Origin: Patescibacteria group bacterium
Lineage (GTDB): Bacteria > Patescibacteriota > Patescibacteriia > Patescibacteriales > UBA12465
Assembly: GCA_028687275.1 (NCBI GenBank)
Contig: JAQUAK010000001.1
Coordinates: forward strand, 420,213 to 484,212
Direction of reading: 5' to 3'
Length of the DNA stretch: 64,000 nucleotides
The notes beneath the pieces are model-generated. The model worked only from the letters and a program-made list of their open reading frames with translations, had not been told where the DNA came from and searched no databases. The translations under genes were made by a program, and so were the position numbers. Shown here piece by piece: positions 1 to 64,000 of the stretch; positions within the stretch are counted from its first letter, which is position 1; every line of letters begins with the position of its first letter.

Positions 1-540
1 TTACAAATATTTGGTGAAATTCAAGCTGATTATGGACAAATGCTAACCAAGATTAATAAAAAGGTTAATTATTTCTCCTTAAACATGCATGAAATTAAAG
101 ATAACGATATCTCTAATTTTATTAATTTTGAGATTACTTTAAACGAATTTCTAAGTGCTCTGATTCCGATTAGACACACCTTAAACAATACTTCACACGG
201 TAAGATTTTAAGCTTTTCTGATGATGACACAGAGATGCTAGAAGATTTACGTCTACAAAATGAACAGTTAATTGAGCGCTGTAAAAGTAATCTAACTAAC
301 TCTACTAACTTGAGACAAGCTTACGAGGTTATTTCCACTAGCCGTTTAAATCGCACCATGAAATTATTAACCGGAATGACGGTAATATTAGCTTTACCAA
401 CCATGGTTACTAGTTTCTATGGGATGAATGTTGCATTACCATTTGCTCAATCGCCTTTTGTTTTTTGGGGCATAGTGTTATTTATTTTTGCCTTAGTTGG
501 CGTACTATTTGTCGCTTTCCGTGGACGTAAACTATTATAA
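1..540 (+). CDS. corA: CorA-family Mg2+/Co2+ transporter, C-terminal part (5' end outside window)
   Basis: The frame is open from base 1 (LQIFGEIQADYGQ precedes the tracked Met at 40). It has the YGMN signature (FYGMNVALPF), then a terminal TM helix and a basic tail. Confidence 0.8.
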   Translation, partial: LQIFGEIQADYGQMLTKINKKVNYFSLNMHEIKDNDISNFINFEITLNEFLSALIPIRHTLNNTSHGKILSFSDDDTEMLEDLRLQNEQLIERCKSNLTNSTNLRQAYEVISTSRLNRTMKLLTGMTVILALPTMVTSFYGMNVALPFAQSPFVFWGIVLFIFALVGVLFVAFRGRKLL

Positions 541-563
541 TTTATTTATATATATTATTAACA

Positions 564-588
564 AAGCCTCTAATTTTGAGGCTTTTTT
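564..588 (+). terminator. Intrinsic terminator after corA fragment
   Basis: Stem aagcctc / gaggctt (564-570 / 578-584) with a 7-nt loop, followed by a T-run to 588. Confidence 0.75.
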
Positions 589-638
589 GAATTAAAGTAG
601 ATATACTCATATTTTAGCTAGATTTTATCTAATTTTTA

Positions 639-647
639 TGTTACAAT
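639..647 (+). promoter_or_regulatory. Extended -10 promoter element upstream of uvrB
   Basis: The sequence is TGtTACAAT (TG at 639-640, TACAAT at 642-647). The -35 is weak. It sits about 100 nt upstream of the uvrB ATG. Confidence 0.4.
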
Positions 648-751
648 CAGTCAACGCGGAGTAAGTACTTGTCTGTTTTTTGATGAATATTTAAGCCAAT
701 ATTAAGATAATAACCATTTAAAACTAAAGTTGATTTTTATAAATTATAAGG

Positions 752-2689
752 ATGGCAAATATATTTAAACTAAAATCTGATTTTGAACCAGCGGGTGATC
801 AACCTGAGGCGATAAAAAAACTTCTTCAAGGATTAGAGGCAGGTTTTGATTATCAAACACTTTTAGGTGTAACTGGGTCAGGAAAAACTTTTACCGCTGC
901 TAAAATTATTGAAGCTAATAATAAGCCAGCCTTGGTAATTGCGCCAAACAAAGCTTTAGCTGCCCAACTCTATCGTGAGTATAAAAATTTTTTTCCAGAA
1001 AATGCTGTTCATTTTTTTGTGTCTTATTATGATTATTACCAGCCAGAGGCTTATTTACCAATTACTGATACTTACATTGATAAAGAAGCTATGATTAATG
1101 ATGAAATGGATAGATTGCGTCATGGCGCCACTTCCGCCTTATTAAGTCGCCGTGATGTTATTATTGTAGCCTCAGTTTCTTGTATATATAATTTAGGCGT
1201 ACCTATAAATTATCTAGGTGCTTCTTTGCATTTAAATACTGAACAAACTATCACTCGGCAAGATTTAATTAGACAATTAGTCTCTATGCAGTTTGAAAGA
1301 GTGAATGGGGAAGTGCAAAGAGGACAATTTAGGGTAAGAGGCGATGTCTTTGAAATCAGGCCAATGTCTGAAAATGTTGTCTATCGTCTTAGTCTAGAAA
1401 ATCAGAATGTTAAATATTTGAGTGTTATTGATAATACCACTAAAAACATTCTTGAAAATTTACAAGAAATTGTCATCTTCCCACCTAAACATTTTATTTC
1501 TACTAAGCCACAAATTGAACAGGCAATCAAAAATATTGAAGAAGAGTTACAAGATCGACTCGCCTATTTTAAGAAAAATGAATTATATCTAGAAGCAGAA
1601 AGATTAGAGCGCCGCACTCGCTATGACATGGAGATGTTGCACACTCTTGGCTACTGTCATGGGATTGAAAATTACTCCCGACACTTGTCCGGAAAACTAG
1701 CGGGAGAGGCTCCAGATCCGCTTCTAAGCTATTTTCCACTTAAAGATGGCAAACCGGACTTCTTAACAATTATTGATGAATCTCACATCGCCATACCTCA
1801 AATTAGAGGCATGTATAATGGTGATCGTTCTCGTAAAGACACTCTAGTTAAGTTTGGCTGGCGCCTGCCTAGTGCGCTTGATAATCGACCCCTTAAATTT
1901 AACGAATTTCAAGCTAGAGTCGGCCAAGTTGTTTGTACCACAGCCACTCCTGGCGACTACGAAAAAGAACATTCTAAACAGATTGTTGAACAAATTATTC
2001 GTCCAACTGGTTTAGTTGACCCAGAAATTGAAATCAGGCCAGTCTACAATCAGAAAACTGATTATAGCCAGATTAATGATATTGTAAATGAGTCTGAGAG
2101 ATTAGCCGCTAAGGGCGAAAGAATTATTATTAACACTTTAACTAAAAAACAAGCAGAAGACTTAAGTGTTTATTTGAATAAAAAAAACATCAAGGCCAAC
2201 TATCTTCATTCGGATATCAAAACCTTTGAGCGCACAGATATCTTAAAATCTTTCCGTGAAGGGGTTTTTGATGTTTTAATTGGCGTTAATTTATTACGTG
2301 AAGGCCTTGATTTACCCGAAGTAACTCTAGTGGCCATTTTAGATGCTGATCGTGAAGGTTTTTTGCGTAGCGAAACCTCACTCATGCAAACCATGGGGCG
2401 CGCCGCTCGTAATGTGTCTGGCAAAATTATACTCTATGCTGATAAAGAAACAAATTCGATGAAACGAGCCATTGCTGAATCAACTAGAAGAAGAAAAATA
2501 CAATTAGTGTATAATAAGAAGCACGGAATTGAGCCAAAAACAGTCATCAAGAAGATTGAAAGCATGTTGGGTTTAGAAAATGAAAGGGAAGAAAATGAAC
2601 ATTTTAAAGATACGAAACATAAGAAACAAAAATATGAAAACAAACCAGACAAGGCCCCTCGTCGGAGTCGGGGTAATGGTAAAAAATAG
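752..2689 (+). CDS. uvrB: Excinuclease ABC subunit B (UvrB), without a recognisable C-terminal UVR domain
   Basis: Walker A GVTGSGKTFT, DESH box (IIDESHIAIPQ) and helicase C-terminal motifs (LLREGLDLPEV, QTMGRAARN). The last ~45 aa are a basic low-complexity tail. Confidence 0.97.
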   Translation: MANIFKLKSDFEPAGDQPEAIKKLLQGLEAGFDYQTLLGVTGSGKTFTAAKIIEANNKPALVIAPNKALAAQLYREYKNFFPENAVHFFVSYYDYYQPEAYLPITDTYIDKEAMINDEMDRLRHGATSALLSRRDVIIVASVSCIYNLGVPINYLGASLHLNTEQTITRQDLIRQLVSMQFERVNGEVQRGQFRVRGDVFEIRPMSENVVYRLSLENQNVKYLSVIDNTTKNILENLQEIVIFPPKHFISTKPQIEQAIKNIEEELQDRLAYFKKNELYLEAERLERRTRYDMEMLHTLGYCHGIENYSRHLSGKLAGEAPDPLLSYFPLKDGKPDFLTIIDESHIAIPQIRGMYNGDRSRKDTLVKFGWRLPSALDNRPLKFNEFQARVGQVVCTTATPGDYEKEHSKQIVEQIIRPTGLVDPEIEIRPVYNQKTDYSQINDIVNESERLAAKGERIIINTLTKKQAEDLSVYLNKKNIKANYLHSDIKTFERTDILKSFREGVFDVLIGVNLLREGLDLPEVTLVAILDADREGFLRSETSLMQTMGRAARNVSGKIILYADKETNSMKRAIAESTRRRKIQLVYNKKHGIEPKTVIKKIESMLGLENEREENEHFKDTKHKKQKYENKPDKAPRRSRGNGKK

Positions 2690-3068
2690 TCAGCAGCAAA
2701 TCCTAATAGGACTGCGCAAATCCCTGTACGGAAAAGGCACCTGGAGTTTTCCTGGAGGGCATTTAGAATTTGGTGAAACAATGACAGAGGCGGCTATTCG
2801 TGAAACTGAGGAAGAAACTGGCTTGGTCGTGAGTAATTTGGAGTTAGTTTCTTTAGCTGATGAAATGGGAAGTTTAGATAAAGGTAAACATTACGTTAAT
2901 GTTGGCTTCTTAGCCCACAGTAGTAGCGGCGAGCCACAAATTGCGGAACCAGAAAAATGGGAAAAATGGGATTGGTTTGATATTCATAATCTACCATCAC
3001 CATTATTTGAGGCTACAGACTTAATGATACAAAATTATTTAAATAAGAATATTTACCTAAACAGATAA
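2634..3068 (+). CDS. NUDIX hydrolase
   Basis: Nudix box GGHLEFGETMTEAAIRETEEETGL. The ORF opens at 2580; I prefer the ATG at 2634 (MKTNQTRPLVGVGVMV). Either start overlaps the uvrB 3' end. Confidence 0.8.
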   Translation: MKTNQTRPLVGVGVMVKNSQQQILIGLRKSLYGKGTWSFPGGHLEFGETMTEAAIRETEEETGLVVSNLELVSLADEMGSLDKGKHYVNVGFLAHSSSGEPQIAEPEKWEKWDWFDIHNLPSPLFEATDLMIQNYLNKNIYLNR

Positions 3069-3087
3069 ACAAAAGAAATAATAAATT

Positions 3088-5622
3088 ATGCAGGATAAAA
3101 TAATAATTCGCGGAGCGCGCATGCACAACTTAAAAAATATTAACCTAGAAATACCTCACAATAGTCTGAGTGTGATTACTGGCGTTTCTGGCTCTGGTAA
3201 ATCGTCACTAGCTTTTGACACTATTTTTGCTGAGGGTCAACGTCAATATGTGGAATCATTGTCGCCTTATATGCGCCAATTTTTAGGTCAAAAAAAACCA
3301 GCTGATGTTGATGAGATTTTAGGTTTGGCGCCAGCTATTTCTATTGACCAAAAAGCTCTATCTCATAATCCTCGCTCTACCGTTGGTACTTTAACGGAAA
3401 TTCATGACTATTTAAGAGTCTTGTATGCTCGCTTAGGTGAAGTTTTTTGTCCTCACTGTGGTACTAAAATTGAAAAGCTTAGCTTAGAGGAAATGATTGA
3501 TATTATTAAGACTCGCGGCGAAGAAGCTAAAGCTGAATATGCTGTTATTTTGAGTCCGGTTATCCGTGGTCGCAAAGGTGAATATTATCAACTACTCTAT
3601 GATTATCTAGCGCTTGGTTATGCTGAGGCGCGAGTCGATAGCAAAATGCATAATCTGCGCGACACCTTAAAAATTAATGCTAAAATAAAACATAATATTG
3701 ATATTGTAATTGATAAGGTGATGTTAAATGATGAAACTCGTCTATTTGAAGCAGTAGAAAATGCTACTCAATATAGTCAGGGATTAGTAGTGGTACAAAT
3801 GGGCAAAGAAGAATATCTATTATCCTCGAATTGGACCTGCCCTAATGATGGCTTTTCTTTCCCAGAAGTTGAGCCCCGCCTCTTTTCTTTTAATTCTCCT
3901 CACGGCGCCTGTCCGGAGTGTTCTGGCTTGGGCACAATTGGTTTTAGGACTGATAAAACATGTCCCGTTTGCGAAGGTAAGCGCCTTCGTCCAGAAGCTC
4001 TATCGGTTAAAATTATGGGCAAAAACTTAGCCGAAGCGAGTAATCTAAGTATTGATAAAGCCCACGATTATTTTTGGAAATTTTATCAGAAAATGAATAA
4101 GCGTCAGTTAGCAATTGCTGAAAATGTAATCTCTCAAGTATTAAATCGTTTAGACTTCCTTAATCAGGTCGGCTTGCACTATTTATCTTTAGATCGCGCA
4201 GCTGGCAGCTTATCTGGCGGTGAAGCCCAGCGCATTCGTTTGTCTTCTCAAATTGGTTCACAGCTATCACGTACCCTCTATGTTTTAGATGAACCCACTA
4301 TTGGTCTACACGAGCGCGACACCGAACGTTTAATAAACACCCTTAAAACTTTACGTGATAAAAATAATACCGTAGTTATCGTAGAACACGACGAACGTAC
4401 AATTTTAGCCTCAGATTATTTAATTGATCTTGGCCCTTTTGCGGGTGTTCACGGTGGTGAAATTAAAGCGATGGGTGAAACTTCTAAGTTGTTAGCCGCT
4501 GAAAATAAGAAACCTGGCAGCCAGTCTATGACTTTACAATATTTAGCTGGTCATCAAGAAATATCTTTACCAGAAAAAAGACGTCATCAAAATCATGGCA
4601 GTCTCAAAATTATTGGCGCTAAAATAAATAATCTTAAAAATGTTAAACTTGAGATTCCTTTAGGTAAATTGGTAGGCATTAGCGGCGTTTCTGGCTCCGG
4701 TAAATCATCTTTAATGTATAATGCTCTGTATAAAAATTTATCTTATTTAAAAAATAATCCTGGTAAAAAGGGTAAATTTAAAGGTATTGATGATATTAAG
4801 GGAGCGGAATATATAAATAAGATAGTGGTTATTGATCAATCGCCCATAGGACGTACCCCGCGTTCAAATCCAGCTACTTACACCGGTATATTTACGCCTA
4901 TTCGTGATTTTTTTGCTGAATTACCAGAATCAAAAGAGCGTGGCTATACTATTTCCCGTTTTTCTTTTAATCGTCCTGGGGGGCGTTGCGAGGCCTGTTC
5001 TGGGGCCGGCGCCAACCTGATTGAGATGCACTTTTTGCCAGCCGTTTTAGTTGAATGTGATGTTTGTCGAGGTAGACGTTTTAATCGAGAAACCTTACAA
5101 GTTAAGTATAAGGGTAAAAATATTGCTGATGTTTTAGATATGACTATTGATGAGGCAGTAGAGCTATTTACCGGTAACTACTACATCACCGATAAATTAA
5201 CTGTTTTACAATCGGTTGGTCTTGGCTATCTAAAACTCGGACAAGCCGCCACTACTTTATCTGGTGGTGAGGCCCAGCGGGTTAAGATAGGCAAAGAATT
5301 AACGCACACGCTTGGTAAGCGAACTCTATATCTATTAGATGAGCCAACTACAGGTTTACACTATTATGACATCGCCATGTTATTAAATGTTTTAAATAAG
5401 TTAGTAGAGAAGGGAAATTCAGTTTTAGTAATTGAGCACAATCTGCATATGCTTAAGTCTATGGACTATATTATTGATCTTGGTCCAGATGGTGGTGATA
5501 AGGGCGGAAAAATTGTAGCCGTGGGGACGCCCGAAGAAGTAGCTAGTAATGAAAATAGCTTAACTGGACAGTACTTAAAAGAGCATTTAAGTATAAAGAA
5601 AACAGCAATAAAGGTTAAATAA
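3088..5622 (+). CDS. uvrA: Excinuclease ABC subunit A (UvrA), short form lacking the insertion domain
   Basis: Two Walker A motifs (GVSGSGKSSL twice), two ABC signatures (LSGGEAQRI / LSGGEAQRV) and Zn-knuckles CPHC, CPEC, CPVC, CEAC, CDVC. It is 844 aa. Confidence 0.97.
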   Translation: MQDKIIIRGARMHNLKNINLEIPHNSLSVITGVSGSGKSSLAFDTIFAEGQRQYVESLSPYMRQFLGQKKPADVDEILGLAPAISIDQKALSHNPRSTVGTLTEIHDYLRVLYARLGEVFCPHCGTKIEKLSLEEMIDIIKTRGEEAKAEYAVILSPVIRGRKGEYYQLLYDYLALGYAEARVDSKMHNLRDTLKINAKIKHNIDIVIDKVMLNDETRLFEAVENATQYSQGLVVVQMGKEEYLLSSNWTCPNDGFSFPEVEPRLFSFNSPHGACPECSGLGTIGFRTDKTCPVCEGKRLRPEALSVKIMGKNLAEASNLSIDKAHDYFWKFYQKMNKRQLAIAENVISQVLNRLDFLNQVGLHYLSLDRAAGSLSGGEAQRIRLSSQIGSQLSRTLYVLDEPTIGLHERDTERLINTLKTLRDKNNTVVIVEHDERTILASDYLIDLGPFAGVHGGEIKAMGETSKLLAAENKKPGSQSMTLQYLAGHQEISLPEKRRHQNHGSLKIIGAKINNLKNVKLEIPLGKLVGISGVSGSGKSSLMYNALYKNLSYLKNNPGKKGKFKGIDDIKGAEYINKIVVIDQSPIGRTPRSNPATYTGIFTPIRDFFAELPESKERGYTISRFSFNRPGGRCEACSGAGANLIEMHFLPAVLVECDVCRGRRFNRETLQVKYKGKNIADVLDMTIDEAVELFTGNYYITDKLTVLQSVGLGYLKLGQAATTLSGGEAQRVKIGKELTHTLGKRTLYLLDEPTTGLHYYDIAMLLNVLNKLVEKGNSVLVIEHNLHMLKSMDYIIDLGPDGGDKGGKIVAVGTPEEVASNENSLTGQYLKEHLSIKKTAIKVK

Positions 5623-5623
5623 T

Positions 5624-5678
5624 AAAAAAACCGAGACAGCACATTTACACATTTTATTGTGTAAGACTGTCTCGGTTT
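5624..5678. terminator. Long bidirectional hairpin terminator after uvrA
   Basis: Stem ccgagacag (5631-5639) / ctgtctcgg (5667-5675) with inner pairing ttacac / gtgtaa. An A7 run precedes it on the plus strand (T7 on the minus strand); only TTT follows on the plus strand. Confidence 0.8.
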
Positions 5679-5960
5679 ATACTCCTTTTAGTTTGTTTAA
5701 ATTTTGCCTTCCAGCGAGCAGGAGCACCATCTCCTTATTCTATCCTTTGGGAAGGAAAATATAATTATACTTTAGAAGTAAACATGTGCCTAATTTAATA
5801 GGACTTTCAAAGAACGATGAGATGAAACGATAAGTTGGTAGAATACAAGTTCTAACGAAGTCTTTTTCCTAAAATTACCTCACGGAAATAATGATTCGGA
5901 TTGGTAATCCCCAGATGACTGAGCGCCAAAGAGCTTATACGCTAACAATATTTAATGATG
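5626..5960 (-). ncRNA. Candidate structured non-coding RNA of unknown family (strand uncertain, minus favoured)
   Basis: The 365-nt gap has no ORF longer than 30 aa. A minus-strand promoter-like element (TTGACA 5994-5989, 17-nt spacer, TAAGAT 5971-5966) lies upstream. Nested hairpins are present (CCTTCC..AGGAG-atggtg-CTCCT..GGAAGG). The hairpin plus T7 gives a minus-strand terminator. Confidence 0.25.
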
Positions 5961-5987
5961 CAGTTATCTTAAACCTAGATTAAAAAG

Positions 5988-7193
5988 ATGTCAATAGAAA
6001 ATAAAAATGACTTAAAAATGATTGCTACTGCAGCCCCTAAACAACCGGGTGTTTATTTTTGGTATGGGAAAAATAAAGAAGTTTTATATGTGGGTCGGGC
6101 TGTTAATCTACAAAATCGTTTAAAGCAATACTTTCAGAAAAATATTGATACCCGTATAGCCGAAATGGTGGGACAAGCCTTTGATATAAAATATACGGTC
6201 TGCAATAGTTTATTAGAAGCAATTATTTTAGAGGCGAAAAATATCAAAAAATACTGGCCTAAATATAATATCGTTGATCGTGATGATCGCTCTTTTATTT
6301 ATATTGCCATTAATCAAAAAGCGGAATTCCCAAAACCAATTATTATCCGTGGACAAGATATAAAAAAATTTCCTTCACAATCATACCAACTCTTTGGTCC
6401 ATATCAGTCATATCATTTAATTAACTCGGCTTTACGACTAATCCGTCAAGTTTTTCCCTACAGCCTCTGCCAAGCTCACCAGGATAAGGCATGTTTTGAT
6501 TATCAAATTGGTTTATGCCCCGGTATTTGTATTAACGCGATAACGGTTCAAGCATATAAAAAGAATATTAAAAATATTATTCTACTACTTAATGGTGACC
6601 ATAAAAGATTACTTAGCAAGCTGGAAAAGGAAAATCCAGAGCAGGCTAAGTCATTACAACACCTCCAAGATGTTTCTTTATTAAATATAGAAGAGGATTT
6701 GCGTCAGCCACGTTTAAAAAGAATCGAGGGTTATGACATTTCCCATCTACAAGGCAAGGAGACCTATGCCTCAATGGTAGTCTTTAATAATGGCGAAAAA
6801 CAAAGCGTTGATTATCGTCTATTTAAGATTAAAGAGGCGCCAGCCGGAGACGACGAAAGAGCTCTCTTAGAAGCCTTACTACGACGCTTTAAACACGAAG
6901 ATTGGCCTAGGCCAGAAATGATTATGATCGATGGTGGTAGTCCGCAAATTAGCTTCTTAAATAGAGAGCTAAGCAAGCATAATTTAATTTTGCCCCTGGT
7001 TGGTATTTCTAAGTTTGGTGGCGATAAATTAGTTTTTCCCAAAGGGGTAAAGCAGAATTTTAAAGACTTAGCGACAATATTAAAACCAGTTTTATTAAAA
7101 GTTAGAGAAGAGGCTCATCGCTTTGCCAATTATGGCAGGAAAAGAGGGTCCAAAAAATTAGGCAAAATTAATAAAAAAAGTCTTGACAATTGA
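5988..7193 (+). CDS. uvrC: Excinuclease ABC subunit C (UvrC), minimal 401-aa form
   Basis: GIY-YIG module (PGVYFWYGKNKEVLYVGRAVNLQNRLKQYF), Cys cluster CFDYQIGLCPGIC and C-terminal endonuclease module (IEGYDISHLQG, IMIDGGSPQ, REEAHRFA). I see no UVR helix pair or (HhH)2. Confidence 0.9.
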   Translation: MSIENKNDLKMIATAAPKQPGVYFWYGKNKEVLYVGRAVNLQNRLKQYFQKNIDTRIAEMVGQAFDIKYTVCNSLLEAIILEAKNIKKYWPKYNIVDRDDRSFIYIAINQKAEFPKPIIIRGQDIKKFPSQSYQLFGPYQSYHLINSALRLIRQVFPYSLCQAHQDKACFDYQIGLCPGICINAITVQAYKKNIKNIILLLNGDHKRLLSKLEKENPEQAKSLQHLQDVSLLNIEEDLRQPRLKRIEGYDISHLQGKETYASMVVFNNGEKQSVDYRLFKIKEAPAGDDERALLEALLRRFKHEDWPRPEMIMIDGGSPQISFLNRELSKHNLILPLVGISKFGGDKLVFPKGVKQNFKDLATILKPVLLKVREEAHRFANYGRKRGSKKLGKINKKSLDN

Positions 7194-7210
7194 CCAATAT
7201 CTGATAATAT
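7183..7210 (+). promoter_or_regulatory. Sigma70-type promoter for rplJ-rplL
   Basis: TTGACA at 7183-7188, a 16-nt spacer and TAATAT at 7205-7210. It overlaps the uvrC 3' end. Confidence 0.6.
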
Positions 7211-7214
7211 ATAA

Positions 7215-7383
7215 GCACAACTAAATAAATTGCCACAGACAGCAAGCATGTCGATAAGTCTTGCCGAGGTAAATTTGCTAAATATTAGCTCATTTTCAAT
7301 CTGTGGTCGGCCCACAGTTTTTTGTTTGTTGAGGGTCAAATCAATGTACTTATAAACCAGCGTATTAACGCTAATAAAAAAAT
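7215..7383 (+). promoter_or_regulatory. Ribosomal protein L10 (rplJ) leader-like 5' UTR
   Basis: A ~170-nt untranslated leader sits between the promoter and rplJ. It contains stems (gcaag/cttgc) and an internal terminator hairpin. Its position matches known L10 leaders; the family was not verified. Confidence 0.45.
7301..7324 (+). terminator. Attenuator hairpin inside the rplJ leader
   Basis: Stem ctgtgg (7301-7306) / ccacag (7312-7317) followed by T7. An upstream copy of ccacag at 7233-7238 could pair with 7301-7306 as an antiterminator. Confidence 0.55.
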
Positions 7384-7908
7384 ATGCCAAAAAGCAAACT
7401 CCAGAAGCAGGAAATTCTAAGAAGCTTGGAGAAGAAAATTGAGAAAGCAAAATCAGTTATCTTCGCCGGTTTCAATGCTTTGGGGGTAAAAGACAATGAA
7501 CTTTTACGTGATCAGTTACGCCAAGAAAACGGCGAATACTTTGTTACCAAGAAGACTTTATTGAACTTAGCCTTCAAAAATCAAGGTATGGATGGCTTAG
7601 ACACAAAAGGCTTGGACGGTAAAGTCGCTGCGATATTCTCATATGAGGATGAAGTAGCGGCGGCTAGAGTGCTCGACAACTTTCGCAAGGATAAAGGACA
7701 AAAACTTTATTTCCTTGGCGGAATTTTAGAAGGTAAGTTGCTTTCTAAAGAAGAAATCGAAGCAGTAGCTAAATTACCAAGCAAGCAAGAATTGTACGCC
7801 AAAGTCGTGGGCTCACTTAATGCCCCTATCTCCGGTTTTGTTAACGCTTTAGCCGGAAATATCCGTAATCTTGTCTACGTGTTAAAAGCGATTGAAGAGA
7901 AAAAATAA
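7384..7908 (+). CDS. rplJ: 50S ribosomal protein L10
   Basis: L10-like sequence (SVIFAGFNALGVKDNELLRDQLR, YFVTKKTLLNLAF). It lies directly upstream of rplL. Confidence 0.95.
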   Translation: MPKSKLQKQEILRSLEKKIEKAKSVIFAGFNALGVKDNELLRDQLRQENGEYFVTKKTLLNLAFKNQGMDGLDTKGLDGKVAAIFSYEDEVAAARVLDNFRKDKGQKLYFLGGILEGKLLSKEEIEAVAKLPSKQELYAKVVGSLNAPISGFVNALAGNIRNLVYVLKAIEEKK

Positions 7909-7939
7909 TAAATAATAACCACTAGATCAGATTAATATC

Positions 7940-8374
7940 ATGGTCAGTGAAAATAAAATTATGTCAGAAGAAACAACAAAAGACGCTGCTGAAGTAGTAG
8001 TGCCAGCTAAGTTCCAAAGCTTAGTAAGTGAAATTGAAAAAATGAGTGTTTTAGATTTAGCTGAGTTAGTTAAAATCTTAGAAGAAAAATTCGGTGTATC
8101 TGCTGCCGCCCCTTCAATGATGATGGCTCCAGCTGCTGGTGCTGCTGCCGTAGCTGAAGAAAAGGATGCCTTTGATGTTGAATTAACTGAAGCTGGTGCT
8201 AGCAAAATCAACGTTATTAAAGTAGTACGTGAAGTTACCGAAATGGGCTTGAAGGAAGCTAAAGATTTAGTGGACGCAGCTCCAAAGGTTTTAAAGGAAG
8301 GTTTAAAGAAGGATGAGGCTGAAGCTTTAAAGAAAAAATTAGAAGAAGCTGGAGCTAAAGTAACTTTGAAATAA
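7940..8374 (+). CDS. rplL: 50S ribosomal protein L7/L12
   Basis: N-terminal dimerisation helix ([16 protein letters not shown]), Ala-rich hinge and C-terminal domain ([24 protein letters not shown]). An alternative start at 7961 is possible. Confidence 0.95.
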
Positions 8375-8422
8375 AATTACTTTAATTCCTTACTACCTCT
8401 AAATAAGTAATGAATAAAAAAA

Positions 8423-8453
8423 TACCCTCGTAAATCTACGGGGGTATTTTTTT
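8423..8453. terminator. Bidirectional terminator between convergent rplL and the 761-aa gene
   Basis: Stem taccctcg / cgggggta (one G-U pair) with an 8-nt loop. An A-run lies upstream and a T7 run downstream. Confidence 0.8.
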
Positions 8454-8477
8454 ATACAAAAATATTTTATCAACTAA

Positions 8478-10763
8478 CTATAATTTAAATTGATAAATAG
8501 CGTCATCATTTAAAATATAAGCTGTTTTGCCATCGGCGCTAAAACTAAAATCTTTAATATTATTCAAGCCTGGTAATTGATATTGGTGAATCAAGCTACC
8601 ATCCAAATTAAAGATAACTAAACGTTTACTTGATTTATCTAAAATAACTATTTTTGAGTCTAGTAATTTAAATAGGGAAGCGCTATTTAGAGCAGGGTCA
8701 AGCGCCTGCAAGGAAAAATCCTGAGCGGCGCCACGTTTGTATTTATCTATCTTGCCGCCATCACGTAAAACATAGATATCACTACTAACAGCAATATCAA
8801 GTGCGCCACTTAAAGAAATTCCTTCCTGCATCCAAGCAGTTTTAGCACCATAAGCAGATCCCTGAGTAGTTAATTTATATATTTGGTTAGCGTCAGGCAT
8901 TAAAAGATATAGGGGTTTACCGCTAATATCATAGAATTGAAAAGATTCAATATTATCATCGGCGCCAACACCATTTAAAACAATGCTAGCATCTTTACCG
9001 CCTTGAGGGTCAACACTAATTAATTTATTATTATCTAAATAATAGATAGTACTATCAAAAACTACTGGCTTATTTAAAGCGTCAATTTGTTCGTTTAAAA
9101 GAATTGAATCTTTTTCCTTATTATTTAAATCTAACGAATAGATTGCCTTACCAGCGGGGTCGGCAACATAAGCAAGATTATCAAAAATAACTAAATTTCT
9201 TGTTTCCGCAGCTGGATTATAGTCCTTAAAATTGGCAATTAATTCAGGATTATCAATCTTAGTTAATTTCTGCACTTGATCGCGTTGTTTTTCAATTGAA
9301 GACAAGAGTGAATCACGTAAGTTAATTTGAGCCTCGCCCTCCACCTTTAGTTCGTTTAAGGCCATAATACTTTCACCAATTAAAACTTTAGCACCGTCTT
9401 CGTTGTTATATAATAAGTATGAATCAATCATAGACTTCTTTTCTTCTAAGGTAGAGATTGATTCATTAAAAAAAGCCAGGGCTGCTTGTTTGCGATTATT
9501 AGCATTAGTAATAATAATACTTGAAACTAAAATAACTGAAACTAAGAATAAAGAAATAAAAAGTAGGCGATGGCGAGAATTAAGATTTTTTATCCAAGAC
9601 AAAGTTTGTTTATAAAAATTTTTCCAAAATCTTGGATTGAATAAATTAAACAAGGTGGCCCCAATAGCACTTAAAGCCGATCTTAATTTTGAGTGGCCAC
9701 GACTAAAACTAATTTTTTCTTTAATCATCTTGGCCGCCGAGAGGGTTGTTTGGCGACTTAAAGATGGTAATGACTTATTTGATGTTAAAGATTTTAATTG
9801 AATACTAGGCCGTACACCACTATTTACCTTTTTCCAAATTTTACTAAATTTTTTCCAATTAAAGAGCCCGGTTGGCGCCAACATTTGCTCAGTACGCTTT
9901 TCCGTAGAATTTAAGTGTGAAATTGAATTATGAGCAGATCGGTAATGATCATCATCAACATCTTCCCTAATTTCGCGATCGCTGGAGCCAATGGTATTTT
10001 TAATAATAATACCTAAGAAGGGAACATAAGAATTTAGCTTAGCTAAAGTTGATTTAATTTGCTCTGCTGCTACCATCGGAGGAAGCTTAGTCACAATATT
10101 AATTAAATCTTTATTAGATAAATATTCTGGTAAGGCTTCATTGCAAAAAATAAAATAAGCTGACGGTGGTATCTCGCCGCTAATGACTGATGAAAAAAAT
10201 TTAGGGCCAGTGGCGTTAGCGTCATCGAGCTTTTCATTACTATCAGTAGCGCTAGTTTCAACATTAATTAATTCAAAATCTTCCTGACGCTTAAAAATTA
10301 AAAATGATTTATTACGACCGAAGCTTGAAAATAAAAGTTTATCTTCAAAAATAACCCCTAAGATAAAGCTGGTGTCTTCAGGTTGTAAGCGAATGCGATC
10401 AGCGGCCAGAAAATCAAGTAAAGCCTTATTTAGTTTAGCTAGGGCAGCTTCAAAAATATTATCCAGACTTAAGCCTTCAATTTTATCCTGCAAAAATAAT
10501 TTCTCATCATTGTAATAAAAATCTTCTAAATTACTGATTATGAAGTCAATCACTTTTTTTGTATCGGCCTTTTTACCATCAATCTCCGCCAGGAAAAACA
10601 ATTTACCAGCGATATTTTCTTTTAAGGCGTCAGGCTGGCTGATAAAAACCTCGCGACTACCAGTTTGGTGTTTCCCGGCATTTAAAATTATTGAGGATAT
10701 TTTGTATTGCATATTATAATATTTTTGCGCAAAATGCGCCCATTTTATTTGACTATTAGCCAT
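8478..10763 (-). CDS. Hypothetical single-pass membrane protein: ~390-aa N-terminal domain, one TM, C-terminal beta-propeller-like repeat domain
   Basis: Long ORF with no signal peptide. It has one TM (LLFISLFLVSVILVSSIIITNA) and a C-terminal half with a recurring blade-like motif (IYSLD, IYYLD, IYKL, IYVLRDGG, VIFNLDG, AYILNDD). Confidence 0.8.
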   Translation of the reverse strand: MANSQIKWAHFAQKYYNMQYKISSIILNAGKHQTGSREVFISQPDALKENIAGKLFFLAEIDGKKADTKKVIDFIISNLEDFYYNDEKLFLQDKIEGLSLDNIFEAALAKLNKALLDFLAADRIRLQPEDTSFILGVIFEDKLLFSSFGRNKSFLIFKRQEDFELINVETSATDSNEKLDDANATGPKFFSSVISGEIPPSAYFIFCNEALPEYLSNKDLINIVTKLPPMVAAEQIKSTLAKLNSYVPFLGIIIKNTIGSSDREIREDVDDDHYRSAHNSISHLNSTEKRTEQMLAPTGLFNWKKFSKIWKKVNSGVRPSIQLKSLTSNKSLPSLSRQTTLSAAKMIKEKISFSRGHSKLRSALSAIGATLFNLFNPRFWKNFYKQTLSWIKNLNSRHRLLFISLFLVSVILVSSIIITNANNRKQAALAFFNESISTLEEKKSMIDSYLLYNNEDGAKVLIGESIMALNELKVEGEAQINLRDSLLSSIEKQRDQVQKLTKIDNPELIANFKDYNPAAETRNLVIFDNLAYVADPAGKAIYSLDLNNKEKDSILLNEQIDALNKPVVFDSTIYYLDNNKLISVDPQGGKDASIVLNGVGADDNIESFQFYDISGKPLYLLMPDANQIYKLTTQGSAYGAKTAWMQEGISLSGALDIAVSSDIYVLRDGGKIDKYKRGAAQDFSLQALDPALNSASLFKLLDSKIVILDKSSKRLVIFNLDGSLIHQYQLPGLNNIKDFSFSADGKTAYILNDDAIYQFKL

Positions 10764-10862
10764 TTCTATTATACTATAAATACAGAAAGAAATAAAGGCA
10801 TAGACAAAAAAATATCCAAAAAACCTTTATTTTTGCTAAAATTTTATTTAATTTTTAAGCTT

Positions 10863-11528
10863 ATGCTTGCTCGAATATTCGGTTCTAACGCTCGTGTTAA
10901 GATACTTAAAGCCTTTTTAAGTAAACCTGAACAAAAATATTATACTAGACAATTAGCTCGCGATTTGGAATTACAGGTTAATTCCGTGCGTCGAGAATTA
11001 GAAAATTTACAAAATATCGGACTGATTAAGGAGCAGCCAGTAGATTATAGCTTAGAAGTTAATGAAGAAATTGTTATAAAAGTTGAAAGAAAATCAAAAA
11101 AAGTAAGTAAAGAGCCAGATAAGAAAGAAGCGCCTAAAAATGAAATTAAATATTTTACAGCAGATATAGACTTCTTATTATTCCGTGAGTTAAAAAGCTT
11201 ATTTGCCAAAGCTAATCTGTTATCATGCCAGGATTTCTTGAAAAATATTGATGATTTGGGGGTCATCACACACCTCTGGCTCAGTGGAATATTTACTGGT
11301 GAAACTAAAGCGCCGGTTGACATACTAATAGTAGGAAAAATAAATAAAACACAATTACTACAAAGAATTAAAAATTTAGAAGTAGATCTAGGCAAAGAGA
11401 TAAATTTTACCATTATGGATGATAGTGAATATGAATACCGAACAGATATTAATGATATTTTTTTGTATAAGCTAAAACAATGCCATACGCTTCATGAAAT
11501 AGATAGAGAAAAAGGGGGAAATAAATAA
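10863..11528 (+). CDS. Winged-helix (ArsR-like) transcriptional regulator with extra C-terminal domain
   Basis: N-terminus ARVKILKAFLSKPEQKYYTRQLARDLELQVNSVRRELENLQNIGLI is a wHTH. I prefer the ATG at 10863; the tracked 10707 start would overlap the divergent gene. Confidence 0.7.
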   Translation: MLARIFGSNARVKILKAFLSKPEQKYYTRQLARDLELQVNSVRRELENLQNIGLIKEQPVDYSLEVNEEIVIKVERKSKKVSKEPDKKEAPKNEIKYFTADIDFLLFRELKSLFAKANLLSCQDFLKNIDDLGVITHLWLSGIFTGETKAPVDILIVGKINKTQLLQRIKNLEVDLGKEINFTIMDDSEYEYRTDINDIFLYKLKQCHTLHEIDREKGGNK

Positions 11529-11531
11529 TCT

Positions 11532-13466
11532 ATGAAATATAAAGCAAATTTAATCTATGCTGGAATTTTAACACTAAGGCTGTTGTTAGCAGCTTTAGTT
11601 TTATTTTTATTAGCCTTAATCATCAGCTTTATTCTTAGTTGGCAAAGCTGGCGTTCTTTTGTGGCTAACGGGTTACAGGCTAAAGACCAACTAAGTCTTG
11701 CTTTAGTTGAACTACAAAATAAAAATTGGCCTGACGCCAAAATAAAATTAGAATCTGCAGAAATATTCTTACTTGAGAGTAGATCTGATTTACAGAAACT
11801 ACAAAATGAATGGCTTCCAGCTAAATTTAAAATTGGAAGTTCTCAGATTAATGATTTAAAAAATCTAAATGACACTGGCCTGATTTTGACTCGCAGTGCT
11901 TTGCAGGTAAGTGTACTGGCTCAAAATTTAAGCGCCTCCTCTTTTATCGCTACCAATAATTTTAATGATTTAGATTTAAGCCAAAAAGAAAATTTTCTCC
12001 AAGCTTTAATTGCTCTGGAGCCAGAATTAAACGGTTTAAAGGCTAATCTTGACCTAGCCGTCATTAACCTTGATAGAATTCACCCTTATGGTATCCTTTG
12101 GCCAATTAAGGGACAATTAAGTAAACTGCGCATACAAATCGACACTGGACACAAAGTAATTAGCGAATCTTTACCAATACTTAGACTATTGCCGGCTTTT
12201 AGCGGCTATCCCCAAACCACACATTATTTAATTATGCTGCAAAACAATGATGAACTTAGGCCAACCGGTGGTTTTTTAGGCTCCTATGTACGTCTTGATA
12301 TTGCTAATTTTGGAGAAATTAAACGCTTGGAGGCGGACGATATCTATCACTTAGATATGCCTGCTATTGGGAAAACTAATTTTGAAGCTCCGGCTGCTAT
12401 TAGTAAATATTTAAAAGTTGATAATTGGTATTTACGTGATGCCAACTGGTCACCAGACTGGCCCCAATCAGCTCGCCAAATACAAACAATGTTTCAAGCT
12501 GAGAGTGCTGCCGGCGGCTTATCAGAGCCTGAACTTGATGGCGTCTTAGCAATTACGCCCGACTTTGTTGCTAGCTTACTCAAGATTACCGGACCAATAA
12601 TTGTTAGAGGACAAAGTTATGCCCCTGAAAACATGCAAGCCCTTTTGCAATATAACGTTGAAGTCGCCTATAAAGATGATGATATTTCCTCATGGGACCG
12701 AAAAGATATTATTAATGAATTAATTAATGCCTTACGCGACAAGCTAACTCAATTGCCTCTAAAACGCTATCCTGACCTATTAAACAACCTATACACCAGT
12801 ATTAACCGAGGCGATTTATTAATCTATTTTAATAACCCTCAACAACAAATTTTAGCCAAAGAATTAGGAGCAAGCGGTGCCATAATTCAAGGCAGCGGTG
12901 ATTATTTAATGGTAGTAGATGCAAACTTAGCCGCCTTCAAAAGTGACGCCGTCATGAAAAAAAATATTAGCTACAAAATTGATTCTAGTAATAATCGTTT
13001 AATAGCCTCACTTCGCTTAAATTATCAGCACGGCGGGGGCTTTGACTGGCGCACAACTAGATATCGCAGTTACACCCGAATACTAGCGCCTCTAGGCAGT
13101 GAGCTTAAAGAAATAAGCAATATTAATCAAACTGAGGCTGATTTTATCAGTTATGATGATTTAGAATTAAATAAACATGTCTTTGGTTTCTTCTGGAGTA
13201 TTGAGCCCGGACAAAGCAAGGAAGTGAAATTATCATATTATCTACCAGCAAATATTAACAATTCATTTAATAGTGATAAGCTGTACACTCTTTTTGTACA
13301 ACGTCAGCCAGGCAGTCAAATTGAAAACTTTTCTTTAACTATTAACAGCAATAAAGAGATATTAAAGAGTAGCTCTCTAAATTTAAGTGCGGCTCAAAGT
13401 AAAGATGCAGTTTTTTGGACGAGCAGGCTAGAAAGCAGTCAGTACTTCCAAGTATTGACAAAATAG
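11532..13466 (+). CDS. DUF4012 domain-containing envelope protein
   Basis: N-terminal TM plus the motif NNDELRPTGGFLGSY, which I recognise as the DUF4012 hallmark. It lies in a glycan locus. Confidence 0.75.
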   Translation: MKYKANLIYAGILTLRLLLAALVLFLLALIISFILSWQSWRSFVANGLQAKDQLSLALVELQNKNWPDAKIKLESAEIFLLESRSDLQKLQNEWLPAKFKIGSSQINDLKNLNDTGLILTRSALQVSVLAQNLSASSFIATNNFNDLDLSQKENFLQALIALEPELNGLKANLDLAVINLDRIHPYGILWPIKGQLSKLRIQIDTGHKVISESLPILRLLPAFSGYPQTTHYLIMLQNNDELRPTGGFLGSYVRLDIANFGEIKRLEADDIYHLDMPAIGKTNFEAPAAISKYLKVDNWYLRDANWSPDWPQSARQIQTMFQAESAAGGLSEPELDGVLAITPDFVASLLKITGPIIVRGQSYAPENMQALLQYNVEVAYKDDDISSWDRKDIINELINALRDKLTQLPLKRYPDLLNNLYTSINRGDLLIYFNNPQQQILAKELGASGAIIQGSGDYLMVVDANLAAFKSDAVMKKNISYKIDSSNNRLIASLRLNYQHGGGFDWRTTRYRSYTRILAPLGSELKEISNINQTEADFISYDDLELNKHVFGFFWSIEPGQSKEVKLSYYLPANINNSFNSDKLYTLFVQRQPGSQIENFSLTINSNKEILKSSSLNLSAAQSKDAVFWTSRLESSQYFQVLTK

Positions 13467-13564
13467 ATAAAAATAAATTAATATAATAATGAGACTAACT
13501 TCAAGCCCGGGAAACTGGTGACTTAAGCGTCTTAATCTTCCATCCCTTTCAAAAGGGAATATAG

Positions 13565-13598
13565 CCTCTAGAGCTTCAAAGCTTTGGAGGTTTTTTTT
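13565..13598 (+). terminator. Intrinsic terminator after DUF4012 gene
   Basis: An 11-bp stem (cctctagagct / agctttggagg, two G-U pairs) with a 4-nt loop, followed by T8. Confidence 0.8.
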
Positions 13599-13625
13599 GA
13601 CAAAATATGATTAATATATTATAAT
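13597..13625 (+). promoter_or_regulatory. Consensus sigma70 promoter for 13678 gene
   Basis: TTGACA at 13597-13602, a 17-nt spacer and TATAAT at 13620-13625. Both hexamers are perfect. Confidence 0.7.
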
Positions 13626-13677
13626 CCAATATCAATATTCATTAACAATAGAATAAAAACCTCAAAACCCAGATAAA

Positions 13678-14697
13678 ATGAAAAAGAAACTTTTGATCAT
13701 ATTACTTGTTGCCGCAAGCATGGCGACAAAAGCACAGGTTAAAACCTGTGTATATTGGACCGCGTCTACTATGACCGCTAACATGGTTCCAATGGTGGCC
13801 AAATCTGGCCTCCTGATTATAGACATAGAGAACACGGTTAATAATCCGGAAGTATTTAGAGAGATAATAAAAATCAATCCAAATACGAAAGTTCTAATCT
13901 ATATAAATCCCATGGAAATGTGGGACAGAGATATTAGCGATCGCCCCTTGGGGCAAAAGTTAAAATCGATAACACCGACAGAATTCAGCTTAAAAAGAAC
14001 AGACAAATCTCCGGTTGTATTCTGGCCAAATATGCATATGATGAATCTATCCATGCATTGCCCGGTAATAAACAAAGTTCAGTACAATGAATTCTACGTT
14101 AATTGGCTTAACTCAGTTCTAACAGCGAACAATATTCCTGCCCATGGTAGATTCGTTGATAACGGGACAGCTACTGTGAGCTGGGTTGACGCTAGAATTG
14201 ACGCCGATAACGACGGCACAAAAGACCCTGCGGCCGCTCTTGATAACTCATGGAAGTCTGGCATGATTAAATTATTTGATTTATTACGCAAAGGTAAGGA
14301 TAAAGATTTTATTCTTGTTAGTAATAAAGCAGAAAAATCATTCTTTTTTCTAAATAATGGATCTATGTTCGAAGATTTTCCTAACAATTATTTAGGAGAC
14401 ACTACTGCTGGTGGATGGTATCGCTGTATGGAATTAGCTAAGAAAGCTGGACCATACACCATCTTCCAAAGCCATCCTAATAATCTTGAGTTTGTACTTG
14501 CTAGCAGTCTTTTATTAGACAATGTCTATATCTGCTTAGATCAGAATAGGGTTATTCCTGAAGAATATCTAATAAATACAGGCAAGCCCCTAGGAGATTA
14601 CTACGAAAATAACGGCCTTCAGTGTCGTGACTATGAGAATTACCTAATTGAGGTAAACCCAGAGAATAAAAGCGCTCGTTTTATCAAGCGAAAATAA
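13678..14697 (+). CDS. Secreted putative glycoside hydrolase (GHL15-like TIM barrel), GC-elevated
   Basis: Signal peptide MKKKLLIILLVAASMATKAQ. It is a paralogue of the N-terminal domain of the 34735-36738 product (shared LIIDIEN / VILDMEN, NPE, DADNDG / DFDNDG, MFEDFP / MLESFP). The family name is from memory. Confidence 0.6.
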   Translation: MKKKLLIILLVAASMATKAQVKTCVYWTASTMTANMVPMVAKSGLLIIDIENTVNNPEVFREIIKINPNTKVLIYINPMEMWDRDISDRPLGQKLKSITPTEFSLKRTDKSPVVFWPNMHMMNLSMHCPVINKVQYNEFYVNWLNSVLTANNIPAHGRFVDNGTATVSWVDARIDADNDGTKDPAAALDNSWKSGMIKLFDLLRKGKDKDFILVSNKAEKSFFFLNNGSMFEDFPNNYLGDTTAGGWYRCMELAKKAGPYTIFQSHPNNLEFVLASSLLLDNVYICLDQNRVIPEEYLINTGKPLGDYYENNGLQCRDYENYLIEVNPENKSARFIKRK

Positions 14698-14704
14698 AAG
14701 CTTA

Positions 14705-14736
14705 AGGGTTCGACAAAGCATGTCGGACCTTTTTTT
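14705..14736 (+). terminator. Intrinsic terminator
   Basis: Stem ggttcgaca / tgtcggacc (one G-U pair) with a 5-nt loop, followed by T7. Confidence 0.8.
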
Positions 14737-14766
14737 ATTCTGTTTTATAAGCTATTATATATTTAT

Positions 14767-16047
14767 ATGATAAGTATCTACCTAATTATCTCCTTCATCG
14801 CCAGCGTATTTACTTACGCCTTATACCCCATTACAGGCCTCTTTTTGCTTTCTCTTAGCAGTGCTGTAATTGCCTGGGACTTTAATATTGGCAATTTAAA
14901 TATTCCACTATCAGATTTAATTGCCTTTTTAAGTTTTGGAGCCTGGTTCTTAATTATACTATATAGACTTATCTTTAATCCTTACAAGCGCATTAAAATA
15001 AAGTTTCCTCTAATTTTTCCTTTTGCTATTTTTATCTTAATTGCCGTACTTTCACTTTTAAACCACCCAAATCCTGGCGCCGGAGTTTATTATGTTTTTA
15101 GATGGTTAATTCTGTTATACGCTGCCTACATATTTCTTCCACATAATCTGATTAAAAAAGAAAAAGATTTAAAATTAGTTATTTGGGGATTAGCCATTTC
15201 CTCATTATTAGTAATGATTAGCGGCTGGTTATCTCTACTAGGGCAAGACTGGCAGAATGATTTTTTTAGACTACAATCAATCTCTTGGAATGGCATATTT
15301 CCTTTTGGTGAAAATCATAATCTAATAGCCGAATTTTTATGTCTTGGCTCTTTCGTTTGGTTAGCTCTTAAAGAATGGACGAAATCTATTCGTTGGCAAA
15401 AAATATATACAAGTATTTTTATTTTAATGATAACGGCGACTATTATCACTTTTTCCAGGTCTGCCTGGATAACCTTGTTTTTACAACTGAGTGTTTATAT
15501 CTTATGGAAACAAAGGCAATATATCAAAAAACAAGCAGCTTTAATTATTCTAAGCATCTTTGCTTTAATGTTATTAATGCTACCAGTATTTGGACGTATG
15601 CAAATATTACAAGATCGTAACATTAGTTCAACTGAAAATAGAGTGCTATTAACTGAAATTGCTTATAAGGCCTGGTTGGATAAACCGATGCTGGGCCAGG
15701 GAATTGGTCGCTTTACTGATTTAGTGGCTAATAATATTCGCTTTACCGCTAAATACGGGGAAGCCATCGACTCTCACGGCTTCCTGCAAAAAATTATTGC
15801 TGAAATGGGAGCACTAGGATTAATTACTTGGCTTTTTTTATTAGCCGTTATTTTAAAACAGGCTATAATCGGTTTAAAAAATTATAATGAGCGCGCGCCC
15901 TGGCTTTTGCCGCTATGGCTAGCCGCAGGTGGATCAATGTTTTATCAATTATTTAATACCTCTTATTATAAAGGAAAGGTTTGGTTGATTATTTCGCTGG
16001 CATTAATCGCTACTGAATTAGCAAGAAAAAAATATGGAAAAAATTAA
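14767..16047 (+). CDS. O-antigen ligase/polymerase-like (Wzy_C-type) integral membrane protein
   Basis: It has about 10 TM helices, the FSRSAWITLFLQL segment and a periplasmic loop typical of the Wzy/WaaL family. It lies in the GT cluster. Confidence 0.7.
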   Translation: MISIYLIISFIASVFTYALYPITGLFLLSLSSAVIAWDFNIGNLNIPLSDLIAFLSFGAWFLIILYRLIFNPYKRIKIKFPLIFPFAIFILIAVLSLLNHPNPGAGVYYVFRWLILLYAAYIFLPHNLIKKEKDLKLVIWGLAISSLLVMISGWLSLLGQDWQNDFFRLQSISWNGIFPFGENHNLIAEFLCLGSFVWLALKEWTKSIRWQKIYTSIFILMITATIITFSRSAWITLFLQLSVYILWKQRQYIKKQAALIILSIFALMLLMLPVFGRMQILQDRNISSTENRVLLTEIAYKAWLDKPMLGQGIGRFTDLVANNIRFTAKYGEAIDSHGFLQKIIAEMGALGLITWLFLLAVILKQAIIGLKNYNERAPWLLPLWLAAGGSMFYQLFNTSYYKGKVWLIISLALIATELARKKYGKN

Positions 16048-17143
16048 AATCTGCTACATAATGCCGTCGATGGCTCGGGGCGGAGCCGAACGCTTTCTAA
16101 TTGATTTATTAAATAATTTAGATAAGTCAATTTTTGAGCCCAGTGTCATCTTATTTAAAGATAAAGGCCCATATTATTCAGAATTAATTGAACAAAAAAT
16201 TAATGTATACTCCTTGAGCAAGAAGTCAAAGCTTGGCTTAATAAATTTCTACCGCATACTAACTCTTTTAAAAAAAATATCCCCACAGATTGTTCATACG
16301 CAATTAGGGGGCGATATTCGTGGTCGCTTAGCGGCCTATTTTAATGGCATTAAGATTATAATCTCGACTGAACAAAATATTAATAATAGCGAAAAATGGT
16401 ATCAAAGATTAGTTAAATCTATTACCAGCTTAACTAGCACCACTATTATTGCTATTTCTCAAGCCGTCGCTGATGATATGCGTAAGCGCTATCATCTGCC
16501 AGCTGAAAAATGCAACTTAATTATTCCTAATGGGATTGATTTAACAAAATTTAAATACCAAGAAAAAATTACAGATGCCAGCAATAAAAATATAGGCGCC
16601 ATCGGGAGGCTTCATCAACAAAAAGGCTTTGATCTATTAATTAATGCCTGGGATATAATAAAACCAAAAAGTGCTCATTTGTTAATTGCCGGGGAAGGGC
16701 TAGAACGTGAAAAACTTGAACATCAAATTAATCAAGCAAATCTCAAGCAAGAAATAAATCTAATTGGTGACGTTCAGCATGTTAATTTCTTTTACGAGAA
16801 TCTAGACTTGCTAATAATTCCTTCGCGCTGGGAGGGGCTAGGTATCGTTGCCCTTGAAGCCGGAGCAAAAGGTGTCCCCATCTTAGCAAGTGATGCCGAC
16901 GGGCTGAAAGAAGTTCTTAACAACGAGAATGCCTGGATATTTAAAGCCTGTGATCAAGATTCTTTAGTGGAACAGTTAAAATTAGCCCTGAGTCAGCTAG
17001 CGAGCAAGGAGACTGTTGTAAAACAAAAGAAGCTGCGTCAATATATAGAAGAGAAATTTGATATTATAAAAATTACTCAACAGTATTCTGATTTATATTT
17101 AAAATTGTGGCAAAAAAAATATGAAAATTCTGCAAGTAAATAA
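16034..17143 (+). CDS. Glycosyltransferase family 4 (GT-B)
   Basis: N-terminus MARGGAERF and a C-terminal EX7E region (RWEGLGIVALEAGAKGVPILASDADGLKEV). It overlaps the upstream gene by 14 nt. Confidence 0.9.
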   Translation: MEKIKICYIMPSMARGGAERFLIDLLNNLDKSIFEPSVILFKDKGPYYSELIEQKINVYSLSKKSKLGLINFYRILTLLKKISPQIVHTQLGGDIRGRLAAYFNGIKIIISTEQNINNSEKWYQRLVKSITSLTSTTIIAISQAVADDMRKRYHLPAEKCNLIIPNGIDLTKFKYQEKITDASNKNIGAIGRLHQQKGFDLLINAWDIIKPKSAHLLIAGEGLEREKLEHQINQANLKQEINLIGDVQHVNFFYENLDLLIIPSRWEGLGIVALEAGAKGVPILASDADGLKEVLNNENAWIFKACDQDSLVEQLKLALSQLASKETVVKQKKLRQYIEEKFDIIKITQQYSDLYLKLWQKKYENSASK

Positions 17144-18332
17144 ATTTCACTATCCACGCGGAGGTGCTGATATATACTATTTAGATTTATCCGAAAATTT
17201 ACGAAAGCTGGGACATGAAGTGGCTAATTTTTCCATGCAACATCCGCTTAATTTACCCTCAAAATGGTCAAAGTATTTTGTTAGTCGAGTTAGTTTCAAT
17301 GAGAACATCTGGAAGTATATCTGGAAAATTCCCGGACGCTTATTATATAGCCTTGAAGCTAAGAGAAAATTTGCAGCCATAATTGCAGATTTTAAACCAG
17401 ATATCATTCATTGTCACAATATTTATCACCAGTTATCACCTTCAATTTTAAGCGCCGCTAAAAAAGCAAAAATACCAGTTATAATACATTTACATGATTA
17501 CGCTTTAATCTGTCCAAATCACAGTCTTTTTACTAACAACCAAATATGCGAACGCTGTCTTTCAGGCAATTACTGGCACTGCGTTAATAATAAATGTGTC
17601 AAAAACTCACGTTTAGCCAGTCTACTGGCGGCTATCGAATTATACTTGCACAACAAGATCTTCAATATATACCAAAAAAACACTGATATTTTTATTAGCC
17701 CTAGTGAATTCCTTAAAAACTTATTTATCTCAAATAAATGGCCTCAAAATAAATTTAGAGTCGTGGCTAATAGCTTTCGCCAAAATTTAACAAGTAGTAA
17801 AAGCGGAATTAAAGAAGACTACTTTCTCTATTTTGGACGTCTAAGTCAAGAGAAGGGAGTTGACCTTGCTATTAAGGCTTTGGATTTAGCGCCAAATTTA
17901 AAATTAAAAATTGTTGGTCGCGGCCCAGCTGAAGATGCGCTAAAAATAATGGCTAAAGATAATAAGAATATTGAATTTATTGGCTGGCAAGATGGAGCAG
18001 TCCTTGGAGATTTAATCAGCAAAGCTAAGGCCGTATTAATTCCTTCTCGGTGGTTAGAGAATTTTCCCCTAAACGCCTTAGAAAGTATTTCTTTAGGAAC
18101 GCCAGTAATAGCTTCTAACATTGGAGGCTTGCCTGAAATTATTAATAATACTAATGGGGCCTTGGTAAAAGTTGACGACTCAAAAGAACTGACCGAAGTC
18201 ATGATGTCTATTGTCACGGGGAGTCTTAGCTGGACAAGAGAAAATGTTAAGTTAAGTGCAGAAAAATATACGCCAGAAAATAACTTACAAAAAGTTTTAA
18301 AGATTTATGAGGATATTTTAAGAGTTAAATAG
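17121..18332 (+). CDS. Glycosyltransferase family 4 (GT-B)
   Basis: YPRGGADIY at the N-terminus and SRWLENFPLNALESISLGTPVIASNIGGLPEII at the C-terminus. It overlaps the upstream GT by 23 nt. Confidence 0.9.
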   Translation: MKILQVNKFHYPRGGADIYYLDLSENLRKLGHEVANFSMQHPLNLPSKWSKYFVSRVSFNENIWKYIWKIPGRLLYSLEAKRKFAAIIADFKPDIIHCHNIYHQLSPSILSAAKKAKIPVIIHLHDYALICPNHSLFTNNQICERCLSGNYWHCVNNKCVKNSRLASLLAAIELYLHNKIFNIYQKNTDIFISPSEFLKNLFISNKWPQNKFRVVANSFRQNLTSSKSGIKEDYFLYFGRLSQEKGVDLAIKALDLAPNLKLKIVGRGPAEDALKIMAKDNKNIEFIGWQDGAVLGDLISKAKAVLIPSRWLENFPLNALESISLGTPVIASNIGGLPEIINNTNGALVKVDDSKELTEVMMSIVTGSLSWTRENVKLSAEKYTPENNLQKVLKIYEDILRVK

Positions 18333-18345
18333 TGATTTAATCCAC

Positions 18346-18376
18346 AAAAAAACTCCTTTTCACTAAGGAGTTTTTT
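18346..18376. terminator. Bidirectional terminator between convergent genes
   Basis: Stem ctcctt / aaggag with a 6-nt loop. An A7 run lies upstream and a T6 run downstream. Confidence 0.8.
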
Positions 18377-18396
18377 GATACTATCAATTGAATATT

Positions 18397-19671
18397 TTAT
18401 TCTATTTGAAAAGCTATACTGTAATGTAAACCAGAACTTGCTCCGGTAACCTTAATATCATAAAGTCCAGTACTAGCACTAGGAACAATTATCTTCTGGT
18501 TAAAACGTCCGCGTAAGTCAGCCTTAAATAAATTCTTACTACCGGCTAAATCGTATTGTAAAGCTTCATTAGGTGAAAAGCCGCCACCACTTAAATAAAC
18601 TTCAGCATTAGGAGCGGCGCGATTTTTATCTAAATTTAAATATAAATTTTCAGTTATAGCAACGGCGTCGTCTTCTTCAGTGGAGGCAACCGCAGCAATT
18701 TTATCCAGCTTATCATTAAGTACTAAAATATTAGAATTATTAAACACTACCACCTTATCTCCATTTAAGCTCACAACCTTCATGCCCATTGCCCAGCCAC
18801 GTGGACCAGCGATGCCGCCGGTATAGGCCCAGTCCTCAAGTTTAAAGCTATCTTTATTCAACTTAACCACACCAATGCCATTAGAAAAATAAACAGCTTG
18901 ACTGTAGCCAGAGGCAGACATATCATAGCCCTCATAATCTTGATGTTTAAAACTAGCTAATAATTTACCATCGAGATTAAACTTTTTAGCATAGTAGTCA
19001 TCAACAATATAAATATCATTATTATTATCTAAAAATATTTGATGAGCACTACGACTTGTTTTTAAATTAATTGGAATTTCTTTAATAACTAATCTACTAG
19101 CGCGATCATAGATATATATATGGTTATTCTGAACATTTAATAAATATTTATCATTACCGCGGACATTATAAGGAACCTCACTATTACTAAATTCATATTC
19201 ATTGATAACCTGCATGTCCTTACTCCAAATCTTAACATTATTAGCACTGATACTAGCTAACTGACCACCAATTTCACCAACACGATTATACCACTCCCAA
19301 TAGGAATTGCGCACTGTTTTTACTAAACTTAATTGACTCTCATTGTTTAGCTGATATTTGTAAATACTAAAATTTGTAACGGCATAAACATATAAATGAC
19401 CATCCTCTGCACGTAGAGCAAGATCATAAAAATTACCATATTTACCAAAACGTTCATCAAAAGGCCTTATCTTAGCAATACGATCTATCTGTTGATTATT
19501 TAAAACAAATAACTCTAAACTGCCGGTATTAGCGGTAGCTATATATAGTTTATTCTGGAAAACAGTAGCATCCCCGGAATAATAAGACTTCGTTTGCCCC
19601 TGAGTATAAGATACTAGTATTAGAGAAAATATACCTAATACCAGAATTGGGACAATAATTTTTTTAATCAT
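18397..19671 (-). CDS. Secreted hypothetical protein, beta-propeller-like with C-terminal Ig-like domain
   Basis: N-terminal signal or anchor (MIKKIIVPILVLGIFSLILVSYTQG), repeated YIY/VYF blade-like segments and a C-terminal beta-sandwich-like tail. Confidence 0.7.
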   Translation of the reverse strand: MIKKIIVPILVLGIFSLILVSYTQGQTKSYYSGDATVFQNKLYIATANTGSLELFVLNNQQIDRIAKIRPFDERFGKYGNFYDLALRAEDGHLYVYAVTNFSIYKYQLNNESQLSLVKTVRNSYWEWYNRVGEIGGQLASISANNVKIWSKDMQVINEYEFSNSEVPYNVRGNDKYLLNVQNNHIYIYDRASRLVIKEIPINLKTSRSAHQIFLDNNNDIYIVDDYYAKKFNLDGKLLASFKHQDYEGYDMSASGYSQAVYFSNGIGVVKLNKDSFKLEDWAYTGGIAGPRGWAMGMKVVSLNGDKVVVFNNSNILVLNDKLDKIAAVASTEEDDAVAITENLYLNLDKNRAAPNAEVYLSGGGFSPNEALQYDLAGSKNLFKADLRGRFNQKIIVPSASTGLYDIKVTGASSGLHYSIAFQIE

Positions 19672-19732
19672 AAATGTTGAATTATATAACTGTTGACAGA
19701 AATTCTCTTTAGTATTTCTAAACAGTCTTATG

Positions 19733-19761
19733 ATAATATCTTAATTTTCGAAATATGTCAA
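19733..19761 (-). promoter_or_regulatory. Sigma70 promoter for the 18397-19671 gene
   Basis: On the minus strand: TTGACA (19761-19756), a 17-nt spacer and TATTAT (19738-19733). Confidence 0.65.
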
Positions 19762-19779
19762 CCCTAAACATCCAAGTAC

Positions 19780-19808
19780 TTGACAAATAAAATGTTATGT
19801 ATTATAAT
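19780..19808 (+). promoter_or_regulatory. Consensus sigma70 promoter for wzz-like gene
   Basis: TTGACA at 19780-19785, a 17-nt spacer and TATAAT at 19803-19808. Confidence 0.7.
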
Positions 19809-19841
19809 AGTGAGTCAAGATAATGAACTATAATAATTTCT

Positions 19842-20612
19842 ATGGATTTAAAAGAATTTTTATTTTTAATTAAACATAAGCGCCAAAGCATTTTAATCAT
19901 TGTTTTGACAGCTTTAATAATTACCTTAATTGTATCTCTGCTTTTTCCTTTACGCTATGAGGCTAAATCTAGATTACTAATCACTCAAGACACTGGACAA
20001 ACAGATGCTTACACAGTATCACGTTCTAACGAGTACTTGGGCAATCTATTTACTCAAGTGGCTAGTTCAGGATCATTTTTTGACTTAAGTTTAAGCTCGC
20101 CTTATAATATCGACGAAAGTTATTTTGCCGGAACCTATGCTCAACAAATAAAAAAGTGGCAGGGAACAGTTAAAACTAAAACTATTGCTGATTCAGGAAT
20201 TATTGAAATAAGCATATATCATCCGGTACCATATCAAGCTCAACAGATTGCTTTAGCTGTAAATGATGTCATGATTAACAAAAAGAATAATTATCAGGGT
20301 AATGGTGATAAAGTAAGAATTAGTGTTATTGATCAACCTTTAATCTCTACTTATCCAGTCAAGCCAAATCTTATTCAAAATGCTGCGTTAGCCTTTTTAT
20401 TTGGTTTCATTTTTTCTTTATTTTTTATCTATATATTTCCTGAAGATAGATACGATATCCATTTATTTAATAACAAAAAGAAAAAGCATAAAAAAAATAA
20501 AAAAGAAGAAGCGACTAACACAGTTTGGGATAAATTACCGTCCTCAACTCACCAACATGCTAATGATACACATCTGTCTCCTAATGGTAATATTAAAAAT
20601 ATTTTAAGATAA
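19842..20612 (+). CDS. Wzz-like polysaccharide chain-length determinant protein
   Basis: N-terminal TM followed by PLRYEAKSRLLI, a C-terminal TM (AALAFLFGFIFSLFFIYIF) and a Lys-rich tail. This is the Wzz (PCP) topology. Confidence 0.65.
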   Translation: MDLKEFLFLIKHKRQSILIIVLTALIITLIVSLLFPLRYEAKSRLLITQDTGQTDAYTVSRSNEYLGNLFTQVASSGSFFDLSLSSPYNIDESYFAGTYAQQIKKWQGTVKTKTIADSGIIEISIYHPVPYQAQQIALAVNDVMINKKNNYQGNGDKVRISVIDQPLISTYPVKPNLIQNAALAFLFGFIFSLFFIYIFPEDRYDIHLFNNKKKKHKKNKKEEATNTVWDKLPSSTHQHANDTHLSPNGNIKNILR

Positions 20613-20711
20613 AATACTGTCTTTCTGAGCGAAGGGAAGAAATATACTTCTTCTTTTCCCCCAGGAAAACATCCTGTTAAACGGAACATTAACAATTTAA
20701 CCATACAGACG

Positions 20712-21590
20712 ATGAAAAAGATCTTTTTCTTATTTTTGCCGATAATTTTATTATTGGTAAATTTGCCGACGCGGGCACAAGGCGTATCACCAATTAGCAA
20801 AGACGCTAACTTAAGCCTTTTTAGTGGTTATTTTGCTAAGCAGCAAAATGCCAACAACAAAGGTTATTGGTATGGCGCCTACGGTGACATGCCTTTAATA
20901 AAGTCCCAAGAAAACGATTGGAATCTTGGGCTCTACGGCCTTTATGCCAAGTCGGTGTGGATGGACAACTTAGCTCCTTACAGAGCTAGTACAGACGCAT
21001 TCTCATTAGGGGTGAACACTGGTTATTACAACGAGTATTTCTCCTATAGACACACTATGTACCTGGGTTTTTCTTTAGGATACAAGTATCTCCAAGAAGT
21101 TGGAGAGGTTGATAAACTAGACTATAAATCAAGGAGCGTACAGCAGGATCATGGCTTAGCTGGTTCAGTGAATTTTAATTTACTGAAATATTCCGGCTAT
21201 CATGAGCGACTGTTTCCACGCTTGCAGGTAATTTTTACCGCTGAAAAGTACTTTAAAACCATTAAGGTTTTGAATGAAAATGAGACGGTAAATATAAAGA
21301 CTGTGCCTTGGCAAAAGGATTATTATGAAGTAATGCTTAAACAAAGTATTGCCGACATTCCTACCAGCTACACCAGCGCGGTATTCATCCAGCCAAAGAT
21401 CGGCGTACAGTACAGTCATTATATGGCTGGAGACCCTGATTCTTACGGCTTACTTCTGGAGCTTTCGCTTCATAAAGAGCACCAAGATGACTTCTTATCC
21501 GTCTCTGTTATGCAGAAATGGAATTCTAGCGGCGATGCTATTTACATCGCCATGATAAGTATGAACTTAATGAAATTCACAAATAAATAA
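20712..21590 (+). CDS. Secreted protein with outer-membrane beta-barrel-like sequence (GC-rich island gene 1)
   Basis: Signal peptide ending LPTRAQG. It has aromatic/Gly-rich alternating strands (GYWYGAYG, WNLGLYGLYA, FSLGVNTGYY, MYLGFSLGYKY, GLAGSVNFNL). Confidence 0.6.
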   Translation: MKKIFFLFLPIILLLVNLPTRAQGVSPISKDANLSLFSGYFAKQQNANNKGYWYGAYGDMPLIKSQENDWNLGLYGLYAKSVWMDNLAPYRASTDAFSLGVNTGYYNEYFSYRHTMYLGFSLGYKYLQEVGEVDKLDYKSRSVQQDHGLAGSVNFNLLKYSGYHERLFPRLQVIFTAEKYFKTIKVLNENETVNIKTVPWQKDYYEVMLKQSIADIPTSYTSAVFIQPKIGVQYSHYMAGDPDSYGLLLELSLHKEHQDDFLSVSVMQKWNSSGDAIYIAMISMNLMKFTNK

Positions 21591-21609
21591 ACCTAAAACA
21601 CAGGAAATC

Positions 21610-22368
21610 ATGAACAGAAATCAAGTTATCGGAGGCGTTATCGCCATCTTAGTAATCATCTTTTTATTGTTAGCAATCACCTTCGGGTGGTTTAAAACAA
21701 AAATTGAACCCTGTCCACCTCCATCGGACACAACCGTTATCGTGGGCACTCCGGTGTCCAGTGACTCCCTTATTCGGATGCATGAAGCAATCGCAAGATT
21801 GCAAGCAGAAAAAGCATGCCAAGATAAGTTGGAACAGAAAAATGCTGAACTCACAGCCGAAAACAACCGGTTAAAGGAAGAAAACTCAAAAAAGAGATCT
21901 ACTCCATCATCTACTTCAAAGAGCACTACCAAGGCCAGTGGAAGTCAGAAAACCACAATTGTTGAGCAACAACCTGATAAGCAGGATGTGACCAACATTT
22001 ACAGGCCAACCGCTCCCGGTGCACAAGAGTTCTGCGTTAGCGTAAGAACGGATTTAAATGGTCGTCGAGATAGTGGCTCTTTCTGGCCCCATCTTGAAGG
22101 CAATCCACCCACAGGAGCAGTGCAAGAAGCAGTTCTTAACTCCGATGGAACAGGGTGGAATGTAAAACTACCCCCAGTAGATAAAATCGGGGGTCTATAC
22201 GGCTGGAGTGATAATCTAAGGGTTATTTTCGTCAAGGCAGAAATCCTTGATAAATTTGGCCCTACAAATGTATCGATGTCCGGCGGGATGAACTCTTGGC
22301 CGAAAATTTGGCCAATGGCACAAAAAGAAAACATCGACGGAGTTTACTACTACGTAACACATTACTAA
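21610..22368 (+). CDS. Membrane-anchored coiled-coil protein with Ser/Thr-rich linker (island gene 2)
   Basis: N-terminal TM (VIGGVIAILVIIFLLLAITFGWF), coiled coil (RLQAEKACQDKLEQKNAELTAENNRLKEEN), an STSKSTTKASGS linker and a ~130-aa globular C-terminus. Confidence 0.6.
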   Translation: MNRNQVIGGVIAILVIIFLLLAITFGWFKTKIEPCPPPSDTTVIVGTPVSSDSLIRMHEAIARLQAEKACQDKLEQKNAELTAENNRLKEENSKKRSTPSSTSKSTTKASGSQKTTIVEQQPDKQDVTNIYRPTAPGAQEFCVSVRTDLNGRRDSGSFWPHLEGNPPTGAVQEAVLNSDGTGWNVKLPPVDKIGGLYGWSDNLRVIFVKAEILDKFGPTNVSMSGGMNSWPKIWPMAQKENIDGVYYYVTHY

Positions 22369-22390
22369 AATACTACGTATTCTAACTCCA

Positions 22391-22432
22391 ACCCCGAAAC
22401 AATAATTATATTATTTGTTTCGGGGTTTTTTT
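22391..22432 (+). terminator. Intrinsic terminator after island gene 2
   Basis: A 12-bp stem accccgaaacaa / ttgtttcggggt followed by T7. Confidence 0.85.
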
Positions 22433-22471
22433 ATACTTTAAATAAATACTATAAAGGATATTTTTATAAAT

Positions 22472-22508
22472 AAAAACCCCTACCAAATTAATGATAGGGG
22501 GTATTTTT
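22472..22508 (-). terminator. Terminator after island gene 3 (minus strand)
   Basis: Stem acccctа-like pairing (accccta / taggggg-t), flanked by A5 and T5 runs. It lies just 3' of the 22523 stop codon. Confidence 0.65.
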
Positions 22509-22522
22509 AGAGGCTTAATGCT

Positions 22523-23719
22523 CTAATTTGATGCAACTATAACTGGCCGAATTAATGTGATTTGTTCACCGCTATTTTTGGTGACTACCATTTCCATAAA
22601 GGAAACAGCGAGATAGCCGTAGCGACTATCATAATAGTCGGATCCGGCCATGGGGGTCACATAGTTTGGGGCCTGCATATTTGGCCCAAACTGAAATAGC
22701 ATATGTTCTGGCAGGGGTGTAGATACTAACACCTGGCCCCAATTAGGGAAGCCATCAACATAGGACTGCGCGATAGGTGCACCCCACACTTCTGTGGGCA
22801 AGAGAGACTTTAAAAAGGGACTTGGCAGTGAATTAAATACCACGCCATTGTTCAGAAATACATTCCAGCTTCCGTTGGTGTTTTCTGAAAAACTAACTAA
22901 GTCATCACCAATATTGCCTGGTGTTAGTAAACTCGAGCTATTACCGGCAATAGTACCATTGGGCAATAATGTAAATTGCACCATAGTAGTGTTAGTTTCA
23001 GAAACAAAGGTTGACCCTAAAAAATCTCCCCATGTCAGCTGGTTATTCTTCACTTTGCCAATGCCCATTTCGTAGTAGCCCGGTAAGAGTGTGAGCTCCG
23101 TGCTCACCCATGAACCGACCTGTCCGGTTGGCATAGGATAGACAACATTGTTTTCTATCCTATAATTTGTATCCGTAACGGCAAAATAAACAAGAGGCCA
23201 GGTAGGACCGTTTACTGATCCAACAAAGGCGAATGGGTAGGCTCCAGGAATCATCCCGTTCTTACTCAGTGCAATCCTAACTTTGAAAAAATTAGAATTA
23301 GCTACAGGAGTAACGGAAAGAAACCTCACTGGGTCCGAAAACAGTACCAGGACTTTGACCTGGTAGGTGCGTTCGTGCACCTGACCAGCATTGTCAACGG
23401 CTGTTATTTTGAGCCAGGTAAGACCAACTTGGGTCCACTTTTTCTCAAAATAGCCTTCGGGAGTAACACTTACGGTGCTGTTGTCAGGGAATGTGACGGT
23501 CACTGCCGTCATGGTGAAGGAGTAGTCTATTTTAAAGATTCCAACACGTTGAACTTCGATACTCACCGTATCGCCACTTACGATAGCACCAGTGGTTTTT
23601 AATGTAATGCCTGACTCTACTGGCACTGGAGTGGGATCGATGTAATCAAGCTTTTCACAGCTTGAAAAAATTACAATTATGAGCAACAAAGCGCCCATCA
23701 AATTCATCATTTTTTTCAT
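22523..23719 (-). CDS. Lipoprotein with Ig/PKD-like domain (island gene 3)
   Basis: Lipobox-type signal (LLLIIVIFSSC) followed by the acidic stretch EKLDYIDP. It also has a beta-sandwich-like segment (TVSIEVQRVGIFKIDYSFTMTAVTVTF...VKV). Confidence 0.7.
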   Translation of the reverse strand: MKKMMNLMGALLLIIVIFSSCEKLDYIDPTPVPVESGITLKTTGAIVSGDTVSIEVQRVGIFKIDYSFTMTAVTVTFPDNSTVSVTPEGYFEKKWTQVGLTWLKITAVDNAGQVHERTYQVKVLVLFSDPVRFLSVTPVANSNFFKVRIALSKNGMIPGAYPFAFVGSVNGPTWPLVYFAVTDTNYRIENNVVYPMPTGQVGSWVSTELTLLPGYYEMGIGKVKNNQLTWGDFLGSTFVSETNTTMVQFTLLPNGTIAGNSSSLLTPGNIGDDLVSFSENTNGSWNVFLNNGVVFNSLPSPFLKSLLPTEVWGAPIAQSYVDGFPNWGQVLVSTPLPEHMLFQFGPNMQAPNYVTPMAGSDYYDSRYGYLAVSFMEMVVTKNSGEQITLIRPVIVASN

Positions 23720-23748
23720 GATTTCCTGTTTTTTGGTTATTAATATAC

Positions 23749-23800
23749 TCGGATTAATTAAAAGATGAAGAACCTTTCGTCATCTTTATTCTTAATCCGA
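23749..23800 (-). terminator. Long imperfect hairpin at right edge of GC-rich island / 3' of GT4 gene
   Basis: Outer stem tcggattaa / ttaatccga and inner stem agatga / tcatct. There is no clear T-run. Confidence 0.4.
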
Positions 23801-23845
23801 ATATCAAATATTTTTAAAGAACAAATTATTTAAATTAATACTATC

Positions 23846-24940
23846 TTATTTCAATAATATGTGATAAGTGTCGGCAGTCTGAACAGCAATCTTTTTCCAA
23901 TCATATTTTTCACAGGCCCTCTTATAAGCAGCACTGGCCATTGATTCAATTAATTCTGGATTAGCCAAGGCGTAAGTTAATTGCCTAGCCAAATCTAATT
24001 CATCACTATTATGAAAATACATCCCGGTATCAGCTAAAGCTTCTTTATTAGCCTCAATGTCACTAGCTAAAGAAGCCGTTTTATGACCCATAGCCTCAAG
24101 CAGAGAGAGCGACAAACCTTCCATTTCAGAAGATTGCACAAACAAGTAGGCGTTAGCGTATAATTGACGCAAAATATCTCCACCTTGATTTCCTAAAAAA
24201 ATAATATTACTATTGCCGATAGCTAATTTTTCTAATTCCAACTTATATTCACCATCGCCAGCAATAACTAGCTTCTTATCAGTAGTTAAATTATTATAAG
24301 CTTTAATCAAATATTGTATTCCTTTTAACTTAATTAACCTGGAAGCACTAAAAATATAGGAATCTTTTTCTAGGCCAAATAACTTTAAAGATTCATCCGT
24401 CTGTACTGGGCTTAATTTGGTGCCATTAGCAATTAAAACACCTCTACGTCCATATTTATTAAAAACATAAGCTTGAGTAACTGGGGTGATGACAATAACT
24501 TCATCGGCCAGAGCAAACATAATTCTTTCACCTAAGCGCAACATGGTTTTAGCAAATTTACCCCATTTTTCATTGTCATAGTCAAAGCTATGCAGAGTTG
24601 CCACTAACTTAGATTTTGGAGAAAATATTTTTGGAATCCATAAAAGCAGGGAGGGGCCAACGCCATGATAATGAATAATATCCGCTTTACGGAAAATCAC
24701 ATCAATACTAGCTAAGAAAGTATGGGTAATATTAGCTAGGTTCTTATTATCAATAAAATTTTTATAAATCAATTTAACTCCTTCAAATTCTTTCAGAACC
24801 GTTTTTGTGTAATGACGACGATTATAAACTATCACTTCATGTCCCAAAGCTGTTAATTCTATAGCCAAAAACTCAACGTGTCTTTCAACACCCCCTGTCT
24901 CTGCTGGTATTCCTTTCTGTCCGATAAATGCAATTTTCAT
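23846..24940 (-). CDS. Glycosyltransferase family 4 (DUF1972-type N-terminus)
   Basis: MKIAFIGQKGIPAETGGVERHVEFLAIELTALGHEV at the N-terminus and EMEGLSLSLLEAMGHKTASLASD at the C-terminus. Confidence 0.85.
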   Translation of the reverse strand: MKIAFIGQKGIPAETGGVERHVEFLAIELTALGHEVIVYNRRHYTKTVLKEFEGVKLIYKNFIDNKNLANITHTFLASIDVIFRKADIIHYHGVGPSLLLWIPKIFSPKSKLVATLHSFDYDNEKWGKFAKTMLRLGERIMFALADEVIVITPVTQAYVFNKYGRRGVLIANGTKLSPVQTDESLKLFGLEKDSYIFSASRLIKLKGIQYLIKAYNNLTTDKKLVIAGDGEYKLELEKLAIGNSNIIFLGNQGGDILRQLYANAYLFVQSSEMEGLSLSLLEAMGHKTASLASDIEANKEALADTGMYFHNSDELDLARQLTYALANPELIESMASAAYKRACEKYDWKKIAVQTADTYHILLK

Positions 24941-24961
24941 AAATTGTATAACTAACCAATT

Positions 24962-24990
24962 ATCATAACAATTATTAAGATATATGTCAA
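24962..24990 (-). promoter_or_regulatory. Sigma70 promoter for GT4 gene
   Basis: On the minus strand: TTGACA (24990-24985), a 17-nt spacer and TATGAT (24967-24962). Confidence 0.6.
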
Positions 24991-25124
24991 ATGTTACTTG
25001 TAAAGAATAGCAACAAATCTAATTTTTGTCAATAGCTAAGAGATTCACATAAAAAAGAACAGCCCTTATGAGCTATTCTTTAAATATTAGTTAAAAATTT
25101 TAGGAAGAGACGACTAGGATTAAT

Positions 25125-26090
25125 TTAGTTAAGCCAATCTTTTTTCTTAAAATAACTTAGCATTCCCCAAGAGCTTAAGATCATGATAAATAGAATGGCC
25201 CAAAAACCATAACGATTATTAACAAAGGGCATGTACTTAGCATTCATGCCGAAGATGCCCGCTAACAAAGTAAGTGGAAAAACTATCACCGAAAATAAAG
25301 TCAGAGTCTTCATAATGTTACTCAAACGATTATTCAATAATGATTCATTAGTATCGTTTAAGACATTCACCATTTCTTTTTGATTTTCTAGCATCTCCCA
25401 AATACGTTTTGAGTGCTCGACTAAATTGCCATACTGTTTTTTCAGCAAAGCTGGAGGAACTAGAGAGCTCTTAATGAGCATTAATTTTTGCAAAATATTT
25501 TTATGATTCTGCATTATTTTACGAACATTAATAATATTACGTCTCAAATTTAAAATTTTAGAAACGGCATCTTTTTGATGTTGCTCAAAAATCAAATCTT
25601 CTACCTCCTCAATGGATAGAGAATTTTGATCCATCAAATCATAGCAAGACTTTAAAAGTCTATCTAAAATTTCGTAAAGTAAAGTGGCAGATGATTCAGT
25701 TTGAAAAGATAATAAAGTATCCTGATCTTTCTTTGCTTTTTCAAAAAAATCAGTTAAAGCTGGTAAATTGCCATTATGCAAAGAAACCAAATAACCATGC
25801 CCAATAAAAAATTCTACCTCACCAGCGATAACCCTGCCATCTATAAGAGTGGGGAAATGCAAAATTAAAAATAAATAACCATCTTCCTCAACCACAATTG
25901 GTCGTTGTGAAAAAACGTTAGCGACAGAAGCTTTTAAGTGACCTAAATTAAACTTATATTTCTTCCGTAAATAATCAACTTCTTTGCTGCCAGCATCAAT
26001 TATATTAACCCATTCCAAAGCATACTCAGTCCCTGGATGGTCAATAATTAATTTTTCTGTCTTGACACTAATCTTTTTAAAATTACCCAT
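25125..26090 (-). CDS. corA: CorA-family Mg2+/Co2+ transporter
   Basis: GMN motif (GIFGMNAKYMP) between two C-terminal TM helices, preceded by a ~250-aa cytoplasmic domain. Confidence 0.9.
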   Translation of the reverse strand: MGNFKKISVKTEKLIIDHPGTEYALEWVNIIDAGSKEVDYLRKKYKFNLGHLKASVANVFSQRPIVVEEDGYLFLILHFPTLIDGRVIAGEVEFFIGHGYLVSLHNGNLPALTDFFEKAKKDQDTLLSFQTESSATLLYEILDRLLKSCYDLMDQNSLSIEEVEDLIFEQHQKDAVSKILNLRRNIINVRKIMQNHKNILQKLMLIKSSLVPPALLKKQYGNLVEHSKRIWEMLENQKEMVNVLNDTNESLLNNRLSNIMKTLTLFSVIVFPLTLLAGIFGMNAKYMPFVNNRYGFWAILFIMILSSWGMLSYFKKKDWLN

Positions 26091-26213
26091 AGTCTTTTGA
26101 GACTCTAAGTATCAGTAATTACTTTGACGCCTAGAGCAATTTGTAATAAAATAAGGATGGTTTTACTTATACAGTATAACAAAATTATTAAGACTAATAA
26201 AGTCTTTTTACTT

Positions 26214-27428
26214 ATGGCTAATATTTTAGGAGTTAATACTGGCAGTGATAATAAAGTCGAAGTTTTAAAACTTATCGACTCTTTTTACAAGGACAAACAA
26301 GCTCATCTGATTGTTACCCCCAACCCAGAAATAATTTTAAAGGCAGGGAAGGATGAGGAATTGTTCTATATTCTTAATCACGCCGATATATCTTTAGCTG
26401 ATGGCTTTGGTCTAAAAATTGCCGCCCTCTTAAGTGGACAAGCTATCCATCGTTTTACCGGAGCTGATTTATTGCCTAATTTACTTACAGAGGCTAATAA
26501 CCATAGGCGCAGAGTTTTAATAATTAATCATCAAAACGGTCTCTCCAGCAAGCGTGACATAGAGGAGTACCTAAATAAAAACTATCCCCATATTAGCTTT
26601 TTAGTCATAGCTAGTCCTCCTAAAGTTAAGCCAGATAAAAATGAATTAGAAAAAATTAAAGAATTTTCACCACAACTTGCTCTCAATCTTTTTGGTTCAC
26701 CCTATCAAGAAAAGTATTTATCCAAACTGCAAAGCACAAATAAATATATCTCCTTAGCCGTCGGGCTAGGCGGTGCTTTTGATTTTTTAACCAACAAAAT
26801 TAAACGAGCCCCAAAATTATTACGTCGGCTCGGTCTTGAGTGGCTCTGGCGCTTAATGATGCAGCCAATAAAAAGAGCCCGTCGTATTTGGACGGCCACC
26901 GCTGTTTTTATGTATAAACTAATAGTTTGGCTATATATCTTGCCTCATTGCTATCGCCCCAATGTAGCTGTTTTAATGTTTAAACAAGGCCCGGGCGGAA
27001 AGGAGATATTTATTGTCAAAAGAACGGATAATCCAGAGCACTGGCAAATACCACAGGGCGGTCTAGATGGAGAAACTGTTATTCAGGGTGGTTCGCGTGA
27101 ACTAAGAGAAGAGAGTGGTAGTACTAATTTTAAGGTTATCGCCTCTTATAGAAACCTATACAGTTATAAATTTCCACAAGAGGCTGGTAAATATAATCGT
27201 CTTGATAGCTCTCAACAGGTTGGTTATAGAGGCCAAAAGCAAAGCCTTCTAATTGCTGAGTTCCTCGGCTTAGACTCTGAATTTAAAATAAATTATTGGG
27301 ATCACAGTGCTTGGCGCTGGGTCAAAGAGGCTGAATTTATCAATGCCATCCACGCTAGTAGACAAGCTTCCGGTAAAATTTACTTAGAAAAATTAAAGAA
27401 TCTATCAGTCAATAAGACTAAAATATGA
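26214..27428 (+). CDS. WecB/TagA/CpsF-family (GT26) glycosyltransferase fused to a C-terminal NUDIX hydrolase domain
   Basis: The N-terminus has HLIVTPNPEIILKA, ISLADGFG and LEWLWRLMMQP. The C-terminus has the Nudix box QGGLDGETVIQGGSRELREESGS. I prefer the ATG at 26214; the tracked start at 26124 is TTG. Confidence 0.8.
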   Translation: MANILGVNTGSDNKVEVLKLIDSFYKDKQAHLIVTPNPEIILKAGKDEELFYILNHADISLADGFGLKIAALLSGQAIHRFTGADLLPNLLTEANNHRRRVLIINHQNGLSSKRDIEEYLNKNYPHISFLVIASPPKVKPDKNELEKIKEFSPQLALNLFGSPYQEKYLSKLQSTNKYISLAVGLGGAFDFLTNKIKRAPKLLRRLGLEWLWRLMMQPIKRARRIWTATAVFMYKLIVWLYILPHCYRPNVAVLMFKQGPGGKEIFIVKRTDNPEHWQIPQGGLDGETVIQGGSRELREESGSTNFKVIASYRNLYSYKFPQEAGKYNRLDSSQQVGYRGQKQSLLIAEFLGLDSEFKINYWDHSAWRWVKEAEFINAIHASRQASGKIYLEKLKNLSVNKTKI

Positions 27429-34734: not shown

Positions 34735-36738
34735 TTAAAAACCTTTAATGCCCACAGAAATTTCAGGCGAACCATTAACTTTAGAGAAGCCAACGCTAAT
34801 TCCATCACGGAAGCTTTCTTCATAAGCAAAGAAACTTCCCATTATTTCGCCTTTATTACTAAAATATTTTACTTGCGGTCCACCGCCCGGACCAGCCCCA
34901 GTAATTATTTCATCTCTGCCATCATTATTAATTTCACCGGCAGCTACGTTGACGCCGCCACGAAAAGCTTTGTCATAAGCAAAAAATCCACCCAAAACAC
35001 CCCCCTTATAATCAAAATATCGAACATGCGGACCACCGCCCGGCCCAGCCCCAGTAATTATTTCATCTCTACCATCACCATTAACATCTCCAACAGCTAC
35101 ATTCACACCACCACGAAAATTCTTATCATAAGCAAAAAAGTTTAAAATAGCTTTACCATCGAATGTAAAAGCTCGTACTTGTGGTCCGCCGCCCGGCCCG
35201 GCACCAATAACAATTTCTGGTTTTCCATCTCCATTGATATCACCAACTGCCAGTGAAACTGTACCCTTATAACCAGCGGCAAAGGGTTCAACCGTCCACA
35301 ATATTTGACCAGCCCGCTGACGACTAAGCTCTCCTTTTTTACTAAAAATATAACTATTCTCACCTGATCCTAAAAAATCTCCTACTAAAACAGAGCTACC
35401 ACTAGGCAAAGAAGTCACATAAGAAAAAAACCCATTGCGAGACTGCTCGCCATTTATATTAAAAATTCTTAAAAATCCTCCATTAGTAAAACCACTCCCC
35501 TGCCAAGCCGTTATTTGTTTTAGTAAAACGATGCCATCATTAGGCGCTATTTTTAAATAATTAATTTTTAAACCATTATTAATCGTCTTGTCCTGAGTGC
35601 CTTGGATTTTTTCAAATTCTTCCTTACTAAAAAGAAAGGTTTGTGTCTTATTAGTAGAGTTAACAATGGCGACTCCATTTTTAAAATCGCGACGCCATAA
35701 ACCTGGCTGCCAAGTCTTGTTTTCACTATCTAATAAATTATACGGTTCCGATTGTGAAGTTCCTAGCTTAACCTCATACTCATCATACCACCAAGTTTGA
35801 CCGTGGTTAGTAACGTCATAATCAAAACTAAAATAACCCTCGCCCAACAAAGCGCTAGTTAAACCATAACGCATCAAGCGATAATTGTTTTTATCTTTCT
35901 CGTAGATATTAATAACGGGAATAGATGGCTTACTATTAAGAGTGGGTAATTTTTTATACGACTCCATTGAACCAGACCAAGTGCCTCCATTCTCCCAAGA
36001 AGATGGGAATGATTCAAGCATCGCGCCATTAAGGATAGACTGGTAGGGCCAATGAATGCGACCGTTACCTAAAATAATAAAATTGGGTCCACAGAGGGTT
36101 CTAGTTAAGTTAAGCATTTTAGCCGTACCAGCAGCCCACAAACTATTAGCGACTAAAGCCGAATCGCGATTACCGTCATTATCAAAATCTAAATTACCAC
36201 CGCCCACCCAAGCAACATCACCCCAAATATTATCGTAGAAAACACCATCCCAAAGACCACTAGACTTTATTTTATCATGAACAAAATGAGGTAAAAAATC
36301 ATTGAATTTATAGCCTTGCAAATTAACACCGGCTTCATTACTAATATTAAACATTGAAGTATTAGGCCAATTTACAACCTTATTACCACTATCATCCTTC
36401 AGATACCACTCATCGATTATTTGATTATACAAATCTTTTCTTAACCAAGCATTACGATAATCGTTAGCATTATTAATAATCTCTTGTGAAGTTATATAAG
36501 CTAATATTTTAATATTTGGGTTTAGCTTTCGCATCAAACGAATTAATTCTGGATTATTTTCCTGATTTTCCATGTCTAAAATAACCACGTCCCATTTTGA
36601 CAATTCCCTGGCTTCAGTTTCATTTAGCTCCCACCTCAAAAAATAGTTAGCCAAACGCGGATAAGAATTATCAGCAGAAACAAGCTGAGGTAAAAAAATA
36701 AACAAGGCTATAATAACTAGAATTAATCGGTAAAACAT
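34735..36738 (-). CDS. Secreted GHL15-like glycoside hydrolase domain fused to FG-GAP/VCBS repeats
   Basis: I prefer the ATG at 36738 (MFYRLILVIIALFIFLPQLVSA signal). The N-terminal TIM-barrel-like domain is paralogous to the 13678 product. The C-terminus has three repeats of GD(I/V)NGDG..EI..GAGPGGGP. Confidence 0.75.
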   Translation of the reverse strand: MFYRLILVIIALFIFLPQLVSADNSYPRLANYFLRWELNETEARELSKWDVVILDMENQENNPELIRLMRKLNPNIKILAYITSQEIINNANDYRNAWLRKDLYNQIIDEWYLKDDSGNKVVNWPNTSMFNISNEAGVNLQGYKFNDFLPHFVHDKIKSSGLWDGVFYDNIWGDVAWVGGGNLDFDNDGNRDSALVANSLWAAGTAKMLNLTRTLCGPNFIILGNGRIHWPYQSILNGAMLESFPSSWENGGTWSGSMESYKKLPTLNSKPSIPVINIYEKDKNNYRLMRYGLTSALLGEGYFSFDYDVTNHGQTWWYDEYEVKLGTSQSEPYNLLDSENKTWQPGLWRRDFKNGVAIVNSTNKTQTFLFSKEEFEKIQGTQDKTINNGLKINYLKIAPNDGIVLLKQITAWQGSGFTNGGFLRIFNINGEQSRNGFFSYVTSLPSGSSVLVGDFLGSGENSYIFSKKGELSRQRAGQILWTVEPFAAGYKGTVSLAVGDINGDGKPEIVIGAGPGGGPQVRAFTFDGKAILNFFAYDKNFRGGVNVAVGDVNGDGRDEIITGAGPGGGPHVRYFDYKGGVLGGFFAYDKAFRGGVNVAAGEINNDGRDEIITGAGPGGGPQVKYFSNKGEIMGSFFAYEESFRDGISVGFSKVNGSPEISVGIKGF
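34790..35290 (-). repeat. Tandem 153-bp (51-codon) coding repeats, about 3 copies (FG-GAP units)
   Basis: The motif ccaccgcccgg/ccgccgcccgg recurs at 34880, 35033 and 35186 (period 153), with long near-identical flanks. Confidence 0.8.
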
Positions 36739-36742
36739 GAAT

Positions 36743-38005
36743 CTAAATTTTAGAATTATCCGGAAAAATAAATTCCGGTGCCCCTGGTATATAAGGACGT
36801 AAAACTTCGGGAATTCTAACAGAACCATCGGCCTGTTGGTTCTGTTCTAAAATAGCTGGCAGTAAACGACTAGTCGCCAGGCCAGAAGCGTTAAGAGTGT
36901 GCACAAATATATTTTCCCCCTCTTTATTTTTAAATCTTGTTTGTCCACGACGAGCCTGATAATCAAGAGCATTGGAAACGCTACTCACTTCTTTATAGAT
37001 ACCCATACTTGGCAACCAAACTTCGAGATCACAAGTTTTAGCCATAGCCGCACTACAATCGCCAGCCGCTAATTTTGAAACCTGATAGTGTAGCCCTAAA
37101 CCATCGACTAAAGCTTCCGTGTGTTTAATTAATTCCTCAAAAAAATTCCAAGACTCTTCTGGTTTACAAAATATAAACATTTCAATTTTATTAAATTGAT
37201 GTCCGCGCACCATGCCCCGCTCTTCTTGGCGATAACTACCAGCCTCACGCCGAAAACACGGTGAATAAGCGAAATATTTTAAGGGCAAACTATCAAGCGA
37301 AAGAATCTCTTCACGATGATAATTACCAAGCATCATTTCACTGGTAGCGTTTAAACAAAGGTTATCCTGAGTCCAAAATAATTCATCTCTAAACTTTGGT
37401 AAATGACCAGAAGTATAAGCAGATTTTTCAGTCAACAAGAAAGGTGGAATTAAAAACTGATAATTATTACTACTATGATAAGCAATAAAGTATGATAATA
37501 GAGCCCATTCTAAAAGAGCGCCCATACCACGGTAGCACCAGAAACCATTGCCAGACATTTTAACAGCGCGCTCATAATCAATCACACCTAAATCTTCCGC
37601 TAAAGCAACATGATCTTTAAATTTAAAATCAAATACTGGCTTTTTTCCTGAAGTATATATAACTTCATTATTCTCCTTCCCCCCTGCAACAACATCATCG
37701 GCAGGAATATTAGGTAAAGCAGCTAACTTAGTTTGTAATTCTAGCTCTAAAATTTGTAAATTAGTTTCAGATATTTTTATCTTTTCACCTAAAGATTTCA
37801 TAGCGGCGATGATCTCAGCGTCAGGCTTTGACTTAGAGCTTTGATTACGCTCAGCTTTTAAAGCCTCCCCTTCTTTAATCAACTCACGACGCTCGTCATC
37901 AAGCTTAATAATAGCCTCTAAATCCAGTTTTTCTGGATCCATTCTTTTTAATAAAGAGACTTTGACTGTTTCTAAATTTTCACGAATATACTTAATGTCT
38001 AACAT
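36743..38005 (-). CDS. serS: Seryl-tRNA synthetase
   Basis: MLDIKYIRENLE N-terminal coiled-coil arm, class II motif 2 (FRREAGS) and motif 3 (TLNASGLATSR). I prefer the ATG at 38005 to the tracked TTG at 38020. Confidence 0.95.
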   Translation of the reverse strand: MLDIKYIRENLETVKVSLLKRMDPEKLDLEAIIKLDDERRELIKEGEALKAERNQSSKSKPDAEIIAAMKSLGEKIKISETNLQILELELQTKLAALPNIPADDVVAGGKENNEVIYTSGKKPVFDFKFKDHVALAEDLGVIDYERAVKMSGNGFWCYRGMGALLEWALLSYFIAYHSSNNYQFLIPPFLLTEKSAYTSGHLPKFRDELFWTQDNLCLNATSEMMLGNYHREEILSLDSLPLKYFAYSPCFRREAGSYRQEERGMVRGHQFNKIEMFIFCKPEESWNFFEELIKHTEALVDGLGLHYQVSKLAAGDCSAAMAKTCDLEVWLPSMGIYKEVSSVSNALDYQARRGQTRFKNKEGENIFVHTLNASGLATSRLLPAILEQNQQADGSVRIPEVLRPYIPGAPEFIFPDNSKI

Positions 38006-38040
38006 ATTTTTAGATAGCAAATTAATATTATTAATATTCC

Positions 38041-39708
38041 CTACACAGCTTCTCCGCCAAAAGTGGCCAACAAACTTCCTAGAACGCTGTCATTTGGCTC
38101 TTTTGACTTAGGGCTAGATATCGGCCTTGAGACAGAGTTTATTTCAGGAACTGACTCCGTAATCACTGAGCTCAGCTTGGCATCACTTGTCATTGATTCG
38201 TCTAAGATAGCATTAATTGAAACCCTACCTCCAAAAACTTCGGCCAAACTAGACTCCATTAAGGACCTAATGGATGCATCAAGAATACGATCACGATGAA
38301 ATTTATAACGAAAACGCAAAGATAAAATACCCTTAACTAAATCCTGTGGCTGAGAATTTTGTAAAACAAAGGATAAAGAATGATTATGTTTTTTAATTTT
38401 AACTAACACCTCTGGCCAACGGGCCACTATTTCAACTCCAGACAAATCATGAGCAATATTTATGGGCACAGATGATTCTAATTTTTTTTCATTTCTAAGC
38501 TCCTCTTTTTTTAAGCTACTTGGAGCTTCGTTAGCATTAGTTGCTTTAGTGATAATATTTGTACGAATAGAGCCAGGAGTGGATGCTATATCTAAACTCT
38601 GATTATTAGACTGATCCTTACTTAAACATAATTCTACTACAGCAATTTCAAGTGATAATTGTGATGAATCGCTAGCTCTTTCTTGCGATAAAACTAAAAA
38701 GCGACGAAGACTTCGTAAGCAATTATCTAAACCAAATTCTGAAGCTAAGCGACTAATTTGAATCTCAACCTGTTCACCAAAGTCTAAACCAAGCTTCTCG
38801 GCCAATCCAGGTTGAGCCGATTGCAACATAATCTTACGTAACATCAATAAAACTTCAGCAATAAAATTTTTAAAATTAACGCCATTATCTGCTAATTGAT
38901 TAATTAAAGTAACGGCAGCACCAGCATTCTTTTTAGCTAAAGCATCTATTAAGGCTATGGCCTCTTGATTGTGGTGATGAGGCAATACTAGTTCAGCCTC
39001 CTCAGCGCTTATTGTTTTATCACCTAGTGATAAAATTTGTCCCATAATACTCTCGGCATCACGCAAATGGCCACCAGACTGACGGGCAATATCAGCTAAA
39101 ACACCAGCATCAATTTCAATTTTTTCCTGAGAGGCAATAAAACTTAGTTTTTTAATAATTTCAGCTGGACTAATTCTTTTAAAATCAAAACGCTGACAGC
39201 GGGAAATAATTGTAGCCGGAACTTTATGGACTTCCGTTGTACAAAGTATAAATAAAACATGCTGAGGGGGCTCTTCAATAATTTTTAATAAAGCATTAAA
39301 GGCGGAAATAGATAACATGTGCACTTCGTCAATAATATAAACCCTCATTTTACCACTACTAGGTGCTAAACGGGCAGAAGAAATAATATTATCACGAACA
39401 TTATCAACGCCAGTATTAGAAGCGGCATCAATTTCCATAACATCCATAAAGTTTCCTTTTTTCACGGCCAAACAAGCACGACATTCTCCGCAAGGTTCGG
39501 ATTCACCAATTTTTCTTTTTTCACAATTTACAGCTTGAGCTAAAACTCGAGCCATACTAGTTTTGCCAACTGCTCGTGGACCACAAAAAAGATAAGCCTG
39601 ACCAATCTTAGCTTGAGCAAGTTCATTTTGTAGAGTAATTTTCAGATGATTTTGTCCGAGAATGTCACGAAATTTCTGAGGACGATAATCACGATATAAA
39701 GTTGGCAT
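38041..39708 (-). CDS. dnaX: DNA polymerase III subunit gamma/tau
   Basis: Walker A GPRAVGKTS, Zn module CGECRAC, DEVHMLS and SRCQRF. Confidence 0.95.
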   Translation of the reverse strand: MPTLYRDYRPQKFRDILGQNHLKITLQNELAQAKIGQAYLFCGPRAVGKTSMARVLAQAVNCEKRKIGESEPCGECRACLAVKKGNFMDVMEIDAASNTGVDNVRDNIISSARLAPSSGKMRVYIIDEVHMLSISAFNALLKIIEEPPQHVLFILCTTEVHKVPATIISRCQRFDFKRISPAEIIKKLSFIASQEKIEIDAGVLADIARQSGGHLRDAESIMGQILSLGDKTISAEEAELVLPHHHNQEAIALIDALAKKNAGAAVTLINQLADNGVNFKNFIAEVLLMLRKIMLQSAQPGLAEKLGLDFGEQVEIQISRLASEFGLDNCLRSLRRFLVLSQERASDSSQLSLEIAVVELCLSKDQSNNQSLDIASTPGSIRTNIITKATNANEAPSSLKKEELRNEKKLESSVPINIAHDLSGVEIVARWPEVLVKIKKHNHSLSFVLQNSQPQDLVKGILSLRFRYKFHRDRILDASIRSLMESSLAEVFGGRVSINAILDESMTSDAKLSSVITESVPEINSVSRPISSPKSKEPNDSVLGSLLATFGGEAV

Positions 39709-39808
39709 ATTTTAGAAATAATCTTAATTTATTTTATTAGGCAGCTTTATGCTATCTTAGTATAATTTTAGCCTTTTTGGCAAATATCAAGCTAAACTTA
39801 AATTTATC

Positions 39809-42343
39809 CTAATCAGCTATGCTCATAACCGGAGTCCTTGTTTCGGTGCGCCTAATTATCTCCGCTTCAACAATACTACGGTCCTGACCATACTTTAAAC
39901 GGCTTAAGGCTCTAATCTTCTTAGAAATTCCCTCTCGCTGAGTGCCTAAAAGTGGCCAAATCGTCTTCATTGAAAAGGGCCTGGTTGGACTATTGTCAAC
40001 CAACAACTTGATATAAGCTGTACCTTTATCAATATTTATCATGTCGTAGGCATTAAAAACAGGCGCAAACTCTTTCACTAAAAATTCAGCATCTTCAGTG
40101 CCAATCTTAAAGGAAATCATTGTGCCCACGTTACCAAAAACAGCGTCTTTAATCTCAGTATTATTATTCTTACTCAGCTGGCCAATATACTGATGAGCAA
40201 TGATTAGATTTAAAGCATATTTTCTAGCTTCAGATAAAATCTGACAAACAGAATTAGTAGTGAAGTTCTGAAATTCATCAATATAGAGATAAAAATCTTT
40301 GCGTCCTTCACTCGGCATATCTGCTCTTGATAAAGCTGCCATTAATATTTTGCCCACTACAATCATACCTAATAAATAGGCGTTCATTTCGCCAACCACA
40401 CCCTTAGGCAAATCTATTAATAATATTTTCTGTCGATCCATTAAATCACGGAAGTTAAAAGAACTTTTTTGCTGTCCAATAATCGGACGCATCATGTCAT
40501 TAGAAATAAAAGAAGTTAACTTAGAAGTTATATAAGGCACAATATTAGCTAAAGCGGCATCACCGCCGGCTTTTTCTGCCTCCTTTTTCCAGAAATCAAC
40601 CACGGTACGATTATGACAGCGAGAAAGTTTCATTTTCCTAAAATTTTCATCTGATAAAACTTTAGGAATCTCCATTAGAGTGGAGCCACTTTCTGGATCC
40701 TCCATAATTAAGAGTAGGGCGTTACGCATGTACTGTTCAAACATCGGCCCACCAGTTGTTTTCAGATCATATAACTTATCAAAAATACCAATCATCTCAT
40801 TGATCACAAAGCTTTTCTGTTCTGGATAACGAGGATCATACTCTAATAAATTTAAAGCTAGGGGTCTCTCTAAGTCAGCGGGAGAAAAAATAACTACATC
40901 TTCAGCTCTTTCCGGAGGAATGCGTTGTAAAATGTCTTCAATTAAATCCCCATGAGGGTCAAGCACGCAAACACCCTCCCCGTTTTGAATATCCTGAATG
41001 GCCATATTAGCCAAAAGAACTGATTTACCAACACCAGACTTACCAACTACATAAGTATGACGACGCCTATCTTGACGCTTAATTCTAATATCTTGTTTGA
41101 CACCACGATAAACATTTTCGCCTAAGAGTAAGCCTTCACTAGGAATATCGGCCGGAGCGGAAGCATTTTTAGCTGTTAGCCATAAAATATTTGGCGTTTC
41201 CATGTGACTTAGAGGTAGGTGAAAAATACTAGTCAGCTCTTCAGTATTTAACAAAAAAGAACCATCCTCACGAAAACGACGATAAATAAAATCTCTAATT
41301 TGAGCTGGTTGATTTCCTTTAATGGCACGAGAGAAAACATTCCCGTAGCTATAATTATTATATTCAGTAAAGACGCTCACTACATTTTCCAAATATGCAT
41401 TTGATCTTTCTTTAGAAATGCTAGAAACAATAATACGTAAATTAACATCTAGCCCGGCACGTAAATTTTTCTCTTCAATTGATTTTAAAGTCTCTTCTTC
41501 AACGGCTGACAGGCGATGAGTATCGGTGTTAAGTGGCTTAGCTTTATCTGCCTCTGACTTAATTTTAAATAAATCTCCAAAAACAGAAAAGGCTTGACCA
41601 ATGAGATTGCTACTAATACCATCAGCAACTGAATTTTTTTTCTGAATGCGTCTAACTACACTACGTACTTGGCGATGCCAAGCACTTTTAGCGCTGCGTA
41701 CAACATACTGAATAGAAATGCTTTCATCCTTGTCTAATTTCGACATGATATTAATTAAGGAGTTTAGGGGGTCAACTTCAATCTTTTGATAGGTACGCAA
41801 TGGTAGTACAAAACTTTTCCTAGTTTTTAAATTAGCGGCCGCAATCTGCCCATGCATACCGAAGATGTTATAGTCTTCAATTTCTTCAATCACAGCAGCA
41901 GGATAATGAGCGGTGATCTGTTGTTCTAAATAACGAGCTAAAGACCTAGGGGCAGCTGCGTAAAAAGCAATCTTACTCTTACTAGCCACAATCTCAAAGG
42001 CAAAGTGATCATTTCTTCCTAAAAACCAAGACTTCAAGCCCGTTTGAGCCTTTAAGCCACCAATACTAGAAAATATAGTCTCGCCTCGTGAAATTTCTTC
42101 GCGCATTTGCTGCAATGAAGCCTCTTTATTCTCATCTTGAGGTTTTTCTTTTGGCAATCTAATTAAAAATATTTGATGGTCAAAATATGATTTATTTAAA
42201 ACTGCTCGACGCACAAAAAAACGTACAATAAATAATAAACCTAAAGTGACGCCAGCAATTAAAATTATAACCATACTGGCTAAAAGAATTAGACCAACAT
42301 CGCTCTTAAAAAATACCGATAAATTTAAACCAAAGAGATTCAT
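39809..42343 (-). CDS. Membrane-anchored P-loop ATPase, TraD/VirD4 (type IV coupling protein)-like
   Basis: N-terminal TM, a ~400-aa unknown domain, Walker A VVGKSGVGKSVLL, Walker B LYIDEFQNF and IIAHQYIGQL. The family call is by motif recognition only. Confidence 0.65.
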   Translation of the reverse strand: MNLFGLNLSVFFKSDVGLILLASMVIILIAGVTLGLLFIVRFFVRRAVLNKSYFDHQIFLIRLPKEKPQDENKEASLQQMREEISRGETIFSSIGGLKAQTGLKSWFLGRNDHFAFEIVASKSKIAFYAAAPRSLARYLEQQITAHYPAAVIEEIEDYNIFGMHGQIAAANLKTRKSFVLPLRTYQKIEVDPLNSLINIMSKLDKDESISIQYVVRSAKSAWHRQVRSVVRRIQKKNSVADGISSNLIGQAFSVFGDLFKIKSEADKAKPLNTDTHRLSAVEEETLKSIEEKNLRAGLDVNLRIIVSSISKERSNAYLENVVSVFTEYNNYSYGNVFSRAIKGNQPAQIRDFIYRRFREDGSFLLNTEELTSIFHLPLSHMETPNILWLTAKNASAPADIPSEGLLLGENVYRGVKQDIRIKRQDRRRHTYVVGKSGVGKSVLLANMAIQDIQNGEGVCVLDPHGDLIEDILQRIPPERAEDVVIFSPADLERPLALNLLEYDPRYPEQKSFVINEMIGIFDKLYDLKTTGGPMFEQYMRNALLLIMEDPESGSTLMEIPKVLSDENFRKMKLSRCHNRTVVDFWKKEAEKAGGDAALANIVPYITSKLTSFISNDMMRPIIGQQKSSFNFRDLMDRQKILLIDLPKGVVGEMNAYLLGMIVVGKILMAALSRADMPSEGRKDFYLYIDEFQNFTTNSVCQILSEARKYALNLIIAHQYIGQLSKNNNTEIKDAVFGNVGTMISFKIGTEDAEFLVKEFAPVFNAYDMINIDKGTAYIKLLVDNSPTRPFSMKTIWPLLGTQREGISKKIRALSRLKYGQDRSIVEAEIIRRTETRTPVMSIAD

Positions 42344-42345
42344 AT

Positions 42346-42831
42346 TTATAAACTCTTATTAATTTTAAAAATTTTATCCGCCTTAATCTTCGCCTCCTGT
42401 TCCAAAAAATAACGATTAGTTTTAGGGATTAAGTTCAACCAGTCCTTAATTAAAGAAATAATCTTACTCATGCTAACTTTGGCTTTATCTAAAAGTTGAT
42501 TTATTTTAAAGACAGTTTTTTCACCCTCTTCTTTAAATTTTTTTTGTTCTTGAGGATTCATTTGTAGAAAAAACTTATCCAGACCATCTTCTAAAATATC
42601 ATCAATAGCCGCTGCTCGACGACGATGAAAATCATCAACTGGTAAAACCGTATTTTTGACAGGCGCCTTAGGAATCGGCATGTTTACTTTAATCTGCTCA
42701 CTAGCCTTATCTGTCTTGGGAGTCTCCTGCCTCTCCATGGAAGCCTCAGGTGCATGCTCAACCTTATTATCTAAAGGCGCTTGCTCAGGCGCAGCTGGAA
42801 TTATTTGTTCTAATTTATTTTCACTGGACAT
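42346..42831 (-). CDS. Hypothetical protein (acidic/Pro-rich N-terminus, Lys-rich helical C-terminus)
   Basis: I prefer the ATG at 42831, 2 nt after the ferredoxin stop. Its own stop lies 2 nt before the ATPase ATG. I recognise no motif. Confidence 0.6.
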   Translation of the reverse strand: MSSENKLEQIIPAAPEQAPLDNKVEHAPEASMERQETPKTDKASEQIKVNMPIPKAPVKNTVLPVDDFHRRRAAAIDDILEDGLDKFFLQMNPQEQKKFKEEGEKTVFKINQLLDKAKVSMSKIISLIKDWLNLIPKTNRYFLEQEAKIKADKIFKINKSL

Positions 42832-42833
42832 AA

Positions 42834-43043
<210 letters not shown>

Positions 43044-43185
43044 TTACCTGATATTTTTAAAATAATAATACTTAAATTATAGCATATTTTTAAAATAATA
43101 ACAGGCCGATATTAGGTATTATTGTATCAATGTTAGGAAATAGATTTTAAATGACAACTAGCCAAAAATTTAACTTCCAATATAG

Positions 43186-43214
43186 TTGACATAGACAAAA
43201 TATTTTGTTATATT
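43186..43214 (+). promoter_or_regulatory. Sigma70 promoter for rpmA
   Basis: TTGACA at 43186-43191, a 17-nt spacer and TATATT at 43209-43214. An 83-nt leader with the hairpin aagcgg/ccgctt follows. Confidence 0.65.
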
Positions 43215-43297
43215 AGCTTTATTGATTAATAATCTTTAACGAAAAAGCGGCCGTCCGCTTTCTTATTATAAGGACGACAGTCGTTTTTTACACCCGT

Positions 43298-43573
43298 ATG
43301 GCACATAAAAAAGCCGGTGGCTCAACCGCCTTAGGCCGTGATTCAGAGAGTAAGCGTTTAGGCGTTAAACTTTCCGGCGGTCAAAGCGCAAAAACCGGAA
43401 ACATCATCATCCGCCAACGCGGAACTAAGTACCATCCAGGCGAAAACGTACGTCGCGGTAACGACGATACCCTTTTCGCGGTGGCTGATGGAACTGTTAC
43501 ATTTAGCAACAAAAAATTAAGAAAGTTTAATGGCAAGTTAAAAGCATCTAAAATTGTTAGCGTGCTAAAATAA
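43298..43573 (+). CDS. rpmA: 50S ribosomal protein L27
   Basis: The sequence [24 protein letters not shown] is canonical for L27. Confidence 0.95.
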
Positions 43574-43591
43574 ACTATTAATACTACATAT

Positions 43592-43622
43592 AAAAACACT
43601 CCTTTTGCAGGGAGTGTTTTTT
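43592..43622 (+). terminator. Intrinsic terminator after rpmA
   Basis: Stem cactcc / ggagtg with an 8-nt loop, followed by T6. Confidence 0.85.
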
Positions 43623-43855
43623 GTTATATATAATCTCTAACAATTAAATATTTTCAAAGCTATTTGATGTATTAGCTGCTATTGCAATTATATTAGATAA
43701 ATTAAAAAGGGTTACCATCTCTAGTAACCCTGTGTTTCTTTATTTTATCCGCCCTCAATAAGTTGTATCTACCGCCATCTAAGTTATTTATTAAACAATC
43801 AATAGAAAATCTGGCCGGCGCAATAAATAAGAGCAGCGCTTGAGTCTAACAATAT

Positions 43856-43881
43856 AAAATACGCTATTAATAGCGTATTTT
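43856..43881. terminator. Perfect 26-bp palindrome 3' of pyrG
   Basis: The sequence aaaatacgctatt|aatagcgtatttt is a perfect inverted repeat with A/T-run arms. It lies about 40 nt past the pyrG stop. Confidence 0.6.
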
Positions 43882-43922
43882 AATATATTTAATATAAACA
43901 AAAAGTGCTTCTCTCCAACAAT

Positions 43923-45623
43923 CTATTTCTTTTTATTCTCCTTATTCTCTAAACTTGCCTTAACAAAAGCAACGAAAAGAGGGTGTGGAGATAATGGCCT
44001 AGAGATATATTCAGGATGGAATTGAACGCCAACAAAGAAAGGGTGGTCTTTTAACTCAATTGCTTCCACAATCTGATTATCAGGCGATGTTCCAGCTACA
44101 ATTAAACCTAGACTCTCAAAACGAGTACGATAATCAGAATTAAATTCATAACGATGGCGATGACGCTCAGACACGACCTTATTCTTAGTATATTTGCCAT
44201 ACGCAGCCGCCAAACGCGTACCTGGAGTTAAACGACAAGGCCAACCACCTAAACGAATAGTGCCGCCATAACCCTTCTCAGCAATTAATTTTTCCTGACC
44301 CGGCATAATATGAATAACTGGATCCGGTGTTTTTGGATTAATCTCAGCCGAGTTGGCTTCTTTTAAACCAGCCACATTACGAGCGAATTCAATCACTGCC
44401 ATCTGCATACCATAGCAAAGGCCAAAATATGGCACTTTCTTTTCTCGGCAATATTTAATTGCAGTAATTTTACCCTCAGAACCTCGCCCTCCCCAACCTT
44501 GAGGTATAATTAAAGCGTCCATGCCTTTTAAGACACTAGTTCCCTTCTTATCTACATCTTCCGCGCTCAACCAGTGTAAGTTAACACGACAATGATTAGC
44601 AGCCGCAGCATGCTTCACCGATTCAATCACAGAGATATAAGAATCAGTTAAATTGAAATCACCGGTAGCAAAATATTTACCAACAATACCGATTTCAACA
44701 CTTTTCTTATTATTCTTAGTGGCAGCTACAAATTTCTTCCATGCATCATTATTGGGATCTTTGCGACGTAGAGGTAAATTTAATTTTTCTAAGATACGAT
44801 GACTCAAATTTTCTTTTTCAAAATTTAAAGGAATATCATAAATTGAATCAGCATCAGGAGCAGCAATAACATCTTGCATGGCAACATTGCAATGCATAGC
44901 TAATTTTTCACGGCGCACGTTATCAATCGGCTGCTCACTACGAGCAATTAAAAAATCAGGTTGAATGCCAGCACTATTTAAACTACGCACAGCGTGCTGA
45001 GTTGGCTTAGTTTTCATTTCCCCAATTTTATGAGGTAGGGGTAAATAGGAAACCATCACAAAAAGCACGTCTTTAGGATTATAAAGTTTCATCACTCTAG
45101 CTGCCTCTAAAAATAAAAGATTCTCATATTCACCGACCGTACCACCAACTTCAATAATCATTATTTCTGCCCCACTTTTTTCCACCGCCCTATCAATACG
45201 GGCCCTAATTTCCTGAGGGATATGTGGCACCACCTGTACACACTTGCCCTTGTATTCTAAATTTCTTTCTCGATTAATAACTGTTTGATAAATGCGACCG
45301 GTGGTCATATAGTTCTCTCGATAAATATTTTTATCTAAAAAACGTTCATAATTACCTAAATCCTGATCAGTCTCATCGCCATCTTCGGTAACAAAAACTT
45401 CACCATGTTCGATTGGATTCATCGTGCCCGCGTCAACGTTAATATATGGATCCATTTTAATGGCACTAACATTATAGCCTTGAGCCTGTAAAATTTGGCC
45501 AATAGAGGCCGTGCTTACGCCCTTGCCCACGCCAGACATCACGCCACCAACAACAAAGATGAATTTTGGGTTTGTTTTCATCTCCTGTCTTTTTACTACA
45601 GGTACTTTTTTATTTTTTTGCAT
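43923..45623 (-). CDS. pyrG: CTP synthase
   Basis: FVVGGVMSGVGKG and the glutaminase Cys in GLCYGMQ. The alternative start at 45581 (MKTNPKFIFV) fits homologues better. Confidence 0.95.
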   Translation of the reverse strand: MQKNKKVPVVKRQEMKTNPKFIFVVGGVMSGVGKGVSTASIGQILQAQGYNVSAIKMDPYINVDAGTMNPIEHGEVFVTEDGDETDQDLGNYERFLDKNIYRENYMTTGRIYQTVINRERNLEYKGKCVQVVPHIPQEIRARIDRAVEKSGAEIMIIEVGGTVGEYENLLFLEAARVMKLYNPKDVLFVMVSYLPLPHKIGEMKTKPTQHAVRSLNSAGIQPDFLIARSEQPIDNVRREKLAMHCNVAMQDVIAAPDADSIYDIPLNFEKENLSHRILEKLNLPLRRKDPNNDAWKKFVAATKNNKKSVEIGIVGKYFATGDFNLTDSYISVIESVKHAAAANHCRVNLHWLSAEDVDKKGTSVLKGMDALIIPQGWGGRGSEGKITAIKYCREKKVPYFGLCYGMQMAVIEFARNVAGLKEANSAEINPKTPDPVIHIMPGQEKLIAEKGYGGTIRLGGWPCRLTPGTRLAAAYGKYTKNKVVSERHRHRYEFNSDYRTRFESLGLIVAGTSPDNQIVEAIELKDHPFFVGVQFHPEYISRPLSPHPLFVAFVKASLENKENKKK

Positions 45624-45664
45624 AAATCAAAAAGAATTGACGCCGACCGGTGAGTCAACGATAT

Positions 45665-46912
45665 TTATTTATTAGTATTTTTATCTCCTGTTAAAATTAG
45701 TTCGAGGGCCTTATTCATTTGTGGGTCGATCTCTTTATCAAGATCTTCTTTAGTATATTCAACTTCATATTCAGGCACAATTCCCTTCTCGTCGATAAAG
45801 TCTCCGGCTGGAGTAAGCCACTTGGCAACCGTTACTTTTAAAGTAGAACCATCACTTAAATCACGCAAACTCTGAACTGAGCCTTTACCAAAAGATTCAT
45901 CGCCAACTAAAGTTGCCTTCTTGTAGTCTCTTAAGGCTCCAGCGACAATTTCTGAGGCAGAAGCGCTGCCACCATTGATAAGTACAACTGTTTTGAATTT
46001 ACCTAAACTATCATTACCGTTAGCAAAGTATTCTTGGCGACGCCCTTCTCCAAATTGTTCAATGACCACCGGACCCTCTTTTACCCAAGCGCTAGCCATG
46101 CCAATAGCAGTATCTAAATATCCACCAGGATTATTACGTAAATCTAAGATTATGCCTTTAGGATTTTTAGTTAAAACTTCTTTAATAGCTGAGTTAAATA
46201 AGCCCATGGTATCGTCATTAAAATTACTAATAGTAATCACAAAGACGCCATCTTTTCTCATCTCTGTTTTCACGCTCTTAACCACAATTAAGCCACGAGT
46301 AATAGTTATAGTGATGGGTGCATCCTCACCTTCTCTAATAACAGTTAATTTCACCTCTGTGTCTTTAGGGCCACGAATTTTTTTAACAGCCTGATCAATA
46401 GTTAAACCAATAGTACTTTCATCGTTGATGGCATAAACCTTATCACCAGAGCGTAAGCCTGCCTTTTCAGCGGGCATACCATTTAAGGGAGCGATAATGG
46501 TTACAATATCATTACGCATACCAACTTCAGCGCCGATACCTTCGAAAGTGCCTGATAAATCATCGGCAAACTCTTTAGCCTCAACAGGGTCCATAAAAAT
46601 AGTATAAGGGTCATCCATAGAGGCCGCTAAGCCACGTAAAGAGCCATAGAACATATCCTCGTCCTTAACCATGTTCTTATCAACATAATCACTCTTTAAG
46701 CGATCCCAAACTTCCCAATATAAATTGAAGTTGAAAGATGATTCATTTTGAATAGCTATGGCTTCAGGCGAATAAGCAATTAGCTGAGGGTTGTCACTAT
46801 TTTTAGATGTCCAAGTTAGGCCGGCCACAAAAGAAATAACCATTAATGCAATTACCAGAAACCAGAGCCGTGCGGGAGTTGACTTAGATATTTTTTCTCT
46901 AAAACTGTTCAT
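45665..46912 (-). CDS. ctpA: S41 C-terminal processing peptidase (PDZ domain)
   Basis: N-terminal TM, PDZ domain (GLRSGDKVYAINDES), catalytic Ser (GGSASASEI) and catalytic Lys (SFGKGSVQ). Confidence 0.9.
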   Translation of the reverse strand: MNSFREKISKSTPARLWFLVIALMVISFVAGLTWTSKNSDNPQLIAYSPEAIAIQNESSFNFNLYWEVWDRLKSDYVDKNMVKDEDMFYGSLRGLAASMDDPYTIFMDPVEAKEFADDLSGTFEGIGAEVGMRNDIVTIIAPLNGMPAEKAGLRSGDKVYAINDESTIGLTIDQAVKKIRGPKDTEVKLTVIREGEDAPITITITRGLIVVKSVKTEMRKDGVFVITISNFNDDTMGLFNSAIKEVLTKNPKGIILDLRNNPGGYLDTAIGMASAWVKEGPVVIEQFGEGRRQEYFANGNDSLGKFKTVVLINGGSASASEIVAGALRDYKKATLVGDESFGKGSVQSLRDLSDGSTLKVTVAKWLTPAGDFIDEKGIVPEYEVEYTKEDLDKEIDPQMNKALELILTGDKNTNK

Positions 46913-46923
46913 ATAATAAAGTA

Positions 46924-47517
46924 TTATTTTCTTAAAACTTCCTGACTTCCATCATTATTAAGAAGTAATAATTTAGAAGCTAACTTAGAATTCTTGCCAC
47001 CAAATAAAATTAAATCTGGTCGCGGTTCTTTTTTAAATTTTTTCCAAGCCAAAGTGCCATCTAAAACTTTTTGGCCACTAAGATTAGCGCTGGTAGAAAT
47101 AAGTGGCACAGCCAATACTCTTATCATTTTACGCAAAAAATCACTTTTGGGCAAACGCACTGCTAAATAGGGGCTAGAAATAGAAATTTCTTTTGGGAGG
47201 ATTCCGCGATGTTTTAATAAAACTGAAGTCGGACGACTGCCTGACCATGTTTTTTGTAAAATTTCTGCTTGCTTGGAATTTATAAAACAATATTTTCTCG
47301 CCATCTGTAAACTAGAGACTAAAATGATAAGAGGTTTATTTTTATCTCTTTTTTTAATAGCAAAAATTTTTTTTATTGCCCTTAGGTTATCGGCGCGACA
47401 AGACAATCCGTAAATAGTGTCACTAGGCAGCATTAACACTTCACCTGACCTTAAACGCGCCACCAAGCGGCGGCGCAAATTAAAATCATCGTCAGAATGT
47501 AAAAATTCTTTATCCAT
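46924..47517 (-). CDS. tsaC: L-threonylcarbamoyladenylate synthase (TsaC/YrdC family)
   Basis: LPSDTIYGLSCRA and LISTSANLSGQ. Confidence 0.85.
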   Translation of the reverse strand: MDKEFLHSDDDFNLRRRLVARLRSGEVLMLPSDTIYGLSCRADNLRAIKKIFAIKKRDKNKPLIILVSSLQMARKYCFINSKQAEILQKTWSGSRPTSVLLKHRGILPKEISISSPYLAVRLPKSDFLRKMIRVLAVPLISTSANLSGQKVLDGTLAWKKFKKEPRPDLILFGGKNSKLASKLLLLNNDGSQEVLRK

Positions 47518-47523
47518 AAATAA

Positions 47524-48039
47524 CTAAATCACTGATTGCAAAGCTTTTAAAGCGGTTGGCAAAATTGGCGCCACTATTTGAACTATACTTAAGAAAAAAG
47601 GCGTTACCTGAGAAGAGACTAAATGATCACCGAAAAAACTACCAATCCAAGCATACTTTGAAGCCACAAATAAAATCATTCCAATAAATAAAGACCCCTC
47701 GAGGAAACCAAGCGCTCCACCCAACAAACGATTAATTAAACCGGTAAAAGGAATAATTGAAATGAGTTTAAATATTTTTTCAATAAAAATAAAAACCCAA
47801 TCAATCACTAGGGTAACAAGTATAAAGACAACTATAAAGGAAACTACCTTGCCTAATGATTCTCGACCACCAAAGATTCCCTGCCCCCACTGATAGAATT
47901 GTAAATAAAAATGGCTGGCAATAAATATACCAACAATTAATCCTGCCAGCTTACCGAGTAAGCGAATTAAACCTTTAGATAGACCGTTAAGGACAAAACC
48001 AACAACAATAATGATTAAAGCGATGTCAAAATAGGACAT
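47524..48039 (-). CDS. cvpA: CvpA-family membrane protein
   Basis: MSYFDIALIIIVVGFVLNGLSKGLIR and four TM helices. Confidence 0.8.
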   Translation of the reverse strand: MSYFDIALIIIVVGFVLNGLSKGLIRLLGKLAGLIVGIFIASHFYLQFYQWGQGIFGGRESLGKVVSFIVVFILVTLVIDWVFIFIEKIFKLISIIPFTGLINRLLGGALGFLEGSLFIGMILFVASKYAWIGSFFGDHLVSSQVTPFFLSIVQIVAPILPTALKALQSVI

Positions 48040-48044
48040 ATTTT

Positions 48045-49499
48045 TTATTTAGTCTCGACTTCCGCTATTAAACGCGGGAATAAAGATTCAGCTTTACTTA
48101 TTTGAGTTTGCGTAAATTGTTTAATAATTTTTTCCGCTGTAAGTGGTAAAAAAACTTGTAGCATCAAAGCAATATCTAAAATACGAGCCGCCAAAGGTTT
48201 TAAGACTGCTGCAATTTCTGAAACCTCAGTTAGCTTCCAAGGAGCCTTAATAGTTAATTCTTCATTACAAGCAGCAATATCTTGCCAAATATATTGCAAA
48301 GCCCGATGAAACTGATAATCATTTAAACCACTTTCTGTTGTTAAGCGAAGGATAGAGGACTTATCATTCACTACTAAATTAGTAGTGATATTGTTTTTTT
48401 CCAATAAGGTGCTAACCCGAGCCACCAAATTACCCAAACCATTAGCCAAGTCAGCGTTATATTTTATACGTAAACGTTCTTCAGAAAAATCTCCATCCTC
48501 AAAAGGAAGAATTTCAGTTAATAGATAATAGCGTAATGCTTCCCCGCCATATTTATCGGTTAATTCGTAAGGATCAACACCATTACCCAAGCTTTTGCTA
48601 ATCTTCTGTCCGTTAGCTGTCAAAAAACCAAAAATTAATACTTGCTTAGAAAGCGGCAGCTGTGCTGATAATAACATCGCTTGCCACATAGCTGATTGCT
48701 GACGTAAATTATCTTTACCGCAGACCTGTATAGCTGGCCAATAATTATTAAAATTTTCTTCATCCTCGGGCCAACCTAAAGTAGAAATATAATTTACTAA
48801 AGCATCAAACCAAACATACATTACCTGTTCATCGTCCCCAGGAATTGCGACGCCATTAGGCATCTTACTTTTAAGCCTTGAAATACTAAAATCCTGCAAA
48901 CCAGAGCTGACAAAGTTTTTTATTTCTGTAAAACGATGAATTGGTACAACAAAATCAGGGTTGGCATTATAAAAATCCAGTAAGGGCTGTTGATATTTAG
49001 AAAAACGAAAGAAATAATTTTCCTCTTCAATTAATTCTATTTCTCGATTGGGATGCAAGGAGCAATGCCCATCAACTAGTTCTGAATCGGTTTTTTCCAT
49101 TTCACAACCAACACAATATTTTACCGAATAAGCTTTTTTATAAATATCACCGTTATCCTGACATTTTTGCCAAAAAACTTGAGCCGCTTTTTCATGATGT
49201 TCATCGGAGGTGCGGATGAAATTAGTGAAACTTAAATTTAAGGTTTCTTTTAAAGACTTAAAGCGCTCTGCCAAAGGATCGCAATAAGCACGCGCCGATA
49301 AACCAGCTGCTACTGCTTGTTGATAAATTTTTAAACCATGTTCATCAGTGCCGGTATTAAAAATAACTTCCCTGCCTTGCAATCTCTGATAACGAGCGAT
49401 CACGTCAGCTTTAATTAGCTCTGCGGCAAAACCAATGTGAGGATCAGAATTAGTGTAAGGCAAAGTTGTGGTAATATAAAATTTATTTGTTTTAGACAT
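48045..49499 (-). CDS. metG: Methionyl-tRNA synthetase (short form)
   Basis: HIGH-like PHIGFA, KMSKS-like KISKS and a Zn-knuckle (CVGCEM...CSLHP). Confidence 0.95.
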   Translation of the reverse strand: MSKTNKFYITTTLPYTNSDPHIGFAAELIKADVIARYQRLQGREVIFNTGTDEHGLKIYQQAVAAGLSARAYCDPLAERFKSLKETLNLSFTNFIRTSDEHHEKAAQVFWQKCQDNGDIYKKAYSVKYCVGCEMEKTDSELVDGHCSLHPNREIELIEEENYFFRFSKYQQPLLDFYNANPDFVVPIHRFTEIKNFVSSGLQDFSISRLKSKMPNGVAIPGDDEQVMYVWFDALVNYISTLGWPEDEENFNNYWPAIQVCGKDNLRQQSAMWQAMLLSAQLPLSKQVLIFGFLTANGQKISKSLGNGVDPYELTDKYGGEALRYYLLTEILPFEDGDFSEERLRIKYNADLANGLGNLVARVSTLLEKNNITTNLVVNDKSSILRLTTESGLNDYQFHRALQYIWQDIAACNEELTIKAPWKLTEVSEIAAVLKPLAARILDIALMLQVFLPLTAEKIIKQFTQTQISKAESLFPRLIAEVETK

Positions 49500-49501
49500 A
49501 A

Positions 49502-50206
49502 TTATTTTTTTATTTTTCTAACCAGAACAACAAATTCTCCTTTTTGCATATCCAGGTCATTAGCTAGTTGCTTGGCTAAAGTGGCAGGCTGGCCAAAGTA
49601 TAAACTCTCAAACATCTTTGTTAACTCACGCGCTAACATCACCTCTATAGTTAATTCATACTCAGCCACTATAATTGACATTTCCTCTAAACACTTAGCA
49701 ATTCTGTGTTTGGACTCATAAAACACAGCCGGATAATCATTAACTAAAATTTCTTTAAGCATGGTTTGGCGACCTTTTTTATGAGGCAGAAAGCCAAAGA
49801 AAGTGAAGCGATCAACTGGCCAACCAGAGACAGATAAGGCTGAAATGGCGGCATTGGCGCCAGGCAAAGCGACAACGGATAATTCTGGCCCATATTCTTG
49901 ACGAGCTGCTGCCACCAACATTGAACCTGGATCAGAAATTCCTGGTGTGCCTGCGTCAGAAACTAAAACTAAATTTTTACCCTCAGCCAAATATCTCAAC
50001 AACTGCTGCACCTTGCCACCCCCAGAATGCTGATGATAAGAGATAGTGGCAGTTTTAATTTCATATTTACTTAATAGCTGATGAGTGGTTCTAGTATCTT
50101 CACACAAAATATAATCAGCCTCCTTAAAAATACGCAAAGCGCGCAAACTTATATCCTCTAAATTACCTATGGGCGTAGCCGCCACGTATAAAATTCCTAA
50201 AGACAT
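49502..50206 (-). CDS. rsmI: 16S rRNA (cytidine1402-2'-O)-methyltransferase
   Basis: LYVAATPIGNLEDISLRAL, ILCEDTR and SDAGTPGISDPG. Confidence 0.9.
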   Translation of the reverse strand: MSLGILYVAATPIGNLEDISLRALRIFKEADYILCEDTRTTHQLLSKYEIKTATISYHQHSGGGKVQQLLRYLAEGKNLVLVSDAGTPGISDPGSMLVAAARQEYGPELSVVALPGANAAISALSVSGWPVDRFTFFGFLPHKKGRQTMLKEILVNDYPAVFYESKHRIAKCLEEMSIIVAEYELTIEVMLARELTKMFESLYFGQPATLAKQLANDLDMQKGEFVVLVRKIKK

Positions 50207-50208
50207 AA

Positions 50209-51933
50209 TTAAACAACATTATCCTTTCTTTCTTTAACATATTTAGTCCACTCCTCAGCGACGTCAACTAATATTTTAAAAGGAGCTTCAATAATAAAAT
50301 CAAAAATAAAGACGAAGACATTAACTTTAGAAACATTATTAGATAGCCATTTACCAGCCATAATAATGGGCATATAAAACAAATCTATTAAGAAAGAAAT
50401 TAAATTATCCTTCTTTTCAACAACCAATAATTCTTTAACCCCCCTGGTCACAATAATACTAAAGAAACTTACAAAAGCTAAAAAGAATAGAAATATAATC
50501 ATACTAACCCAAGTGAAGTTCATTTTGTCTAAAACCCAAATAATAAAATAAACAGATACAAAAAAAGCGGCTGTATAAACAATATTAAAAATAAAATTCA
50601 TCAGTCCATGACGTTTCTTAAGATTTCTTAATAAAATTGCTTGTTGACGTTCATGTCCTATTAAGGCTATTTCTCTGACCCCTTCAACAATACGATCAGT
50701 ATTATCCTCTCCTGGCACACGGGTAAAAGAAACAATCAAAAATAATAACACTGCTGGAAAAGAAACATTAATCGCTAAGGCGGCGACATTGAGAGGCTCA
50801 TTAAACCAATTAATAGCTGGAATTTCAATTAAAAATACAAAAATTGACTTAGTTAAAAAAATATAAATAATACTACGTAAAGCAGCTCGCCATAAACGTG
50901 ATTTAGCCTTTTTATATTTACTATTACAAACTTTACGAATAGCATTAAAAAAATTCTTGGGATTTTGCTTGAATTCATTATAAACCTTAGCCGGATTACT
51001 ATCGATTGTTTCTTGCAAGACACTAAAATATAAGGCATAACGATGAACAATCCTGTCTAACTCCTTGCGCAAAGGGTGCTTTAATTGTTCATCGATAGCG
51101 AAGCGTATATTTGTAATATTATCCGCAACAGCTGCAATCTTTTCATCACTAATAGTAAAGACGGCGTCAATTTTATCATCTACCCAGTCCTGGTTATAAT
51201 ATTTAAACAAAACGAAGGCGAGCATATCATCGTCAAAACGAGCATAATTACGACCCACGCTTAAATAAATCTGGATCTCTAAATCTTGGTTGTAAGGCAT
51301 GTCGACCGGCAACTTAATAATCTGAATTAAAGAATCAAACATGATATTAACCATGGCTCGCTTGGTTTGAGATACGCCTAAATTTTCCTCAATTTCACAA
51401 GCAGCTAGAGTCAAGAGCCAACCGACTAAACGATTATTATCTTGAATTTCATTTTTAGCTTTATTGATATCCGTCTTCAAACCCAGGCGAGAATTATTCA
51501 AACTTAAGCAAGCTGTACGTAAACGCAAATACTTATCTAAGGTCCTAGCGACTTCAGCTACTTTAATCTCTGGTAACTTATTATTAGGCAGATAACTACC
51601 ACGAATTAGTTCCTCCAACAAATGACGAGCTAAAACTTCGGTGCTTGGCACTTTAAGTAAACCCTCAATAATAACTTGACGCCGTAAAATGCGAGCAATA
51701 GCATTTTTACGCAGCAAGTGATCCTCTTCGTAATCAACAGCGTTTCTTACTTTTTCATAGAAAAAGGCCATTTTAGAAATAAGTTCAGATACTTGTATGC
51801 GTGGAGTCTCATCGTCATTATTGTCTTCACGGTTAAGATCATTGTAAATCGCCTGAAAAAGCTTCTTCGCATTTTCATTCATTTCCTCCCCATCAGTAGG
51901 AATTTTTTTTGTTGCTAAATTTGGGCTAACCAT
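50209..51933 (-). CDS. Hypothetical multi-pass membrane protein (soluble ~340-aa N-terminus, at least 5 C-terminal TM helices)
   Basis: Long ORF lying 2 nt upstream of rsmI. Hydrophobic segments appear from about residue 345. I recognise no catalytic motif. Confidence 0.7.
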   Translation of the reverse strand: MVSPNLATKKIPTDGEEMNENAKKLFQAIYNDLNREDNNDDETPRIQVSELISKMAFFYEKVRNAVDYEEDHLLRKNAIARILRRQVIIEGLLKVPSTEVLARHLLEELIRGSYLPNNKLPEIKVAEVARTLDKYLRLRTACLSLNNSRLGLKTDINKAKNEIQDNNRLVGWLLTLAACEIEENLGVSQTKRAMVNIMFDSLIQIIKLPVDMPYNQDLEIQIYLSVGRNYARFDDDMLAFVLFKYYNQDWVDDKIDAVFTISDEKIAAVADNITNIRFAIDEQLKHPLRKELDRIVHRYALYFSVLQETIDSNPAKVYNEFKQNPKNFFNAIRKVCNSKYKKAKSRLWRAALRSIIYIFLTKSIFVFLIEIPAINWFNEPLNVAALAINVSFPAVLLFLIVSFTRVPGEDNTDRIVEGVREIALIGHERQQAILLRNLKKRHGLMNFIFNIVYTAAFFVSVYFIIWVLDKMNFTWVSMIIFLFFLAFVSFFSIIVTRGVKELLVVEKKDNLISFLIDLFYMPIIMAGKWLSNNVSKVNVFVFIFDFIIEAPFKILVDVAEEWTKYVKERKDNVV

Positions 51934-52002
51934 ATAAATTTTTTGTTCATTTTTATTTTATCTTGTTTGACCCGAAAAAGCAACGGGAATGCTCTAAATA
52001 CC

Positions 52003-52031
52003 TTGACAGCGCCTATATATTTGGGTAATAT
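52003..52031 (+). promoter_or_regulatory. Sigma70 promoter for secE-nusG-rplK-rplA
   Basis: TTGACA at 52003-52008, a 17-nt spacer and TAATAT at 52026-52031. Confidence 0.65.
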
Positions 52032-52091
52032 ATAAGCAGATAAAAAAATTGGCCTTAAAGGCTCTTTTTAATATTACAAAATTAACCTAAT

Positions 52092-52277
52092 ATGAGCAAA
52101 ATCAGCCGCTATCTTCAGGAATCACTGGAGGAAATGAAAAAAGTCACTTGGCCAAGCAAAAAAGAAACCTACCACTATACTTTATTAGTGATTGGTATTT
52201 CTTTAGGTGTTGCCGCCTTTTTAGGTATTCTCGACTATATTTTTAACTACGGTCTTGAAACCCTTATTATAAAATAA
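52092..52277 (+). CDS. secE: Preprotein translocase subunit SecE
   Basis: EEMKKVTWPSKKET followed by a single TM. It lies immediately upstream of nusG. Confidence 0.85.
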   Translation: MSKISRYLQESLEEMKKVTWPSKKETYHYTLLVIGISLGVAAFLGILDYIFNYGLETLIIK

Positions 52278-52341
52278 ATTTTCTTCACAAACGCGTACTA
52301 AGGTCGATTATTAAAATTGGCTAACAGACGTCTTTAAACTT

Positions 52342-52887
52342 ATGGCTAAACAATTATTAAACCAAGGGAGACGCTGGTATGTTTTACATACCTACTCTGG
52401 CTACGAAGAAAATGTCGCTGAAAATTTAAAACAAAGAGTTGAATCCTTAGATATGGAGAATAAGATATTTAATATTCTTATTCCTACTGAAAAGAAAATT
52501 AAGATCAAAAATGGCAAGCGTAAAGTCAGCGAAGAGAAGATCTTCCCTGGCTATATCCTAGTAGAAATGGAAGTGGCCGATGACTCCTGGTACGTTGTTC
52601 GCAATACTCCTAACGTTACTGGCTTTATTGGAACAGGCACTATCCCTACCCCAATCAGCGATGAAGAAGTTAAATCTTTACAGAAACGCATGGGTGTTGA
52701 AGATCCTAAATTTGTTATTGATGTAGTTGTTGGCTCCGCTGTCCAAATTAATGAAGGCCCTTTTAAGAACATGGAAGGTAAAGTAACTAGCATTGATGAG
52801 GCTAAGGGCAAAGTTAAGGTTTCCGTTTCCATGTTTGGTCGTGAAACTCCGGTTGAACTAGACTTCCTACAAATTAAGAAATCATAA
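52342..52887 (+). CDS. nusG: Transcription termination/antitermination factor NusG
   Basis: RWYVLHTYSGYE, the NGN domain and a KOW motif (VQINEGPFKNMEGKV). Confidence 0.95.
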   Translation: MAKQLLNQGRRWYVLHTYSGYEENVAENLKQRVESLDMENKIFNILIPTEKKIKIKNGKRKVSEEKIFPGYILVEMEVADDSWYVVRNTPNVTGFIGTGTIPTPISDEEVKSLQKRMGVEDPKFVIDVVVGSAVQINEGPFKNMEGKVTSIDEAKGKVKVSVSMFGRETPVELDFLQIKKS

Positions 52888-52951
52888 ATTTATTATATAA
52901 ATAAGCTTTCCCGGTTGCTTCTACGGTCAAGCTCAAAAATTTCATTATTAT

Positions 52952-53377
52952 ATGGCCAAAAAAATTAAGACAAAAATTAAATTACAAATAGCTGGCGGAC
53001 AAGCTAACCCAGCCCCTCCGGTCGGACCAGCTTTAGGTCAACACGGCTTAAATATTGCTGAATTCTGTCAGAAATTTAACGAAGCTACTCGTGATAAGAT
53101 GGGTGATATTATTCCAGTTGAAATTACTGTTTTTGAAGATCGCACCTATACCTTTATCTTAAAAACTCCTCCTGCTTCTGAATTAATTAAGAAAGCGGCT
53201 GGTATTAAGAAGGGTTCTGGTAAGCCTCGCTCTGATAAGGTCGGTAAAATAACTAAAGCTCAATTAGCAGAGATTGCTACCACTAAGATGCCTGATTTAA
53301 ATGCTAACGACCTTGACGCAGCGATGAATATTATTGCTGGAACTGCCCGTCAAATGGGTGTTGAAATTAAAGATTAA
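52952..53377 (+). CDS. rplK: 50S ribosomal protein L11
   Basis: [26 protein letters not shown]. Confidence 0.97.
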
Positions 53378-53444
53378 TTAACTATTGTGGGAGCTTGATG
53401 ACTGACATATTCAGTTACTAGCGTTATTCCACCACGAAAAATAT

Positions 53445-54158
53445 ATGACAAAAAAAGTTGAAAAAACAAATGAAAAAAAGGAGATAAAGAAGGCTAAGAA
53501 AGATTATTCCGCTATTTACAATCAAATGACTCCTTACAGCGTTGAAGAGGCTATTACCATTGTTAAGAAATTAAGCAAAGTTAAGTTTGACCCCTCAGTT
53601 GAAGTTCATATCCGCTTAGGTATCAATCCTAAAAAGAGTGACCAATTAGTTCGTGGGGCTGTTAGTCTGCCTAATGGCACTGGCAAAACTGTTCGCGTAG
53701 CCGCCTTTGTTTCCCCTGACAGTGAAACAGCTTGTAAGGCAGCCGGAGCTGAATTTGTTGGTGGCGATGAATTAATTGCTGAGATTAAAAAAACTGGCAA
53801 GACTGAATTCGAAGTTGCCATTGCCGAACCTTTAATGATGAGAAACTTGGCAGTAATTGCTAAGATTTTAGGTACTCGAGGCTTAATGCCTTCTCCAAAG
53901 AATGACACTGTTACTCCTAATCCGGTTAAATCAATCGAAGAGTTAAAGAAAGGTAAGGTTAGCTTTAAAAATGATGACACCAGTAATTTACATGCTGTTA
54001 TTGGAAAATTGAGTTTTGATGATAAGAAACTAGTGGAAAATTACCAGGCTTTTATTGACGCTGTTCGTAAGATTAAACCAGCGACAGCTAAAGGAAGTTA
54101 TATCAAGGGTATTTCCCTCTGTGCTTCCATGAGTCCTAGCGTTAAAGTTATTATCTAA
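53445..54158 (+). CDS. rplA: 50S ribosomal protein L1
   Basis: KFDPSVEVHIRLGINPKKSDQLVRGAVSLPNGTGK. Confidence 0.97.
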   Translation: MTKKVEKTNEKKEIKKAKKDYSAIYNQMTPYSVEEAITIVKKLSKVKFDPSVEVHIRLGINPKKSDQLVRGAVSLPNGTGKTVRVAAFVSPDSETACKAAGAEFVGGDELIAEIKKTGKTEFEVAIAEPLMMRNLAVIAKILGTRGLMPSPKNDTVTPNPVKSIEELKKGKVSFKNDDTSNLHAVIGKLSFDDKKLVENYQAFIDAVRKIKPATAKGSYIKGISLCASMSPSVKVII

Positions 54159-54184
54159 TTATCTTGATCTCTAGATAAAAAAAT

Positions 54185-54442
54185 ATGAAAAAGTTATTTA
54201 TTGGTGGCCTATCCTTTGAAACAAATGAATATATGTTAACAGAATTGTTTGCCAAAGCTGGCACTGTTACCTCTGCCGTTGTCATCAAAGATAAAATGAC
54301 TAAGCGCTCTAAAGGTTTCGGCTTTGTAGAAATGGAAACCGAAGAAATGGCTCAAGCTGCCATCGCTATGTGGAACGGACAAGAATTAGACGGTCGCAAA
54401 GTTACTGTTAACGAAGCTAGGCCGTTAGAAAAAAGATTCTAA
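54185..54442 (+). CDS. RRM-type RNA-binding protein
   Basis: RNP-2 (KLFIGGL) and RNP-1 (KGFGFVEM). Confidence 0.9.
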   Translation: MKKLFIGGLSFETNEYMLTELFAKAGTVTSAVVIKDKMTKRSKGFGFVEMETEEMAQAAIAMWNGQELDGRKVTVNEARPLEKRF

Positions 54443-54471
54443 ATTGAAATTATACTTAAAGTTGATACGAC

Positions 54472-54504
54472 AAAAACCCCTGCAATATAATTGCAGGGGT
54501 TTTT
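54472..54504 (+). terminator. Intrinsic terminator
   Basis: A 9-bp stem cccctgcaa / ttgcagggg with a 5-nt loop, followed by T5. Confidence 0.85.
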
Positions 54505-54541
54505 ATAAAAATAATTTAGAAGACTCTTAAATACTTCTATA

Positions 54542-55069
54542 CTAAATAGAATTAAGTAACAATACATACTCCTCGGCATGAGGAACTAAGTTTGCTTGTT
54601 TATTTACAAGCATTGCTTGTAATTCTTCCACCGACACCCATTTTAAACCACAAAGCTCCTCTGCCTGAATCTTTAATTGATTAATATCTAAATCTAATCT
54701 TACTAAATATATATGATGAAATTCATTATTAAAATAAGTATTATTATTTAATATAGTTTTATGCTTAATAATGCCAATAAGCTTTAAATTATCCACACTT
54801 AAATCAACTCCAATTTCTTCCTTAATTTCTCTTAAGGCCGCGACTTCAACATCCTCCCCACTGGACACATGACCCGCTACCGATATATCCCAATAATTTG
54901 GATAATTTTCTTTTTTTTCTGAACGATGTTGTAATAGTATTTGATTTTTAGAATTTACTATCCAGATATGTGCGGTTTTATGCCACAAACCATTAGCGTG
55001 GACCTCCGACTTAGCCTTTACAAAGCCGGTATCCTCTCCATCTTCATCTAAAATATCAATTAATTCCAT
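54542..55069 (-). CDS. NUDIX hydrolase
   Basis: Nudix box AGHVSSGEDVEVAALREIKEEIGV. Confidence 0.85.
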   Translation of the reverse strand: MELIDILDEDGEDTGFVKAKSEVHANGLWHKTAHIWIVNSKNQILLQHRSEKKENYPNYWDISVAGHVSSGEDVEVAALREIKEEIGVDLSVDNLKLIGIIKHKTILNNNTYFNNEFHHIYLVRLDLDINQLKIQAEELCGLKWVSVEELQAMLVNKQANLVPHAEEYVLLLNSI

Positions 55070-55146
55070 ATTTTTACATTAGCTATACTTATTAATTTTA
55101 GCACAGATGAAAGAATAATTAAAAAAAAATTAGGTAATGCCTAAAT

Positions 55147-55173
55147 AAAAGACGGGCTAATACCCGTCTTTTT
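55147..55173 (-). terminator. Terminator after cyclophilin gene
   Basis: Stem agacggg / cccgtct with a 6-nt loop and flanking A/T runs. Confidence 0.6.
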
Positions 55174-55197
55174 ATTAAACTCCCTATTATATAAAAA

Positions 55198-55992
55198 CTA
55201 CTTAAGCAACTCAATGCTCTCTACCGTTACATCATCCAAAGGATGATCGTTACCATTAACAGCTACTAAGCCAATTTGATTAACTATGTCCATGCCAGAA
55301 ATAACCTGACCAAAATTAGTATGAGCACCATCTAACCAAGGAGTGGAGGCGGCAGTTACAATAAAGAACTGAGAACCATTGCTACTGGTGCCAGCCCCTC
55401 TATTAGCCATGGCTAAAGAACCGGCCACTAATTTATGACTATTAAACTCATCAGCAAAATAATAACCAGGGCCACCAATACCATCATTAGACCAGTCATC
55501 ATCCTTAGAGTTTGGATCACCACCTTGAATCATAAAGTCTTTAATCACCCGATGAAATTTAGTGTTATTATAGAAACCAGCTTGAGCTAAATTTAGGAAG
55601 TTATTCACGGTTATTGGCGAGTCTTCATTGTAGAACTTAACCTGAACATTGCCTAAATTGGTTTTAATAATAGCACCGCTGTATTTAGCTAATAAATTAA
55701 CTTGTTTATCTGGAGATACCACTTGGGCCACAGCCTCTTCTTGCACATCTTTTTCTGTCATAGTTTTTTCTGTATTGGCCGGAGCGGCCTCAGCCACAAA
55801 ATCTCCAGCCTCAATTTTTTTATCAGTCTCAACATTATTATTTATCTGTCGAGTGCTGGCTGTTTCGGAAACAGCATTTTGATCTTGGATATCCATATTA
55901 TCGTTAACATTAGGTTCGGTGCCACAAGCAGACAAGGTTAAAACTAAGCCCACTAAACTAAACACCAAAAATGATTTATTAATTTTTTTCAT
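55198..55992 (-). CDS. Cyclophilin-type peptidyl-prolyl isomerase, lipoprotein
   Basis: Lipobox LTLSAC and cyclophilin core FHRVIKDFMIQGGDP...GSQFFI. Confidence 0.9.
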   Translation of the reverse strand: MKKINKSFLVFSLVGLVLTLSACGTEPNVNDNMDIQDQNAVSETASTRQINNNVETDKKIEAGDFVAEAAPANTEKTMTEKDVQEEAVAQVVSPDKQVNLLAKYSGAIIKTNLGNVQVKFYNEDSPITVNNFLNLAQAGFYNNTKFHRVIKDFMIQGGDPNSKDDDWSNDGIGGPGYYFADEFNSHKLVAGSLAMANRGAGTSSNGSQFFIVTAASTPWLDGAHTNFGQVISGMDIVNQIGLVAVNGNDHPLDDVTVESIELLK

Positions 55993-56039
55993 AAAATTAT
56001 AATTAATTCCTTAATCTCAAATTAAGGCTTGAATATAGA

Positions 56040-57506
56040 TTAAACTTTATAGCGATGTTGGATGTTCTTATCATCATTCTCTCTTTTTTCCTCAATTAAC
56101 TGTCTAGCCTGAGAGCGTAAATCTTCTAATTCCCCACCCTTTAACTCTTTAGCCTTCTTTAATAAATACTTAGCGTTATTCCTTTCTGGATCTTCTAAAA
56201 CTTCCCCCAATAAAACGTCTAAGATAGCGCCAATTTTGGGACTTGGCTTAATTTTCAGATTTTTAATCAAGCTATCGCCATTAATGGCCAGCATCTTGAC
56301 CGAAACAGGGTCGTGCTGAACTTTTTCCATCATATACTGCAAATGCCTCAGTTTATAAGGCATCGCCTTAGGAGTGCCTGAGCCAAGGCGATCAGCCACA
56401 CGCAAATGGATTAAGTCCTGCAAATTATCTCTTCCAACTTTACTCACTAAACGCCTAACTGAAGCGGCGGTCACCTCGCCAACATCATAATAAAACATAT
56501 GATTTTTGACAAGATTAACCACGCGCTCACGATCTTCATTCTTAAATTTCAAGCGGCTCATAATCTTATCAACCATCTTAGCGCCAATGTACTCATGATT
56601 ATAGAAAGTTACTTGAGAATTAAGAAAATGTTTAGCCTTAGGCTTACCAACATCATGTAATAAAGCAGCTAAACGTACTTGCCATTCCGAACTAGGACAA
56701 TTTTGCAAGGATAAAAGATTATGTTTGTAAACAGGATAAATATGATGGTGATTTTGGCGAACTCCAATTCCTTGTTCTAATTCAGGAATTATATACTGTA
56801 ACAATTTGCTTTCCTGCAAATTAGTAATGCCTTCAGCCGGTCTCTCCGAGCTAATAATTTTAATTAGCTCATCTTTAATTCTTTCTTTAGCCACAAACTT
56901 TAAACTACCCGCCAATTTAGTAATAGACCGCAAAGTTTTGGGTTCTAGAGAAAAGCCTAATTGCGCTGAAAAACGAATAGCCCTCATCATGCGTAATGCA
57001 TCCTCCTTAAAACGATCGGTTGGCTCACCGACAGCTCGAATAACTTTTTTACGAACATCTTTCCAGCCACCAAATAAATCAATTAAAACAAAGTGCTCAC
57101 TACCAAATTCATGCTCGCCATCATTATCCATGCGTAAAGCCATGGCATTGATAGTAAAGTCGCGACGCTCTAAATCTTTTTCAATATCATCTTCAAAGAG
57201 AACCTCATCTGGATGACGGCGATCATTATAGGCTTTTTCTGAACGATAAGTTGTGACCTCAGCTACGCCGTTTAAAGATTTATCTTTATTTCGACAAGGA
57301 ATAAGAACAGTACCAAAATCATTCTCATACTTTGCCTCTTTAAACAAGGCCAAAATTTGTTCTGGTCGAGCACTGGTAGTTAAGTCCCAATCCTTTGGCT
57401 CTTTCTCCATTAGGATATCACGAACACAACCACCTACTAATTCAGCACTGTAGCCAGCCGCATGCAATTTCTTTATTATCTTTAAAATGTATTCTGGAAT
57501 CGTCAT
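56040..57506 (-). CDS. cca: CCA-adding tRNA nucleotidyltransferase with HD domain
   Basis: GGCVRDILM, DWDLTT, RRDFTINAMA and an HD motif (LHDVGK). Confidence 0.85.
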   Translation of the reverse strand: MTIPEYILKIIKKLHAAGYSAELVGGCVRDILMEKEPKDWDLTTSARPEQILALFKEAKYENDFGTVLIPCRNKDKSLNGVAEVTTYRSEKAYNDRRHPDEVLFEDDIEKDLERRDFTINAMALRMDNDGEHEFGSEHFVLIDLFGGWKDVRKKVIRAVGEPTDRFKEDALRMMRAIRFSAQLGFSLEPKTLRSITKLAGSLKFVAKERIKDELIKIISSERPAEGITNLQESKLLQYIIPELEQGIGVRQNHHHIYPVYKHNLLSLQNCPSSEWQVRLAALLHDVGKPKAKHFLNSQVTFYNHEYIGAKMVDKIMSRLKFKNEDRERVVNLVKNHMFYYDVGEVTAASVRRLVSKVGRDNLQDLIHLRVADRLGSGTPKAMPYKLRHLQYMMEKVQHDPVSVKMLAINGDSLIKNLKIKPSPKIGAILDVLLGEVLEDPERNNAKYLLKKAKELKGGELEDLRSQARQLIEEKRENDDKNIQHRYKV

Positions 57507-57546
57507 AAACTGATATTAATTAACACCTACAAATTTAATTAAACTA

Positions 57547-58275
57547 CTATTTAGAAGCAAGGTCACGATACATAAAATATGTGTACACTAAGAAATAAGG
57601 AGTTAACAGCGCCCAAATGAGGTTAAAAACAACGGAATAAATTTCTTTAGCAGTGCCTTCTAAATACTCAAGAGGGATATTAGTGACAGATATTAAAATA
57701 ACAGCTATCAGCCCTAGAAGCATAAAACGACCAAAAACTGGCCACCAATATCTTTTCACTAAATCATAACTTTTTTCTACTGAAGAAAAAATACGTCCAT
57801 TTTCAAACACTACTACAAATAGAGCAAAAGAGTATAAAACGGCTACAATAATTCCCGGGATAATAAAGAAAATCATCAAGGCGATTGATATTAAAGAAAC
57901 TAATAATGAAGCCCATAAATAACGCCAAAAATATTTTTTACTCTCCTTGAAATCTTCATTAACACTCTTAAAGTTATTTTTTAATAACAACAGCAAACCA
58001 ATTTTAGAACGAGTACCGTAGTAAATTGCCCAGGCTAAAGAGGCTAAACCTAAAATACCAAATAAAACGTACAAAATAAAGGAGTGCCAATCTAAGCTAT
58101 AAAATACTAGCCAAGCCAATAGAGTCAGGATAAACAATGGAATTAAGCCAACTAAGCCCCATAAATACATGCCCACGAAAGAAATCAAACCACGCCAATA
58201 CAAACCCCATGACTTAGTTAGTGTTTGTAATGATGGCTCCATCTTAGGTCTTATCATGGAATTATTATCCTTCAT
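57547..58275 (-). CDS. Hypothetical integral membrane protein (about 6 TM helices)
   Basis: Hydrophobic throughout, with no recognised motif. Confidence 0.6.
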   Translation of the reverse strand: MKDNNSMIRPKMEPSLQTLTKSWGLYWRGLISFVGMYLWGLVGLIPLFILTLLAWLVFYSLDWHSFILYVLFGILGLASLAWAIYYGTRSKIGLLLLLKNNFKSVNEDFKESKKYFWRYLWASLLVSLISIALMIFFIIPGIIVAVLYSFALFVVVFENGRIFSSVEKSYDLVKRYWWPVFGRFMLLGLIAVILISVTNIPLEYLEGTAKEIYSVVFNLIWALLTPYFLVYTYFMYRDLASK

Positions 58276-58302
58276 AAATTTATTGATAAAATGATTAATT
58301 AA

Positions 58303-59316
58303 TTATTTCTTAATAAACTTTTTTAAAGAAGCGGCCAACTCAACTAAACGATTGGAATAGCCCCATTCATTATCGTACCAAGCTATCACCTTTAATAAAT
58401 CACCGTCCACCACCTTAGTGTTTTTTAAATCGATGATAGAGCTATAAGGATTGCCAATAATATCTGTAGAAACTAATTCCTCATCAGAAGCCCCAAGAAT
58501 ACCTTTAAGTTTACCTTTAGCCGCCTTAATAAAAGCCTGATTTACTTTATCCTCGTCTGTTTTTTTATTTAAAACACAGACAATATCACATAAAGAAGCA
58601 AGGGGGGTGGGAACACGAACAGCTAAGCCGTCAAAACGACCCTTTAAGCTAGGAATAGCTTCAGAAACAGCAATGGCGGCGCCAGTAGTAGTGGGAACAA
58701 TATTAATTGCAGCTGCCCGAGCTCGACGTAAATCGGCATGAGGACCATCTACTAAGTTTTGATCAGCAGTATAGGAATGAATTGTGGTCATTAAAGCCTT
58801 CTTCACGCCAAATTTTTCTCTAATAACCGCCATCGCTGGTGCAAGACAATTAGTTGTACAAGAGGCATTAGAAATAATATGATCGCTAGCTTTTAAGGTC
58901 TTTTCATTTACACCTAAAACGATAGTTTTAATTCCCCCCTTTTTAGCTGGTGAGGAGATAATAACTTTTTTTGCTCCCGCCTGTAAATGCAAAGAGACAC
59001 TTTCTTTATCACGAAAACGGCCAGTACATTCTAAGACTACATCAACTTTCAACTTCTTCCATGGCAACTGAGCAGGGTCTTTTTCAGCAAAAACAGCATA
59101 TTGCTTGCCTTTCACTTCTAAGCCTTTAGCAGTTCCTTTTACCGGATAATGATAAGGTCCATAACAAGAATCATGAGCAAGTAGATGGGCCAGGGTCTTA
59201 GTATCAGTTAAATCATTGATAGCTACAACTTTTAAATCAGGGTGGTTATCTAAAATAATTTTGAAAGCGGCTCGGCCAATACGTCCGAAGCCATTGATGG
59301 CAACATTTAAAGACAT
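58303..59316 (-). CDS. gap: Glyceraldehyde-3-phosphate dehydrogenase, type I
   Basis: NGFGRIGR, catalytic SNASCTTNCLAP and WYDNEWGYS. Confidence 0.95.
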   Translation of the reverse strand: MSLNVAINGFGRIGRAAFKIILDNHPDLKVVAINDLTDTKTLAHLLAHDSCYGPYHYPVKGTAKGLEVKGKQYAVFAEKDPAQLPWKKLKVDVVLECTGRFRDKESVSLHLQAGAKKVIISSPAKKGGIKTIVLGVNEKTLKASDHIISNASCTTNCLAPAMAVIREKFGVKKALMTTIHSYTADQNLVDGPHADLRRARAAAINIVPTTTGAAIAVSEAIPSLKGRFDGLAVRVPTPLASLCDIVCVLNKKTDEDKVNQAFIKAAKGKLKGILGASDEELVSTDIIGNPYSSIIDLKNTKVVDGDLLKVIAWYDNEWGYSNRLVELAASLKKFIKK

Positions 59317-59375
59317 AGAATAGATGGTTAAATATATTAAATTAATTATCTTTAATTATAGCACATTTTGGCCAT

Positions 59376-59400
59376 AAAAAAAGTCCCATAAACGGGACTT
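59376..59400 (-). terminator. Intrinsic terminator after PSP1 gene (minus strand)
   Basis: Stem agtccc / gggact with a 6-nt loop. It is followed on the minus strand by T7. Confidence 0.8.
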
Positions 59401-59412
59401 CTTCCCTTTTCT

Positions 59413-60264
59413 TTATTTACGTTTAAAACGTTTAAATTTGTTTTCTGGCACCTTCTCTTTCTTTTCTGTCCGTTTATTTGGATCAACTCTAACCACCAAT
59501 GATCTTTCGCCCACGTGCTCAGCCGGAAAACGAACATCAACCATCTTAGCCAAAATGTGATGACCAATAACAGTACCAATTCGTCCTTCTACTTTAATTT
59601 TTGTACCTAGAGGTGGCAATTCACTAGCCATGTGCTTATAACCTTCATATTCAAAGCTTAGACAGCACATTAAACGTCCACACATACCAGAAATTCTATC
59701 ACTACCACGATGAACAACTTGTTGTGCCTCGGCCATCTCAGAAGTAATTGAAGAAAAATCATTTACAAAACGACGACAACAAAGCTCTAAACCACAAGGC
59801 CCGCAATCACCTTCACAACGAGCTTCGTCACGTGAACCAATTTGCAAAAGACGAATATTTAAACTTAAACTAGCATTTAAATCCTTTACCAGCTCTCTAA
59901 AATCAACTCTTCCGTCAGAAACAAAAGCATAGGTTAAGCGATTACCAGCAAAAGAATGGCGGGCATCAATCAACTTCATATTCAAGTTATGACGAGTGAT
60001 TAAATCTTGACATAAAGACATGGCTATTTCACGACGATCTTCATTATAAACTGATTTTGCATCTTCTAAACTAGCCAATCTAAGTACTAGTTTTAATTCT
60101 GTTTCATTTTTCGACTTATCAATAAAACTAGAAATTTTTCCTAACTCACGACCTATTTCCGTATCAACAATTACAAAATCACCTACACCGGCTTTAATGT
60201 CGTCCGACATGGAGAAATCATAAACTTTATCCCAGGGTGAAAATTGCACCTGTACTATTTTCAT
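59413..60264 (-). CDS. PSP1 domain protein (YaaT/RicT-like)
   Basis: Cys-rich C-terminus (CEGDCGPCGLELCCRRF...CGRLMCCLSFE) typical of PSP1/RicT. Confidence 0.85.
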   Translation of the reverse strand: MKIVQVQFSPWDKVYDFSMSDDIKAGVGDFVIVDTEIGRELGKISSFIDKSKNETELKLVLRLASLEDAKSVYNEDRREIAMSLCQDLITRHNLNMKLIDARHSFAGNRLTYAFVSDGRVDFRELVKDLNASLSLNIRLLQIGSRDEARCEGDCGPCGLELCCRRFVNDFSSITSEMAEAQQVVHRGSDRISGMCGRLMCCLSFEYEGYKHMASELPPLGTKIKVEGRIGTVIGHHILAKMVDVRFPAEHVGERSLVVRVDPNKRTEKKEKVPENKFKRFKRK

Positions 60265-60336
60265 AATATAAACAAAGCCTCGCCAGTTTTCAAATATTAG
60301 CGAGGCTAAACAAAAATTATAATCTTTTTAAACAAA

Positions 60337-61131
60337 TTAAAGACTAAACCGAACAAAAGTTAGAATTTTAGTATCGCCTAACATATCCTTAACTTTCTTT
60401 TTGTCGTCCTTAATATACTCTTGCTCAACCAAGCAAACTTCACTGTAATATTTAGCCATCTTACCTTCTAAAATTTTCTCAATCATTGCTTCTGGCTTAC
60501 CTTCTTTTAATAACTGCTCACGATAAATATCTTTTTCGCGATCCATATCGGCCTGTTCTACCTCAGATGATTCTAGATATTTAGGATTAGCAGCTGCTAC
60601 TTGCATTGCCAGGTCCATTGCTAAATCATGCTTATCAGCCTTATCTAAAGCCACCAAGACGCCTAATTTACCACCTAAGTGTGAATAAGCGGCTAAGCTT
60701 GCGCCCTTAATAATTGCGTATCGTGTAATATCCATCTTTTCACCGATAGTTCCACTGAGGCTAGCCAAGCTTTCTTGAACGCTACCTTGAGACATTGGTA
60801 GGGATAATAAGCTATCTAAATCAGCTGGACGTTCACTTAAAACCAAAGCCATGACTTCATCAGCAAAAGCTTGAAATTTATCATTACGGGAAACAAAATC
60901 AGTTTCAGAAGTTAGGGTGAAAGCATAAGCTTCATCACCGGCTGGATTAATCGCTAATTTAACTAAACCTTCAGTAGTCTCACGATCGCCGCGCTTAGCA
61001 GCCTTAGAAATTCCTTTTTTACGCAAAATATCTACAGCTTTTTGTAAATCATTATTCGCTTCAACTAATGCTTTCTTACAATCAACAATACCAGCACCAG
61101 TCATTTCTCTTAATTGTTTTATTAATTCCAT
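60337..61131 (-). CDS. tsf: Elongation factor Ts
   Basis: LREMTGAGIVDCKKALVEANNDLQKAVDILRKKG (UBA-like N-terminus). It lies downstream of rpsB. Confidence 0.95.
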   Translation of the reverse strand: MELIKQLREMTGAGIVDCKKALVEANNDLQKAVDILRKKGISKAAKRGDRETTEGLVKLAINPAGDEAYAFTLTSETDFVSRNDKFQAFADEVMALVLSERPADLDSLLSLPMSQGSVQESLASLSGTIGEKMDITRYAIIKGASLAAYSHLGGKLGVLVALDKADKHDLAMDLAMQVAAANPKYLESSEVEQADMDREKDIYREQLLKEGKPEAMIEKILEGKMAKYYSEVCLVEQEYIKDDKKKVKDMLGDTKILTFVRFSL

Positions 61132-61178
61132 ATTATTTATTAATGTCAGAAAATAGTACTAGCTAAATCTAACAAAAA

Positions 61179-61874
61179 TTAATTTTTCAAATCCTTTTTA
61201 GCGTCAATGATAGCTGATTGTATAATTTCCATTAACAACTTTACTGTCTTAGTAGCATCATCATTGGCCGGAATTGGGTAGTTAACTAATTCTGGGTTTA
61301 CATTAGTATCACAGATAGCGATTACCGGAATATTTTTCTTACGAGCCTCAGCTACAGCTGTAGCCTCTTCTTTAATGTCCCAAATAAATAAAGCATCAGG
61401 CATCTTGTTTAAAGCAGTCAAACCGCCTACGCGCTCATTTAAACGCTTAATATCGCGATCAAAATCTAAGCGTTCTTTCTTAGTATATTTTTCTAATTTA
61501 CCAGTATCTCTTTTTTCAATTAAATCAGTATATTTTTTAACAGACTTTTTAACTACAGCAAAGTTAGTTAAATAACCACCCAACCATTTACCAACGATAT
61601 AAGGTTGTCCAGTCATTTCTGCCATTTTCTTCATTGAAGACTTAACCTGGCTCTTAGTCCCCACGAAAAGAATTAGCTTCCCTTCTTTAACTAATTTAGA
61701 CATAAACTCTAAAGCAGTCTCTAACATTTCACGACTCTTTTCTAAATCAATCACATAAATACCATTCTTCGCACCGAAGATATATGGCTTCATTTTTGGG
61801 TGCCAGCGATGAGTTCGGTGACCGAAGTGCATACCAGCTTTTAACATGTCCTCTAAACTTGGTAGTTTAATCAT
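61179..61874 (-). CDS. rpsB: 30S ribosomal protein S2
   Basis: LKAGMHFGHRTHRWHPKMKPYIFG. Confidence 0.97.
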   Translation of the reverse strand: MIKLPSLEDMLKAGMHFGHRTHRWHPKMKPYIFGAKNGIYVIDLEKSREMLETALEFMSKLVKEGKLILFVGTKSQVKSSMKKMAEMTGQPYIVGKWLGGYLTNFAVVKKSVKKYTDLIEKRDTGKLEKYTKKERLDFDRDIKRLNERVGGLTALNKMPDALFIWDIKEEATAVAEARKKNIPVIAICDTNVNPELVNYPIPANDDATKTVKLLMEIIQSAIIDAKKDLKN

Positions 61875-62015
61875 AGATTTTCTTTGTCTCCCGTATAATA
61901 CAGGACTTCCGCCCGTTCATTTATATTACAATTAATATAAATCAAGAAAGTATTCAGGCGTGACGTTTTTAATTATAAAAAGAGGTAAATCAAAGGAAGA
62001 ACCTCAACATGTCTA

Positions 62016-62044
62016 ATAATAGCCTAAAAAAATACCTCTGTCAA
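62016..62044 (-). promoter_or_regulatory. Sigma70 promoter for rpsB-tsf
   Basis: On the minus strand: TTGACA (62044-62039), a 17-nt spacer and TATTAT (62021-62016). The leader is about 135 nt. Confidence 0.65.
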
Positions 62045-62081
62045 GAAAATAGATATGCCAAATATAAATCTAGTTATCTAT

Positions 62082-63557
62082 TTATTGCTGGTAAAAATTA
62101 CTGTAACTTTGGTTAAAATCTTGTGCTAGTTGATTATATTCTGTAACGGCCGCGGTATAGTTTTTTAACTGAGACTCATAAAGCTGACGCGCTTTATCGT
62201 AAGCAGGAATTAAGTAATTATAAGTAGCAATATCACCACTATTTTTATAAGCCATCAGCTCCTCTAGCTGCGAGCTTAAAGACGCATAGCTAGCGTCAAG
62301 ACTTGCCTTCTGGATATCTAGGGCTGGTTTAGCTTGGTCCAACTGACTACGTAAAGATAAAATATTAGCCGCCTTAGCCTTAACAGTCTTCATCCCTTGA
62401 AATAATTTGCCACTAGTAGACTGCTTGATTTCCATTTTACCCAGTCTATCAGCCTTAAATAACAAATCTAATTGACTCTCATCAATAACTGCCTGTCCAC
62501 CTGTAATATTTGGCGGCACAACACCAACAGGAAAATAATTAGTTGTTTCTATATAGCAGTAGCCACTTCCAGATAAGGAATCTACTGCTGGGCAAGCAAC
62601 GCCGGCAGCCGAATGATTGCTATCAGGAAAATCTAAAATAGCCGCTCCATAACCGAGTCTACGTAACCATAAAACAGCTAAAAAGGTTTTATCAGCGCAA
62701 ACCCCTTTATCTAAATATAAAGTCTCAAACGGATAGTAAGGATTATTATTGCCGGCTGCTAATTTTTCATGATCATAAGGTAAATATTGGACAAAAGACA
62801 TGACAAAAGCCATCTGTTCGTCGCCGCTCAGGCCAATATTTTGAGCCAGGCTACTCAAGCGGTTCAAAACATTAATTGTTTCTTGGTCATCACTTCTTAA
62901 CTCAAGAAACATTCCGTAAAAAGCATCGCGGATATCACTAGGCTCTGAGCCAATAAAATAAGTATAAATCTTAGGGCTGGCACTATAACTTTGATATAAT
63001 TCAGGGCTTAATTGAACATCTAAATAATATGGCTGATTATTATACTGCCAAAGATAATGATAATTACTTCCAGTCTTTAAAAAATTTATATTTACTGGTA
63101 ACGCCGAGTCTGAAGAAATGCTAATTTTTTCTAAATTGCTATTGCTAATACCCAGGCCAAACTCCCTCATCAAGGAAAAAGCATCGGCCGGCCTTCCTAA
63201 ATAATTTAAATGATTATCGAGTGGATTAACATAATAAGCTTCACCATTAGCCTGAACACGTAGAAGAATCCTACCCTTTAACGAGCTGGCTCCAGATTTT
63301 TTAAACTGGTTATAAGAAATCTCACTAATCCCTAAGCCTAAATCACGCATAACATGAAAAGCGTCATCAGGACGACCAAGATAATAACGTTGTTTATTAA
63401 CTGGATTAAGATACCAAGCCTCACCGTGAGATTCTACTTGTAACAATATCCGGCCAGATAAGTCAGCGACAGCTTGCACAGTTAAAAATGGCCAGGATAA
63501 ATAGATTAACCCGACCATTATTATTACCCAATATTTTGAAGTAAATAAATTATTCAT
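62082..63557 (-). CDS. Secreted protein: two ~60-aa N-terminal repeats, a transglutaminase-like Cys-protease core and a C-terminal coiled coil
   Basis: Signal peptide, then GRILLQVESHGEAWYLNP...GLGIS twice. The core is GVCADKTFLAVLWLRRLGYGAAIL followed by NHSAAGV (Cys/His arrangement resembles the transglutaminase core). Confidence 0.6.
   Translation of the reverse strand: MNNLFTSKYWVIIMVGLIYLSWPFLTVQAVADLSGRILLQVESHGEAWYLNPVNKQRYYLGRPDDAFHVMRDLGLGISEISYNQFKKSGASSLKGRILLRVQANGEAYYVNPLDNHLNYLGRPADAFSLMREFGLGISNSNLEKISISSDSALPVNINFLKTGSNYHYLWQYNNQPYYLDVQLSPELYQSYSASPKIYTYFIGSEPSDIRDAFYGMFLELRSDDQETINVLNRLSSLAQNIGLSGDEQMAFVMSFVQYLPYDHEKLAAGNNNPYYPFETLYLDKGVCADKTFLAVLWLRRLGYGAAILDFPDSNHSAAGVACPAVDSLSGSGYCYIETTNYFPVGVVPPNITGGQAVIDESQLDLLFKADRLGKMEIKQSTSGKLFQGMKTVKAKAANILSLRSQLDQAKPALDIQKASLDASYASLSSQLEELMAYKNSGDIATYNYLIPAYDKARQLYESQLKNYTAAVTEYNQLAQDFNQSYSNFYQQ
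63117..63455 (-). repeat. Internal duplication (2 x ~60 codons) encoding the GRILL(Q/R)V...YYLGRP.DAF..MR..GLGIS module
   Basis: Residues ~35-94 and ~95-147 of the 491-aa product align motif for motif. Confidence 0.6.
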
Positions 63558-63560
63558 AAT

Positions 63561-64000
63561 TTAATCAACTAGAGTAATGAATAAATCTTCCTTAGGATGT
63601 TTTGATAGATGCTTAAAATCATTAATACAGGCAATTTTCACATAACCATCACTATCAATTACCAATTGGCTAATCGAAGCTTGATATACTTCTAAAGATA
63701 AAAAACCTAAAACGTCAGCACCCATAATACCCGTTAAAAAAGTTTTTATAATATTGCCATGGCAAAAAATAGCCACATTTTTTCCAAGATTTTCTCTAAA
63801 AATATTCGATAATAAGCGTCGGGTATGAATCTGCATTTTATCGAGCTGTTTATCTAAAACACGATAACTTACTAGCGACTGCTTACGCCTCTCTTCGGAA
63901 GTACGAAAATATTTCACCCGATGCCAAGCCTTCCAGTCAATTTCATCTAAGCGTTCATCAACTCTAATCTCTAAGTGGTGACGATTAGCAAAATAGGAGG
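63561..64000 (-). CDS. Histidine phosphatase (phosphoglycerate mutase-like) family protein, 5' end outside window
   Basis: The frame stays open upstream of the tracked GTG at 63917 to the window edge (..RLDEIDWKAWHR..). FCHGNIIKTFL resembles the C-terminal His motif of this family. Confidence 0.6.
   Translation of the reverse strand, partial: SYFANRHHLEIRVDERLDEIDWKAWHRVKYFRTSEERRKQSLVSYRVLDKQLDKMQIHTRRLLSNIFRENLGKNVAIFCHGNIIKTFLTGIMGADVLGFLSLEVYQASISQLVIDSDGYVKIACINDFKHLSKHPKEDLFITLVD

What the first reader, a model, noticed from the sequence alone, without database searches (positions are those of the whole stretch)
752..7193. Co-ordinated domain loss in UvrA, UvrB and UvrC (a minimal excinuclease)
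In UvrA, the two halves of the second Zn module (C275-x2-C278 and C292-x2-C295, nt 3910-3975) are only 13 residues apart. In characterised UvrA proteins a ~100-residue insertion domain sits between them, and this UvrA is 844 aa rather than about 940. The second half of Zn module 1 has also decayed to a single Cys (TCPND, Cys251). UvrB ends in a ~45-aa basic low-complexity tail (ENEREENEHFKDTKHKKQKYENKPDKAPRRSRGNGKK) instead of the UVR helical hairpin. UvrC (401 aa) goes from the Cys cluster almost directly into the RNase-H-like endonuclease module. It lacks the UVR domain that normally pairs with UvrB, most of the linker region, and the C-terminal (HhH)2. Loss of both partners of the UvrB-UvrC UVR contact looks like co-evolution and implies a different handover mechanism.
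Basis: partly seen in the sequence, partly recalled or inferred. Interest (0 to 1): 0.55.

Follow-up and report, generated by a model that had tools for sequence, protein, structure and literature searches.

The report
Stripped-down UvrABC repair enzyme, Patescibacteria
A lineage of tiny-genome bacteria keeps a working-looking UvrABC DNA-repair machine that has lost several accessory domains, including both halves of the UvrB–UvrC contact that E. coli needs for cutting, so it must hand damaged DNA to the nuclease in another way.

Summary
UvrA (844 aa) lacks the ~115-aa insertion domain. UvrB (645 aa) has no UVR domain. UvrC (401 aa) lacks the UVR core, the whole central "linker" (the inactive RNase H1 domain) and the (HhH)2 tail. 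All catalytic, ATPase, Zn and Fe-S motifs are intact and under strong purifying selection.

The same gene trio, usually in uvrB-uvrA-uvrC order, recurs in about 60 Patescibacteria genomes (Falkow-, Komeili-, Buchananbacteria).

The "co-ordinated loss in all three" reading is only partly right, because the losses are nested:
- RNase H1- and HhH-less UvrC is the most widespread state.
- UvrA insertion-domain loss is narrower and forms one clade.
- The UVR loss sits inside that clade.

The UVR pair itself is tightly coupled. In 81 loci carrying both genes, 62 lack it in both and 19 keep it in both, with none discordant. A second, unrelated lineage (L115) lost both independently.

In UvrC the loss is a clean 15-residue deletion that leaves a short two-helix stub. 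The fourth Zn1 ligand is a conserved Asp, not decay.

I found no description of this in the searchable literature. I rate it a new variant of a known system.

The parts
752..2689 (+). uvrB, 645 aa. Helicase core, beta-hairpin (YYDYYQPEAY), UvrA-interaction domain and PF12344 are present. Domain 4 (UVR) is absent.
   Evidence: (NF003673 917.6 bits, cut-off 743). Invariant motifs across 46 relatives.
2585..2686 (+). UvrB residues 612-645: basic, low-complexity tail (13 K/R and 6 D/E in 34 residues) in place of the linker and UVR hairpin.
   Evidence: composition; most relatives end at 611 aa; pLDDT<50; pN 0.22-0.46 in the tail against 0.045-0.12 in the core.
2580..3068 (+). NUDIX hydrolase ORF inserted between uvrB and uvrA. 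The probable start near 2634 overlaps the uvrB tail by about 55 nt. It is not part of the excinuclease.
   Evidence: PF00293, E=4.5e-22; a homologue lies between uvrB and uvrA in only 6 of 86 loci.
3088..5622 (+). uvrA, 844 aa. Two ABC ATPase modules, the UvrB-binding domain and Zn modules 1-3 are present. The insertion domain is absent.
   Evidence: (NF001503 1189.4 bits, cut-off 1147).
3838..3849 (+). Second half of Zn module 1: C251-P-N-D254, with Asp in place of the second Cys. The first half is C121/C124 at 3448-3459.
   Evidence: C-P-x-D recurs in nearly all insertion-domain-less UvrAs.
3910..3972 (+). Zn module 2: C275-x2-C278 and C292-x2-C295, separated by 13 residues where the ~115-aa insertion domain normally sits.
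   Evidence: By my regex count, the spacing is 12 in this clade, 29-34 in Buchananbacteria and 110-137 in insertion-domain-containing relatives. The regex undercounts by one.
4987..5067 (+). Zn module 3 (C634, C637, C657, C660), the damage-sensing zinc hairpin. It is intact.
5988..7193 (+). uvrC, 401 aa. Architecture: GIY-YIG, beta-sheet motif, Cys-rich/helical bundle, then the catalytic RNase H domain. It lacks the RNase H1 domain, the (HhH)2 tail and the UVR core.
6045..6269 (+). GIY-YIG 3'-incision nuclease domain (residues 20-94). Y34, G36, R44, E82 and N94 are invariant and Y23 is nearly invariant.
   Evidence: Foldseek against 1YD6: TM 0.90, rmsd 1.0.
6468..6530 (+). Cys-rich (Fe-S) motif: C161, C169, C177, C181, all invariant.
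   Evidence: The consensus motif is described in PMC10085695.
6594..6674 (+). Vestige of the UVR (UvrB-binding) hairpin, residues ~203-229: GDHKRLLSKLEKE-NPE-QAKSLQHLQDV. A 15-residue deletion removed the turn and the FExAAxxRD core.
   Evidence: HMM positions 1-20 and 33-42 match, and the middle is missing; alignment with UVR-containing short UvrCs; helices 205-215 and 217-226.
6711..7127 (+). Catalytic RNase H-like 5'-incision domain (residues 242-380). D250 (DISH), D315 (IDGG) and H377 (AHRF) are conserved. Only ~22 residues follow EAHRF, so there is no room for (HhH)2.
563..585 (+). Terminator-like hairpin upstream of uvrB. With the hairpin at 7301-7317 it brackets uvrB-nudix-uvrA-uvrC as a possible transcription unit.
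   Evidence: This is a consensus match only.
7301..7317 (+). Terminator-like hairpin downstream of uvrC.
   Evidence: This is a consensus match only.

Best explanation
This is a functional but radically streamlined UvrABC excinuclease of a Patescibacteria (Parcubacteria-group) lineage. It was produced by stepwise, nested domain loss, and it hands damaged DNA from UvrB to UvrC without the UVR-UVR coiled-coil contact.

Order of events inferred from the trees:
1. UvrC lost the inactive RNase H1 platform domain, and in most lineages the C-terminal (HhH)2.
2. UvrA lost its insertion domain, and the fourth ligand of Zn1 changed from Cys to Asp.
3. UvrB lost domain 4 (UVR), and UvrC suffered a 15-residue deletion of the matching hairpin core.

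Proposed mechanism (inferred, not shown):
- UvrA2 still finds distortions through signature domain II and the Zn3 hairpin, and still loads UvrB through its retained UvrB-binding domain. It probably discriminates damage less well, which a genome of roughly 0.6-1 Mb may tolerate.
- UvrB lacks its autoinhibitory domain 4 but still forms the pre-incision complex.
- The compact UvrC docks directly on the UvrB-DNA complex through other surfaces. E. coli Cho, which lacks a UvrB-binding domain, makes its 3' cut this way, and canonical UvrC makes its 5' cut this way.
- In canonical UvrC, RNase H1 is proposed to occlude the GIY-YIG active site until UvrB binds the UVR bundle. Losing RNase H1 may have removed the need for that unlocking step, leaving the UVR pair free to be lost. 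That loss then happened at least twice.

The confidence of 0.6 is for the whole statement. I put about 0.95 on real, nested, lineage-wide domain loss, about 0.8 on the system being functional, about 0.6 on UVR-independent direct docking, and about 0.35 on RNase H1 loss being what made UVR dispensable.
For: Shown directly:
- The domain absences are established.
- Both proteins still score as UvrA and UvrB equivalogs above NCBI's cut-offs.
- Catalytic and ligand residues are invariant across 120 UvrC and 46 UvrB relatives.
- Selection is strongly purifying: pN 0.05-0.20 against pS ~0.75-0.86 in comparisons with four relatives.
- The uvrB-uvrA-uvrC cluster, with all three short forms, recurs in about 60 independent genome assemblies.
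- The AF2 model of UvrC is confident (pLDDT 89.7) and shows the expected modules plus a truncated two-helix stub.

Nesting of the losses:
- In the UvrA NJ tree, the insertion-domain-less sequences form one clade of 85 (40/40 bootstraps).
- Inside it, the genomes with UVR-less UvrB form one clade of 73 (40/40 bootstraps). Their sister group is 12 insertion-domain-less genomes that keep UVR.
- Short UvrCs that keep UVR are common: 78 of 80 metagenome loci and most of the 50%-identity cluster representatives.

Coupling of the UVR pair:
- 62 loci lack it in both proteins, 19 have it in both, and none is discordant.
- L115 is an independent double loss.

From the literature:
- Engineered insertion-domain deletions of UvrA still support incision but discriminate damage less well (PMC3025350).
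- D. radiodurans UvrC lacking (HhH)2 keeps full 3' incision and reduced 5' incision (PMC10085695).
- RNase H1 packs against and blocks the N-terminal nuclease active site, and UvrB binding to the helical bundle is proposed to release it.
- E. coli Cho has no UvrB-binding domain yet makes a 3' incision.
Against: - No biochemistry exists for any of these proteins. Function is inferred from conservation alone.
- In E. coli the UVR contact is required for 3' incision, so UVR-independent incision here is an extrapolation.
- The link between RNase H1 loss and dispensability of UVR rests on an AlphaFold-based model of D. radiodurans UvrC that its authors call speculative.
- Most RNase H1-less UvrCs still keep UVR, so RNase H1 loss alone does not make the contact useless.
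- The coupling rests on only two independent evolutionary events.
- The partner UvrB of a third UVR-less UvrC group (a Yanofskybacteria sub-clade) could not be found.
- Trees are single-protein NJ trees, and the metagenome loci have no taxonomy.
- A second, full-length uvr set elsewhere in the 593-kb contig was not excluded.
Confidence: 0.6

Rival explanations
1. The handshake has been relocated rather than lost. The conserved two-helix stub in UvrC (residues ~203-229), or another UvrC surface, binds a different site on the UvrB core. Alternatively a separate small adaptor protein bridges the two. Either way a specific UvrB-UvrC tether still exists.
For: - The stub is retained, conserved in pattern (LxKKLxKEN-P-x-AK) and confidently helical.
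Against: - The residues that make the known interface, the equivalents of F652 and R659 in the turn, are exactly the ones deleted.
- No conserved extra ORF lies between or beside the three genes. The uvrA-uvrC gap varies from overlap to ~1.8 kb among relatives, and in the window it holds only small ORFs of 25-35 aa that were not examined further.
Confidence: 0.2
2. The system is a decaying relic. Nucleotide excision repair is no longer functional in this reduced-genome lineage, and the domain losses are early steps of gene erosion.
For: Patescibacteria have undergone extensive gene loss (general knowledge). Several domains that are essential in E. coli are missing.
Against: - There are no frameshifts or internal stops.
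- All catalytic, ATPase, Zn and Fe-S residues are invariant.
- pN is far below pS.
- The architecture and synteny persist across a clade whose UvrA identity falls to ~59%.
- The deletions have clean, conserved boundaries.
Confidence: 0.05
3. The proteins have been uncoupled and repurposed. UvrC acts as a stand-alone structure-specific nuclease, independent of UvrB, while UvrAB serves another role such as transcription-coupled or replication-associated damage handling.
For: - The known UvrB-UvrC tether has been lost.
- NCBI names this UvrC only 'GIY-YIG nuclease family protein'.
- Insertion-domain-less UvrA is relatively better at Mfd-dependent repair than at global repair.
Against: - uvrB, uvrA and uvrC remain tightly linked and co-oriented in about 60 genomes.
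- The two UVR partners were lost together, twice, which implies the proteins were still evolving as a pair.
- Both UvrC nuclease centres are retained.
Confidence: 0.1
4. A canonical full-length uvr set exists elsewhere in the genome, and the short genes seen here are accessory paralogues.
For: Only 64 kb of a 593-kb contig could be inspected. Paralogous UvrA classes and Cho exist in other bacteria.
Against: - No second copy is in the window.
- The short UvrA and UvrB score above the NCBI equivalog cut-offs.
- Every one of the best 120 relatives of UvrB and of UvrC has the short form.
- No full-length form appeared in any of the 80 genome loci.
Confidence: 0.05

Closest known systems
Canonical class I UvrABC excinuclease (E. 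coli, Geobacillus, Thermotoga, Deinococcus)
   Same: - Same three proteins.
- UvrA has two ABC modules, the UvrB-binding domain and the Zn3 hairpin.
- UvrB has the SF2 helicase core, the beta-hairpin and domain 2.
- UvrC has GIY-YIG, the Cys-rich motif and a DDH RNase H nuclease.

   Different: It lacks the UvrA insertion domain, UvrB domain 4 (UVR), the UvrC UVR core, the UvrC RNase H1 domain and the UvrC (HhH)2. The fourth Zn1 ligand is Asp.
Engineered deletion mutants studied in vitro: UvrA d290-400 (insertion-domain deletion), UvrB* (domain-4 deletion), UvrC d(HhH)2
   Same: Each natural loss here matches a laboratory truncation whose phenotype is known. The UvrA deletion incises short substrates but discriminates damage poorly. 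Domain 4 of UvrB is autoinhibitory and is needed for UvrC-dependent 3' incision. UvrC without (HhH)2 keeps 3' incision and has weaker 5' incision.
   Different: All of the losses are combined in one natural, conserved system. RNase H1 is removed as well, for which no engineered counterpart was found.
Cho (UvrC homologue), class II, E. coli
   Same: It is a GIY-YIG plus Cys-rich nuclease that cuts at UvrB-DNA complexes without a UVR/UvrB-binding domain. This is the precedent for UVR-independent 3' incision.
   Different: Cho has no C-terminal catalytic RNase H domain and makes only the 3' cut. The protein here keeps the DDH nuclease, and its match to the Cho model is 63 bits against a cut-off of 367.
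Class II UvrA (D. radiodurans UvrA2, DrrC, Ecm16)
   Same: These are naturally domain-deleted UvrA relatives of similar length (about 810-840 aa, 2vf7 and 7sh1).
   Different: Class II UvrAs lack the UvrB-binding domain and keep an insertion domain. This UvrA does the opposite: it keeps PF17760 and lacks the insertion domain.
Short UvrC of other Patescibacteria (for example P0250, P0267, L088, L094)
   Same: Same RNase H1-less, HhH-less architecture of 390-450 aa. In the sister clade it is paired with an insertion-domain-less UvrA.
   Different: These proteins keep an intact UVR hairpin, and their UvrB keeps domain 4.

Membership tests
UvrA (class I, NER) | Two ABC ATPase modules with Walker A and signature motifs; full-length match to the equivalog model | tested here: met
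   NF001503 scores 1189.4 bits (cut-off 1147) and TIGR00630 scores 1128.9 (cut-off 729.8). GVSGSGKSS and LSGGEAQR each occur twice in the translation.
UvrA (class I, NER) | UvrB-binding domain | tested here: met
   PF17760, residues 133-238, E=2.2e-21.
UvrA (class I, NER) | Insertion domain between the halves of Zn module 2 | tested here: not met
   Only 13 residues lie between C278 and C292. The PDB alignment skips chain residues ~302-419. The Pfam scan lists no insertion-domain match.
UvrA (class I, NER) | Three zinc modules with four Cys each | tested here: inconclusive
   Zn2 and Zn3 have four Cys each. Zn1 has three Cys plus a conserved Asp254. Metal binding cannot be tested here.
UvrB | SF2 helicase core, beta-hairpin, UvrA-interaction domain 2; match to the equivalog model | tested here: met
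   NF003673 scores 917.6 bits (cut-off 743). PF17757, PF00271 and PF12344 are found. K45 and the Y92-Y101 hairpin are invariant.
UvrB | C-terminal domain 4 (UVR helical hairpin) that binds UvrC | tested here: not met
   No PF02151 at E<=1. My own UVR HMM is negative. The AF2 tail has pLDDT<50. The same tests are positive in L075, L088 and L094.
UvrC | N-terminal GIY-YIG nuclease with catalytic Tyr, Arg, Glu and Asn | tested here: met
   PF01541, E=1e-9. Y34, R44, E82 and N94 are invariant. Foldseek against 1YD6 gives TM 0.90.
UvrC | Cys-rich (Fe-S) motif | tested here: met
   C161, C169, C177 and C181 are invariant. Cluster binding cannot be tested here.
UvrC | UVR / UvrB-binding helical hairpin | tested here: not met
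   A 15-residue deletion removed the core. Only the HMM flanks match, at 4.9 and -0.7 bits. No PF02151.
UvrC | Central inactive RNase H1 domain (the former 'linker') | tested here: not met
   About 15 residues separate the stub from RIEGYD, against ~150 in 590-615-aa UvrCs. The domain is defined in PMC10085695.
UvrC | Catalytic RNase H-like 5' nuclease with a DDH triad | tested here: met
   PF08459, E=6.9e-31. D250, D315 and H377 are conserved. Foldseek hits 2NRT and 8B0Q.
UvrC | C-terminal (HhH)2 DNA-binding domain | tested here: not met
   Only 22 residues follow EAHRF, against ~68-76 in HhH-bearing relatives. There is no HhH family hit. The alignment to 2NRT stops before the HhH region.
UvrC | Score above the NCBIfam equivalog cut-off | tested here: not met
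   TIGR00194 scores 282.4 bits against a cut-off of 285.45. NCBI accordingly names it 'GIY-YIG nuclease family protein'.
Cho (UvrC homologue) | GIY-YIG plus Cys-rich N-terminal half only, with no catalytic C-terminal nuclease | tested here: not met
   The RNase H DDH domain is present. NF007833 scores 63.3 bits against a cut-off of 367.
Class II UvrA (UvrA2/DrrC/Ecm16) | Absence of the UvrB-binding domain | tested here: not met
   PF17760 is present.

The most novel reading that the evidence does not exclude
The UVR-UVR handshake, treated as an obligatory step of bacterial excision repair, is dispensable once UvrC has lost its autoinhibitory RNase H1 platform. On this reading these bacteria use a direct, Cho-like docking of a ~390-aa two-nuclease UvrC on the UvrB-DNA complex. 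The two halves of the interface are so interdependent that they are lost only together, and this happened convergently in at least two lineages. The clade would then provide the smallest natural dual-incision excinuclease and a tractable target for the still unsolved full-length UvrC and UvrB-UvrC-DNA structures.
Probability: 0.4. Interest if true: 0.72.

Novelty: new variant of a known kind. Interest (0 to 1): 0.58.

Why it matters
1. Textbook models based on E. coli hold that UvrC is recruited, and its 3' cut licensed, through the UvrB domain 4-UvrC UVR contact. A large, conserved clade without either half implies a second recruitment route and shows which parts of the machine are truly core.

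2. The lineage offers a natural deletion series: RNase H1 and HhH first, then the UvrA insertion domain, then the UVR pair. UVR-containing sister genomes serve as controls. The series mirrors laboratory truncations and can be tested by simple incision and complementation assays.

3. No full-length UvrC structure and no UvrB-UvrC-DNA complex structure had been described as of the 2021 review and the 2023 D. radiodurans paper read here. A compact 390-aa UvrC that AF2 predicts confidently could be a better target.

4. There is a practical annotation consequence. The UvrC falls 3 bits below NCBI's equivalog cut-off and is labelled 'GIY-YIG nuclease family protein'. Pathway surveys could therefore score excision repair as incomplete in these Patescibacteria.

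Tried and rejected
- **Yanofskybacteria partner.** I looked for the UvrB partner of a third UVR-less UvrC group (Yanofskybacteria sub-clade: P0299, P0391-P0404) with the look-up of encoding contigs on P0394 and P0400. uvrC is not near uvrB or uvrA in those genomes, so pairing stays unknown.
- **Possible second UvrA.** I suspected the other 844-aa ORF at 39809-42343(-). It is a VirD4/TrwB-type coupling-protein homologue. tblastn of the three proteins against the window finds only themselves.
- **Adaptor gene or RNA.** I searched the uvrA-uvrC gap and flanks. Only small ORFs of 25-35 aa lie in the window's gap, and the gap length itself varies among relatives. There were no Rfam hits in 1-9000.
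- **UvrB tail as a read-through into nudix.** The nudix gene lies between uvrB and uvrA in only 6 of 86 loci, while the tail also occurs where nudix is absent from that position. I rejected this as a general explanation.
- **Tree rooting.** Midpoint rooting of the UvrA tree split the insertion-domain-less group artificially. Rooting on an insertion-domain-containing sequence and checking the bipartition resolved it.
- **L098.** My regex for Zn2 spacing mis-hit in L098 (UvrA 1032 aa). I treated it as insertion-domain-containing from its length and did not examine it further.
- **Literature.** Searches for UvrC or UvrB with Patescibacteria or Candidate Phyla Radiation found nothing relevant. The Cho paper (Moolenaar 2002) is not held. 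The statement that Cho acts without UvrB's C-terminal domain rests on my own knowledge plus the description in PMC10085695.
- **Foldseek.** The search with the UvrC model returned only the expected UvrC domain structures and EndoV.

Full report
**What is in the window**

Bases 752-7193 hold four co-oriented ORFs:
- uvrB, 752-2689, 645 aa
- a NUDIX hydrolase, 2580-3068
- uvrA, 3088-5622, 844 aa
- uvrC, 5988-7193, 401 aa

They are followed by rplJ and rplL. Terminator-like hairpins at 563-585 and 7301-7317 bracket the uvr genes (consensus matches only). The sequence is 33-39% G+C. The UvrC protein is identical to one from a 'Patescibacteria group bacterium' MAG on a 593-kb contig.

**Check of the observation**

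UvrA:
- It has C121/C124, C251, C275/C278, C292/C295 and C634/C637/C657/C660. The Zn2 halves occupy nt 3910-3972 and are 13 residues apart.
- Against solved UvrA structures, the alignment breaks at query residues 283-287 while the Geobacillus chain jumps from 302 to 419. About 115 residues, the insertion domain, are therefore absent.
- Pfam finds the UvrB-binding domain but lists no insertion-domain match.

UvrB:
- It has the helicase core, the UvrA-interaction domain and PF12344, but no PF02151 UVR even at E<=1.
- An AF2 model gives pLDDT below 50 for 601-620 and 622-645, with one low-confidence helix and no hairpin.

UvrC:
- Only GIY-YIG (20-94) and the catalytic RNase H domain (242-380) are found.
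- Only 22 residues follow the EAHRF motif, so there is no room for (HhH)2.

UvrA and UvrB still score above NCBI's equivalog cut-offs. UvrC misses its cut-off by 3 bits (282.4 against 285.45). That explains why NCBI calls it a 'GIY-YIG nuclease family protein'.

**Three refinements**

1. The second half of Zn1 is C-P-N-D, and the Asp aligns to the missing Cys. This C-P-x-D pattern recurs in almost all of the roughly 85 insertion-domain-less UvrAs I tabulated. Insertion-domain-containing relatives mostly have CxxC. A conserved Asp at a ligand position looks like a Cys3Asp site rather than decay. Metal binding was not testable.

2. UvrC is not simply missing the UVR domain. Aligned with short UvrCs that keep UVR, the window's clade has a clean 15-residue deletion. 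It removes the end of helix 1, the turn and the start of helix 2, that is the 'M..AA....FE.AA..R' core.
   - What remains is KRLLSKLEKE-NPE-QAKSLQHLQDV.
   - A UVR HMM I built matches only its positions 1-20 and 33-42 there.
   - A confident AF2 model (mean pLDDT 89.7) predicts two short helices, 205-215 and 217-226.
   - The residues known to form the UvrB-UvrC interface lie in the deleted turn (PMC10085695).

3. The missing 'linker' matches the inactive RNase H1 domain defined in D. radiodurans UvrC (residues 243-366). [quoted passage not shown] UvrCs of about 590-615 aa carry some 150 residues there that the short forms lack.

**Is it functional?**

- GIY-YIG residues (Y34, R44, E82, N94), the four Cys of the Fe-S motif, and D250 and H377 of the RNase H triad are invariant across 120 UvrC relatives. 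D315 is nearly invariant.
- UvrB's Walker A lysine, beta-hairpin tyrosines and helicase motifs are invariant across 46 relatives.
- Against four relatives, non-synonymous differences are 0.05-0.20 per site while synonymous sites are saturated at ~0.75-0.86.
- The basic UvrB tail is the exception. Its pN is 0.22-0.46 against 0.045-0.12 for the core, and most relatives end at ~611 aa without it. It is a weakly constrained add-on of a small sub-clade, not a replacement module.

**Distribution**

- All of the best 120 homologues of UvrC are 385-463 aa with GIY-YIG (all but one), UvrC_M and RNase H, and no UVR or HhH.
- All of the best 120 UvrB homologues lack UVR.
- A scan of one genome per species returned 80 loci. 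Where named informatively, they are Falkowbacteria, Komeilibacteria, Buchananbacteria or 'Patescibacteria/Parcubacteria group'.
- In about 60 of these loci the uvrB-uvrA-uvrC order is kept, with UvrB ~600-684 aa where complete, UvrA 830-915 aa and UvrC 382-445 aa.
- An exhaustive search of 50%-identity cluster representatives changed the picture. The nine closest UvrC clusters lack UVR. Most other short (400-460 aa) UvrCs have a strong UVR match.
- A metagenome scan seeded with those UVR-containing short UvrCs gave 80 more loci. Of these, 78 have UVR in UvrC, and many also carry uvrA and uvrB.

**The losses are nested, not simultaneous**

Zn2 spacing separates three groups of UvrA by my regex count, which undercounts by one: 12 residues (no insertion domain), 29-34 (a Buchananbacteria sub-clade) and 110-137 (insertion domain present).

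- Short, RNase H1-less UvrCs occur together with insertion-domain-containing UvrA and UVR-containing UvrB, for example L123, L130 and L142. Some of them still carry an HhH-length tail (L118, L120).
- On a UvrA NJ tree rooted on an insertion-domain-containing sequence, the insertion-domain-less sequences form one clade of 85 (40/40 bootstraps).
- Within it, the genomes whose UvrB lacks UVR form one clade of 73 (40/40 bootstraps).
- Their sister group is 12 insertion-domain-less genomes whose UvrB keeps UVR, and whose UvrC does too where it is present.
- The UvrC tree gives a single UVR-less clade of 78 with no UVR-containing member.

**The UVR pair is coupled**

- In loci that encode both UvrB (C-terminus present) and UvrC, 62 lack UVR in both, 19 have it in both, and none is discordant. 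Pfam's own UVR model agrees on ten spot checks.
- Locus L115 is a second, independent case.
  - Its UvrC (478 aa, 29% identical to the window's) has no UVR.
  - Its convergently oriented uvrB ends at '...GLTPRTIETGFHESLV', just after PF12344.
  - Its nearest UvrB neighbours all have UVR, and it falls outside the main UVR-less clade in 60 of 60 bootstraps.
- A third UVR-less UvrC group exists in a Yanofskybacteria sub-clade. Its uvrB is not nearby, so pairing is unknown.
- Caveat: the 81 concordant loci represent only two evolutionary events.

**How it probably works**

Established background:
- The UVR contact is needed for the pre-incision complex to proceed to 3' incision, and UvrB domain 4 autoinhibits its ATPase (review PMC7835731).
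- The contact is needed for 3' but not 5' incision (PMC10085695).
- UvrA lacking the insertion domain still supports incision of short substrates. It discriminates damage poorly amid excess undamaged DNA, and transcription-coupled repair is less affected (PMC3025350).
- D. radiodurans UvrC lacking (HhH)2 keeps full 3' incision and reduced 5' incision. In the model of that enzyme, RNase H1 packs against and blocks the GIY-YIG active site, and UvrB binding to the helical bundle is proposed to release it.
- E. coli Cho has no UvrB-binding domain yet makes a 3' cut.

Inference:
- In these bacteria UvrA still loads UvrB, because the UvrB-binding domain and Zn3 are intact.
- UvrB is constitutively un-inhibited.
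- A compact UvrC docks directly on the UvrB-DNA complex.
- Loss of RNase H1 may have removed the autoinhibition that the UVR contact relieves. The interface would then be dispensable, and once one half degraded the other followed.
- This last step is the weakest. Most RNase H1-less UvrCs still keep UVR, and the autoinhibition model is itself a prediction.

**Rivals**

- A relocated tether through the conserved stub, or through an adaptor, is plausible (0.2).
- Uncoupling and repurposing is less so, given the conserved synteny and the paired loss (0.1).
- Decay is contradicted by the conservation (0.05).
- A hidden full-length set is unlikely but could only be excluded for this window (0.05).

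**Comparison and novelty**

The system is a member of the UvrABC kind, but it fails five domain-level defining features across the three proteins.
- It is not Cho, because the catalytic RNase H domain is present.
- It is not a class II UvrA, because the UvrB-binding domain is present.

Full-text searches combining UvrB or UvrC with Patescibacteria or Candidate Phyla Radiation found no description of this architecture. I rate it a new variant of a known kind and of moderate to good interest. It questions the universality of the UvrB-UvrC handshake and offers a natural deletion series with built-in controls. It also offers a small UvrC that may suit structural work.

Noticed in passing
window 2580-3068 (+): A NUDIX hydrolase gene sits between uvrB and uvrA. 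From its likely start (~2634) it overlaps the last ~55 nt of uvrB in another frame. A homologue lies between uvrB and uvrA in only 6 of 86 related loci, four of them with the same ~46-55 nt overlap, so it looks like a recent insertion.
   Followed up: partly
window 5988-7193 (+): This UvrC scores 282.4 bits against NCBIfam TIGR00194, whose cut-off is 285.45. NCBI therefore labels it and its relatives 'GIY-YIG nuclease family protein'. Automated pathway surveys could report uvrC as missing in this clade.
   Followed up: partly
window 39809-42343 (-): An 844-aa ORF, by coincidence the same length as UvrA, gives weak matches to type IV secretion coupling proteins (TrwB/VirD4; E~1e-7).
   Followed up: partly
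window 8478-10763 (-), 50209-51933 (-), 62082-63557 (-): Three large ORFs (761, 574 and 491 aa) have no Pfam match at E<=1e-5.
   Followed up: no
window ~12000-30000: Cumulative GC skew peaks near 12 kb. Genes run mostly on the + strand to the left and on the - strand from ~30 kb onward, a convergent layout that could mark a replication terminus. No tRNA gene was found in the whole 64 kb.
   Followed up: no
L063-L067 (Buchananbacteria loci), UvrA Zn module 2: These UvrAs form a sub-clade with a 30-35-residue spacer between the Zn2 halves instead of 13. It is either a small secondary insertion or a larger remnant of the insertion domain.
   Followed up: partly
L115:58-1494 (+) and L115:3490-4374 (-): This independent UVR-less UvrB/UvrC pair has a UvrC with a different helical segment where UVR would be. 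It also has a proline/arginine-rich insertion inside the RNase H domain.
   Followed up: partly
P0299, P0391-P0404 (Yanofskybacteria sub-clade); loci L161-L165: This is a third group of short UvrCs (348-408 aa) without UVR. Their nearest relatives at ~50% identity have it. Here uvrC lies away from uvrA and uvrB, so the state of the partner UvrB is unknown.
   Followed up: partly
L094:7495-10008 (UvrA): This is the one insertion-domain-less UvrA seen that keeps CxxC (CPQC) in the second half of Zn1. The Cys-to-Asp change and the insertion-domain loss are therefore not strictly linked. L142 shows the converse, an insertion-domain-containing UvrA with CPID.
   Followed up: no
L005, L007-L012, L032, L076 and other record titles: Many MAG records that carry this Patescibacteria-type uvr cluster are titled 'uncultured Gammaproteobacteria', 'Bacillota', 'Planctomycetota', 'archaeon' or 'Saccharimonadales'. 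These are probably mislabelled bins or placeholder names.
   Followed up: no
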